The notes below the pieces were generated by a model. That model was not told the DNA's origin and did not search any database. It saw only the letters and a program-made list of their open reading frames with translations. A DNA stretch of 64,000 bases from Cenococcum geophilum (taxonomy: Eukaryota): contig CP158635.1 of the NCBI GenBank assembly GCA_050273025.1, positions 13,392,001 to 13,456,000 of the forward strand, given 5' to 3'. Of the stretch, positions 1 through 64,000 are shown one piece after another; position 1 is the stretch's first letter, and each line of letters begins with the position of its first letter. A program made the translations under genes and the position numbers.

Positions 1-138
1 TTTATGTTGCATGGCGTTGAAGCTCCAAATCTGTTCATCTTGTTCTTGAAGCTTTTCTCACCGTTCTACTCTATCCTATCCTTCCTATGTTCATCCCCGG
101 TGTTATCAGCATTCACTGGAGATCATTTACCTGTTATG

Positions 139-1833
139 TCATGACCGCACCAGAACTCTCACACCCTTAGTGTCACTGCTGGGCGCAGGATTAAAATAAT
201 CATGCACACAATCAATATCCTTCCTTGATGTCCCGGTTAGCTCCATCTCAACGCCCTGTGCCCCAAAAAGTGCACCGAGTGTAAGAAATAACTCAGCATA
301 CGCCAGATTCATCCCGACGCACTGGCGTGTACCGCGGCTAAAAGGGACAAGGAAGTGCTTCATACGCGCTAAACCTTCAGGCGATCCAGACAGCCACCGC
401 TCTGGACTGAAAGAGTGTGGATCTGAAAATATATATTCGTTTTGGTGGATCAGCATCTGTGTCATACTAACAGGCACACCGGGGTCGATTTTGTGTTGGC
501 GATAGTAGAGCGGCGCATCGGGGGATATGCGTGCGAGCCGGTGTGATATACCGTAACTAAGGCGGAGGCCCTCGCTAACCACGGCCGTCAAGTAGGGTAG
601 TTGCTCCAGTGCGCGCCAGGTTACTTTGTGGGTGGAAATCACATTGGGGGAACCGAGGGATTTGGCAAGGGTGGCGAGCTCACCGCGGAGTCGGGAAAGT
701 TTAGTAGGATTGGAGAGGAGGTAATATACCGTTACTGATAGTGTCCAGGCAGTGGTGACAGTGCCGGCCCCAATAAGGGTCAGGCCTTCATCCATAAGGC
801 GCCGAACAGTAAGTTCATGAGGCGGCAGGAGGCTCGTGGTGCTGAGGTGGCCGAGAAGTGTTCGATGGTTTCTCTCACTTGGAGACCGGTCCGCTTGGTC
901 TTTCTCGGTGCTTTGATGTGTGGTACTTTGGATCAAGCGGATTTGACTCGCAATGGAGGATTGAAGTGCGAAGAGCTCTCTTGTAAGAGGGTGCAGGAGT
1001 GACACTAGTCTCTGTGGGAGGACCGTTAGGACGGTGTAGAGCCAGCTGAACTGCTTCATGAGATGGCTGTTGCGGCTTAGGTCCTAAATACACAGGGCAT
1101 TAACCTCGAATTCGTAGTATAAGGCACTCTAAAACAGACCATCATGAATTCGTGCCATCTTGGATTGAAATCCGGCGTCTCCAAGAAGCCATAAGAACGC
1201 CCGAAGGCAAAACTCCCTATAATATCTGCAGAAAGACAGGTAAAAGCATCGACTAAGTTTACCGGCTTCCGAGTATTTTTGAATTCTCTAAGCCTCCTGA
1301 GAAGTCTATCTATATCCTCTTGAATAACGGGCTCTATTCTCATGACCGACTGCTTTGAAAATAACGGGTTAAGCGCAGACCGGCGTAGCCGGTGCAATTC
1401 ATGACTAGTCGTGCTCACGGTAGCGAGGGTTGTCCCGAACATTCTTGCGGACCATTCCCACTTCTCTGTACGCCTGGTGGGGCCGACGTAGATTTGGTCG
1501 TAGATTTCTGGGTCGTTTGTATGGAGTTCGCAGGGATTTATACGGATAATGGGACCTGGTAATCACCAAATCGATATTTGGTATGAGACGGTAGGAAGCA
1601 AGGTTTTTTTATGTGTACAACGAACCGTACTTCCTATGCATTTTCTCAATCTCCCATGTATATCGCCCTCGTCGAATAACATCGTAGTAGAATTCGTACC
1701 AGAAGGTTAAAGCAGCTAGACGCGGACCGGGAAAGCTAGAGATAGGGCAGAGATAGAGGCGGTAGATGGCGCCGGAAATTAGATATAAGAGGATGGCTAA
1801 GAAAGCGAGTGAAAGGATGAGATGCAATTCCAT
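139..1833 (-). CDS. Cytochrome P450, CYP58/trichodiene oxygenase-like clan; 3 exons (1833-1626, 1555-1140, 1083-139)
   Basis: The spliced translation has an N-terminal TM anchor, [18 protein letters not shown] across intron 1, the I-helix AGTVTT, EGLR (ExxR), PERW and the heme motif [10 protein letters not shown]. Both introns are GT-AG. Confidence 0.93.
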
Positions 1834-2494
1834 AACACCAACTGCTGTGATACACCGAGACAGGAGGGACAGGAGAGAAGGATCCTACAAAGGGGAGAGC
1901 AATACTCGCGTGGCGTCCACGACGGCCGTTTTGGCTAATCGATGTCTGACATTATTGGATACATTGGTGACGTGCTAAAGTCCACCCTAGCATGTGAAAT
2001 TTGTTGGGCCTCTGCATTATTAAGAAGTCGGACGTACGGGTGTTTGGGCTGGGAATGGCATATTCTGTGTGTATGAAGTGCTGCAAGAGGCAACTCCAAT
2101 CCCTTTCGAGTGCGCGAGGCGAGCATCACCGGCAAGACGTACATTTCATCACGCGTTCAACCATTTCAAAGTCTACTATGAGGGCAAGTTACTGGTCACA
2201 GCTTTGAATCTTTCGTTTTAATCAAGGAACTGTGCCCCACGTTCCAAATCACACTGTAGCTAATATTTCCTCTAACCTCTACCTAACATTGGTTGTTACA
2301 CTCTTTTTGAAACAATTCCTGAAGAGGGTAACTGCTTATGAGAATCAGCATAGCAATGCTATACATCCTACAAACGCCGTCGCTATGCCCAAAGTTAAAA
2401 AAAAAAGCGTTTTAAAACAGTGCCGAGTCGACATAAAAGTTAAAGTCGTGCATAGTCGTCTAAAGTAAGGAATGGGGTAAATGTGTGATAGTGA

Positions 2495-4175
2495 TCACAC
2501 TGCAGGAATTGGAATTGGTAAATTGATCCATTTCGATTCGCCTTCTTGCGGATGTTCGTTGATGAGCAAAAGCTTTCTGCCACCGCAGAAACCGCCCGGA
2601 CCAGCAGTTCGATTAACCTCCTGGTACGAACCCTTCAACCCCCCTGTAGTGATGTTTCCGGAGAGCGCCATTTTGGGGTCGTCATATTTCCAGATCTTTT
2701 CAGTGACCCTGTCGCCGGGCTCTTCGGTTCTTCGAGGATTGAAGGATGGTAGCCCGGCCACGTGATCCATAATGTTATGGACAAAGGAATACAACCGCTC
2801 TGGACGCCGGGTCAATGCGAGCCAGCCCAGGGTCTTTTCGTCATATGCTACGCGGATATATGGGTTCATGTAAATGCCACTATCAGCGACAATGTCACGG
2901 CCACTTCGACGATACTGGAGATCTGCGTGAATGAGACAACATTCCGAAGAATCCCAAAATGTGTCTTCTTCAAAGCGGAAACGAAGTGGTGAGGTTGTTG
3001 AAGAGCTTCTGTTGCGCTTCGTAGAGAGCTCCCTCCGATCCATCCCTGAATCCTGGAACCACTTGGCTTCGAAAGCAGTCATACCACCCCAGCAACTTCG
3101 AACTCGCACGGCATCTTTTTGATCTAGAACGTCTTGTCTACTAATCTTGGAGCCAGCATCTGTAAACCATGGAAAGAAAGGAATCCCCATACTGTTGCCT
3201 TCAAGATCTCGCGTTGCAAATCTGTCGTAGAATTTGAATGGATTGATGAAATCCACCGCACAAGCTGCGCCATATTGTGTCCTTCCCGCGGAGTCCACGT
3301 TTGTGGAGAAGAGCAGTTGAGCTGCCTCCACAGGGTCAAATATGACATCGTTGACGAAGAGTAATTTGTCGAATGTGATATTCATGTCTTCCAAGGGACG
3401 TAAAGCCCGATTTCTGACTTCGGCAAGGAGGGCTATACGCTTGACCCGTTTTTCTCCAGAAGGGAGTGTTACGCGTGGAATACTGTCGAAAGAGAGATGT
3501 TCGGCGATGATGGAGGCGTTGCCTAGGTCGTTAGATGGATTGCTTGTAATATGTTTTTTAAGGGATCTTACAATTCACCTTACTCTCAAAATCATCGAGA
3601 GCAGCCTTTGACAACGAATCCGGATCGTTCTCATAAACACTCAAGTATACATTATCTGGTCCAAGTAGATCTACTAGTTCTAGTATAGCTTCTCCCCACG
3701 CTCCTCCAGTGAGAGTTCCACCTTCATCGTATATGCTAGCGGCAATAAAAACTTTCTCATTACGTAGGTTCACTCGTCCGGGTACGGAGGTAAGGGAGGA
3801 TCTGACGCGGAGCTCTTCGTAGTGAGCCGGCCGGTGGGTATATGATGGTCGAAATACGGCAACAAAAAGGATGAGGGTAGCAATAAAGTATGGCAGCCCA
3901 ATTATTAACCAGTATAGCAAGCGTGCCGCCCATCGTCGGCGCCTCCGCGGGCCAGAAATCCTTCTGTACGTGATATTTCTTTTAATGCTGCTTGCTCTGC
4001 GGCGTCGCCGAAAGCGTAGCCATGGCGGTATCTGTAATAGCGAAGGGCGCTGTGCTGGATGATCGAAGCTAGCATCATACAAGTCGTGGGGGGAGCGACC
4101 GGACTCTGAGGAGGATCGTGGGAGCAACTCATAGTCCTGCTCCGAGCGACGAAGTCTAGATGCCATCAAAGGCAT
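2495..4175 (-). CDS. Glycosyltransferase family 69 (CAP59/cryptococcal mannosyltransferase 1-like) type II membrane protein; intron 3571-3523
   Basis: A basic N-terminus and TM helix are followed by KVFIAASIYD, VYLSVYEND, LAEVRNRAL, LFVNDVIF, ACAVDF, FYDRFATRD, VRSCWGGM and SECCLIHAD. A GTAAG...CTAAC...TAG intron joins the two ORFs in frame. Confidence 0.88.
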
Positions 4176-5506
4176 TCGCGAGATGTGGATGCGCGACCTG
4201 TCGCATCTGCATGAGAGTAGTCACTCCTGGATGGTACCGGTATGGGTGTTGAAAGGTGTCAGTGAGAAGAAGCACGACTGGGTGGGTATGACTATGAGGC
4301 AGTGCAGCACGGGAACTTGCAACAAGAATAGTGCGGTCGGACTGCGCATGCTCTAGGATTTAGCGTTCCGTTATTTCATATAATAGCCGCGAAGACTGCA
4401 GCTCGCATAATTCAGGTTCGCTGACAAGCCAGAACAGATGCGGATCTTGCATTTTCAGTTAGTGGCCGTTCTACATAAACTAACGCGCACGCGGCTCTTC
4501 TCCGCTAGCTAACAACAACTATTCACTGCAGGGGAGACGAGGGTTCAGTACATAAACACTCTCGTGTCCTTCTCATTCCACTCGTTTGACACCAACTGGC
4601 ATCCTTAATCCCACTGACATTGCCATATGCCTCACTCTACATCAAAAGTCGGCATTCTAGAAGCATCGGACCGCGTTACTGTCGCTTCTCTCAACGTGCT
4701 AGCTACAGGACTGGCGGAAAGATGGGAGCGCGGAGAAATGAACACGTCGACTTTCTCGTATATTTGATAGCGATGGCTGCTACTATTGAAGGTGGACATT
4801 ACCAACAGCTTTGACCGCGGGAAGCATGTTCCTTCTACGGGCGTGTCAGGCTGTACGATAGGCTTACTTCGATAACATGACTATCAAACAGCGCTAAGAA
4901 CTTGCCAGTGTCAAGTGGATGGATGCTCAAGAGAACTGTGGAAATTACTGCTAAAACACCTTTAGAAGTCTTGTGTGAGGTAGACGCTGGAGTAGCTACT
5001 CCAAGAAACTCTGATGTAGGCAGTAACTATATTGGAGTGAGTATAAATCAATTACAAATGAAGTAAAGATTTGCCTCTCTTGTCATTTCCTAGCCAGATG
5101 TGTAGGCTCATAAGTTAAATCCGCTTCAAGAGAGAAACTGCCCGATTTTCTCAGATAATTCTATTTTCCCATTCTGCCACTTGAACTTTCGGCCCGTCCT
5201 TCATTTCGCCTCTCAAATTACTTCCAAACCGAGATTCATAATCATATCCAGCTTCACTTCACCATATCCTTACTTCAGGAACTCAAACAAGCCGGTGAGG
5301 TTAACTCGCTCTTACTTCGCAATCAACTCGGCGATTCCGGTTCATCACTTCCTACTGACGTAGAACGACTAAGACGTGATCGACACAAGCGACGAGGCAC
5401 AGGCCGAGGCGGCTCTTAGCAACATTCAGCTTGCGCCAAACCGAAGTAAGGTGAGCTGGCTTCCTGTGAAACTGGGCTCGACTGACCTCCAACCATAGAC
5501 ACGAAA

Positions 5507-7043
5507 ATGCAAGCGTCCAAGTGGGCTCATCTCCACGATGCACCAAAGCATTCTCCCGTTGACAGTCGTCCCCAATCTACGGCACTTGCCCCATCTTCTC
5601 AGCCCGCTCCCACTGCCGCATCGGAACTGCTCGCATCATCTGCCCATGGGGCAACGGCGCCTTTTTCCATGTTGCATAACCGACCTGCATTACCAGTCAC
5701 TTCATCGAGACCTACTAGTTCTAACACGGCTACTTCTGTATACTCTCCTCAAGATGCAAGGAGTGGCACGCATCAATTGCCTCCTCGAGCTACGCCCTTC
5801 ATGACGCGTACCAACTTCGCATCGCCAGCTCTGGGTAAGCATAATGCTAGTAATATGATATTTGCTGGTTCCAAGCCAACCGGGAGACCTTCTCGTGCCA
5901 TAGCAACAGCTCCTAGCGTAGTCATAGCTCCTTCCGTCCAACAACAGACCAGTCAAGTACAACAGTCGCGTTCTACTGCACTAAGCCTTTCTACAGAATC
6001 AACTCTTTCAGCGAGGCATGTATGTGAGGTGACGCTAGGCACCTCACCGAAAATTCCGGAACGCATTGCCTCAACCAATTCCACACAGAGATTTCCTACG
6101 GAAATGGTTTCGGATTGCCCTAAATTCGCAGCACCTGCAGCTTTGACAAGGGCCTCTTTAAAATCTAATGAAGTCATGGCACCTCGGTCTTCCACTAGGG
6201 ATAAATCCACACCAGCGGGACATGCGACATCTACGTCTTCGACAAAAATGACTGTAGAATCAACTGGGCCTAAAGCATCCCCTCAAGGTGATGTATCGAA
6301 AGGTTCTCAGAAGAAGACCGAAAGCCTCGGGGTCCAGCAGTTCGCTGCATGGCCAAAACGTGAAAAGAGACTAGATCGTATGTAGACCCCTCAATGGATA
6401 GATGTTAACAACTGACATGGTATCAGCTGCTCAACCACGTACTGCTATCCTGCAGAATCTTTCTTCATCGTCCAACCTCAGTACAATTCAATCCCTAGTT
6501 TGGGGTGGAAAGGTCGAGCAAATCAGCTACGAGCCTAGGAAAACCACGGCACTTATCAAGTTCATGAGTGGTGACAGTTGCCAAAGGTTTATCGCTGCAA
6601 CTGCTAATGGAATCAAAATTCCCGGACAGGATCGCATCATCTTTGTTGATCGAGACCCAAGCCCCAATTCTTCCAACGACTTGCTCCGAGGCCTGATAGA
6701 CATGGGCGCAACACGATGCATTCGTGCTGTGGGTGCTGATGAAGATTGGACAGAAAGCTCTCTCCTCAGTGTCGCCCGAGGTCGGGGCAAGACCCGAGCT
6801 GTAGACAGAATCGTGCAGGGAAAGGATCGAAATGGTGTATGTGATGTGAGGTCCTTCCTCTATATTTATTGGCTAACCTCGATTGGATAGCGTCATTACG
6901 TCGAATTTAGATTCGGCAGCGTATACGACGCTCTCTTATTCAAAGTAGAGATCCAGAACGATGAAGACTGGGAACATTGCACCATCTATGATGCTCCGGA
7001 CCCTTGTGAAATCAGCAATGGCCTCCACATCAATGAGGATTGA
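5507..7043 (+). CDS. Protein with a long Ser/Thr/Pro-rich N-terminus and C-terminal tandem RRM-like domains; exons 5507-6377, 6427-6836, 6891-7043
   Basis: GTATGT...CTGAC/CTAAC...AG introns join the frames. The C-terminus reads RTAILQNL...GGKVEQI...ALIKF...ATRCIRA...VEFRFGSVYDA...YDAPDPCE, typical of divergent fungal RRM pairs. Two probable 5'-UTR introns lie at about 5295-5363 and 5451-5497. Confidence 0.75.
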
Positions 7044-7093
7044 GGTAGCATCGTTCGATAGTCTTACTTAAAGGGCAGTTCCAAAGGGTTTTG

Positions 7094-7129
7094 AGGGGGG
7101 AGGGGGAGGGGGAGGGGGAGGGGGAGGGG
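7094..7129 (+). repeat. (GGGGGA)n tract, potential G-quadruplex, about 50 nt after the stop codon
   Basis: Six runs of 4-6 G separated by single A, read directly from the sequence. Confidence 0.85.
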
Positions 7130-7582
7130 CAAGGTTCATGCAAACTAATGGGCCGATGGGAGTTCCTCAGGCTAGAGAGCTTCTTTTCCAACCTCTCTTG
7201 CATGCTCTAATCCTTCCAAAAGGGGAATTCCGCTAAAGCTTGGCCTTTGTATTATATTGGTTAAATGGTCCATGCAAGAATAACAACATACTCAAAGCTG
7301 CGTGCCACTCCTTTCTACGTTAAATTTGGGGCTCCTCCCTTGCCCTTTTCTTTAAGAATCGCTCCCACTCCTTAGCGAGGGAGCTCGGCAAAAGTTTCCA
7401 AGTTTATTTTAGCCAACCGATAAGTCCTTAAGTCCAGCTCGCCAGCCCATTAATAGCTTCACGTCCACAACTCTGTTAAGGAATGCCAAAACTTCAACTT
7501 TAGGACGTCCCCATAACGGCCGCCTTGCGCAACCCATTTGGCACAATGGTTGTAGGCTTTATTCATTAAGCCCACCTTCAAC

Positions 7583-9032
7583 ATGTTTCCAACGCGTATC
7601 CTTCGCAGTGCAACGATCAAAGCACCATTACTTCAAACCTCCCAGCCTGTTACGCGTTTACATTTCTTCCAACTATCTAGACATAATGTTGCACGAAGAA
7701 CCTACAATGGGGGGCGCTCAAGGTATCAGAGATTCCAACAGGGATCTTCATTTTTCCAAAGATGGGCGAGTCGGCCGACATTTTTCTATGAGGTGACGGG
7801 CGTCGGATGCGCGGTTGGAGGATTTTATGTATATAACCTTGAGGTGGTGCCCGTATGTATTCTGGTTACCTAATTGAAGGACAAATGCTAACAATTTGGT
7901 ATGAATAGGTCTCCGGACGTCGCCGCTTCAATATTGTGAGCCCAGAATTGGAAAAAGGTACAGCAAAAGAGCAATATCAGGTTATCATGCAGGAATACCA
8001 AGACCAGATACTACCGGAATGGGATACACGCACACGTCAGGTTCAGAAGGTCCTTGACAGGCTTATACCTTCATCAGGGCTAACGGGTGAGAAATGGGAG
8101 GTCCATGTGATTGATGATCCACAGAAGAACGCTTTCGTCCTTCCTGGGTAGGTGCAATACCGTTTCCTCCTCTTGGGGCTAAGTGAGGCGATGGCTTATA
8201 CCCAAATAGAGGAAAGGTATTCGTTTTCTCTGGCATACTGCCGATATGCGCGGGCGAGGATGGCCTGGCTGTAGTCCTCGGTCACGAGATCGCGCACAAC
8301 TTAGCACATCATGCTGCGGAGCGAATGAGCAGCTCACTTTTTCTCATTATCCTTACTCAATTGATATCACTATTCTACGGCATCCCACCGTCCTTCAGTA
8401 TGACGCTGACGGACATTGCGTTTGCTCGTCCGGGGAGCAGGAAACAAGAGGTACGTGATTCCTACTTTCCCGCTGAGCGCGGCGATCAGTTCTTTCGGGT
8501 GCAAGGATATAGATGCCATATTTTTCAGTCGTAATGACACTACCATTCCGGGGAAGATGATCACAGTGTAGGAGATCCATGAACTGGAGCTGATAGCTTC
8601 GCAGGCAGAAGCTGACTACATCGGTCTAAGTACGACCACCATTGAGCTTCCCTATATCAATCTTGTTCCTGATATATTTCAGTGATGATGGCCCAGAGTT
8701 GTTACAATCCTGAAGCAGCAGTAGGAATATGGCAACGGATGGAAGAGAGCGAACGGGCCGAACCCCCGCAATTTCTCTCTACCCATCCCTCTCACCATAA
8801 TCGACAGCAGAAAATACGCGAATGGCAGGAAGATTATCCTATCGCTGTCCCAAGTTTGTATACTAACACTTTCCCAGGCTCCCAGAAGCGCGTGAGAAAA
8901 GAGAAATATCTGACTGTCAAGGCGTTTTGGGCTATGGTATGTTCAGCCTTCAGCAGAGTAAGTCTTCAGGGCAATACTAACCCTAGGTCAGCGGATGACT
9001 TCAGAAGAGCTTTTGGTCAGCTTCGCTGGTAG
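7583..9032 (+). CDS. OMA1: Mitochondrial metalloendopeptidase OMA1-like (peptidase M48); 7 exons
   Basis: Presequence-like N-terminus, then VPVSGRRRFNIV, WEVHVIDD..NAFVLPGGKVFVFSG, LGHEIAH (HExxH), SRKQEAEADYIGL, AQSCYNP and FLSTHPS. Confidence 0.9.
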
Positions 9033-12000
9033 TCTGGAGGGCACGATACTTTTTCCGCCCGCGGGTACTACTTGATGAACCTCCCGAGTCTAAGCCTCAA
9101 TTTATTCGGTCCGCCTTCATTTACTCTTATTCCGTGAAGCAATCGTTCACGACAGACGCAATGTTTAGACTCCCCGATTCAGTATAGACTAGACGATCCA
9201 TACCCAAATAGCCAGCGGCAAAAACGCCGGAAACAACCAGTAACTAGATTCCCACACATCTATCTTCCAGAATATGCTCTCGTTAAGACGGAGTGCGCGG
9301 GCCTCCGGCTCAGAAATGGATATCTGGATGCATTTTACAATTATAGTTACTTTGAACAGTAATATATGCAGAATCAGTAAAGTTGAGCAAATTGAAGAGC
9401 ATGTCTGTACTACATTAGTATCACATATTTAAAACACTACGTCTCGGGCTTTGTGGGTAGTTCTCGGCGCATTTGTAGGTTGGAAGTCTACAGCGCTCTA
9501 TGGATGGCAGGGTCCGCGGGCAGTACTGTTGCAAAGGGAGACTCTTTTCATGTGGGCCGATGTGACAATCAACCATTTTCTGTGAGGAAGCGTAACGGCT
9601 GCCTTTTCTCCTTAACGATGCCTCGTTTTTTAAATTGGCTCAGGGTTAGACGAAGCTCTCTAAAGCCTCCCCCCGTGCGACGAACGGGATATGCAGCTAG
9701 CAAAGGACAGGTGACAAGGACAATTTGGGCTCTCATAGTCAGTCCATCAATCAAGCTGACCCAATTGAGGTGAAAAGCATCGTGCAATTTAAGAGTGAGG
9801 ATGTGGAGCGGTGCCAAAGCTGCCAGGTCTAGAAGTCAATTGTCAAGTGGTCCCCCTTTCGGTAAACCAACGCGTTGTTCCTAGTCTAGCTGATATTGTT
9901 AAATTAACACGCTGCATGTACCCCAGTAACGTCACCACAAGTGCGCTAGGGTCAAGCTATTGTGGCCCGTCTCTCGGCACCCGTTGTGGAATCTTCGCCT
10001 GTCACCCACTCCACCCGCCCTCATCCTCTGCCTAGCGGCCGGATGGCGAAGGTCCCCAAACTAGTGGCAGCTGTTTGATCGACGGCCAGTTTCCTACGCG
10101 ATGCACAGACCCGGATATATGGAGTGCAAGAGCAATCGCGAGATTTCACCGAACCCCCAATTCCGACATGGTGGACAGGGCTTCGGAACGAGCTCGTTGG
10201 CGTCAAACCCCCGGCTATTGCATATGGTTGACTTGGAAAAGCGAAGTCTACTTTTGCAATCACTGTGATGCTGCATGTGGGCTTGAGGGTTCCATGAAAG
10301 GCTGGGGTACAGTACTTTCATCAAATCATCTCCACTTGTTACACTGTCCTCCCACTCTGCCAAACATCTTCATGGCCAAGAAACCACGGAAAACTATGCC
10401 GTTTCCAGCATTTTGTGACCTGCTGCGCACATCTTTCTTTTTGCTTGCTGGCATTTGTTTTCCAACGAGCACCACGCCCAGACACCCGCGAAGGGCCCGA
10501 GCATAAACGGTATTGGGTTTCTTTTTCGATTTTGGCAATATCGAGATACGAGATGCCCTTATCCTCACTGAGGGGGGTAATACGCTGATCAGAGTAGCTA
10601 CATCTATGGTAGTAATGACAAGACCGTGATTCCGGACAATTTTTGGGACGCACGCATCCCAAATACGCGGGTCGGTTTTATGATTCGATAAGCCTCAGCC
10701 ACAGACATTGTTGCAGTAACCTATAAAAAGTCAATCCTTTGAGCTTCCCGGAGGGTTGTCGCTCCTGATATTGAGAAATCCTTTTTGTACTTCTGTGACC
10801 GGCCTAGGTGCCGGGCAAAGGCAGTGATACGAACGACGTGCCTCCGTTATTCCAGTCAGAGCGCCATGTCGCTACTGTCGTGTAGCAAAGAGGAAATGGG
10901 GAGGGTTCCAGCGTTTGGGGCGGGTTTCGGATACCGGTTCCTCGAGACGCGGCCGTTCCGCTGTCTGGGCCGTGGCACAGAGCACCCGCGCCTTCTTTAG
11001 CAAAATAAGCAATCTGATATCCCTCGACACCACTTCCGCGGATTCTAGATTGAGTGAATCCCGCCCGGGAAGTAGATAGTGTTGGAAAGGTCCAGGCACA
11101 CAGAACCGGGTAGCGGTGATACCCTTTTGCAGATTCACCAAATCTGTGGTCGCACGGTACATTTACAATGTTCTGTCATGGCTTTTTTTTATGGCCTTCC
11201 GGCACGGTTGACTCGAGCGTAGCTCTATGTGCTTCTCGCTATCCCTGGCCTCTTCCTGTGTGTTCTTTTTTTAATTTCTTTTTTATCTCTATGCTTATCA
11301 CATGCTTTAGTAGCCATGAGCGGGACGGGATGCTAGGGCCGCAGCCGCTCTCGACGCTCGGGACCCTTGTTCTTGGGACAGCCGTATGCTTACATTCGTG
11401 ACGAAGCAACGCTGGCTTTCCAAAGCCCATCGTAAGCCCATCAAAGGTGGTAATACTAAACACTGTGGACCTATGGTCTCTCGAAGTTGGTGACATACAA
11501 ACCGCACGACGTCAGTATAATGGCATGAGACCAGTTATGCAAGGCTGTTGTAGGGCTGTACCTCGGGCCTTCCCGGCGGGGATCTCAATCCTCCACCCTC
11601 GCTAGGGCGTCGCCGCTGGGATATCGTTGACTCCTGAGACCTTCAAACGTTGTTGGTTCAGCGCCCTATGGAGGTCTAGTGTGCATGCAGAAACACGCCG
11701 GGAGTGTGCTCAATCATGATTTGAATTTGGCCCGGCCTCTTGTCACAATGATATCATGTCCCCCGTGCATAGTCACAAGATAGCGCTCAATTGGTCTACG
11801 CAACCCCTTCCATCAAAAGAGGGCTCGATAATGAGGCAAAATAAATCGAAATCCATGAATATATCAAACTCGCTTGTGGCCACTGGTATCTTCCGAGACG
11901 CTCTAATGCACGTCGTAAATTTCCATCGCAAAAGGTCGACTGTGTGGTATCATCGTGCCTCCTTTAACCTACACCAATAAAACAATTCAAAAAGAAAGAA

Positions 12001-12115
12001 AGAGTTGATCCCAAAAATAGCAATCAGAAGACTCCCTTACCCAGTTTATTTTCCATATGCTACAGATATACAAGGATCATCACGGTCGTAAGCTGCCCCA
12101 TGTTATACCTGTCCT

Positions 12116-15100
12116 TCAAGTCTCTTCCATGAGAGCTTGACCATCCCCTGCTTCGCGCCAATCTCGAGAACGCTCAGATAGCCGTTTGATGCCCGTGATT
12201 CGCTCAGCCCATAAAGATTCCGATGGAGTCCGGAATGTGTAACCTCGCTGCGAACTTATTACACCAATAGCTTGTAATACCGCCTTTCGAGAATCCCGTC
12301 CAAACACGGCTGGATGGTTGATCCATTCCAGTGATGACTCTAGTTCTGCATCGAGTGCATACATTGTTGTTGCATCAATCCCAGCGGCAGGAGTGAAGGG
12401 ATTCTCCGCATGTGGCGACGGAGTCCGTGGCCGTTCGGAGCTCTCTGTAATTGGTGACGCTTGTCCAGCACTGCTAGAATTTTGGCCACTGCTCGCACGC
12501 GCATTACTTGGAGGTGGTAGCGGCGGCAGACCCCCTTTACCCAGGCCTTTTAAGATACTTCGAGTCTCACTTAGAAGATGATGAGCGCGTTCATGTTGAC
12601 CACGGGAAACTAGAGTTAGCGCCCGAGTTAACATGTCAGATGTTAGAAGTTCCATCCGCCTCTGGACGACAGATGGGTGGGGCGGAATAAGAGGCGTAGA
12701 AGGACGACCAGTTGAATTCTTTTTTGATACAGAAGGCAGCATCGTGATCGCTAGGAGGGATGGCCGAGGCAGATGAGAGATTGTGCCTTCCCGTAGTATG
12801 TCGCCATACGTTAGGTCAGCTTGGATTAATGGTACTTCTTCCACACTTAGGCTCCGCTGATCGTCTTGGTCCAAAGGCCCCCCAAGTGCTTCTAGGCCCG
12901 ATACTATCGTCTCCCAAGGATCTTGAGGTAGTTGTTCTGGCGAGGCCGTGTCGGGTGCTATCGCCAGCTGCACAAGAATATCTACAATGGTTGTTAGAAA
13001 CGTGCAATAGCTAGTCAATAGATTAATATACCTCTCTTATCTCCAAAGCGCAGGTCCCCGAGAGAAGCTTCCGCGTCTCGTCCGGTTGCTCGTTTCGTAA
13101 TCTGTAATGCACCGCTTATCTTAACAAACTTGGCGGGAGACCCCTCGGGAAGCCTCAATTTGAGTTTCACATTTTGATGCGAGGTTGTCTGAAGGGACCC
13201 AAGACATCCTGCTACGCACTCCCGAAGCATCATCCAATCCTTGACATACGTGTATGATGCCTTGGTTCGTGTTGATAATTCGATCATAGTGTCTGGTTTA
13301 TGAGTCAATCCTAGACCGAAGGAATGTATCGTAACCCTGTACAAGATCAGTGACTTCGTTAATATATAAATTCACAGGGTTGAAACTTACTTAGCAGCCT
13401 CAGCTCTTGACACCACAAAATCGACGCTCTCAGCATCGGAAGTTGACGAGTCGCTAATCAGTAGTATGCTGGAGATTGGATTGGTGGATTTGCGCTGCAT
13501 CAGCAAGTCCATCGCTACATTCGCACCCTCCACTACGTCGGCTCGAAGGCTCTTCTGTCCAACCGGGCGTATGGAGTCCAAAATCTTCTGCCAACCGCTC
13601 CAGGCTTTGCTAGTCATCCCAACCAAGGGAACGCCGCCTCCACTAGATCCGAAAGTCACAAGGCCCATCCTATCTCTTTCTCCAAGATTTGAAACGAGAA
13701 ATCTGAGCGCATCTCGGAGTAAGTTTATCTTAAGCCCTTGCATAGACGAAGATACCGGAATCACAACCACAATGTCGAGTGGAACATGAATAGGAGACGG
13801 AAGCCTTGGATCTGCCATTCCTGCACGAGAGTTTGTGTATTCTGTTGGGGCTGTGTTGTTCGATCTAGCTGCCCCATATGATGAGTTTACCGATGAAACC
13901 CGTTTATTTTTAGATGTCCTATAGTCCTCTTCGTCTGTCCCAGAGTTATCGTGGTCGTAATCCTGCATTCTGCGCAGTGGTTCCACGTTTATATCCATGA
14001 GGGCTCGTCTCCATAATTCAAGTTGATTACGATTTTGGAATTGAAGATGAAACGAGGGTAATTCAACAACAGAGAGACTTAGGGTCAATATTGCGCCATC
14101 TATTCCGAACTAACGTCAACGGTAGTTAATCTAAAGGAGCAGCGAATACAACTTACCCGACGAATGCTCGACTTGCTTAAGATGCTTCTTAATCAAAATA
14201 GAACCTTTCAGAGTGCATTTGCTCTTTTTGTTAACTGACTCGGTGCCATCCCAGTGCGGCGGTTGTGCCGCTTTCTTCTCTTTCACGCAGATGAGCATCT
14301 CAGAGAACAGATAACATTCCAGTTCCTGCCATGACTGACGATCCTTTCCAACCCGGACATGACCATGTAGACGAAGCTTACCAAACCTGCGCAAGTCAGA
14401 AAAAAAAAAAGAAAAAAAAAGATAATCGTCTGGAGTGTTATACCTTGAAAAGTCGAGGCCGTGCCAATTGTCTACGCGGGAATGCAGATCTTCGGTTATC
14501 TCGTCCAATGCCTCAGAGGATTCGTACATTTGTTCAAAAGCTCTGCTTGGAGCTGGGGATTTTGACCTCCCATAATTCTCGCTCGGGTGAACCGAAGGCA
14601 CTGGGGGTACACTTCGCATATCTTCTGGATCTGGCCTCCATTTCCCTTCTAGCACTTCCACCGTTACCAGACAAGTCAAGCTCTGCTGCTGGCGAGAACG
14701 ATTGAGAGTTGGGAATTCGCTACGCACAGTGACGGTAGGTGCCGGGATAGGATTCTTGAGTAGGCCTCGGGGGCTGCTAAGGCTCGTTTCCATGGACTGT
14801 ACATCGTAATCGTGTCTTCGTCCGGTGGGGTTGTGGGTATCGGCGTAGTCTCCTGAGGACGCCACTCCGGTTGCACCACTGTCGTTTCTCATATGTTGGC
14901 GCGACATGGATCCCATCCGCTCTGACCTCTCGCGGTTATGGCTACTCTCCCGCTGGCGACTGTCCCTGGGATCGTGATGCTGCTGTTGTGATTGGGGGCG
15001 GCCCTGGGAATCAGAGCCATCACGAGTCCTAGGATGATCTTGTACTGTCTGGGTATCCCACGGTGTTAGCGTATTTTGTGCGGTCCGCCCAGAGTCTCTC

Positions 15101-15808
15101 GGCTCATTATGCTGCACCGATCGGACTATGGTGCTAAGCTTCTCTGCAGAGTTGTCAGACGAGGATTCACCGACAGGGGTTAATCTACTACTTACCAAGG
15201 TCCAGAACATTACCTCCCCTGCTGGTATCTAGTCCCAATGGCGCATTGCAAGTTGGGCAATTTTGCGATTCAAATTCACGGATATATTCATAAAAGCAGG
15301 CTTCATGAGAGACATGGCCACACGATAGCTGTAGAATGCGTTCGCCGCGGAGAGTGTGTTCCAGGGGTTCCTCGCAGACGGTGCATTCGCTCCCAATAAA
15401 TGTCCTTTCCCGCCGGGTCCGAGATCTTTCCAGGTCGAGCACACCGGCCATACCTCTGCTCGAGCGCGGGACGGAGGGCGAATGAGCCGAAATACTTCTC
15501 GATGAATGTGAGGCGGAGGGTTTTGCTGTGTCGGTAGAGAATTGGGAGGAGCGAGAACGAGGTCGGAAGCCTGGATAAGACAACATATGAGCCAGGTCAA
15601 AGCGTGGAACAAACGACGAAGCGGGAGCAATACTGTCGTGGACTACTGGTGCCCGGAACTCGACACCCTTGGGCTTTCTAGTGGGCTTTTTCCTCGTCTT
15701 GTTGCCCAAGAGGCCGAGTGTGTAGAGGTTCGACTTGATTTCGCTCGAATATTGGTGTTTTCGCGATGGATGACGACCGGAAGAGGGTTGATGGAGCCCG
15801 TTCGACAT
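12116..15808 (-). CDS. RING-H2 + PH + von Willebrand A domain protein of the Far1/Ste5 family; about 6 exons, start codon uncertain
   Basis: RING CTVCEEPL...LSCGHVSHEACF...CPTC, PH-like FGKLRLHG...CYLFSEMLICVKEK...LELWRRAL, and VWA PLDIVVVIPVSSSMQGLK...DRMGLVTF...ILLISDS...IHSFGLG. GT-AG introns join the ORF-track fragments. Confidence 0.88.
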
Positions 15809-16742
15809 GGAACTCTTGGTGGAAGCTAGAGACCAGGCTTTTGTTCGCTTCCTCAGCGGTGTTTCAGCATCGAGACTGTGGTTGCCGTGATCGCTGGAGC
15901 AGCGCCGTGGGAAGTCTGGGAACTAGGAGGCGCACCCTAGATTAGACTACTAGGGCGGATATCGGTGGAGCAGGGAAGTGGAGTTAATTACAGCATCAAT
16001 AGCAAACGCTCAAGTCAATAGCGCAGTTGCTGCGGGGATTGCGGTGGTTCTATGTACTCGGCTTTCCGGAGGAAGTGCATGGTCAAGGTATGGGGAGGGA
16101 GCACGGCCGACCAACTCGTCTCGCATCCCGACCGCCACTACTAGAGGAGAGTAAACTTTACCAACTTTACAGACGATTAGGGGCCCGAAGGGGGGCAGGC
16201 CTGCAGCAATACGTTTCCAAAAAGGGCTTTGCGTGGCGTGCAGGGTCAGCGGTTGAACCTGATGCTTGGGGGAGGGGGGAATGCGGCGCCGGTAAAAGAA
16301 AGGATTGGCGCTCAAAGACCCCATGCCGCCTGGCCCGCTATGCAGCGTCGTGAACCTGCGCCAGCAAGAGTCTTCAGGGCCCGGGCGAGTCAGACTGGAG
16401 AGTCGTTAATAACGCGGCAGAGCTGCCAGGGCCACGCAGAGGAAGCATCGCCACGGCTTCGGCTTGCCATGCAGCGACGCCTGGAAACTCAACACCCAGA
16501 TGGCATCTCGTCAAAGACTCTTGCCGCCAAGGTAGTCTCTGCAGCGCGAGTCGTCTAAGCTACCTAGTCGGCGCGGCGAGTCAGGCCGCAGCTTGCTCCC
16601 AAGCACCTCCTTCGCGCGGACCGATCGTCTTCTTCGCAGCGTGGGAAAAGCAGGGACCGCAGCAAGACCCCAAAGAATGGCATTTTGACTTTCTCACCAC
16701 CACGCAGTCGGTTAGTCGCACCGTCTTCCATCCTTATCGTCT

Positions 16743-17870
16743 AACGCTTATCTCATGGAGAATGGGGGTGGAGCACGTGCGTACTGCTCCCTATTACCCC
16801 CTGAATTCTCAGAGAAGCGTCTGAGAGCTTCCCGTCACAAAATCAAACCACCAAACTAGCAACTCTATATACAGTAAAAACTCTTTAGTACGATATTTGA
16901 TTATAACGATATACTCTGTATTATAATCTACATCTCTTAATCAAACCTTTTTTTAGTATATTTTACGATAAACTGACTTCTAATGATATCTTTAAGTTCC
17001 TGCCACCAAAATCGATATAACCAGAAGAAATATTTTATGGAAGGGAAGCTATTTGGCCCTTTAAGGTAGATACCCTATGCCCTTTTCGGACTACCTTCTT
17101 TTTCCTGCTTATTAACTCAACACATGACTTTATGTATAGCAATACCTTGGTATAACGATACGTACAACCCGTATCATACTGACTAGTTTTTACTGTACGT
17201 ACTATTACAACACTGCCAAACCTCACCACCTTTTCCACATCTAAGTATCTTAAAAATACCACGAGGTAAAAGGCCTTTAGCTTCTCTACCTACTCTACGT
17301 AGTAGCTACGTTATAGCTATCTTATATCAAACATTAGATATCCCTTCGGCTGGTAAAATGGGTCCTACGGTTATCCATAAGTACCGGCCAATAGAATCAA
17401 TGAGATCAAGCCCCCGTGATCATACGCGTACTTTTGATTCTGGCGTTCGCGCACGGTCCAATTATCGTAGAACCCTACCGGCCGAAGGGCTATGTAATTA
17501 GTGAAAATGCGTTTTAAAATTTAAGTTATTTTCTATAACGTTATATCTTGTCTTTTAATAATACTTTATAAGGATATAATCTATATAAGGATAATAGTTA
17601 CTTAAAGAATCTAATATACTAAAAAAAACATAGATATACCTATTATAGTTAGAGCATAATTTGCAAAAAGGAAATTTATTTATTTATAAAACTTTTATTT
17701 AACACTAGTAAAAGCGACGCCCATAAGCTCAGACGCTGTGTTGAAGAATTTGAAATATAGGGAGCAGATATGAGCGATTTTCTGGCGTGCCTGCCCCGTA
17801 ACCAAATGCGAGCTGATCTAACTGAGTTCGGCTAAAACTCTAATACGGAGCGTCCGATAATCTAACGCAA
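16743..17870 (-). mobile_element. Non-autonomous 1.1-kb repeat with hairpin-capped ends (copy Y), inverted homolog of 51822-52945
   Basis: The reverse complement of 17190-17730 aligns by eye with 51984-52370 (e.g. AGAGAAGCTAAAGGCCTTTTACCTCGTGGTATTTTTAAGATACTTAGATG vs AGAGAAGACAAAGGGCTTTCAGCTCGTACTATTTTAGAGATAATTAGATA). Terminal hairpins lie at 16743-16821 and 17732-17854. Outer boundaries are approximate. Confidence 0.65.
17341..17490. mobile_element. 150-bp MITE with bulged TIRs and TA TSD
   Basis: TA|TCCCTTCGGCTGGTA-AAAT-GGGTCCTACG ... CGTAGAACCC-TACCGGCCGAAGGGC|TA. It is absent from the homologous position of the copy at about 52230. Confidence 0.8.
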
Positions 17871-18516
17871 ACGCCGTTAGAATCCTGCACGTGGCCGCCA
17901 TGCGACGTTACCCTGTGATGTTATGATGCTATGATGTTATCCTGCTGATCCCCAAATTACTCCAATTCCCCGAGTCATCCCTCGACGCTAGGCCCGCCGT
18001 TGAGGAACCGCCGCTTACTGCACAGGCACTGCCCTCGTGGTGTTTCGACCGCTGGAACTCGATTGAGCCACAACTATTTGAAGCGCGCGTTTTTAGTAGA
18101 TCCACAAGGAAGCGATTACGCATCTTAGAAAACCGAGGAAACAAGTCGATGAAAGGAAGCAGGTCATTTGCGATGTTCCGAATGTATTGATACATCAACA
18201 CTAACGTTCCGACCTATCCGCGTTGCGTTTGCTCTGTAATTATAATTATCCCAGCGAACTATGGGTTGCAGCATAATACCTTTTCACCCAATTAAGACCA
18301 TAGTCGATTATCAAGCCTGTATAGAAACCGAAAACACTCGCATACAGTGCATGGAATGTAATGCAGTGTCGTAGCACGCAATCAGTTGCATTACAATTCA
18401 ACTAGAGACATAACCACATTAACAGTTTAAAACAACTAAATAAAAACTGAAAATACCTAAAATTCCAGCTATTAAAAAAAGGGTTGTCCGTTAGCGTCGT
18501 AGTGTTAGCGTCGTAG

Positions 18517-18696
18517 TATGTAACGTTTCCCGCCCTAACGTCGCCATTCGGCCAAAAAGACACGGAGTGCTTGCGAACTTGTTCGCAAGCGCGGCGGGAT
18601 CTAATATATGTAACGTGGCCCGCCTCCACGTCGCCATACGGCCAAAAAGACTGAGAGTGCTTGCGAACTTGTCGCAAGCGCGGCGGGACCTAATAT
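18517..18696 (+). repeat. Two tandem 90-bp structured units, each ending hairpin + 10 nt + CTAA|T (canonical Helitron 3'-end-like)
   Basis: Units start at 18517 and 18607. The hairpin GCTTGCGAACTTGTTCGCAAGC is at 18569-18590, and CCCGCC...GGCGGG closes each unit. Confidence 0.6.
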
Positions 18697-18957
18697 ATAT
18701 ACTCTTACAATATATGTACTCTTACATAGTATAAGCGCTCTGCTAATCGAAAAATATGCGGAACGTTGGTCCCCCAACGTAAATTTTAACCCGAGTTTAT
18801 AAGTAATAAGCCAATTAATTAACCCAAAGCTTTAACTTAGAGCTTTATTATATAGACTTTAATTAATATATATAGAGATAAGGTTTTCCAAGGGGAGACC
18901 CCCTGGGACCCCCCTATATAGAGCTTTTACTTAATTTAGAAGTAGTAGTAAGATCAA

Positions 18958-19007
18958 GGCGCCTTAGTTACTGCTAGGTAAGGATCTACTGCAGTAACTA
19001 AGGCGCC
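18958..19007. repeat. Perfect 17-bp inverted repeat with 16-nt loop in the Helitron 3' region
   Basis: GGCGCCTTAGTTACTGC ... GCAGTAACTAAGGCGCC. Confidence 0.85.
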
Positions 19008-19689
19008 CTACTTAAGCTAGGCTTAAAGATTATATTAGTTATAAATTTAGTATATATTTAGACTGCAGAGCTTTAATATAGAGCCCTTTACGTAGGATCT
19101 AATATAGTAAATTGTAATTGTAATTTAAAGCTTTATATACTAAATATTTCTAATACCTAATAACTAAATCGCCGCATAGCTAGAATTAAAGTAAGTCTAC
19201 TACCCCAACTTAATTAAATACGCGCGTAAGAAGAGATATAACTGTATGCTAGGACCCTCCCCCTAACGGGCGGAGGCGGTGCGGCCACAGTAGCGACGTT
19301 TAACATAATCGATCAACCACGGTTCGGACGTACGACGACGTAATGGCTTAGTAACAACGTAATAGCTCAGCGTCGAGTAATGGGAGGGAGAGGAGAAGGG
19401 GGAGGAGATTTGGGGGGGGGGTGGCTTAGCTACTGCAAGAAGGTTATAATATTGGTATAGTATTAAACTTTAAAAATTGTGTCCCGGGAGCTTAATTAAC
19501 GACCCCTATAAAACGTTAATAACGTTTAATTATAGAGCTTTAAACTAGTAGATTTCCTAGGAATACCTATTATAAGTAGCTCTAAGTATAAAATCTAAAA
19601 TATTTAGTAGTGGTATAAGTATAGAACGGGGTATATATTTGCGTTCCTAAATATCGTTATATAACGCAATTTTTGGGTAATAAAAACTA

Positions 19690-20175
19690 GCCGTTAATGT
19701 TACTTGACTAACACCTACCGGAGGTTCCTCCGTCCTTTCTATCTTCTCTTTTACCCATCTCCTTGTCTAATACTATTTATATTACTACGTTAACTAATAA
19801 ATCCCTTAGTAGGGACTAAGGAGGAGTATTAGAGCACCTCTAGCTCTTATAAGGAAGAAGAAAAGAAGAAAGAAAGATATAGAGGGAGTATTTATAGATA
19901 GGAGGAGGCCTATAAATATAGGAGATTAGATAGCTATAATATAGCCATTAACGTTGCTTAACTAACACCTACTAGAGGCTCCTCCGTCCTTTCTGTCTTC
20001 TTTCTTACCCGTCTCCTTGTTTAATACTATCTATATTGCCACGTTAACTAATAGATCCCTTAGTAGGGACTAAGGAGGAGTATTAGAGCACTACTAGCTC
20101 TTATAAGGAAGAAGAAAAGAAAAGAGAAAAGTATAAAGGAGGGAGTATTTATAGATGGAAGGAGGCCCTATAAGT
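19690..20175. repeat. Direct duplication of about 230 bp (period about 254 bp) inside the Helitron 3' region
   Basis: ACTAACACCTAC...CCTCCGTCCTTTCT...ATCCCTTAGTAGGGACTAAGGAGGAGTATTAGAGCAC...GAGGGAGTATTTATAGAT occurs twice. Confidence 0.9.
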
Positions 20176-21384
20176 ACGTAATTTAGTAAGTACTAATAGT
20201 ATAAGATTCTTATATAAGATGGGCTTAATTACTTACTAAAATATAGGGTATCTTTATTACTGTAGTGGCTACTATAGTAGTAGAGATGCCTTAAATATTT
20301 AATATAACTAACTACTAAGGCTATTAATAAGTCGAAGGTAGGCTACTAATATAGTACGAACGATGTAGTTGTTGGTGTTGTTTATAGCCTGTTTTTACTT
20401 CTAGTATACGCGTAAATTATTTTTATATTTGGTGTAGAGCTAGTTATAAATAGTAAGCTAGTTTAGGTCTAGCTTTGCTATTAATATAGCCGTAGGTAGT
20501 ATGTCCCTTAGTATAGGCCAACTTAGTAGTTATAGCTTTAGAAGATCGTCTTTCTTCTTAAATAGGTCGATATACTGCTATACCTTATTAGTTTTGGCTA
20601 TATCTTAGATAATAAAGAACTATTAAATCTAATCGGATGGCGTATTAAGGATAAGGTTAATTTTTAATTTAGTAGGGGTTATTATTTTTAGAATTTAATA
20701 GGTTAGAAAGGGTCTAGGTTAGGGTCTAGCTAGCGTCTTAGTAGAACCTTATTTAGACATTCCGAACTTTTAATTTAATTTATTAGTTTGTTTATTAGTC
20801 GGGTACGTTTATTAACTAGGGTTAATTATCTATTTGTTTAATAGGTAAAGAAGCTTAAAACACTATAAAGGTAGTAAAAGTAGTGACTTTTTAAATAAGG
20901 TAGTAAATCTAGACTTTAGATTACTAAAATTCAAATAAAAGAAAACTAGAAATTAATTAGGGAAAAAAACTAAAAAAAAATCAACTACCCCTTATTAATC
21001 TTATTAATATTAGAGGTATAGCCAAGCCTACTTATAGAGGGCTTTACTAGATATATATAAAACGCCTTATATAGCCACTAGGGTAACTAAGTAAGGCTAT
21101 AAGGCTAGAAAGAGGGTTCTTAGTTAGGAATTATTGCAATCGTCTATATATTCTTAGAGGTCACATAACTCCTTATATAAGCGACATTTCCGCCTTTTAG
21201 AAAAAAAATTCTAAAAATTCTAAAAATTAATTAACGCTATAGATGGCAGTAATATTAATCCAGTAGTACTGCTAATTCTCCTTATATACTATTATATGTA
21301 TATCTAATAGCTCCAGAAGCGGTAAGAAGGTAGAATAGATAGGGGGGTTAAAATTTAGAAAATTAGATTTCGCGGTTAAGCTAT

Positions 21385-21650
21385 CATCAGGAAATTTTTT
21401 TTTGGGCACGTTATTGCAAACGAAAATCGGGGTCTGCAAAACCTGCGTAAGTCACAAATTTGGCAATTTGCGGCGATTTGTAGCAATTTGCTATAAACAC
21501 ATAGGCTACCTATATACGCGCCTGCCTTATCTATATATTTGTAGCAAATTGCTGCAAATCGCCATAAATTACCAAAATTGCGACTTACGTAGGTTTTACA
21601 GACCCCAATTTTCGCTTGCAATAATATGCCTAAAAAAAAATTTCCTAATA
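21385..21650. repeat. 266-bp fold-back palindrome (arms about 115 bp)
   Basis: 21385-21500 is the reverse complement of 21535-21650 apart from mostly C>T/G>A changes. The right end CCTAATA is consistent with RIP-mutated CCTGATG. Confidence 0.92.
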
Positions 21651-22900
21651 TAGAGGCTCTGCATGAGGCTCTATATAAAGCTCTATATAAGGCTTTATAT
21701 AAAGCTCTGTATAAAGCTCTATATAAAGCTTTATACGAAGCTTTATATAAGGCTTTATATAAGGCTCTATACAAAGCTTTGTGTATAAAGGCTCTGTATA
21801 AGGCTCTATATAAAGTTCTATACGAATTCGTATACAAAGCTCTATACGAAGCTCTATACGAAGCTCTACATAAAGCTTTATATAAAGCTTTATATAAAGC
21901 TCTATACGAAGCTCTATACGAAGCTCTATACGAAGCTCTATACGAAGCTCTATACGAAGCTCTATACGAAGCTCTATATAAAGCTCTACACGAAGCTTTA
22001 TATAAAGCTCTATACGAAGCTCTATATAAAGCTTTATATAAGGCTCTATACGAAGCTCTATACAAAGCTCTATATAAAGCTTTACACGATACTCTATATG
22101 AAGCTTTGCACGATGCTTTATATAAAGCTTTGCGTATAGAGGCTCTATATAAAGCTTTATATAAAGCTCTATATAAAGCTCTATATAAAGCTCTATATAA
22201 AGCTTTATACGAAGCTTTGTATAAGGCTCTATATAAGGCTTTATATAAAGCTCTAGGTATAGAGGCTTTATATAAGGCTCTATACGAAGCTCTATATAAA
22301 GCTCTGCATAAAGCTCTACACGATGCTCTATATAAAGCTTTATATAATACTTTACATAAAGCTCTGCGTATAGAGGCTCTATATAAAGCTCTATACGAAG
22401 CTCTATATAAAGCTTTACACGAAGCTTTATATAAGGCTCTATACGAGGCTCTATATAAAGCTTTGGGTATAGAGGCTCTGTATAAGGCTCTATATAAAGC
22501 TCTATATAAAGCTCTATATAAAGCTCTATATAAAGCTCTATATAAAGCTCTATATAAAGCTCTATACGAAGCTTTATACAAAGCTCTATATATAGAGGCT
22601 CTGCACGAAGCTCTATATAAAGCTTTATATAAAGCTCTATATAAAGCTCTATATAAAGCTCTATATAAAGCTCTATAAAGCTCTATATAAAGCTCTATAT
22701 ATAGAGGCTCTATATAAGGCTTTACGCGAAGCTTTATATAAGGCTCTACGCGAAGCTCTATATAAGGCTCTGCGCGAAGCTCTATACAAGGCTTTACGCG
22801 AAGCTCTATATACGGAGGCTCTACGCGAAGCTCTGCATATGGAGGCTCTGCGCGAAGCTCTATATATAGAGGCTCTATACAAAGCTCTACACAAAGCCTT
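21651..22900. repeat. 12-bp minisatellite (GCTCTATATAAA; pre-RIP probably GCTCTGCACGAG-like) with interspersed 15-bp variants, about 100 units
   Basis: Directly visible. Variants include GCTCTGCACGAA and GCTCTGCGCGAA. Confidence 0.97.
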
Positions 22901-23062
22901 TATGTGTATACGCGTGACACACTACTATTGGGTCCCCGCTATATTCCTAATAGCCTCTATACATACCTCTGCTAAGTATACCCCCTATATACACCTAGGT
23001 AGCCACCTTATTTTTTACCCTTTCTTATATCCTCCCTACCTAGGAAGACACCAAAACAACAG

Positions 23063-23690
23063 CTAGTAGACGACCGTCGCCAGAGCTAGACGACCGTCGC
23101 TAGAGCTAGACGACCGTTAGAGCTAAATAACCGTCGTTAAAGCCAGACGACTGTCGCCGGAGCTAGATAACCGTTGCTAGAGTTAGACGACCGTCGCCGG
23201 AGCCAGATGACCGTCGCTAGAGCTAGACGACCGTTAGAGCCAGACGACCGTCGTTAGAGCTAGACGACCGTTGCCGGAGCCAGATAACCGTCGCCAGAGC
23301 TAGACGACCGTCGTTAGAGCTAGACGACCGTCGTTAGAGCTAGACGACCGTCGTTAGAGCTAGACGACCGTCGTTAGAGCTAGACGACCGTCGTTAGAGC
23401 TAGACGGCCGTCGCCAGAGCTAGATGACCGTCGCTAGAGCTGGACGACCGTCGCCGGAGCTAGATGACTGTCGCTAGAGCTAGACGATCGTCAGAGCTAG
23501 ACGACCGTCGCTAGAGCCAGATGACTGTCGCCAGAGCTGGACAACCGTCGTTAGAGCTAGATGACCGTTGCTAGAGCTAGACGACCGTCAGAGCCAGATA
23601 ACCGTCGTCAGAGCTAGACGACCGTCGCCGGAGCCAGATAACCGTCGCTAGAGCTAGACGACCGTCGTTATCGCCATACAACCGTCGCCA
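23063..23690. repeat. 20-bp minisatellite (GAGCTAGACGACCGTCGYYA) with 17-bp variants, about 30 units
   Basis: Directly visible. Each unit holds the interrupted palindrome CGAC-C-GTCG. Confidence 0.95.
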
Positions 23691-23774
23691 AAGCCACACG
23701 ATAACCGTTTAAACGACCAGCCAGCGAACACGATAAACGATTCAATCGATCGATTAAATCAAGGTAACATAGAC

Positions 23775-23960
23775 AGGTAGGCACAGATAGGTAGGCATAA
23801 ATAGGTAGGTATAGACGGGTAGGTATAGACAGACAGACAGGTAGGTAGGTAGGTAGGTAAGTAGGTAGGCAGGTAAGTAGGCAGGTAGGTAGGTAGGCAG
23901 GTAGGTAGGCAGGTAGGTAGGCAGGTAGGCAGGCAGGCAGGCAGGCAGGTAGGTAGGTAG
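23775..23960. repeat. (AGGT/AGGC)n tetranucleotide microsatellite
   Basis: Directly visible. Confidence 0.95.
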
Positions 23961-26900
23961 ATGATTTAGAGCCTCCGCGAGAGGCTTCCCCTTAACGCCT
24001 AAAGTAGATAGCTCTATATTTTATATAGTTATAATATAAATATATTTAAAAGTATACTACAGAAATCTATGGAAATATGTAATAATTTGGTTATTATATA
24101 ATATAATTATAATTTATATAGTTATAATTTGTACAGTTTTTACAATTTGTACAATTCGTACAGTTTGCGCACTATTTATTTATAGGGTAGCATTTTGCCG
24201 CAATTTGCTATTAGGTGCTATAAATTTATTATAAAACGCGTAAATTGCTATTAGGGTGCTGCAAACTTGTTACAAAACGTGCGTTTTACGCAAATTGCTA
24301 TCGACCATATCCACCTGCCGCAACCGTACGGTTTGCGGCAATTTGCCGTAAACCGCAACAACGAGCCCCAAAAAAAAAATCCTGATGATTTAAAAGTTAG
24401 GAAACTAAAATTAATACTATATTCTCCGCTTACCTTTAAGCTAGTATATAATTTCCTAATTAGGAAAAGCCGTTTATAAGTAGTTAATACTGCCTCCGTG
24501 CAAAATCTTCTTATTATACCTCTTTAGTATTACTTATAGATAACTAAAATTATTTTATATTAAACCTACGTTTAAATATAAGCCCTAAAAGCTTTTTAAC
24601 TTATAAGATTGCTATATAGGTTAGCCTAGCTATTTTATTCTTTTCCTTAATATTTAAAACTACCTGGTTAAGTATTAGGCCCTAGCTTTTATATATAGTA
24701 AGAGTAAAAGCTAAAGTAATTAGAAATTAACGCCGTAAGTAAGAGCCTCTTATACCCTCCTACTTATAAAGTATAGAAAATATAGGGATAACCTTTTTAC
24801 TATTCTGCTAAGTAAATAGGGTAGGTCCGTTATACCTATTTACCATAACTAGTAGTAACTAAGGCTAATCCTTTTTAATATCCGCGTGTCCCTTTTATAT
24901 AACATCTTTAACTATACTAGCAGTACCGTTTACTAAGCCTAGTTTAACCTAGATATTCTATATTAGTATTACTTTCGCGCCAATATATAGGGCTAGATTC
25001 TCTATAGTATCGCACTAATTATATTATGGCTTGTATAAATGCCTCTAAACTAAAGCTTGTAGAATGCTGTATTATAAAGATACTAAGCTAAAGAGAAGAA
25101 AAAGGGGTCACTAGGACCGATGTAAATAAATATATAGAGTAAGCCGCTAAGGCGCTAGCTTTGGGCGGGCTAATTATAGGTTAGCAGAATATAGCAGAAT
25201 TTAGCAGGTAACGTGCAATAGCGCCGTTATATTACCCCCCTCTTTAAAAGAAAGCCTGCCCTTAGGCTTAGTTAGAAATAGGGTAGCACTAGGTTTATAA
25301 ATATAGGATTATAAAATATAAGATAAGGAGATAAAGGGGATATAAGTACGTCTAGACTAAGTATAAAGGGCAATTATAGGCTAGAAAGAGTAGCCGCTAA
25401 AAGTCTTAGTATAGATCTAACTAATTAGGTAACTTTAACCTATGGTCGAAGTTTCTAGATATTTAAAATTTTACGGTATTGGCAGAAAACGGTAGAATAT
25501 AGCAGAATTTGGCAGATAGCTGTATTAGGGCTTTAGGGCGTTTTTATCCCTATATTCTTCCGGTAACTTATTATTTTTATTATACTAGTATTCTATCTAT
25601 TTATTTAGGTACTTTAGGGGTTTAGGCGTATTGGGGTATTAATTATAGAATTCTTTAAGCTTTTAGGGGCAGCTTATAAAGTTCTATATAGGGTACTAGG
25701 TTGGGTTAGGATTATAGCCCTTCTATTAGATATAGTATTTTAGCGTTCCCTATACTATTTTATAGGCTAGTATTTTATTAACCTCCTATTTATTATCACC
25801 GTTTACTTAAACTAGTAGGGGAGGCTTATTCTTTTATTTAGGTAATAGGTTATTTATAGCTTTCCGTAACTTATTTAGCGAGAAGATAGGGTAAACCCTA
25901 ATTAAATCTGGGAGCTTTATCTTATACGAGTTGCCTATCTTTTTAAAAACCTTATATAGTCCTGCTATCTAGTAGTTTAGCTTATATCTAGGTTGTTCGG
26001 TTTTCTAATTCCTTATTATAACCTAGACTATATTACTAGGGGCAAAATCGGGCTCTTAACGGTGTTTGTTCGCCTGCTGTTCTATTAACCTTTAAGCTTT
26101 TTTTAGGGTTTTATAGGCTACCGTCTAGGCTTCCTTTAATTATTTGGCGTACTATTGGGCCTTAGTATAGGATAGCTTCTCTTATATAGTTTAGGGTTCT
26201 TCTAGCCTTTTTTAGTTAAAGCTTATACGGGGTAAGTATCTTATTTTTAGCTAAATTAGGGTAAACCCTATAGAGTTATGGGGTAGGGTTGCTTGCGTGT
26301 AGTCTATTAAGGGTTATAGTTTAGATTAGTTATCCTAGAAATAGTTAATAAAGGACCTAAGCCTTTAGTTCTGGTACTAATTTATAATCTTTATCTAACT
26401 GTCTATCTAGGGGTAATAAGCTGTAGAAAGCTTTAGCTTAATATTTAAAATCCGGGTAAACTTATTCTAAAAGGCCGATATAAACTATAGCCTATAATTA
26501 GACATAATAGTATTTAATAGTTTATAGATTTGATAGATATAATAGACATATAGCTAGGCTACCTTTTTAGTATTAATGTTCTTATAATAGTGAATTAAGA
26601 ATAGGTGTTTACTAAAGTGGTTAACTATAACTATAACTATATCGTATCCGTTACGGTCCTTAGGTAGTTTATAAAAGTTTATAAAGATATACTGCTAAGA
26701 GCGCTCTAGTATTAGGAGTGGCTTAAGTAATCCTAGGGTTTTATTCCGTGGGATTATAGCTCTCTAGTAGTCTTCGCAGTTCTATATATATTAATTAATA
26801 TTTATAACTATTCTTGGCTAATAGTAGCGGTAGTTAATAATTTTATAGGTCTTATTCTTGTTAGGGTATACCGTAAAGACTTAGCAATAAGCTTTATGGA

Positions 26901-28410
26901 TTAGTTTAGTCCGTAGATTATTAATATTAGGGATTATAAGCCACTTCTGGTATAAAAGCAATCCTTCCTCCGTCTTAAAATTAGGGTTTCCTTTTATAGC
27001 TTATTCGCGAAGGGCCCTTAGGGCATTAGCCGTATAGTTTATAGTTAGGAGGCGGTTAATTAGCCCTATTAGCTCCTTTAAGGACTCCTCTATTAGTGCT
27101 AGCTCGTTTTACTAAAAGTCTAGCTCCTTAAGGATCCGTAAGTTAAGCTATTCTAGATAAAGGAGGGCGCGCGTCTAATATTAGGTCTTTAGCTTATCCT
27201 AAGGTCCTATATCTTATTTTCTTTAGGTTAGGGCATTAGCCTTAGAGTTTTACTTACTAGAATAATATATAATTATAAAGAAGAATTAGAAGAGTATTTT
27301 AGCCTATTAGGCTTATTATTTATAGGCAGCTTTATAGTTATAAAGTACTTTAGGGCTTTATAATCTATATATTTTTTAATTTAAGAGTTTATACCTTTAA
27401 GCTCTACGCGCTATTAGGAGAGTAATTAAATAATAGCTAGTATTTTTTTATTATATACTTCGTAGTTACACTTAGCTAGGTCTATTATCTTTAAGAAGAA
27501 AGCTATAGGGTACTATTTGCCGTCTAGATATAACTATAATAGGATTCCCGCTATAACCCTATTAAAGGCGTCCTTTTTCGGCATTAATTTAAGGTCTAAG
27601 TTATAGTAATAAAGGATTAGGGAAGAAATAAGCTAATCCTTTATCTCTTTAAAGGCTTCTATATAGCTATTATTAAAGATAAAAGATATATCTTTCCTAG
27701 TTAGTTATATAAAAGGTTTTATTATAATTTTATAGTTATAGATAAACTAGTAATAGAAGTTATAAAAGCTAAAGAAGAATTGGATTTCTTTTATTATATA
27801 AGGGGGCTTCTAGTTATAGATTACCTTTACCTTTTTAGGGTTAACCTTAATTCCTTCTATAGTTATAATAAACCTAAGGTATTTTATATGTTTTACCCTA
27901 AACTTATATTTCTTAATATTAACTTATAAGCCTGTGTTCCGTAGTCTCTCTAGGACCTTTTTAATATAAACTTAATGCTTAAGTTTGTTATCTAAGTATA
28001 TAAGAATATTATCTAGGTATACCGTGCAGAATTTATTAAGGTAATTAAAAAGAATATTATTTATATACCTTTAGTATATAGCCGGTCCGTTTATTAGTTT
28101 AAAAGAAAGAACTTTATATTTATAGGAACCATAATAGGTACGGAATGTTATTAAATCTTTAGATATAGGGTCTATCCTAATTTAGTAGAAAGCTTGGTGG
28201 ATATTAAGTTTGGTAAAGATCTTTACCTAGCTTAAACGTATAAGGGTTTTATTAATTAAAGAAATAGGATACTAGTTCTTTTAAGTAATAGCATTTAGCT
28301 TTTAATAGTTAATATAAAAATTAAGGCCTTTATTAGGCTTTTTTACGAATAAAATAGGGGAAGTAAAAAGGGCTTAACTTAGCTTAATAAACCCTTTATC
28401 TAGGTTATTA

Positions 28411-31400
28411 TTATTATTATTTGTTCTATTTATTGCCCGATTCGGTCCCTTTTCAGGTCCATGCAGGCTACTACCTATCTATGTAGGAAAAGAATCCCTA
28501 TAAGGGGAAAAACCTAGGTATTTCCTTTCAGCTAGTCTTACGCGCTCCGCCTTCGCCTAGCTAGTGTATCCTTGTGTCTTATAGTCTACCTTACGTACCA
28601 TGCTTCCTAGGTATATCGGAAGATCTAGGGGGAGGGAGTAGTGGGAGGGTCTGGCGATTTGCTAGTGTGCCGCCTATGGCTAGGCGGGGGGTAACCAGTC
28701 GCTAAGGGGCTGGAAAGGGGTGTATCCTGTAGTGTCCTCCTATTAGATCTTATATGCTATTTAGAACTGCTAGAGGATTCCTTGTCCTATAAGCTATTTT
28801 GCTACTATATATAGGCCCCTCCTTATAGAGAGCATCTGGGTAATATTATTTATGCCTACGCTAGTAAGTAGCTAGTCCCTTGCTAAGCGGTGGCTGCAGA
28901 ATAGCAGTATATAGCGTACTAACTAAGTGGGCCATCCGCATGTACATTAAGGTATAGTATTTAGAACATAGATGCTTACGAGCCATGCGTTTAGGCCTAA
29001 GACCTCTATCTATAGTAGGAAGGCGGCTATAGATTCTACCTTTGTCAGTCCTTTATATAGGGGGAGGGTTAGTGTCAACTATGGGGTGTTCCATATGGCT
29101 ATGTCTTATGTTTTCGCTGCCTCCTTCCATTATCGCTTCCATTTAAGGTCTGCCTATCTTGCGATTAGTATAGTGGATCTCCATCTATGCTAGTAACCTC
29201 CTATCCTCTATCGCCGTTATGGCGCTCTACTAGTATGGCGCCGGGTCTTAGCCTAGTGGGCTAGTAGTTTCTACATTTCCTTTTCTCTCTCTACCGCTTA
29301 TAGGTAGAGAGCTTCCTAGCTAGTATACTTGGGCGCGGCTCTCCTTTAAGGGGCCCTCGCTTCTTATGTGAGTCTCGTTCCTCGTATACATTTTAACATA
29401 TAGCGTATTTTTTCTTTTACTAGGTGGCCTTGTACTGTAGCTGCTCTCTATATAGCAGTTATATTAATATATATGTCTAGTGGTAGAACTACCGCTTCGC
29501 GTTTTAGTACGGCGCGCGGTGTTCTCTTATAGGCTCCTATGGTTCTACGCAGGCATTAGTTTTAAAGCTTAGCTAGTGGCGCTAGGGAGCTTTTTGCTAG
29601 CACCTTGCCGCCTAGTCCTAGGCCCCACATCTAGGAGCCGTATAGTATTGTTAGCCTTATAACTGCTATATATAGTAGACGTATAAGTCTAAAAGAGGGT
29701 CCCTATATTAAGGCAATAATTTGTAATACTGCCGAGAGTGCAGCTACTCCCCTATGGGTCGCCTATGTAATATACTCGTTCCAGTTTAGTCTAAAGTCTA
29801 CCCAGACCCCTAAGATCTTAAGGGTAGCTTCTAGTTTTACTACGCAGCCCTAGATATTTACTATTAAGGCTAGGTCATTACCTACCCTTCTTTTCCTTAT
29901 AAAGTAGATAAGCTAGTATTTATCTAGTGCAAATTTGGCACCGTGTCGTTTTGCCTATATAATACACCTATTATACGCCTAGTTTAGCCTAATGCAGTTT
30001 TCTGCTGCTATATTTCTCTATAAGATTAGGTTTATATCGTTAACAAATCCTAGGGCTATTATATCCTGGCTATTATTAAATATCTCTAGTAGTTCGGATA
30101 TAAAGAAGAGGAATAGGATTAGTAAGAGGGGTAAACCCTATAAGATACCTATAGGTGTTAGTATTAACTCGCTTTTATATCCCTTAATTATAATTTTCGT
30201 AGTACGTCCTATTAGGAAGGCTTAGATAAACTTAATTATCCAGTCTAGTAGGCCCTTATTTCTTAGGATCTATAAAAGTCTCTCATATAATACGTTATTA
30301 AAGACTCTACTTAGGTCTAGGCTTAGCATAGATATAATACATCCTAGGTACGCTTGCCATACCGCGTAGACACTAAAGGTAATTAGAGAGAGGGCTAAGA
30401 GGGTTAATCGTTTCTTTCTTGCGCCTATTTATGTCCACAGTAGTAGCTCCTATGCTTCCGCCGCTTCTTATATACGTTCTATAACTATCTTTTTTAGGAG
30501 CTTTCCTAGGGTATTTTCTAGGGCAATTAGGCGGTAGCTTCCTAAAAGGGAGTAGTCTTTTTTCTTTGCCTTTCGTAAGATAACTATAGTTATTGCTTTA
30601 AAGCATTTGGGTAGTTCGCCTCTCTAAAGACAGGCGGTTGCGGCCTTAGCCAGTAGTATTACTATCGCTTCTACCACAGCTTTAATTACCTTATTTAGGA
30701 TCTTATCTAGCCCTGGCACTTTACCAATAAGAAGCTTTTATATAGCGTCCTTTATTTCTTTTGCTAATATTATATAGCTTATTTCTATAGGAGGGGGGGG
30801 GGGGTAGTTAGCCACTAATGTCCTTAAGGTCTGCTTGGCCCGCTCCTAGGAAGAACCTTTCTACTAGTATTTTAATTTTTTCCTTATTATTATTTATATA
30901 CTAGTCCTAGTCTAACCGGCGGAGTATAGGTAGGTGGGGGTCCCCTAGCGTCTCTTCAGCGGCTTACCTGCTCCACTTTAACATATACCAAAGTCCTTTA
31001 TTATATAGTTTAGTGGAGTCTATAGTAATTTCTTCTAAAAATTGGCGCCAGTTATTTCTACCCTCTTTCCGTATTACCTTCTTAAGCCTATTTTTTAGGG
31101 CCTTAAAGCTTTATTAGTAGTGGGCTTCGCCTATTACTATATACTATCACCTTACCCTCCTTACGCCCATAAGTAGCTAGGCTGCCTCTAGCAACCATTC
31201 ACGGCGGGCATGTTTGCTAGGTTTAGCTTTTAGGCAGTATTCTTCTAGGCAGTTGCCTATAGCTCTCTAGATATCTTCTAGCGATGCTTAAGGTATTACT
31301 GCTAGCCTATTAGTAATTTCCTAGGTATATTTTTCCTGGTCAAGTTTCTTAGTGGCGTATCTCTAGCGGGTTCGCTACGCTAGTGCGGCAACGTTAAGCG

Positions 31401-33643
31401 CTATCCATATAGGTATATAGTCTGCGGTAATTGCCTATATATCTTCTGGTCCGTAGAACTCTAGTCAGTTTATAAGTAAGTCTTATATAAATATAAGGTT
31501 AATTATACTTTCTTAGGCTCCTCTTTTCCAAGTAGGTTCGCCAGTTAAGGTAGTTAGGGCAAGGCCCCGCGTTTCTAGCTCATTTAGTAGGTGGGCCGCC
31601 TATATTTCGGTTATAGCCTACTACCCGCCCCACAATATATGGTATATATTAAAGTCCCCTAGGACTATTACCTCGCCTTCTACTATGTTAATAGCCTATT
31701 AAAGTAGTTCCCATATAGCAATTTAGGGCTTATTATCACTTAGGTTATACACATTAATTATACTAATTTAGCCCCTATCAGTAACTAGTTATAGTTTATT
31801 AATATTATAGCTAATATTATAGTAGCTCCATACCTATATATTAATATAATGGCTAACTAGAAAGCATATGCGAGTAGCTAGGTTTAGTTTATACAGAAGG
31901 TAGTATCCTTTTAGTTAGTATATTCTGCGTATCTACCTATTATATACCAGTTCCTATAGGGCGATTATCTAATATTCTTTTAGGTCTAGGCTATTAAATA
32001 GGGGGCGAGTTGCTCTGTAGTTTAAGTGTCCGCAGTTATATTATACTATTGTTAGTCTATTTATAGTATTAGTTAGTCTAGTAACTTATAGGTGTCTTCC
32101 ATTCGCCTCTAAGGTGTCTTAGTTAAGGGTGTTGCCATTAGGATTCTTTGCTAGGATGGGTCTCTGGCGGCATTAATGCTGCCTTACGGGCGTCCCACGC
32201 TCTACTTTACCGTTAGTTAAGCAGAGGGTGCCCCCATTAAAGTGGGTACCCTAAATCTCTTTCTTTATATAACTATCTAGCCGCCGTTGCCTGTCATACT
32301 TAGCTCCTTCTCCTCATATACGTTTCCCCACAGCGTGGCTATGACCTAGTGTAGTTAGGTTTATCTTGTCTTAGTAGATTCTAAGTATACCTTAAAGGTC
32401 TTATATGCCGTCTTCTGCCATGCTTTATATTCTTTACCGCAGTTTATATATCTAACTCCCTTATTCCTGGGGCAGTCCTTTATCTTGTGTATATTAGCGC
32501 ACCGTCCGCACCTCTCCTATCTCCCGCATGCGCTCTAGGTATAGCCCCACTATTGGCATCTAAAGCATTAGCGGATTTAGACTGCGCTATAGTATAGCCG
32601 GGCTTTATACCAGAGGCTATCTATAACTATTCCTTTATATACTATTGCCGCCTACATCTCCTAAGTTAGTAGGTTAATTATTAGGGTGCCGCGTGTTTTA
32701 ACCTTTTGGAACCCTAGTAATACCCCTATATATATAGTACGTACTCTATAGCGCCATACGACTCTAGATATTATAATACCTAAGACTAGTCTTCTAGTGG
32801 CCTCTATAATCTTTTAGATAAGTTATAAGTTTATGGCGCCTCACCCGCTTTCTACTTATATATTAAGGGGTACTCTAATTACTTTAACTAGGAAGTCCTA
32901 GCGGAGGATCTTATACTTAGGGGTATCTCCCTAGGTAATGGCCTGGTCCTTTGCCTGTTAGTTAGGGAGTATAACCTTTACGTCGCCGCTATGCAGGACC
33001 TTTACTACCACTACCTTTAGTATATATACTCTAATTAATATAAGGAGCTGTTCTGGCTCTGCTCCTATTACCTCTAGTATTTAGATCCTAACTATAGACC
33101 TCACCGGTGCTATACTAGGGAGGCGCTAAAGGGGCGCCGGTTGGGCGCCGGTAGCAACGTTGGCCCATAAGGGCTTTGTTATGTACGTTGTTAGTATACC
33201 CTATAATTTTATAGCATCCTTAATGCGGCCAAGCCTATCCTTTACGGCGTTCTAGTTCCTATTGTGCCTTGTCCATAGCTCCCGTACGATTTATCCTACC
33301 TATTAAGCCGCACGCGCTACCCCTACGCGTGGGTGTTCGTCTTCTTCCTTCCCTAGATCTTCCTTAATGTCTTTTAGGATATTTACGAGTTTTTGCCATT
33401 TCTAGTCGTTGTCCTTTAGGTGTTGTGGTTAGGTCGCCCCCTGATGGGTTTATTATAGTGTCGCGTTTTTCTATATATTGACCCACCTTCGAGTCTACTA
33501 CAACCCTCCCAGGTCGCACAGGCTTTCTGGCTATGATACATATATTCGCTCTAGGGCATATTATGCCGTAGATTTAATTAGGAGTGGGTATTTCTTTATT
33601 GGGTAAGTAGTGGGCGTGTTCTGCTGCTGTAGCGGCTAATCCG
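28411..33643 (-). mobile_element. Tad-like LINE family a, near full length, inserted in the RT of Gypsy A
   Basis: TSD TATCTAGGTTATTA at 28397-28410 and 33644-33657, with a (TAA)n tail. ORF1 has Cys/His knuckle remnants (~32400-32570). APE starts IVYYNCG (~32050), and RT GFVNDIN (=FVDD) is at about 30040. Confidence 0.92.
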
Positions 33644-33931
33644 TATCTAGGTTATTAATTAAGTACTACTTTATTACTTTTAGCTTATCTATTAATTAAT
33701 AGTAGAGGGGGCTATAGCCTAGTAAGTTATTAGCTTCTAATTAAATCTTATAATTATATATCTAGTAGGGAGGTAACTTATTTAAGGCCGGCTTTAAGAA
33801 TATATCCTTATAGTCTATATAAATAGTAAAAAGAAGGCGTTTAACTAGTTCCTTATTAGTTTCCTTAGCTAGCCTTTCCTCTCTATTATTAATAATTTAG
33901 TTAATCTTATATAGGCTTATTATAAAGACCT

Positions 33932-36900
33932 CCCCCCATTATAGTTGTAACAGGAATACCATAAGGATCACCCCTCTCGCCTATACTCTTCCTTTTCTTT
34001 ATAAGCAACCTGCTCGACTTCTTTAAGGAAGGGGCGACCCAGGGAATAGGCTTCGTTAACGACACAAACCTAATTATATACGGGCTAACAGCCGTAAAGA
34101 ATTACAGAACACTAGAGAAAGCCTATAATACTTATATAGAATGGGCAAAACGTTATAGAGTTTAATTTTTACTAGAGAAATACCAGCTAATCTATTTTAT
34201 AAGAAAATGTAACTAATCTATAGATCTCTAGTATATAATTCGCATTTAAGGCTTTAGGGGTTAACCAGTTTAGGGCCTAAGGGTATTAGGAGTATAGGTA
34301 AATAGCAAGCTCTAGTGGAGCGTATATACGGCGCAAGCAGCCCATAAAGGCTAAGCACAGTTTATCGCTTTATCTAGGATTATTAATTCTATATAGGGTC
34401 CATGCTTCTAGAGGTTACGCCTACTATATACAGCAGTCGTCCGGCCAACTATAATATATAGATCCAGTATTTGGGCCATTAGAGAAACTAAAAAGGGCCC
34501 CCCTAAATTACTCCTTAAACCACTTTAAAAGGTCTAAATAGCCTACCTTTAGAGTATTACAGGTGGGTATAAGCGAACGGCTATAGCACTACTTAAGAAG
34601 GAATCTAATATTCCCCCCCTATAGTTATATATTAAAGCCGCTGTAATATAAAGGATATAAAATAAACGTAACTCTAATATTATAAAGTATATTAAAACAC
34701 GCCTAAGTAAACTATAGAGGGACCCTAGGGTGCTCCGTAGGAGAATAAACCAATAACCCTAAAGTAGGGAAGAGATATTAGAGAAACAGGTAAAGAAAGC
34801 AGAAGAAAAATAGTGCCGCTTTAGGGCCTAGGCCTATATAGAGGAGAAAGGGAGACGTATAAGAGGTTAGTAAAGATAATAGTAAGATAGAGAAAGGAGC
34901 TAAAGTAGAACACGTAAGAACGCTAGGAAACTATCTACCGTAATATAATACTGGTTAGACTAACGCTAGAGAGGTAAATAGAAGTTAAAGGTATAGAGGC
35001 TAACTTAGGTAAGATAAACCTAGGCTATAGTATAGTTAACGCTATAAGGGGTAAATACCTAAGGGCTCTAAGAAGGCCTAATAAAGGTAGAAAATATAAT
35101 AATAATTTATTACTTAATGTCCGATTTGGATCCCTACTAGGCCTACGCGGACTACTCCTTATTTATATATGGGGAGAAAACTCTATTTAAGAAAAATAAG
35201 AAAACCCCGTAATCCATCTCCCCGCCTTTTAGGACTCGCCTACTTAGCGCCTACAAGTCGCCTATGGTGCTCTACTACCTTACTATTTAACCTTCTTAGG
35301 AACCACTGCTGCCGTAATAAGCCTATAGACGCGCTAGTATTATAAACTTTTACTCTACTACTATAGAGTTACTAGGGGGCACCTACTGCTCGCCCCCTTA
35401 CCTTCTATTACTATTTCCCTTATAACCTAGAACTAATTTAGCATATTTTAACTAATAAGCCACTAGGTAACCGCCTTAAGGCCTTTTTATATTAAGAGTA
35501 GTATATTATAGTTCTCTATGCCAGCTACTAAGAGTATTATTTCTTAATTAGTGCGTAGGGGGCATAGCAGTATTACGTGTTTTAGTGTCTGTCTTAGCCA
35601 GCTATATTCGCATCTTAGGCTACCTACTAGGACACCCACCCAGTAAAGCCAATCTTTTAGTCCTATTATTCCTGTTCTTAAGAGTATTGCTATTATATTT
35701 TCTGCCTTTATTAGGCCTTCTCGGAGCCCTTAGGTATTTACCCCCTATAGCGTTAACCATGCTATAGCTTAGGTTTGTCTTACCTAAGTTAGCCTCTATA
35801 CCTTTAACTCCTATTTACCTCTCTAGCGTTAGTCCAACCAGTATTATATTACGGTAGATAGTTTCCTAATATTCTTACGTATTCTACTTTAGCTCCTTTC
35901 TTTATCTTACTATTATTTTTACTAACCTCTTACACGTCTCCCTTCCTTCTCTATATAGGCCTAGGCCCTAAAGCGGCACTATTCTTCTTTTGCTTTCTTT
36001 ACCTATTTCTCTAATATCTCTTCCCTACTTTAGGGTTATTAGTTTATTCTCCTATAGGGCACCCTAGGGTCCCTCCATAGTTTACTTAGGCGTGTCTTAA
36101 TATACTTTATAATATTAGAGTTACGTTTATTTTACGTTCTTTATATTATAGCGGCTTTAATATATAACTGTAGGGGGGGAATATTGGATTCCTTCTTAAG
36201 CAGTGCTGTGGCCGTTCGCTTATACCCACCTATAATACTCTAAAGGCAGGCTATTTAGACCTTTTAAAGTGGTTTAAGGAGTAATTTTAGGGGGCCCTTC
36301 TTAGTTTCTTTAATGGCCCAGATACTAGATCTATATATTATAGTTAGCCGGATAACTGCTATATATAGTAGGCGTAACCTTTAAAAGCATAAACCCTATA
36401 TAGAATTAACAATCCTAGATAAAGTAATAAACTATGCTTAGCCTTTATAGGCCGCTTACGCCGTATATACGCTCTACCGGAGCTTACTATCTACCTATAC
36501 TCCTAATACCCTTAGGCCCTAAACTGGTTAACCCCTAAAGCCTTAAATATAAATTATATGCTAGAGATCTATAGATTAGTTGCGTTTTCTTATAAAATGG
36601 ATTAGCTAGTATTTCTCTAGTGAGAATTGGACTCTATAACATTTTGCCCACTCTATATAAGTATTATAGGCTTTTTCTAGTGTTCTATAGTTCTCTACGG
36701 CTGTTAGCCCGTATATAATTAGGTTTATATTATTAACAAAGCCTATCCCCTAGGTTGCCCCTTCCTTAAAAGAGTTAAGCAGGTTGCTTATAAAGAAAAG
36801 GAAGAGTATAGGCAAGAGGGGTAATCTTTATGGTATTCCTATTACAACTGCAATAGGGGGGCTCTGGTATCCGCTAAAGACTAGTAATATTTCTTTTTAG

Positions 36901-39900
36901 CCTATAAACCCTTAGATAAATTGTATAATCTATTCTAGGAAGCCCTTTACCCTAAGGATATATAGGAGACGCTTATAGGGTATATTATTGTAGTCACTAC
37001 TAATATCTAGGCTAAGCATTAATACTATAAAGTCCTTTCGCATCGCCTATGTAGATTTAATGGTAGTAGCAAGTAGCGTAAGTGCTAATAGTGTTAAGCG
37101 GTTCTTTCTTGCCCCTATTTAGCTTTATGGTAGTAGGGTGTGTTCCTCTGCCGTATTTGCTATATATTCCGCTATTACCCTTTCTAAGATCTTACTAAGG
37201 GTGTTTTCTAAGGCAATAGGGCGGTAGCTTCCTGGGATTAAGTAATCTGCTTTACCTTCTTTTTATAGGATAACCGTTGTTATAGATCTTTTAAGTCATG
37301 GGTAGTAGCCTATAGTAAAGTATACTCTAGCTACATCTATAAGCTAAGGTGCTATAAGTAGCCTACAGGTTTTTAGGGCCTTATTTGGAATCCTATCTAG
37401 TCCTAGTACTGTATTATTTAAAAGGCGGCTAATAGTTCTAGCCATTTCCTCTATTATTATGTCGCTGTTAACCCACAGGTAAGTCACTGGTGTTTTACCT
37501 ATAATATTACTAAGGTCTACTAAAGCCGGTTAGGGGAAGAACCTTTCTATAAGGATCTTTACCTTCTTATTATTATCGTTTATGGCCTATAATTCTCCTA
37601 CTTTTTATAGGGGTGGTAGGTATAAGTCTTCTGCTAAGCGCCCTACCTTTTTCTTTACCTATTTCGCTATATCCTAAAGGCCCTTATTATAGGGGAGGCT
37701 TGGGTTAAAAGTATACTCGTTTATAAACCGTCTCCAGTTATTCCTTACTTCTTTTTTAGGGTATTCTTTAGCTAGTTTCTTATATCTTTATATTATCTCT
37801 TATCTTTAGGGTCGTGGCTACTTATATATTTCCTTCTTACTTATTATTAGCTGGCAACTAGAACTGCGCATTATATAGACCATATATATCGCGTATAGGG
37901 GCCCAGTTTTAAGATTGGGCAGTACTCTTCTAGCTTATTTTTAATTGCTGCCTAGATCCTTTCTAGTCTTTGGTTAATTTCCTTAGGGGTAGTTAATAGG
38001 CCTTACTTGTTTAGTATTAGGTGGATTTCTTCTAGGTCTTAGAGTTATTATTTAACTATATTAAGGAAACTATCTATCTTAAGCTTCCTTATTGCGTATC
38101 TTTTTCTATTTAGTTGCGCTTTAGTATCTAGGTCTAGCTGTATCTAAATAGGGATATAGTCTAGGGTAAGTGCCTATTCTTCTTCGGGGTTGTACCTTTT
38201 AAGTCTTTAGTATAGGCCTTCGTCTATAAATATAAGGTTAATTATACTTCTGGCGGTGCCTTATTACCATATAATTGCTTCTAGGGGGGTGGCTAGCTTA
38301 AGGCCCCAGATATCTATAGCTCTTAGTAGGCACTCTAACTATTAGTCTATAGTAATATAGATACCCCCCTACTACGGGTGGTAGAGGTTTATATCTCCTA
38401 ATAGGATAAACTCTATACCTTCGGTTTCTAGTAAGCTTATTACTAATATAATATTCTCTATTTATAGGACCCCTTTAACCCTAGGGTTATATACATTAAT
38501 AATTTATACCGGTCCCCTATATATTTAGATTATTATAACTATAATATCTAGGTTAACTGCCTGCTATAACTATAAGGACAGGCTAATAGCCTTACTAATT
38601 ATAAAGCATACACGTGTAGCTGCTTTTAGTTTATATAGGAGCTAGAATCCTTAGGGGTAGTATATCGATTATATAAAGGTATTATAATACGGCTCTTATA
38701 TAGCAAGGATATAGTATTTCTCTAGGTCTAGACTGTCTAGTAGGGGCCTTATAAGGCAGTAGTTTGTATTGCCGCAGTTATACTATATAATGGATAGGTG
38801 GCGGACCCCCGGTAAGGGTCCTTTAACTCTCCTTTATTCCTCACTTCTTCTATTTCCACTTTCTCTAAAATATTTAAAGCTTTTGTCTCTTATATCTACA
38901 CCCTAGTTACTACTTATTTTATATAGAGCTTTTTATTCCCGTATCTTATGTTCCTATTAGCGCTTCTATATCTAAATCTGTTATTATTACCAGTTCTTCC
39001 CCTGTTCTTACTAGTCAGCTATATACCCTTTATAGGTCGGCTGCAAATATTATATTTACCGCATTAAGTCTAATTCTTAATTATCCTGGTCTTAAGCCTA
39101 CTATTACTATCCATAGGGGTCTTCCTACGGGGCGTTCTCTCCCTTATATCCCCTGTGACCCTTATATCCCTAATTAGTCTAGTAATATTACGCGGCGTCG
39201 CTTCTAGCCCGTTAAGGCTTAGAATGGCTAGCTTAGCCCTCCAGTATTAAAGGTAGGAAACGCTAGAAAAGCACCTATATTCCCCTAGCTTATCGCCTGT
39301 TATTTTTATTTATATAACCTAGTATACAGTTATTCCCGTAGCTGTTAAGCCCTTGCCTTCCGTCTCCTGTATTTAATACAGTCTTCTCTTTCCCACGCCT
39401 TATATATGCTTTAGTAGCAGTTTACACATTTTATTTGGTCTTAATTTAAGCAATATCTTATATCATAGGGGCCTGTATAGTGGCCGCAGCACACCTATAC
39501 TGCGCATATAGATTAGGTGTGTCCCTATTATATATAGCAATAGCATTATTCTAGGCATAGTCTGTGGTTATAGAGCCTTATATTATATATAAGGCTATTT
39601 ATAATTATTCCTTTTTAGATAAGGAGTTTTTGCATTCCTAGTATATATATGCTAACAATAAGGGAGCCATGCGTTCATCCAGCGTCTCCCTAGCGAGTCT
39701 CCGGCGACCCTTATATCCTCTTATTATTCTTATTATATGCTTAATTTGCATTTTCCTATTAAAGCTATTAAATTCGGGTGATTTCGAGTCCTGGTATAAG
39801 GCGTTCCATTTATTTTACTATCTTCTATATAATTGCTGTGTTATCCGCCTAGCGTCCCTTTTTTACCCTAAGGCTTATAGGAACCGCTAAAACTTTAACT

Positions 39901-41250
39901 AGGTAATCCTTATAAAGTACTTTTATGCCAATACGTTCTCCTAGCCTATCCCCTACCCTTACGGCTCGTTCCTTTACCTATTAGTCCTTTAGGGTGACTC
40001 TAATATCTCCACTCTTAAGGTATTAGACTATAACAGCGTTATAGACCTCTTTGCGTATCTCTATAAGGACTTCTATTTCTAATTATCCCCTAAGCCCCTC
40101 TACTTATTCTGTATTTAGTCATATTATAATTATATACCCAGTTATTAACTTAAGGGGGGTAGGTTCCCTGTGCTATAAAAGCGCAGCTACGGCAGCCTAG
40201 GTGCGGTTTACCGGTAAGGGGGGGTTATACTTATTTTTAATTTTGCTTAGCCGTTAGAGGATTTAATTAAGGGTTTACTAGAGGGGCGCCTAAGGTTCGC
40301 TAGACTGGCGGAGCCATTCTACTAGCTATATTAGTTCGTTATAGCTAACGGTTACTCCCCCGCAATTCTAGATACTAGACGCGTCCAATAGGCTTTATAT
40401 TTTATTAGATGCCTTCTTAATAGAGGTATTTCCGCTTTATAGTGTGGTATTCGCCCGTCTTTATTATGGAGGGCTATTGCTAGGCGTAGTTCTAGCGGTC
40501 GCGCGCGAGTGCGAGCCACTGTCGTTTAACATGTGCCTCCCCTGCGATGCATGTATCTTAGGGGGATTCTCTAGGTGTTTTTCAGGCTTCTTTTGGTTGG
40601 TTTTGGTCTTTTTAGGCCAGGTGCAGCAAGAGCTCCAGTTCGTTCTCGTAGAAAATATAATAGTAATACTCTTAAAAACAGGAATAATAGGACTAAAAGA
40701 TTAGCTTTACTGGGTGGGTGTCCTAGTAGGTAGCCTAAGATGCGAATATGGCTAGCCAAAATAGACACTAAAACACGTAATACTGCTATGCCCCCTACGC
40801 ACCAATTAAGAAATAATGCTCTTAGCAGCTAGCACAGAGAACTATAATACACTACTCTTAATATAAAAAGGCCTTAAGGCGGTTACCTAGTGGCTTATTA
40901 GTTAAAATGTGCTAAATTAGTTCCGGGTTATAAGGGAAATAGTAATAAAAGGCAAGGGGGCGAGCAGTAGGTGCCCCTTAGTAACTCTACAGTAGTAGAG
41001 TAATAGTTTGTAATACTAGCGCGTCTATAGGCTTATTACGGCAGCAGTGGTTCCTAAGGAGGTTAAATAGTAAGGTAGTAGAGCACTATAGGCAACTTAT
41101 AGGCGCTAAGTAGGCGAGTTCTAAAAGGCGGGGAGATGGATTACGGGGTTTTCTTATTTTTCTTAAATAGAGTTTTCTCCCTATATGTAAATAAGGAGTA
41201 GTCCGCGTGGGCCCAATAGGGATCTAAATCGGACGTTAAGTAATGAATTA
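33932..41250 (+). mobile_element. 5'-truncated Tad-like LINE family b (about 1.8 kb: 33932-35101 + 40648-41250), interrupted by its own family
   Basis: TSD TTATTATAAAGACCT at 33917-33931 and 41251-41265. RT IGFVNDTN at about 34045. The 3' end is GGACGTTAAGTAATGAATTA. Confidence 0.9.
35102..40647 (-). mobile_element. Full-length Tad-like LINE family b (about 5.5 kb), inserted antisense into the truncated copy
   Basis: TSD GTAGAAAATATAATA at 35087-35101 and 40648-40662. 35104-35704 is the reverse complement of 40648-41250, and 35690-36860 of 33932-35101. APE starts YNCGNTNY at about 38780. Confidence 0.92.
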
Positions 41251-43382
41251 TTATTATAAAGACCTTATTATCCTTCCGGTATATATTAAAGTAAAACGCT
41301 ATAACGCTAATTACGGTAATATCTATAGTAGGGGGGTTGCCTAATAATAGGGGCGTATATAACTTTAGGGACTTTTAGGGTACTAGCGTTATTATTACTT
41401 CTTTTAGCTCCTATTATATCTTTTAGAGGTTATCCCTTATATCCTATTAATACGTTCTTTTCTATACCGGTTTAATCTATACGATTTAGATGTCGTCTAT
41501 ATTACTATTTATCCTACTTCTATATATAGAGTCTTTTTTAAATATAGCACTTTAGGAGAGTATCTTTATTAGTATAGAGTTCTTTTTAGCTTTGCGGCGG
41601 GCGTCTTTTTAGGTAAAGGCTAGGTTACGGGCCTAGGCATCCTACTAGTAAGTAGGGTTAGCCCTTACGGCTAGTATCTTATAGTTAGTTTAGATCTTTT
41701 TAATAAAGAAGGGTAATCTTAGTCTATCCTCCGGCTAAATAAACCGTCTTTATTATATGTTTAACTAAATATTAAAATAGGATATCCATTTTCGTTTAAG
41801 GATTATATTATAGGACTTTAGGTTTAGGATATAAAAGGGAATACCGTATTAGCGTTGTCCGTTAAGAGTAATATATAACTTTAAGACGTGGGTAATAGGC
41901 TAACTGGCTTAGCCGTTATAGCCTTTTACCTAGATAGGCTTCTCTAGTTGGATAGCTTCTGCATTTAAAAACTTGGTAATATTATTTATATAAGTAATAT
42001 TTATAAAGGCGAAGCTATTAATTTTAGTGTTAATAAGGGCGGTTATATTAACTCTATATCTATTTTAAGATACTATATATAAAACCGTAAAATGCTTTCC
42101 ACCTATTAACTAACTAAGATTAATCTCTTTAAGATTAATAGGGTACCCTAGGGGGGAGTCTTTCCCTAAGGTTCTTTTTTTCCTAACTTATTAGACCTTT
42201 TTTCTTCCTTTATTTCCTTAATATCGCCTATATCCTTTAGCTCCGGGCAGGATAAGATAAAGTAACCCTACTTATTGTAGTTGTAGTACGTAGCTAAGGT
42301 AGGGTTAATTAGAGTATTATGGTAAATACTAGTTAATAGCGTAGTACGTAACTAGTTAGGCGAGGCTTGCTAGTATATAGTTATAACCGCCTTTAGTATA
42401 AGAGTAATTATAACTTATCTTCCTGCTCTAGCTCCTATATATATAGCTAGCGAGTTTTAATTATTACGGAGTCGCTTCTACTAATTAGGGCAGGCGTTAA
42501 TCTGCTTTAATTCTAAGTTTAATAATAGGTAATAAGCTGCGAGTTTTTCGTGGGTTAGTAAGTTATTTAAGGTTATAGTAATCTTTTCTTATAGCTAGAT
42601 TGTTAGCTTATTATATAGGTCTAATTAGTAGTTCTTAAGGGGAACCTAGCCTTCTCCTATAAGGTATAGGAATTAAGTTTAAAATTTGGTAAAGGGTTAG
42701 TTTAGTTTTATTATTAGGCGATTATAGTTATAACGGGCATCCTATACTTTATTTGGGTTAATATAGATAGCCACTAGGTGCCGTATTATCTTGTTAATAG
42801 ATATAAATTAGATAGGGGAGTCGTCCTTAAACTTAGCTTAAAGGTGCCGTTAGGCGTCCCCAGTAGTTCGACTAAAGAGGTAGAGCATTTTAGCTTCTTT
42901 AGAAAGGAAATAGTTGTAGTTAATATAGAGCTTTCCTTATACTTAAATGCTCTAATTCTTAAAGGTAGGGTCTATCTTATTAGATAGTAGTAGGGGGTTA
43001 AGGAGCCTAATAGACTTTAATTACTTTATTATTGTATCCGTACTCCCTAGTATATCGTATTTAGTAAAGTAAATAGGTTAGCTAGGGCTTTAAAAAGGAG
43101 AAGCTGGGCTATTTTATAGGGCCGTAAGGCTTTCTAGAATCTCTTATAGGGTCTCTTATATATTTCTTACTTTAAGATAATTAGCTTTCTAGCTAGCTAT
43201 AAGGGCGTAAATCTACTCGCGTATATCTACGATATTATTATTGTCTTTAATTTCTAATCCTAATTAGATCTTAGGTTCCTCTTATGTAAAGGTAGCTCTC
43301 TTAGATAAACTTACTTTAGGTACTATCGTTAGCTTTTTAAGGTTTATTAGTATTATATACTTTAGTTTTAATTCCGGGGGTA

Positions 43383-43544
43383 TCCCTTAACCCGTCAAAA
43401 TTGGTCCTTACGGTATCGATAAGAGCCCACCAATCAAACCGGTCGAATCAAGCCGCCGTTCTCAGAAATACGAAGCCTTTGACTTCGTTGAGAACAATGT
43501 TCCGCACAGACCACTTACACTAAGGACCTTGACGGGTTAAGGGA
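43383..43544. mobile_element. 162-bp MITE with bulged TIRs and TA TSD, little RIP; same family as 17341-17490
   Basis: TA|TCCCTTAACCCGTCAA-AATT-GGTCCTTA ... TAAGGACC-TTGACGGGTTAAGGGA|TA. Confidence 0.88.
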
Positions 43545-44550
43545 TAGGTCTAGTTTTATTTAGCTTATAAGGTAGGATATTATCTAGGCCTTCCCAGGTA
43601 ATATAAAGTTATTTTAGTGTCTAAGTATAGCGCGTTAATGTGTTGTTGCAGACGAAGTTTCTTTGGGGTAGGATATTATTAAGGCCTTCCTAGGCAAAAT
43701 AGGGTAAGCTTAATATAATGTTACGGCTTATATAAATACCTCTAAACCAAAGCTTGTAGAATACTATATTATAAAGATACTAAGCTAAAGAGAAGGAAAA
43801 GGGGTTGCTAGGACCGATGTAAATAAATATATAAGGTAAGCCGCTAAGGCGCTAGCTTTGGGCGGGCCAATTACAGGTTAGTAGAATATAGTAGAATTTG
43901 GCAGGTAACGTGCGATAGCGCCGTTATAAATTAGGAGTAACTTTCCGCGTACCTATACTAGTATTAACTAACTTAATAGCTACTATTAGCTGTAAAAGGT
44001 CGCGAAGTTAAATAGTGTTATACTTACCTATAGCAGCGCGTATGCTATATAGCCGAATTATATTATTAAAGCCCGCAACCTTATTAGTAGATAGGCCCTA
44101 CTTATACCTAGTTAAAAGAAGCTTTTAGGTTAAATTACTTACAGAATTACTACGTAGCTTTATAAGGGCGGTCCTAAATATAAAGCTTTTAATATTATTA
44201 CTGCTCTATCGCATAACTTAATCTAGGACAGCTATTTAGTTAATTGCCTTATAGGCTCCCTTTCTATAGCTAGTAAGCTTTAACGGCCTAGCGGGTAGAT
44301 TACTATATAAGGCCGCCTGACCTATAGGGGGAAGCTAATAAAAATCGCCTACTAGTAAGATATTTAAGCCTCTAAAGTAGTAGTTGTTATATATAGGGTA
44401 GATCTAACAGAGGCGGTAATTAATCTAGGCTAGATATACTTACCTAATTATAGATTTCTTATTAAGGATAAGATAGTAAATATCCTTAAAAGCTTGTTAT
44501 AGAGGCGTAAGGCTAGTAGTAGGCAATTTCTTAAACGGATGGTTTACTGG

Positions 44551-44794
44551 TGTCACGGGACTCACACGTTCTTACGTCTCAACGCGTTTTGACGTTCTTA
44601 ACCCGTGCTTACGTTCGTCCCAAGACACCTACGTACGTTCCCCTATAACCCCTATTTATACCCGTACCTAACCTATTCTATTTCTGCATTAAAATATCTT
44701 TATATTAACTACGCATAGTTACGCGTACGTAGCCTTCTTTAATTACTACCCCGTTTAGTACATTGTATTCCAGCTCATGCCTACTTCTATAACA
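44551..44794. mobile_element. Solo LTR (244 bp) inserted in the PIF1 helicase region
   Basis: TGTCACGG...CTATAACA termini with TSD ACTGG (44546-44550) / ACTAG (44795-44799, one RIP change). The helicase frame resumes on both sides. Confidence 0.88.
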
Positions 44795-47700
44795 ACTAGA
44801 AACCTTAATAGATCGTATATAGTTCTGCCGTTAATACTAAAGGCAGCTACCCTAGTAGGGACAGCTTAAGCTAATGGCGACGGCTTACTATTAGCCCTTG
44901 CTATATTATAGAGCGTAGTAGAGAGGATAGTAATAAAATATAATTTGCCGGTTTCTGCCTCTCTATTAATATTAATCCGCAGTAGGGGGGGGGGCCAAGG
45001 CCCACTTAAATCTGCCTATAGTAATTAACTATAATATTATAGATATAACGCTAACCTAGTTATAAGGAGGACGGAGTTACTATTTAGGATAGGCGGCTCT
45101 ACGGTAGAGGCTGTAGCCGTACTTTCTACTAATAAGTCCTCTTATTAAGCTCTGGGTACGTACCCTAATATATACTTTAGTTATAATTATAATCAAGCTC
45201 CCTATTACTAAGCCTATTAGAATCCTTAAGTTTAACTCTATTAGTATTTTAAACGCGGGTATATAGGGCCTTAAAGGACTAATATAGCTCTAAGTTGTCT
45301 GTAAAATCGCCCTTAAACTTATTAATATTATTAGTAGTTTTACGACCTTCCTCTAGTTTTTAATTATAAAAGTAGTTAAATGGGTACTAATAAGAGTTAA
45401 TATAAGCCTAATAGGAAGCTATATAATTAGGGGCCCTAAATTTATTAGTATAAATAGCTACTTTCTTATACTCCCTTTACGGGTAATAAAGAATAAGCTT
45501 TATGGAGTAAAACTTAGGATACTACGGATAGGAATAATTACCGTTATATTACGGAAAGTATAATATAACTTAAGGCCTTACTCTTAGCCAACGCTTATAA
45601 GTAGAGTAATTAAAATAGAGTAGAAAATTAAGGAAAGTAACGTCCTCTACCCTATCTAGGCGGCGCTTATATTTCTTATAGTTAGACAATCTATACCCTC
45701 TTAGTTACCTATTATTAAGCTTATATATAGCGCTTTAATCATCCTCCTAGTAGTAGTTTAAAGTTACTATATTCCTAAAGCCTTCGTAAAAAGGAATATT
45801 AAGAAGTAAATAGTATACCTCCTACGCTAACTAATCGCGTTTAGTAATAAGCTTGTTTATAAACCTAACCACGACCGAACTAAAGGCATAAAGGCTATTA
45901 GCGTATGGCTATACTAATTAGAGTAACTCCTAGTAGGAAGTTAACTTCTTCTCTTCCTTACTGCAATATTTGCCTATATAGTTAACTATTACTAATATAC
46001 TTATAGTAGGTGACGTATTAATATTCGCCATCTACGCTAATATTATAGCTATATTATAACTATTAAGAAGCTTATTATTACGCTATAGACAGAACGTTTA
46101 GTAATATAGATTTTAATCCTTTAATATAGCAGCCTTATTATAGAGAGACCGTAGAAAATAGAAGCGGCACTTTTTTGCTCCAGTGGAGCCTTTCTTTAAT
46201 TTTAAGCAGTAAGATTTGGTGTAATTACGGTGCCGTTAAAATCGATTAATGTAGGTAGTAAGAAGCTTACTAGTATTAAGCTGTTCTTTATAGCTTAGAG
46301 TAGAAGGATATTAGAGATTAGGAGGCTTAGATTAATTAGGATTAATTACAGATATAAAAATAGCCCAGTACTTAGTAAAAGCCGCCCTTAATTTAATAGC
46401 TAACGGATCTAGCCTTAGGGCTATTAAACTCTATAAGAAGCTATGTATATAGCCGCTACCTTATACCTACCACTTATATTAAGACCAAAAGTTAGTACTA
46501 TTAAATAGGCCTATAAGCACGTGCTTCCTAAATAGATTAAAGTGGTAATATAGCTAGTAAGTAGTAATATACGGATTATTATTAAGATTTTAAAAAGCAA
46601 TTCGGTAGTGCTAAGCCTTATTAATAGCCTTATATTTATTAAATAGAGGTATATAAAAGTATAGATTATACTAATATAGATTAGCAGCGCTAAGTGTAAA
46701 GAATAGAGACCCGCTCTTAATATTCTTAGCATAAGCCGTAAGCTTATTTCTTTTCTACCTCTAGTAAGGTCTAGTGCCCTTAAGGTTCTATATATACTAT
46801 ATAATCTTATTTAGTAACTAGCCACCCCTATTGCTATTTATAATATTACTAAGCTTATTTAAAGATAGACTATTCTTATTTAATCGGCTATAAAGAAAAC
46901 GGGTGGTATTAAGGGCTTACTTTCTTATAATCTAATTAAATACATAGTAGCGAAATAAGGGGTGGCGGCCAAACTAACTATCCTGATACTTAAGTATATG
47001 CTTAGCGTACGTAGCTAGGGTAACTGTACGGCTTCGTAGCATGTTAAAATCGGCTTTACCATAAGGAAATAAAGTAGGAAAGGTGCCGCGCATAATAAAA
47101 CTAGCTAATCGCTTAGAGAGGGGTATTTATTGCATAGTAGGAACCTCTAGGCCCGCTTATAAGTCTTATTAGTATTAAACCTTATAACCTAAAAGCTCTA
47201 ATTTACTAAGGTTAGGCACTAAATTAGGAACTAAAGTATCTAATATATTGTTATTAAATTCGCCGTTTAATATATTACTGCCAAGCTCGGTAGGTAGAGG
47301 ATTAATAGCAGAAGGATGTTATATAGGAGCAGTAAGGTAAGCCGTTGGGCTACTAGAATTAGACTTTAACTTATTAATATAAGGTAGCTAATCTAATATA
47401 GAGCCATTTTTGGGTAAGCTAGTAAGCCAGGTGCTATATATTTTAATATCGCAATAATTAGGATAATTAACCTTTAGAAAGTAAAGCTACTATACTATAG
47501 CAGAGCGCCTTATAGTATACCGCTTAGTAAACCGCCGACCTAGGTATTTGCTACCCTCTACTGCCGTAGGCCTTACGACTAGTATATCGAGTTTAGTAGG
47601 TAGCCGTAGTAGCTGCCTTTAAGTCTTTAGTATATCCTGGCCAAAGTAGCAGATATAGCTAGTATAGCGATATTACTAGCCGCGTACACGCACGACTTGT

Positions 47701-49373
47701 AGATAAACGTATACGCGCGCAATTAGAAGCTCCTCTACCGTGGTAAGTATAGGTAGGAAGCTAGGAATAGGCCCCAGATCGAGCCCATTACTATTACTAA
47801 ATAGGGAAGGAAGGGTTAGATCCTTAAGGCTATCGGCGTCCTTAATATAGGCTTTACATATACCTATATTGTCCCTCTTTATAGCTAAGCCCATTTAGAA
47901 CCACTACTCCTTACAATAACTACACATCTCTATACGTTTAGCCTGTAATATACTCCTAAACTTCTTAATTCGCTCCTAATCGACAGCTAAAATAGGTAGT
48001 AGTGTAGCCGTAGCCGAAGCTTGCTGTAAGGGAGCTTGCTATAAAGGAGCTTACTATAAGGGAGCTTGCCGCAAGGGAGCTTGCCGCAAGAAAGGTGGTA
48101 TTAGTGGTAGAGTAGGTATTAGTGGTAGAGTAGGTATTAGCGGTAGAGTAGGCATAGGAGCTAGTTCCGGCAAGAACGTATTTAGGCTATCTAGAGTGCC
48201 TCTTCTACTATATAGAGCTTTATCTACAGTATATAGCGGAGGAGTAGGCGGGTAGGCTTTACCCCGTTAATTAAGAATACGGTACTACCGTTATATTACC
48301 TAATTATCTTCCACCGTTGAGCTATTTTAGGGGTATCTTGGCTATTCTAGCCGCAAGATAGGAAGGCGTTCTTAGTATCGTTTTTAGGTGGAGTAGTTCA
48401 CTAGCGCCTTATAGGACGATTCTTAGTAGTAGAACCTAACTCTATAAGAGCTCTCCGCTTATTTAAATTATATTTAGAGACCTAGAAAAGTAAGCAAAAG
48501 TAGAAGTAATATATAGGGAAGACGTACCTTTAACTAATATAACTAGCATAGCTTTAAAAGCTTCTTTAAAGGACCGTCTTTAATAAAGCTAAGGCGGGGC
48601 TTATAAATATAGCACTTGCTGCACTCAATTATAGTAGGATCTGCCATATTTAGAATGTATATAGTAGTATTAATTAAGGTGTCAACAAAGGAAGGTGCAA
48701 TACTAAGATATTTTGATGTTCATAATATTTTGATGTTCGTCACGTGGATTCTGCCACAAATTACCGCGCGCAGTTTTGTTTCTAACCAATTAGAAGCCAG
48801 CTTTCTAACCAATCAGAAGCTAGCTTAGCGGGGTTTAAAATCCGGGACCCGAAAATATAGACCACTCGGACCTCGGGTCAATAAAGTTCTTTAAATAAGG
48901 ATCAACTGTCCTGTAATAAACCTCAGGCGAAATTCAAACAACCGTTGCTATTCCTCTTTGATTTAAAGCCTCGAGGGTTCTAGGTAACTTTCTCCCAAAT
49001 ACTACAGCATGATAAGGCAGTTTTATGTGACTTAAGTCTGCGTACACCTATATATTAACCTCAATACGTAGAAAAGTCCTTCAGGCGTTGATTGTGGGCA
49101 TTAATTGGGTGGCAACGACCATTCAAAGCAAGCCTTAGCCCCTAGGAGCTAGTACCTATTAGCGTTCTAAAACGCTTTCATTATTGCCAAAGCCATCGGA
49201 AGAATTGTTCGGAAGGGCAGAGCCTATCCAAACGCTTGAGATTCCTAAGGTCAGCTTTATGGATGTGGCCACCAAGAAAGCACTGATTATATCCATCAAT
49301 TTGTTGCTAACACGAAAAGCGCAAAGAAACACAGGAGAAAGAGTCACCACATCTACGCAACCTGCACAAAGAC

Positions 49374-51223
49374 TTATTCTCCAACCTCACGGTCTTCATC
49401 CCAGTGTGCTAGGCTCTTCACAAAGCCCCAACGCCATGTTTTATGCCGGATTGTTTTCCCGAAGAAATACATGGGGATCGCGCACAGTATCACTCCTCCA
49501 GAAATTCCAGCCATCGCTCCGAATGCCCGGGAATAGCCTGACTCAGCAATCCAAGGGTTGGTGTAAAATGATAGGAGGAAGCCAAAAGCAGCTAAAGAGA
49601 AGATTAGGTATCTACGCCTGTAATATATAGGCACGACTTACACTTAAATGCTAGTTGAGTTACGGTAATCTCACCCGCTACAGGTCGGTACGAGTCGATA
49701 GTATAGACCAAGGTTACATTTGTAGCTTGAACAATGCTAAATGTCACTGTAGCATATGATTAGCGCAAATTCCACCAAGGAGAAAAAGCGTACTTACAAA
49801 GACCTAAGCCAATCGTTGGAACTATCCAAGGCAGACCTTTACCAATTCCAACCCCATACAAGACCAAAGCCAAAGGCGCGGTGATGACACTAATGGCAAT
49901 AGCAGGAAGCCGCATCTCTGGCTCCCTGATTCCACCGTTTCTTCGGGTGAAGAAATCGGCCACAGAATCGGAGAATGCGCCGCCTAGGTAGATGGCAATG
50001 AGGGAACCGATTATGGAAGCAATAAAACATAATCCTGATTGCCATGCCTTGAAACCGTAAGTTGACTGGAAGGCAGTGGCAAAGTTTGACGATATTGCCA
50101 CAAGGAACCCTATAGTGACAGACATGACGAGCGTTGCCCAAAGCACGGGAGGGAGGCACAAAAGGATAACTGGACGGATGAATAACTTCCACAGAGATTC
50201 TTGGGTGCATTTCGTGGTGAACACACGCAGGCTTTGAACGTAGGAACGTTTCACAGACTGTGGACCTTCGAGACTTTCTACTAGTTTTACGTCGTTCCTT
50301 TGTTTCAAGTCTTCTGGTACTTTCTCATTGACGTGAGGCTCGAATGCTGCTGCAGGTCCCGAAATAGAGTCTATTCGACTATAATTAGTCTCCGGAAAGG
50401 TAAAGACGATGAGAATGGTGGTAGCTCCAATCAATGCAACTGCTACCCAGTAGATCATGCGCCAATCATGCTTGATCGTGATCAAGCCAGCAATGATGAT
50501 TCCGCCACTAACACCTGCTGTCAGTGCCGCAGTATAAAGCCTAGACAAAGTCAGCACAATGGTATAGTGCGCCGACAATATCGACTTCTTACGCCATGAC
50601 CAGACCCCGCTCGTGCAAAAAGAATAGGTCAGCGATGGTCAGAGGAGCAAGACACTCAGCAGCACCACTAGCAAATCCCATAATTATTCTTGCTGCTAAC
50701 TCGCTTCCGTAGGACGTGGCGCCGCCGGCCCAAGCAGCAACAGCAGTGTATAAAATGAAAGCAGAGACGTATGCCGGCCGACGACCATATTTGACGATTA
50801 CTGGCATCCAAACAAGATTTCCCATGCCCTGTAATAAGGCGGTAGTTGTAAAGAAGTAGGCGACATGGGCAATCTTTGAAGCGAAATCCAACCCAGGCGG
50901 GCCTTCAAATGTTATTGTTACGTCTACAATCGCGACAGTAGGTCCAGCGGCCAGGAAGTTGGAGAAAAAGATAGCGAAACAGACTAGAGTAGCAATATAG
51001 TACCTATACGGTGTGGCCCTGCACAATGTAAGAGCGTCTCCTACAAAAAATATGTTTAAAGGGTGATATCGCGTACTCACCAGTTGAGCGGGTCATTGGG
51101 ATCATCTGAAGGAGTAGGAACCAAAATGATCTCGTTTGTCTGATGATGCCGTAGTCGAAGGCTACCCAAAGTACCCAGCTTCCCAGCATCAGACGCGTCC
51201 CGTTCTGTTGTCTTCTTCACCAT
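49374..51223 (-). CDS. MFS transporter, HOL1-like (DHA1 family); about 5 exons, intact
   Basis: MVKK...ILVPTPSDDPNDPLNW, KYGRRPAY, ARIIMGFASG, TIADLFFLHERG, WRMIYW, FPETNY and REPEMRL, with multiple TM segments and GT-AG introns. No RIP-type stops seen. Confidence 0.92.
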
Positions 51224-51821
51224 TTTGCTGATTGAAAGCCCTATATCAACAGCTGACGCATCTGCGGGGGGTTAAGGACGGACTGGAGGAATAGGCGACG
51301 GGATGCAATGACATTTAAAGATCACCGCGTCGACTGGCTAACAACAGGCAGGGATGGTCAATATAGTGTCGTTGGACAATTTAATAGATGCATCGCAACC
51401 AGCAAAATACGAACGGTATACGGACAGGGATGGAGTGGGCACCCGAGCGGCTGATTCATGAAAGTACCGGAAGAGCGCTAGTGCAGCGGCGTTAGAGACC
51501 GAAAGCGGTTCGCAGTGCGGGACCCCATGGGTATTGACTCATTCTCGGGAGCATCTTCAAGCCATCTTGGGTTGCTGGCGGAGATTATGGTCTCTGCGTG
51601 TACCCGTTGTCGAAATATTCCTCGTCAAGAGTGGTCAAATAGGGTGGACATGACACATGGGGCTGCGTGGCGGCAGCATGGCTTTTTGCGTCTACCCGGT
51701 CTGTCCGGTGCAGCTATCTCCAATAATGCGTCCACCACGCGTCGACAGTGTGCAAAAACCACCTAAATTCAATGCTGTGCGGGCGGGGCTCGCTTAATTG
51801 AATTTTCGCAATTAGTCGTTT

Positions 51822-52945
51822 ACGTTATCTCATAAATCCGACGCTTCGCAGAAGATTCAGGTGACTTAGGGCAACGCACGGGCTGCATACTAACTCCTGC
51901 GAACTCCTAGACCAATCAGAACCGTGAACTAGTTTCAGCCCCCTGCGTACCCCCTGTCACCAGCAAATCTTCTGCGAAGTGTCTAAGAGCTTATAGGCGT
52001 CGTTTTGGTATAAACTGAATGTTTTAAAAATCGAATTTTGTATATTTCTACGAGCGACATCCTAACCGCGAGATTTATTATATATTTTATTGATGCAATA
52101 GATTCTTTAGGTAATTGTATCTCCATTTATATAAATTATACCCCCCTACTAGGAATACTAAGGGGCGAGATATATCGTCGTAGAACGTAAGTTAGATTTC
52201 TAAAATGAATGTTTAACTAAAACCAACCGACTACCTATATCCAACTTCTTATAAAATAGAGCTACAATATTTCTATAATATGGAGAGAAGACAAAGGGCT
52301 TTCAGCTCGTACTATTTTAGAGATAATTAGATATAGGGAAGTATATAAGGTATGGCAGTGAGGCAGTAGGGCGAGATTGCGATTAAAACTAACTAACTAC
52401 CTATATCTAACTTCTCGTAGAATAGAGCTACGATATCGCCATAATATAGAGGCGATAGAGAAGAAAAAGGGCTTTTAGCTTGTAGTATTTTTAGAGATAA
52501 TTAGACGTAGAGAAGTATATAAGGTATAGTAGTAAAGCAAGATTGCGACCGATGAGACGAAAATGCAACTGACGAAAATACAACCGACGAAAATACGACC
52601 AACGAAAATGTGACCAACGACCGACTGCCTATATCTAATATTTTATATAATAGATAGAGAAACTAAAGAGCTCCTGCCTTATAGTATTTTTATAATAATT
52701 AGATGTTATAAAAGGGTTAAGATACAGCGTTGTAAACGAAGAGTTGTCGCCTAGTAAGAAACTTTAAGTTTGTATACAAAGGGCGCCCATAAGCTCTCAG
52801 ACTCTTACTCTTGGGGAGAATTCCTCTCGGTGTGATCTGATTGGTCCAGAGTCCACAGGACTAGGGTAAAGTCCACAAGCGTAGCGCTAGTCCTTCCACG
52901 TCGTAGCGCAGTTTCTCCCCGGGAGTCTGATTTGTGAGATAACGT
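51822..52945 (+). mobile_element. Non-autonomous 1.1-kb repeat with compound inverted ends (copy X)
   Basis: Outer IR ACGTTATCTCATAAATC (51822-51838) / GATTTGTGAGATAACGT (52929-52945). Hairpins at 51840-51983 and 52800-52927. Inner IR GAGCTTATAGGCG / CGCCCATAAGCTC. The interior has three units of about 130-170 bp and 15-bp ACCGACGAAAAT-like repeats (52548-52622). Confidence 0.75.
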
Positions 52946-53435
52946 TTACGAAACAAACTGGAATCCTTGGCATGCAGATCCCCAAATTTTGCACCCAACC
53001 TTACGTGTAAAACCGTGAGATAGCCCATTCCCACGTTAAACGCGCCTTATTATCCCCACCGCCAGTCAGTAAGTTAAAGCCGACGTCGCCCTGCTATTTG
53101 ACCTATCTTGACGCGTTTCCTAGTGTTGTAGTGCCTCGTATTAACCCTGCTCGTTGCGCGGATATCCCTTGGTATTGACTGCCCGGCTGATCCTCGGTCA
53201 GCCGAAAAATCACGTGTTCAGCCAGCCACCTGGGTCAGATTCGAGGATCTCCACAGCGCCACTAGCGCCAAGCTGAGGAGATTCGCGTATCTAGGGCCAC
53301 CCGCTGATTGAGCCGCTGATTGACCCCGACCGTAGGGTAATTAGGGGCATTAGGGCCCCAAGTGTATATAAAAAAGTCCTCCCTACCTAATCCTTGATCG
53401 CGGCAGCACGTCTGCTATTATACCTACTATATAGG

Positions 53436-53682
53436 ATGGCGCTGACTAACCGCGTAGAGATTAATATCGCTAATAATGCCGAATTACGCGCTAACGCGCA
53501 GCATGTCCTCGCCCTTACGTGCCGCAAGGCCTAAGAATATGTTTTTAACGTACGATCTAAAGCAGAAGGAGTTTAAGGTAATACCCCCCCTCTCCTAAAA
53601 GTATCGCGGCCCGTAACTAACGCGTTGTCTGGCCCTAGGCCTTCTATAAACGGAAGCAGTACTATAACAGCAATACTATTAT
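53436..53682 (+). pseudogene. 5' part of a CryptonF-like (Ndc10/GCR1-related tyrosine recombinase) gene, interrupted by Gypsy B
   Basis: MALTNRVEI...NAQHVL (frameshift) LRAARPKNMFLTYDLKQKEFK | intron GTAATA..CTAAC..TAG | AFYKRKQYYNSNTI. From memory this resembles the RPxNTxxxYxxKQxEFxxFCxxKxYxDGDTVT N-terminus of fungal Cryptons. The catalytic domain is not in the window. Confidence 0.6.
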
Positions 53683-56600
53683 TGTTACGGACGCTTTAAG
53701 TACGATGTTACGACTACTTAGAGAGGAGTCGGAGGAAGCTAGTTGGTTGATATAAGCACGGTCTAGGATAGAACCCGTGGAACCATGTGACGAGGAATGG
53801 TAAGTAGAGTCACGTGATGTAATCTGTATGATCTGTGTGATCTGCGAGATCTATAATAAAGCGAACAGAGTAGATAGAGTAGATAGAGTAATGACTTTCT
53901 TAGGAGTACAGTTATATATTTAAGGACCCACAGTCCCACCTAGATAGTTCCTTTCTTGTAGTAATTCTTAAAATATAATTGGAGTTAATCTATTAGGCAA
54001 CCACTCTACTAGTTATTATTACGTTATTAACTACTATCTTTATATTTCCTATATACCTAGCCTATTAATAGAACCTATTGTAGTTCCTGCTATAAGGTTC
54101 CGTTATATAATTACTACCTAGTTACGGTATTAAATATAAAAAGTTAAATAATATGCCACTAAAAGCAGCCACTATAACGCCATTAATAGCGGCAACTACT
54201 TTAAGGTTAGGGGGTAATACTAATATAGTAGATACTAACTCGCAATAACCTATAACGGTAGGATAATTATAAGAAATAGTGGATTAATTAATAGAAAATA
54301 ATATAGTACTTAAGAATAGACTTAATAAAATTAGAGTAGTAAAGGTTAAGTTACTATTAATTAAACAATTCTTAGGAGAAAGATTAAAGCTTAAAGGATT
54401 TCTAACGTAAATGCATTTTAAAGTCATGCAAGAAGGGGCTAAGTTAGCCACGATAATGGACCAGATAGCCTATATAGGACTATTCCTAACGGGTTAGGCA
54501 CTTAAATAGTTTAAACCCTACTTAATAAAAATATAGACTAACGGAATAACTACTGCCAATTAAGAGGTACGATTTATGTTTTCTAGTTAGGTAGGATTTG
54601 CGGAATAATTAATATAGATATTTAGGGACCTAGAAGCAATAACTATAGTAAAGAGAAAGCTTTAGGACCTAATATAGTAAACTTTAGTAATTAAGTATTA
54701 TTAATTCTATTTATCGCCCGATTCGGTCCCTTTTTAGGTCCATATAGGCTTCTACCTTCTATATATAGGAAAAACCCCCTAGGGGGGAAAACCTAGGTAT
54801 ATCCTTTCAGCTAGTCTTACGCGCTCCGCCTTCGCCTCGCCTGTGTACCTTTATATAATGTCTACCTTATGTACTATGCTTCTAAGGTGTCTTAAAAGAT
54901 CTAGGGGGTAGTAGGAGGGTTTAGTGATTCGCCAGCGTGCCGCCTTTAACTAGGTAGGGGGTGTCCAGTCTCTAAGGGACTAAAAGGGGGCGTATCCTTT
55001 AGTGTCCTCCTGCTAAATCTCATTTACTATCTAGAACTACTAAAGGACTCCTTAGCTTATAAGCCATTGTGCTACTATATATAGACCCCTACTTATAGAG
55101 AGCATTTAGGTAATATCATTTATGCCTACTCTAGCGAACAACTAGTCTCTTATAGTGCGTTGGTTGCAGAAAAGTAGTATATAGCGTACTAACTATATAG
55201 GCTATCCGCACGTATAGTGTGGCGTAATATTTAGGACATAGATACTTACTAGCTATGTATTTAGCCCTAGGACCTCTATCCTTAATAGGAAGGCGGCCGT
55301 AAATTCTACCTTCGTCTATCCTTTATATAGGGGGAGAGTTAGTATTATCCATGGGGTGATCTATATAGCTACCCTCTGTGTTTTTACTACCTTCTTCTAT
55401 CGTTAGTTCCACTTAATATCTGCCTATCTTACGATGCATATAGTAAATCTCCACTTATACTAGTGGCCTCCTATCCTCTACTGCCGTAGTAGCGCTCCGC
55501 TGGCGTGGCGCTGGGTCTCCACTTAGTGTTATAGTAGCTCCCGTATTTTCTGTTCTTTCTCTACCGTATATAGGCGGAGGGCTTCCTAGCTTATAAGCTT
55601 GGGCGCATTGCCCCTCTAGGGGGCCCTTACTCCTCATATACGATTAAGTATTTAGTATATATCCTTCTCCACTGGGTGGTCTTATACTATAGCTGCTCTC
55701 TATATAGCAATTATGTCTATATATATATCTAGTGGAGGTACTACTACTTCGCGTTCTAGCGCGGCACATAGTGTCCTCTTATAGGCCCCTGTAATTCTAC
55801 ATAGGCATTAGTTTTATAGTTTAACTAGTGGCTCTAGGGAGCTTTTTGCTAGTGGCTTGCCTTTTAGGTCCACGCCCCAGATCTAGGCGCCGTATAGCAT
55901 TGTTGGCCTTACTACAGCTGTGTATAGTAGTCGTATGCGTCTAAATAAGGGTCCCCAGGTCAAGGCTGCGATACGCGATATCGCTGCGCCAGGATATATT
56001 TGCATTGCAGAGCTACAAGAGTTACATACAAAGCAGAGTTGCGGAGGCCCTCTTGCCAGGGCCCTCTACCATAGTTTTCCACTTCGGACGCCCACACGCC
56101 TATCTGCTTCCACAGCAGCCAGCCAACCAAAACCAGCCACTGCCTATATGCACCTGATTTGCTCTATAAGCCTATCCTTACAGCCTACCCCTGCCTAAAT
56201 AGACCAATACGCACGTCCGTCCTTTCGGGCTATACAAACAGTGGTATTAATAAGGTGTTAATCCTTCCTCTAAAATAGGTCCACTAGGAGTCAGAGCCCA
56301 GTAAAGGGGTAAGGTTCCTAGAGTCGTCCGTTGCTGCCATTATATACCACGCCCTACAGCTGTCGCTGCTTCGCGTTACCTATAACGCTCTCGCAACAAT
56401 AGGCCGACCGTATCTTACAGGCGTAGGCCCATAATAACTCAACGCCGCGCAGCTATCGTCCCTCAGCCACCTACTAACCAAACTTATTGTCCTCCCATCT
56501 TAACCAACACCTGCATCTAAGTCCGTTCTAGCCTATCCCGTAGGTCTATTCTAGGTCCATTCTAAGTCCGTTCCGTAGGATTAACGTCATAGGATTAACG

Positions 56601-59600
56601 TCGCCTCGTCGACAGGTAGATTAACGTCGCTAAATATGGTTGACGGTGTTAAGATTCTTCCTGTACCCTTGCTGCCGTAGCAGTCTTAGAGCGGAACAAG
56701 TACAGAGGTGCCCTATCGTCCCCTTAGACCTATTGCTTCTGCCAGCAAGTATAAGCGCTGGCTTATGGCCCTAGATCGGTCGTCTAGGTAGAGAGACGTC
56801 GGGTAGTTTTTAAAACGACTCCTCTGTTCTTCTATGGTGTTTTTTAAGTCTTAGCACGCCAAGACCCGCGAAAACTCTGCTGTTCTGATGGCGTCAAGGA
56901 CTAAGCATTCGAAAGCGCCCTCTAGCCACGACGTAACGCCGCTGCATCAGTAACAGACGAGATCCTCACTCTCAGCTTGACCGTACGGACAAGATGAGAC
57001 GGAAAAGAACCCCCATAGGACAGTATGGGTCGGATCTCGATTTTGGTGTTCTTTCTCTTAGTAATTAAGTATATAATATAGTTTTAAATACTTATAATAT
57101 AGGTTAAATGGAATAATAAGGCGCTTATGGCATAGTATAAATAAGGACTTAAGGCTAAAGTCTAAGACGTAATTATTTTAATAGAAGATGTGGATACTCT
57201 AAGGGAATTAATAGATTAAGCGATTAAAATCGATAATAGGATCTTCTAAAGGGAATAGGCTAAGAAGGGCTAGGATAGAATTCTATAGTTATATAAGATG
57301 TAGAGTATATAACGACCAAAGCTAAGTTAAAAACTATAGTATAGCGCAGAACTAATAGACCTAAGTAGTACTAAAGAAGCCTATAAGAGATAGAGTAAGA
57401 AACTATAGAAACCTAGAGGTTAAGGATCTAGTAATTATAGGACTAAGGAGTAAAGGCTAAACTAGGGATCTTAATAGTAGAAGACGTTTAGGCGGACTCT
57501 ATAATAAAGTTAATAATTTAGAGATAGAGCTTATATAAATTGTAGAAAATAGGGTTACTTTGCAAGGGATTATAAAGATGGTTAGAGTTATTATATAATA
57601 AAGGGAACTAGACTAATAGTATGTAATATACACGTATAGAGGGATAATAGTATACTACAAGGAACAAAAAAATGTTTAATTAGAAGTTTTATGTTTTGTT
57701 ATAATAACGTATACCAAATTTATAAAGATGCTAAGTATGGTGTAAGCTATTGGCTATAAGAGCTAGAGTTAAGAGAACTTAAAGGAACTATAGAGTTAGA
57801 CGAAGAATAAGATTAACTCTATAAGCTAGATTAAGATATTATAGCAATATACGGATAAAAATTAGTAATAATAATAATAGAGTTAAAGTACTTATTAATT
57901 AACAGTGATAAGGATAGTAAAGGAACTAACTAGGGGTATCTAAACCTTAATAAAGCAATAGAAGTAGAGACTGAGACCGCTATAGAGCAAGGTTTAGTAA
58001 CGGGCATTATAACACTATTAGATACAGCATCCATCGCTTTATAAGACGGAAGGAGTAATATTTAGAGATAATTAAGCAAGTAGACGACTGCTAGTGCTAG
58101 CTTACTACTTAATAAAGGTAAAAGGCTAAAGGCTTAAGATTCTTATAAAGAGATAAGAGACAACTAAGATTCTTAAGATGAAATAAGGTAAGCTTAAAGA
58201 CCTATAATGGACAATAACCGATGGAGTAGAGCAGTAGCTTAGTTTAAGGACATATAAATAAGCTCGGGATAAGCGTTCCTAATGGTATAAGATTCTTAAG
58301 ATAAGATAAGTAAGATCTAGGACTCTTAAGATAAGATAAGGACACTAGTAAAGACTAGTTGGACTAAGGCTAGAGCTAAGCTTAAGTTAGAAGCAAGCTT
58401 AGGATTAAAGAATCTAAGGGATTAAGAATTCGGAGTACGAATTAGAACACCTATAAGTAAGAGGTAAGAAGCTTCTTTATAAATTAGAGAATCTATAATA
58501 TAAATAGCAGTTAAACTGGAAGACAGATATATAAACCCAGACGACTTACTAGGGGAACCTAGTGTTTAGCCTAAAGATTAAAAAGTTAATACTAAGATTA
58601 AGAAGCACGGAGACTTTAAGGATTTACTTATAAGACGCGACTTAAAGGAAACCATAGAGGAATTTAGAGTAAGAATTACCTTATAGTAAGAACAGAAACT
58701 AGACAAGAGATCTAGCACATTAGGATGTATAAGGGATAGAGCGCTAGTATAAAGGATTACTAATAGGCCTAGAGTAGGCATACTAAGAGCTAAGTGGCTT
58801 ACTAAATTGGAACAAGAAGAGGATTTAGGGATTCCTATTAGGTTCGAAGAACGATATACTAAAGGCTATTATAACGCAGTAATAAAGAGATATTTCCTTA
58901 CGGACGAGCCGTATACACTTAAGCAGCTATACTAAAAGTGGTATAGACAACAACATAATAATAAGTGGGAGGATTTCTATATATAGTTAGACGAAAAAGT
59001 TATCTAAGACCACCTAATTATAGAGAAGGCTATAACTTACATTAAGGGGGCCTTAATTATAACATTAAAGGATCTAGAGAAGCAATTAGAGGACTAGAGA
59101 AGCAAGAGGCGAATCTTAGTACCTGCGAACGAAGTTATAACGCTTAGATTAATATAAAAGAGGTTTAAACTTAAGGATGAGGATAAGCTAAGAGTTAACC
59201 TAAGACATTAAGCATATCACACATTGTTATAGATAGCATACGTAGATAATATATGCAATATATATAGAAAACTAAAAGATAAAAATCGGAAGTATCTAAT
59301 AAGGATATATTAGATAACGGATAAGGCGAAATATTAAAACGCTAAGTATATATATAGTTAGCACCCAGTAGAAGTTTAAGAATAAGGGGACTTAATACTT
59401 TAACTAGGAAGATTCCTTACGGAAGAATGCCTAGACGGACGACAATAGTAGGAATGTCTAGAGAATACCTATCTATAGTATATTAAAGACAAAAAACGAA
59501 CTAAGTATTGGCCTAAGTTAGACTAAGTATAAATAGGATCTAGTAGCTAGTAGTTAGGAAAAGTAGAGGCCTATGGGACTAGAGGGAGCTAGTAGTAGAG

Positions 59601-62600
59601 CCTTAGACCCTTAAAGGAATTTAAGGACGATACTTAAATTTATAAGTTAAATAGCAAGATTAGCAGTTTAAGGTATTAATAGATAGTAGAGCAATAAGGA
59701 ACTATATCTCGCTAGCAGCAGTTAAAAGAATAGGGTTACTATATAGGTAGAAGGAACGTTCTTACCTATTAGTAATAATTTTAGGAGATCCGATAGCCTA
59801 TGGAGGAGGCATCATTAATTTTAAAATAGGACCTATTTAGTTAACCATTAAAGGAAGACAAGTTAAGATGTCTTTTGATATATTACTATTAGGGAATAAT
59901 AAGGTAGTATTGGGAATGCCTTAGTTATAGGAATATAATCTAAAGATTAATTAGGTTATAGGTTAGGTTAATATTAGAGAAATATAACGCTAAAAGATAT
60001 AATAATAAACTAAGTTGGTATGGTACCAAGTAGAAACAACCTATAAAGAAATAGAAAAAGGGCTAAGCTATATACTAAAAAGATACTATAAGTATAGTAA
60101 GAAACTATAGTTACCTAAGAGTAAAAGGCTGTTAAAGTATATAGTATAGGACTATAAAATAGAATTAGAACCAGAAATAAGTTTAAGGTTCTTTCCAATC
60201 TATAAGCTTACTAAAGAAGAAGGTAGAGCACTAAAAGAGTTTATCTAAGAAAACTTATGAAGGGGATATATTAGACCATCGCAGTTATTAGCGGGTTATC
60301 TAGTACTATTTGTACTAAAAAAGAATAGCAAACTAAGGCTATATATCGACTATAGATAGTTAAACAGCATTACTAGAAAGGATAGGTATCCTTTACCCTT
60401 AATTAGCAAAATCTAAGATAGGATAGGTAATACGCAAATCTTTATAAAGATAGATCTGAGATAGGCGTACTATTAGATTAGGATTAAGAAAGGCGATAAA
60501 TAGAAGGTAGCCTTTAAGTTAAAAGAAGGACTATATAAACCATTAGTTATATAATTCGGGCTTATAAATGTACTAGCAACGTTTTAGAAGCGTATTAATA
60601 ATATATTAGGAGAACATTTAGATAAATTTATTATAGTATACCTTAATAATATTATTATCTACTTAATAAACGAAGAAGAATATGGAGAACACGTTAAATG
60701 GGTCTTAAGGAGACTATAGAAAGAATAAATGCTAGTAGTAATTAAGAAATGCAAGTTCTTTACTAAGAAGACTAATTTTATTAGATTTATTATTAAACTA
60801 GGCCAACTTAGTATAAATCTAAAAAAGATTAAGGCTATAGTAAATTGGTAAGAACCGGAGAACGTTATATAATTAAGATTGTTTCTAGGGTTTTACAATT
60901 ACTATAGGAGGTTTATAGCGTAATAGTTAAAAGATATTAAACCATTTACGCGATTAACGAAGAAAGAAGAACTATAGGTATAGGGAGAGGAACAGTAAGA
61001 ACTCTTTAAAAAAGTTAAAGAGTTATTTACCCAGAAGCCAGTTCTTAAGATCTATTAACTAGGACTAGAGACGGTTATAGAAATAGATATATTAGACTTT
61101 ATACTAGGAGCATATTTTATATAAAAGCATTTAGACGGATAGTATTTAGTAGTATATTATAGTTGGAAGATAACACTACTAGAGTTAAACTATAACATCT
61201 ATAATAAGAAGTTATTAGGTATAGTTATAGCACTAAAGGAATAGAGAGTATTTTTATAAGGTATAAAAAAACTATTTATAGTTAAAACGGATTATAAGAA
61301 CCTAATAGGATTTCTAATAATAAAGGAACTTAACTAAAGACAGGTTAAATAGGCGGAGATGCTTATAGAATACTATTTTAAGATTTAGTATACTAAGGGC
61401 ACAGATAATACGCGAGCCAATGTATTAAGTTAAAAGGCTAAATTATAAAATAACGATAAGCTATTAGGGGCTTTACTGCGAAAAGATATAGATAAACTAA
61501 TTAGGTATAATTACCCAAAAATCGCAATAACTTAAGAAAATAAGCTAGAGAAGGTCTACGAGACGCTAGAAAGCTTTTAGGTATAAAGAATTCTAGAGGC
61601 ATAGCTAGAAGACCTATAGTTAGATATATATAAAAACTAAGAAGTAAAGTATATCCTAAGAAGCATAGCAGAGCAGTTCGTGGAGGACTTCTATAAAGGA
61701 CTAACTTAAGGATATAATAGAGCTACGGGCCTAGTGTTAAGACTCTAGGAGAAGTATATTATTAACAGAATCTAAAGAATAGCTAGAAGGGTTACTAAGG
61801 AGTATCTAAATTACTAAAGGAATAAACTAACGAGGTATAAGCCGTATGGAGGGCTACAACCTGTTAAAACACTAGAGAGACTATAGGAGGTTATATTATA
61901 GGACTTTATTATTAAGTTACTAAAGTTAAGAGATCCTATTACCGGACAAGATTATAACGCGATCTTAGTAATAGTAGATAAGCTTATAAAGTGGGGATAC
62001 TTTATAGCCTATACGGAAGAAATCTTAGCAGAAGATATCGCTAGAATCTATATTAAAGAAGTATTTGCAAGATATAGAGCACTAAGTAAAATTATATTAG
62101 ATAAAGATCTAAGATTTATAGCAGCATTCTAGGAGGTATTCTTAGCGGAACAAGAAATTTAAGCAGTAACTTTTACCGTATATTATCCGCAGACAGACGG
62201 CTAAACGGAAAGATTAAACTAGACACTAAAACAGTATCTAAGATATTATATTAATCACGCACAGAATAATTAGGTATCGCTATTATTAGTTATACAGTTT
62301 ATATACAATGCAACACTACAAGAAGAAATAGGTATGTTACTATTTAAGGCGAATTACGGATATAAGCTAAGAACATTATTATTGCCACGTTAAGTAAAGA
62401 AAACAAGTAATAGAGCTAAGTAAAGGATGGAGACTTTAATAAATCTTTATGCAAACCTTATAGAAATAGCTAAGGTAGTACAGTAAAGAATAAAAAAGTA
62501 CTACGATGCTAAGAGATCTAAGGGACCAGATCTTAAGGAGGGAGATAAAGTATAGCTACTATACAAAAATTTCAAAAGTCGACGACTAAGTAAAAAGTTA

Positions 62601-64000
62601 GACCACGTTAGACTAGGACCTTTTAAAATTATACAGAGAATTTCACCAGTCACGTTTAAGTTAAACCTACTAGCTAAAATAAAGATCTACCCTATATAGC
62701 ATATCGCGATAATAGAACTAGCATATAGGAATGTCAAGCTACTAGTTTATAAGGCAGACACATACAGAGGTTAGGAAGAAGATAAATAGCAAGTTTTAAG
62801 GATTATTAGTTATAAGGACATTAACAATAAAACATAGTATAAGGTTAAGTAGATAGGCTATACTAAGACTACCTAGGAGCTACTAGAGAATTTAAAGAAT
62901 ACTATAGAAAAGGTATAGGAGTATCGGAAGAAAACAGGTTAGGCAACATTAATAAAGAGGAATCGCTAAAGAATAAGTCACCTAAGGGGGACCTAGAAAG
63001 AGCGACTGCCAAACTACTTAAAGTTATTTCCTTCTCTATTAGAAGAGAATCTATTCTTTTATTACTAAGTTCCTACAGACCTTATTCTATAAGCTTCTAC
63101 TCCTTAAAACAAACTTTTTTATAAACTTTCTTAAGACGAATTAGTTAAGTAGACGTAGTAAGACGAGAATTAAGAGCCCGTTGTTAAGCATTAGTAGCCT
63201 TTTTTTTAGCGTTATATAAACGATAAAGTTCCGCCAAAGTAACGGACAACTTATTATTAAGTTTTATAGTAGTAAATTAAACACAAAACCCTATAATAAA
63301 TTACTTAGGGAACTTAGAGACTACTAAGAGTTATAGGACGCGTATACTTAGCGTTAGAAACCGAGCGAATATTATAAGACGATTAAACGTTTGCTCTAGT
63401 GTACTCTAAATAAGAGGAAGGTTGCTAGGACGAAGGACTTACTAACGTAATATAAACTAACCCCTCTTTCGTACAATAAGAACACGGAGATAGTATTACT
63501 TCACTAAGTAATAGTATGGAAGAGACTATATACATATAACAAAGAGTTAAAGAAGAAGAAGGTACTTTAGGTATTATAAGTAACAATATTAACCAAATTA
63601 ATTAGACGAATATTATACCTCTAGTAAACAACTTAGAGATGCTAGGTATCTTTAAGGATAAAGATAAAGAGAAGGGAGATAGTGTTACGGACGCTTTAAG
63701 TACAATATTATAACTACTTAGAGAGGAGTTAGAGGAAGCTAGTTGGTTAATATAAGCACGGTTTAGGATAGAACCCGTAGAACTATGTAACGAGGAATGG
63801 TAAGCAGAGTTACGTAATGTAATCTATATAATCTATATAATCTGCGAGATCTATAATAAAGCGAATAGAGTAGATAAAGTAGACAGAGTAATAACTTTCT
63901 TAAGAGTATGGTTGTGTATTTAAGGACCCATAGTCCCTACCTAGATAGTTCCTTCCTTATAGTAATTCTTAGAATATAATTAGAGTTAATCTATTGGGCA
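53683..64000 (+). mobile_element. Ty3/Gypsy chromovirus B, RIP-inactivated; 3' LTR cut by the window end
   Basis: 5' LTR 53683-54107 (right boundary inferred from the terminal IR). The 3' LTR starts at 63683 after the PPT AAGATAAAGAGAAGGGAGATAG. Gag from about 54153, Zn knuckle at about 57530, protease LIDSRA (=DSGA) at about 59680, RT VYLNN (=YLDD) at about 60640, then RNase H, integrase (QTDG*TER ~62190) and chromodomain (~62780-62930). Confidence 0.95.
54699..57057 (-). mobile_element. Chimeric retroposon: 3' 1.3 kb of LINE family a fused to about 1.07 kb of unrelated 5' sequence
   Basis: TSD TTAGTAATTAAGTAT at 54684-54698 and 57058-57072. 54699-~55988 aligns with 28411-~29735. 55990-57057 has no visible LINE homology and is less RIP-mutated. 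Confidence 0.85.

What the first reader, a model, noticed from the sequence alone, without database searches (positions are those of the whole stretch)
51822..52945. Repeat family whose four ends each carry a different long hairpin beside a conserved box
Seen: two diverged copies (X 51822-52945; Y 16743-17870, inverted) share internal sequence. Read outside-in, each end is a stem-loop closed by a GACGC/GACTC-like stem, then T, then GAGCTT (GAGCTTATRGGCG at three of the four ends). The stems differ but each is self-complementary: GACGCTTCGCAGAAGATT/AATCTTCTGCGAAGTGTC (51840-51983), ACTCTTGGGGAGAA/TTCTCCCCGGGAGT (52800-52927), ACGCTT.TCTC..GAGAAT/ATTCTC.GAGAAGCGT (16743-16821) and a weaker GACGCT/AGCGTC stem (17732-17854). 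Both X hairpins hold GACCAATCAGA. No clean TSD is visible. Inference: structure rather than sequence is conserved, which suggests recognition as folded single-stranded DNA (by analogy with integron attC or HUH substrates) rather than as ordinary DDE TIRs. I cannot assign it to a named superfamily.
Basis: partly seen in the sequence, partly recalled or inferred. Interest (0 to 1): 0.75.

Follow-up and report, generated by a model that had tools for sequence, protein, structure and literature searches.

The report
Hairpin-ended non-autonomous fungal DNA transposon
These are two decayed, gene-less copies of a cut-and-paste transposon in a fungal genome whose ends each carry a conserved fold-back stem; full-length relatives encode a RecQ-like helicase and a DUF6589 protein, so it is an unusual variant of a little-studied known transposon group, not a new kind of element.

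Summary
Both copies have short terminal inverted repeats (TTATCTCA...) and perfect 8-bp target-site duplications (TSDs): X is 51825-52942 and Y is 16748-17860.

One scan of metagenome contigs gave 111 further unique ends. Every end type has the same modules:
- an 18-nt terminus;
- a stem whose base is always TCAGAC/GTCTGA, closing a 60-190-nt loop;
- an inner box, GAGAGCTTATGGGCG.

Stem arms differ between left-type and right-type ends yet stay complementary (77% Watson-Crick in register against 31-39% when slid). Ten of 16 positions show double-sided changes.

The single-strand/HUH (rolling-circle-type nuclease) reading is not supported. Twelve of 12 complete elements have 8-bp TSDs. Two TSD-bounded 8.6-kb relatives with the same ends carry a RecQ-like helicase gene and a DUF6589 gene. 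I read DUF6589 as the transposase and the group as AcademH-like, although AcademH is reported to make 9-10-bp TSDs.

X and Y are non-autonomous derivatives with RIP-like (repeat-induced point mutation) decay. I infer, without proof, that the stems bring the two conserved boxes together. Moderately interesting; a new variant of a known kind.

The parts
51817..51824 (+). X, left copy of the 8-bp target-site duplication, CGTTTACG
   Evidence: Identical to 52943-52950. Only a length of 8 fits.
51825..51842 (+). X, left terminal inverted repeat, TTATCTCATAAATCCGAC
   Evidence: Matches the reverse complement of 52925-52942. It is the family's terminus in 110 of 112 ends.
51840..51983 (+). X left fold-back (type A): arms 51840-51857 and 51966-51983, loop between them
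   Evidence: 17 of 18 arm positions are complementary. DNA fold z -5.8. 39 type-A ends (X's left end among them) share this stem.
51902..51920 (+).
   Evidence: Found in the same outside-in direction in 38 of 39 type-A and 42 of 45 type-B ends, and in 0 of 24 type-C/D ends.
51981..51999 (+). X left inner box, GTCTAAGAGCTTATAGGCG
   Evidence: This pattern retrieved more than 135 metagenome loci.
52000..52783 (.). X interior: AT-rich and non-coding, with an internal duplication of about 170 bp
   Evidence: Direct repeats D13 and D19. No ORF of 90 aa or more. Homologous to the interiors of many loci.
52784..52802 (-). X right inner box, GTCTGAGAGCTTATGGGCG on the minus strand
52800..52927 (-). 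X right fold-back (type B, with a 5-nt insertion in the inner arm)
   Evidence: Arms shown. Other copies lack 5 nt at 52808 (table 4). 45 type-B ends in loci.
52925..52942 (-). X right terminal inverted repeat, TTATCTCACAAATCAGAC on the minus strand
52943..52950 (+). X, right copy of the 8-bp target-site duplication, CGTTTACG
16740..16747 (+). Y, one copy of the 8-bp target-site duplication, TCTAACGC
   Evidence: Identical to 17861-17868.
16748..16837 (+). Y end related to type C. The terminus TTATCTCA is kept, the outer arm is lost, loop motif 2 lies at 16783-16794, and a truncated box lies at 16819-16830.
16838..17711 (.). Y interior: AT-rich and non-coding, partly homologous to the X interior
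17712..17860 (-). Y end of type D. About 9 nt of the terminus is deleted (TTATC-GGACGC), loop motif 2 lies at 17757-17768, and the box lies at 17718-17734.
   Evidence: The fold is not significant (z -0.2).
17861..17868 (+). Y, second copy of the 8-bp target-site duplication, TCTAACGC

Best explanation
X and Y are dead, gene-less (non-autonomous) members, about 1.1 kb long, of a family of cut-and-paste DNA transposons in a fungal genome. The family inserts with an 8-bp target-site duplication.

Each end is built from four modules:
1. an 18-nt terminus, TTATCTCAYRAATCAGAC;
2. a 21-23-bp inverted-repeat stem whose base, TCAGAC/GTCTGA, is invariant and whose remainder is specific to the left (types A, D) or right (types B, C) end;
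3. a 60-190-nt loop carrying a family-specific motif;
4. an inner box, GAGAGCTTATGGGCG, followed by about 15 more conserved bases.

Shown: full-length elements of 8.6 kb with the same ends and matching 8-bp TSDs carry two inward-facing genes. A RecQ-family helicase gene lies next to the left (A) end. A gene next to the right (B) end is homologous to an 880-aa DUF6589 protein.

Inferred:
- DUF6589 is the DDE-type transposase, and the group is the helicase-bearing Academ lineage (AcademH) or a close relative.
- X and Y were moved in trans by these proteins.
- The stem brings the terminus and the inner box side by side, so that the transposase sees one composite site whatever the loop length. This happens either by strand fold-back once the helicase has opened the end, or by protein-mediated looping.

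Both window copies are now decayed by RIP-like transitions. Y has damaged termini and is probably immobile.
For: TIR, TSD and boundary:
- Searches show them in the window.
- 12 of 12 complete elements have 8-bp TSDs: 8 perfect, 3 with a single G/A difference, 1 with three differences. Flank controls shifted by 8 nt show 5-8 mismatches.
- Conservation starts exactly at TTATC.

Family size:
- In four sequencing runs the element region is covered by many contigs, while the left flank is single-copy.

Modular ends:
- Classes are A 39, B 45, C 7, D 17 and unclassed 5, out of 113 ends.
- The stems appear in the class consensus sequences.
- Loop motif 1 occurs only in A/B ends and loop motif 2 only in C/D ends.

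Pairing:
- The closing stem is present in 108 of 113 folds.
- 77% of cells are Watson-Crick in register, against 31-39% when slid. Ten of 16 positions show double-sided changes.
- An end's arms match arms of its own class far better than arms of the opposite end type: A-A 13.1 of 15 against A-B 7.6, and B-B 11.4 against B-A 6.7.

Long relatives:
- L029/L030 is 8661 bp and L051/L052 is 8633 bp, each with a matching TSD.
- The helicase start lies 726 nt inside the A end. tblastn finds it beside A ends in 7 loci plus one distant locus.
- The intact relative P0153 is RecQ-like. Its best solved-structure hits are RecQ, WRN and RECQ5, with E-values down to 7e-19.
- The gene at the B end matches P0162 (73%) and P0167, which carries DUF6589 at residues 379-779.

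Literature (passages seen):
- AcademH elements encode a helicase and occur in fungi and animals (PMC10045372; PMC10799480).
- DUF6589 clusters lie in Basidiomycota, Mucoromycota, Mollusca and Cnidaria, some with a PHD finger.

RIP-like decay: C>T and G>A dominate the differences among copies (table 1).
Against: - AcademH is reported to make 9-10-bp TSDs (passage in PMC10045372). Here the TSD is 8 bp in every case.
- No tool result shows that DUF6589 is a transposase. Pfam calls it a family of unknown function. Sequence searches of solved structures found nothing. The AlphaFold model was unusable, with mean pLDDT 41. The acidic motifs I point to (YDNFNF, HGDQLT, LEHNNG) are only my reading.
- I hold only about 1.4 kb from each end of the 8.6-kb elements, so another gene could lie in the unseen 5.8 kb.
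- For a folding role: loops of 60-190 nt make spontaneous cruciform extrusion from duplex DNA unlikely (general knowledge).
- The type-B master stem carries a standing C/A mismatch (49 of 113 ends at position 3).
- Within type A, variation mostly breaks pairs. Only 2 of 24 predicted pairs show a compensated change.
- The covariation rests on few independent splits (left against right, B against C, A against D), so the cell counts overstate the number of events.
- No filled/empty site pair was found.
Confidence: 0.62

Rival explanations
1. The inverted arms are simply two copies of a protein-binding site on duplex DNA. A dimer of transposase, helicase or a host protein binds both and loops out the DNA between them. 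The strands never fold, and the pairing potential is a by-product.
For: - The arms are conserved as sequence across the two families: A resembles D and B resembles C, with cross-matches of 10-11 of 15 for A/D.
- The arms are specific to the left or right end, as binding sites that mark end identity would be.
- Long loops disfavour cruciforms (general knowledge).
- The B stem tolerates a standing mismatch.
Against: - Left-type and right-type arms differ at about half their positions (6-7.6 of 15 matches), yet the same proteins must act at both ends.
- The stem base abuts both conserved boxes with no spacer in all four classes. That is what a junction needs and a pair of operators does not.
Confidence: 0.25
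2. The stems are functionless relics of an ancestral palindrome inside a long terminal repeat. They are kept alike by hairpin-templated repair or gene conversion, not by selection.
For: - Within-class variation is mostly uncompensated RIP-like decay.
- D-type stems look like A-type stems with two uncorrected mismatches.
- Y's ends have lost parts of the stems.
Against: - The architecture, with an identical stem base, has persisted in four end types and two families while loops and arms changed.
- The G-to-T and neighbouring changes that separate C from B are present in both arms of each copy examined.
- 20-bp repeats are short for gene conversion (general knowledge).
Confidence: 0.1
3. One reading: the ends are recognised as folded single-stranded DNA by an HUH-type or integron-like enzyme (as in IS200/IS605, Helitron or attC), not by a transposase acting on inverted repeats.
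For: - Subterminal hairpins are conserved in structure.
- A helicase is encoded by the long relatives. Helitrons also pair a nuclease with a helicase.
Against: - 8-bp TSDs and terminal inverted repeats are present in 12 of 12 complete elements. By established knowledge, IS200/IS605 elements and Helitrons make neither.
- The helicase is RecQ-like (superfamily 2), not the Pif1-like helicase of Helitrons (recalled).
- There was no Rep/HUH hit in Pfam scans of the held parts.
- Targets are diverse, not one fixed short site.
Confidence: 0.02
4. X and Y are MITE-like derivatives of a hAT or Mutator-like element. The helicase/DUF6589 elements merely share or have borrowed the same ends.
For: An 8-bp TSD is the classic hAT length (established knowledge). 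Long, imperfect terminal modules of 100-230 bp recall Mutator-like elements.
Against: - There was no hAT or MULE domain in any held interior.
- The target profile is weakly S-N-T-A-T-A-N-S, not the hAT nTnnnnAn (the hAT consensus is recalled).
- The termini do not start with the hAT YARNG (recalled).
- Two independent 8.6-kb copies have TSD-matched A and B ends around the helicase and DUF6589 genes. The helicase sits at a fixed 726 nt from the A end in 5 loci.
Confidence: 0.05

Closest known systems
AcademH lineage of the Academ superfamily (Kojima 2020, Mobile DNA 11:15; the paper is not held, and I know it only through passages in PMC10045372 and PMC10799480 and from recall of its abstract)
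   Same: - TIR-bounded eukaryotic DNA transposons of fungi and animals that encode a helicase with DEAD and Helicase_C domains beside the transposase.
- The long relatives here have exactly that gene pair.
- DUF6589 has the same fungi-plus-animals spread, sometimes with a PHD finger. The PHD sublineage of AcademH is recalled.
   Different: - The TSD is 8 bp here against the 9-10 bp reported for AcademH.
- I could not test the identity of DUF6589 with the Academ transposase.
- AcademH is described as low-copy in fungi (PMC10799480 passage), whereas this family has abundant non-autonomous derivatives.
- I do not know whether hairpin-split ends have been described for AcademH.
piggyBac ends (terminal repeat, spacer, subterminal inverted repeat) and Sleeping Beauty IR/DR ends (recalled knowledge; piggyBac papers appeared only in the listing)
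   Same: Each end has two conserved protein-recognition blocks, one outer and one inner, separated by a spacer. Left and right ends are asymmetric.
   Different: - Their spacers are fixed and are not self-complementary. Here the spacer is a stem-loop of variable length whose stem abuts both blocks.
- The TSDs differ (TTAA and TA).
- Neither system encodes a helicase.
hAT-derived MITEs of fungi
   Same: 8-bp TSD, short terminal inverted repeats, no coding capacity, many copies, and insertion near genes.
   Different: No hAT target or terminal signature (signatures recalled). The long relatives carry helicase plus DUF6589 rather than a hAT transposase.
IS200/IS605 elements and Helitrons/Helentrons (single-strand HUH transposition with subterminal hairpins)
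   Same: Subterminal stem-loops whose structure matters more than their sequence. Helitrons also encode a helicase.
   Different: By established knowledge those elements have no TIRs and make no TSDs. This family has both in every complete copy.
KolobokP composite-like transposons (Kojima & Bao 2022, PMC9587614; abstract read)
   Same: Long terminal modules that have their own short inverted repeats.
   Different: - The KolobokP modules are direct repeats and occur as excisable solo units.
- Here the modules are inverted.
- I found no solo modules: 0 pairs of opposed termini within 40-600 bp in 134 loci plus the window.

Membership tests
AcademH (Academ superfamily) | Encodes an Academ-type DDE transposase | tested here: inconclusive
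   The gene at the B end is homologous to DUF6589 proteins. I had no Academ reference sequence to compare. Searches of solved structures found nothing and the AlphaFold model was unusable.
AcademH (Academ superfamily) | Encodes a helicase in addition to the transposase | tested here: met
   A RecQ-like helicase with DEAD and Helicase_C domains lies 726 nt inside the A end of the long relatives. X and Y themselves carry no gene.
AcademH (Academ superfamily) | Target-site duplication of 9 or 10 bp (passage in PMC10045372) | tested here: not met
   8 bp in 12 of 12 complete elements. Lengths of 6, 7, 9 and 10 fail for X and Y.
AcademH (Academ superfamily) | Terminal inverted repeats | tested here: met
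   An 18-nt terminus is shared by both ends and by all four end types.
hAT superfamily | 8-bp TSD | tested here: met
hAT superfamily | hAT transposase (with dimerisation domain) in autonomous members; target nTnnnnAn (recalled) | tested here: not met
   No hAT Pfam domain in the held parts of the long elements. Target positions 2 and 7 show no T/A preference among 112 flanks. The middle 5.8 kb of the long elements was not seen.
HUH single-strand transposons (IS200/IS605, Helitron) | No TIRs and no TSD; insertion next to a fixed short sequence | tested here: not met
   TIRs and 8-bp TSDs are present and the flanks are diverse.
HUH single-strand transposons (IS200/IS605, Helitron) | Subterminal hairpins needed for recognition | tested here: inconclusive
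   Hairpin potential is conserved. Whether it is used cannot be told from sequence.
MITE / non-autonomous TIR element | No coding capacity, TIRs, TSD, many copies, ends shared with a longer coding element | tested here: met
   At about 1.1 kb the elements are larger than most elements called MITEs.

The most novel reading that the evidence does not exclude
The stems are working DNA fold-backs. The element's own RecQ-like helicase opens the transposon end and each strand snaps into a hairpin. This abuts the 18-nt terminus and the inner box into one composite site, which the DUF6589 transposase then cuts. That would be a structure-dependent, helicase-assisted step inside a eukaryotic cut-and-paste pathway that still makes TSDs. 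It would explain why this lineage carries a helicase at all.
Probability: 0.18. Interest if true: 0.8.

Novelty: new variant of a known kind. Interest (0 to 1): 0.5.

Why it matters
- Helicase-bearing Academ-type transposons are among the least studied eukaryotic DNA transposons, and nobody knows what the helicase is for.
- This family offers a concrete, testable idea. Its ends consist of two conserved boxes split by a covarying stem-loop of variable length, and its partner encodes a RecQ-like helicase.
- It links Pfam's DUF6589 to TSD-bounded mobile elements.
- It shows that the group can spawn abundant non-autonomous derivatives that land near genes. X lies about 730 bp from the end of the MFS transporter reading frames at 49763-51092.
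- For genome annotation, it gives a signature (TTATCTCA... with an 8-bp TSD) for a repeat family that would otherwise stay unclassified.

Tried and rejected
- No whole genome is held for the window. The metagenome records behind the loci cannot be searched or extended, so the middle 5.8 kb of the 8.6-kb elements stayed unseen.
- Earlier-findings look-ups by sequence and by place gave nothing.
- Read laying on 50600-53600 in four runs gave no contig that joins across X, so there is no empty site. In two runs the flank contigs stop matching at 51757, 67 nt before X. X appears to sit inside another repeat that starts near 51760-51790.
- The 7.2-kb and 7.3-kb TSD-matched elements (L024/L025, L053/L045) are not autonomous copies. 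They are X-type elements with a nested Ty3/gypsy-type insertion, shown by Tf2-type SH3 domain hits in both and a chromodomain hit in L053.
- ORFs next to short C/D-type ends are ordinary host genes such as Sec6, WD40, ADH and neurochondrin.
- The search for longer relatives of the RIP-damaged B-end reading frame found nothing. A three-copy profile was needed.
- The AlphaFold2 model of P0167 from a 7-row alignment had mean pLDDT 41, so I ran no fold search on it.
- Profile and single-sequence searches of PDB sequences with DUF6589 gave 0 hits.
- The Atlas search restricted to named families gave no usable hit.
- MAFFT of mixed end types puts a gap in the B arms. I therefore counted pairs with an anchored script instead of with the count of structure pairs.
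- Solo terminal modules (the composite-transposon idea): none found.
- Nested-MITE origin of the hairpins: rejected, because the sequences flanking each stem are inverted, not direct.
- Searches of paper full text for four end motifs gave 0 papers.
- The AcademH paper itself is not held.
- L037 is a chance match to the box, with no terminus motif.

Full report
**Setting.** The window is fungal. Its GC-normal parts hold split reading frames for a P450, a CAP59-type mannosyltransferase, an M48 peptidase, a VWA/PH/RING protein and an MFS transporter. Long AT-rich blocks full of repeats lie between them. No whole genome is held for it.

**The observation.** X and Y share diverged internal sequence. 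X is bounded by TTATCTCATAAATCCGAC and its inverted partner TTATCTCACAAATCAGAC, and it is flanked by CGTTTACG on both sides. Y is flanked by TCTAACGC on both sides. Only a length of 8 gives identity. The elements are therefore X 51825-52942 (1118 bp) and Y 16748-17860 (1113 bp).

The conserved box is exact at three ends and truncated at the fourth. Folding as DNA against dinucleotide shuffles gives z -5.8 (X left), -3.9 (Y at 16748), -1.1 (X right) and -0.2 (Y at 17860). Y's termini are damaged: one has lost about 9 nt and the other has lost its outer arm.

**More copies.**
- Laying the contigs of four public runs on 50600-53600 shows a single-copy left flank up to about 51790.
- From there on, many contigs match at 80% or better. 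Their differences are dominated by C>T and G>A, as RIP (repeat-induced point mutation) would give.
- No contig bridges an empty site.
- In these loci, 122 ends have a terminus within 40-330 nt of a box. Of these, 113 are unique, counting X's two.
- Conservation begins exactly at the first T of TTATC (110 of 112), and the flanks are diverse. The target preference is a weak S-N-T-A-T-A-N-S, not the hAT pattern.

**Target-site duplications.**
- Seven complete elements show 0, 0, 0, 0, 1, 1 and 3 mismatches in the 8-bp flanks.
- Four long elements show 0, 0, 0 and 1.
- Y shows 0.
- Flanks shifted by 8 nt, as a control, show 5-8 mismatches.
- The three single mismatches are all G/A.

**Anatomy of the ends.** The ends fall into four types: A (39, like X left), B (45, like X right), C (7) and D (17, like Y's 17860 end), with 5 unclassed. 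All share three features:
- the terminus;
- a stem that always starts TCAGAC and ends GTCTGA;
- the inner box directly after the stem.

Consensus arms:
| Type | Arm after TCAGAC | Note |
|---|---|---|
| A | GCTCCGCAGAAGATTT | perfect 22 bp including TCAGAC |
| D | GCTCCGT.G.AGAATTT | |
| B | CC(CC/TT)GGGGAGAAATT | |
| C | CCTCGGTGGA, then a bulge, then CGTTGG | |

Loops are 60-190 nt. Loop motif 2 (ACTGCTCCCTAT) is in 6 of 7 C and 16 of 17 D ends and in no A or B end.

So the arms mark the left (A, D) against the right (B, C) end, and the loops mark the family (X-type against Y-type). Complete elements pair A with B (X, L012, L078 and others) and D with C (L036).

**Is the pairing more than chance?**
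- 89 of 113 ends have at least 11 of 15 complementary positions, while shuffled arms reach at most 9.
- 108 of 113 minimum-energy folds contain the closing stem, and 88 have z below -2.
- In register, 77% of cells are Watson-Crick pairs, against 31-39% with the partner slid by 1-3 nt.
- 10 of 16 positions carry two pair types that differ on both sides, against 2-7 when slid.
- The changes separating C from B (GGTGGA against GGGGAGA) are in both arms of the copies examined.

Against over-reading this evidence:
- The events are few: left against right, B against C, A against D.
- Within type A most variation breaks pairs. Only 2 of 24 predicted pairs show a compensated change.
- The B stem keeps a standing C/A mismatch.

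**The coding relatives.** Four pairs of opposed ends several kb apart have matching 8-bp TSDs.
- The two pairs of 7.2-7.3 kb are X-type elements with a nested Ty3/gypsy-type insertion.
- The two pairs of 8661 and 8633 bp are different. Reading their RIP-damaged interiors with X at stops gave a weak DEAD-box hit next to the A end.
- A full HMMER search then gave 689 relatives with E below 1e-3. Those scanned have only DEAD and Helicase_C domains.
- An intact 779-aa relative, P0153, matches 7 loci beside A ends. It starts 726 nt from the terminus in five of them, and its best solved relatives are RecQ, WRN and RECQ5.
- Next to the B end a second frame reads inward. A profile of three copies found intact fragments P0162-P0166.
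- P0162 in turn found P0167, an 880-aa protein of *Verruconis gallopava* (an ascomycete), with DUF6589 at residues 379-779. tblastn carries the match into the start of that domain.
- The window itself holds no copy of either gene.

**What DUF6589 is.**
- Pfam gives no function.
- PDB sequence searches found nothing.
- The AlphaFold model was unusable, with mean pLDDT 41.
- The Atlas places DUF6589 clusters in Basidiomycota, Mucoromycota, Mollusca and Cnidaria, some with a PHD finger, and finds no named neighbour.
- Passages in two papers say that AcademH transposons of fungi and animals encode DEAD/Helicase_C helicases and make 9-10-bp TSDs. The AcademH paper itself is not held.
- Three earlier reports of this scan, in other genomes, also read helicase-plus-DUF6589 elements as AcademH-type. 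One of them has bipartite TIRs and an 8-bp TSD. These are unchecked notes and not independent proof.
- I therefore file the family as AcademH-like. The TSD length does not meet the published description, and I have not tested whether DUF6589 is the Academ transposase.

**Mechanism.**
- Shown: TIRs, 8-bp TSDs, modular ends with covarying stems, and long relatives that carry a RecQ-like helicase gene and a DUF6589 gene.
- Inferred: DUF6589 is the transposase, and X and Y were moved in trans.
- Also inferred: the stem serves to bring the terminus and the inner box together whatever the loop length. This could happen by fold-back after helicase unwinding or by protein looping.
- The HUH/single-strand reading fails on the TSDs and TIRs.
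- I found no description of these end motifs in 8.4 million full texts. Repbase and Dfam could not be consulted.

Noticed in passing
window 51760-51824 and 52951-53600: X appears to be nested in another repeat. Contig cover rises above single-copy level from about 51760-51790 and stays high to the right of X. In two runs of a related organism the flank contigs stop matching at 51757.
   Followed up: partly
window 21380-23980: Large arrays of degenerate tandem repeats with periods of 12 and 20 nt (AAGCTCTATATA-like), followed by a (CAGG/TAGG)n array. Long spurious ORFs run through them on both strands.
   Followed up: no
window 33932-36860 and 40650-41258: A 1175-nt inverted repeat (91% complementary, arms 579 nt apart), with a further 609-nt arm 5 kb away (94%). 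These are probably RIP-affected copies of another element.
   Followed up: no
window 28415-29683 vs 54696-55935; 53680-53999 vs 63680-64000: Dispersed repeats of 78-91% identity. The second pair lies almost exactly 10,000 nt apart.
   Followed up: no
window 51902-51920 and 52838-52848: The loop motif contains GACCAATCAGA, which looks like a CCAAT box (recalled consensus for the HAP/NF-Y complex). X lies about 730 bp from the end of the MFS transporter reading frames (49763-51092, minus strand), so it could supply promoter elements.
   Followed up: no
L013 1-200 / L014: Two elements of the family lie back to back, only 9 nt apart. The right end of one has an almost completely deleted hairpin.
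   Followed up: no
L056 (A end at 1401-1595): The long, helicase-bearing element whose A end belongs to the same sub-lineage as X's left end (shared GCTTCGCAG arm variant). Its helicase remnant is 58% identical to P0153, so X's own sub-lineage has a coding form.
   Followed up: partly
L053 and L025 interiors: Ty3/gypsy-type retrotransposon remnants are nested inside X-type elements (Tf2-type SH3 domain in both, chromodomain in L053).
   Followed up: partly
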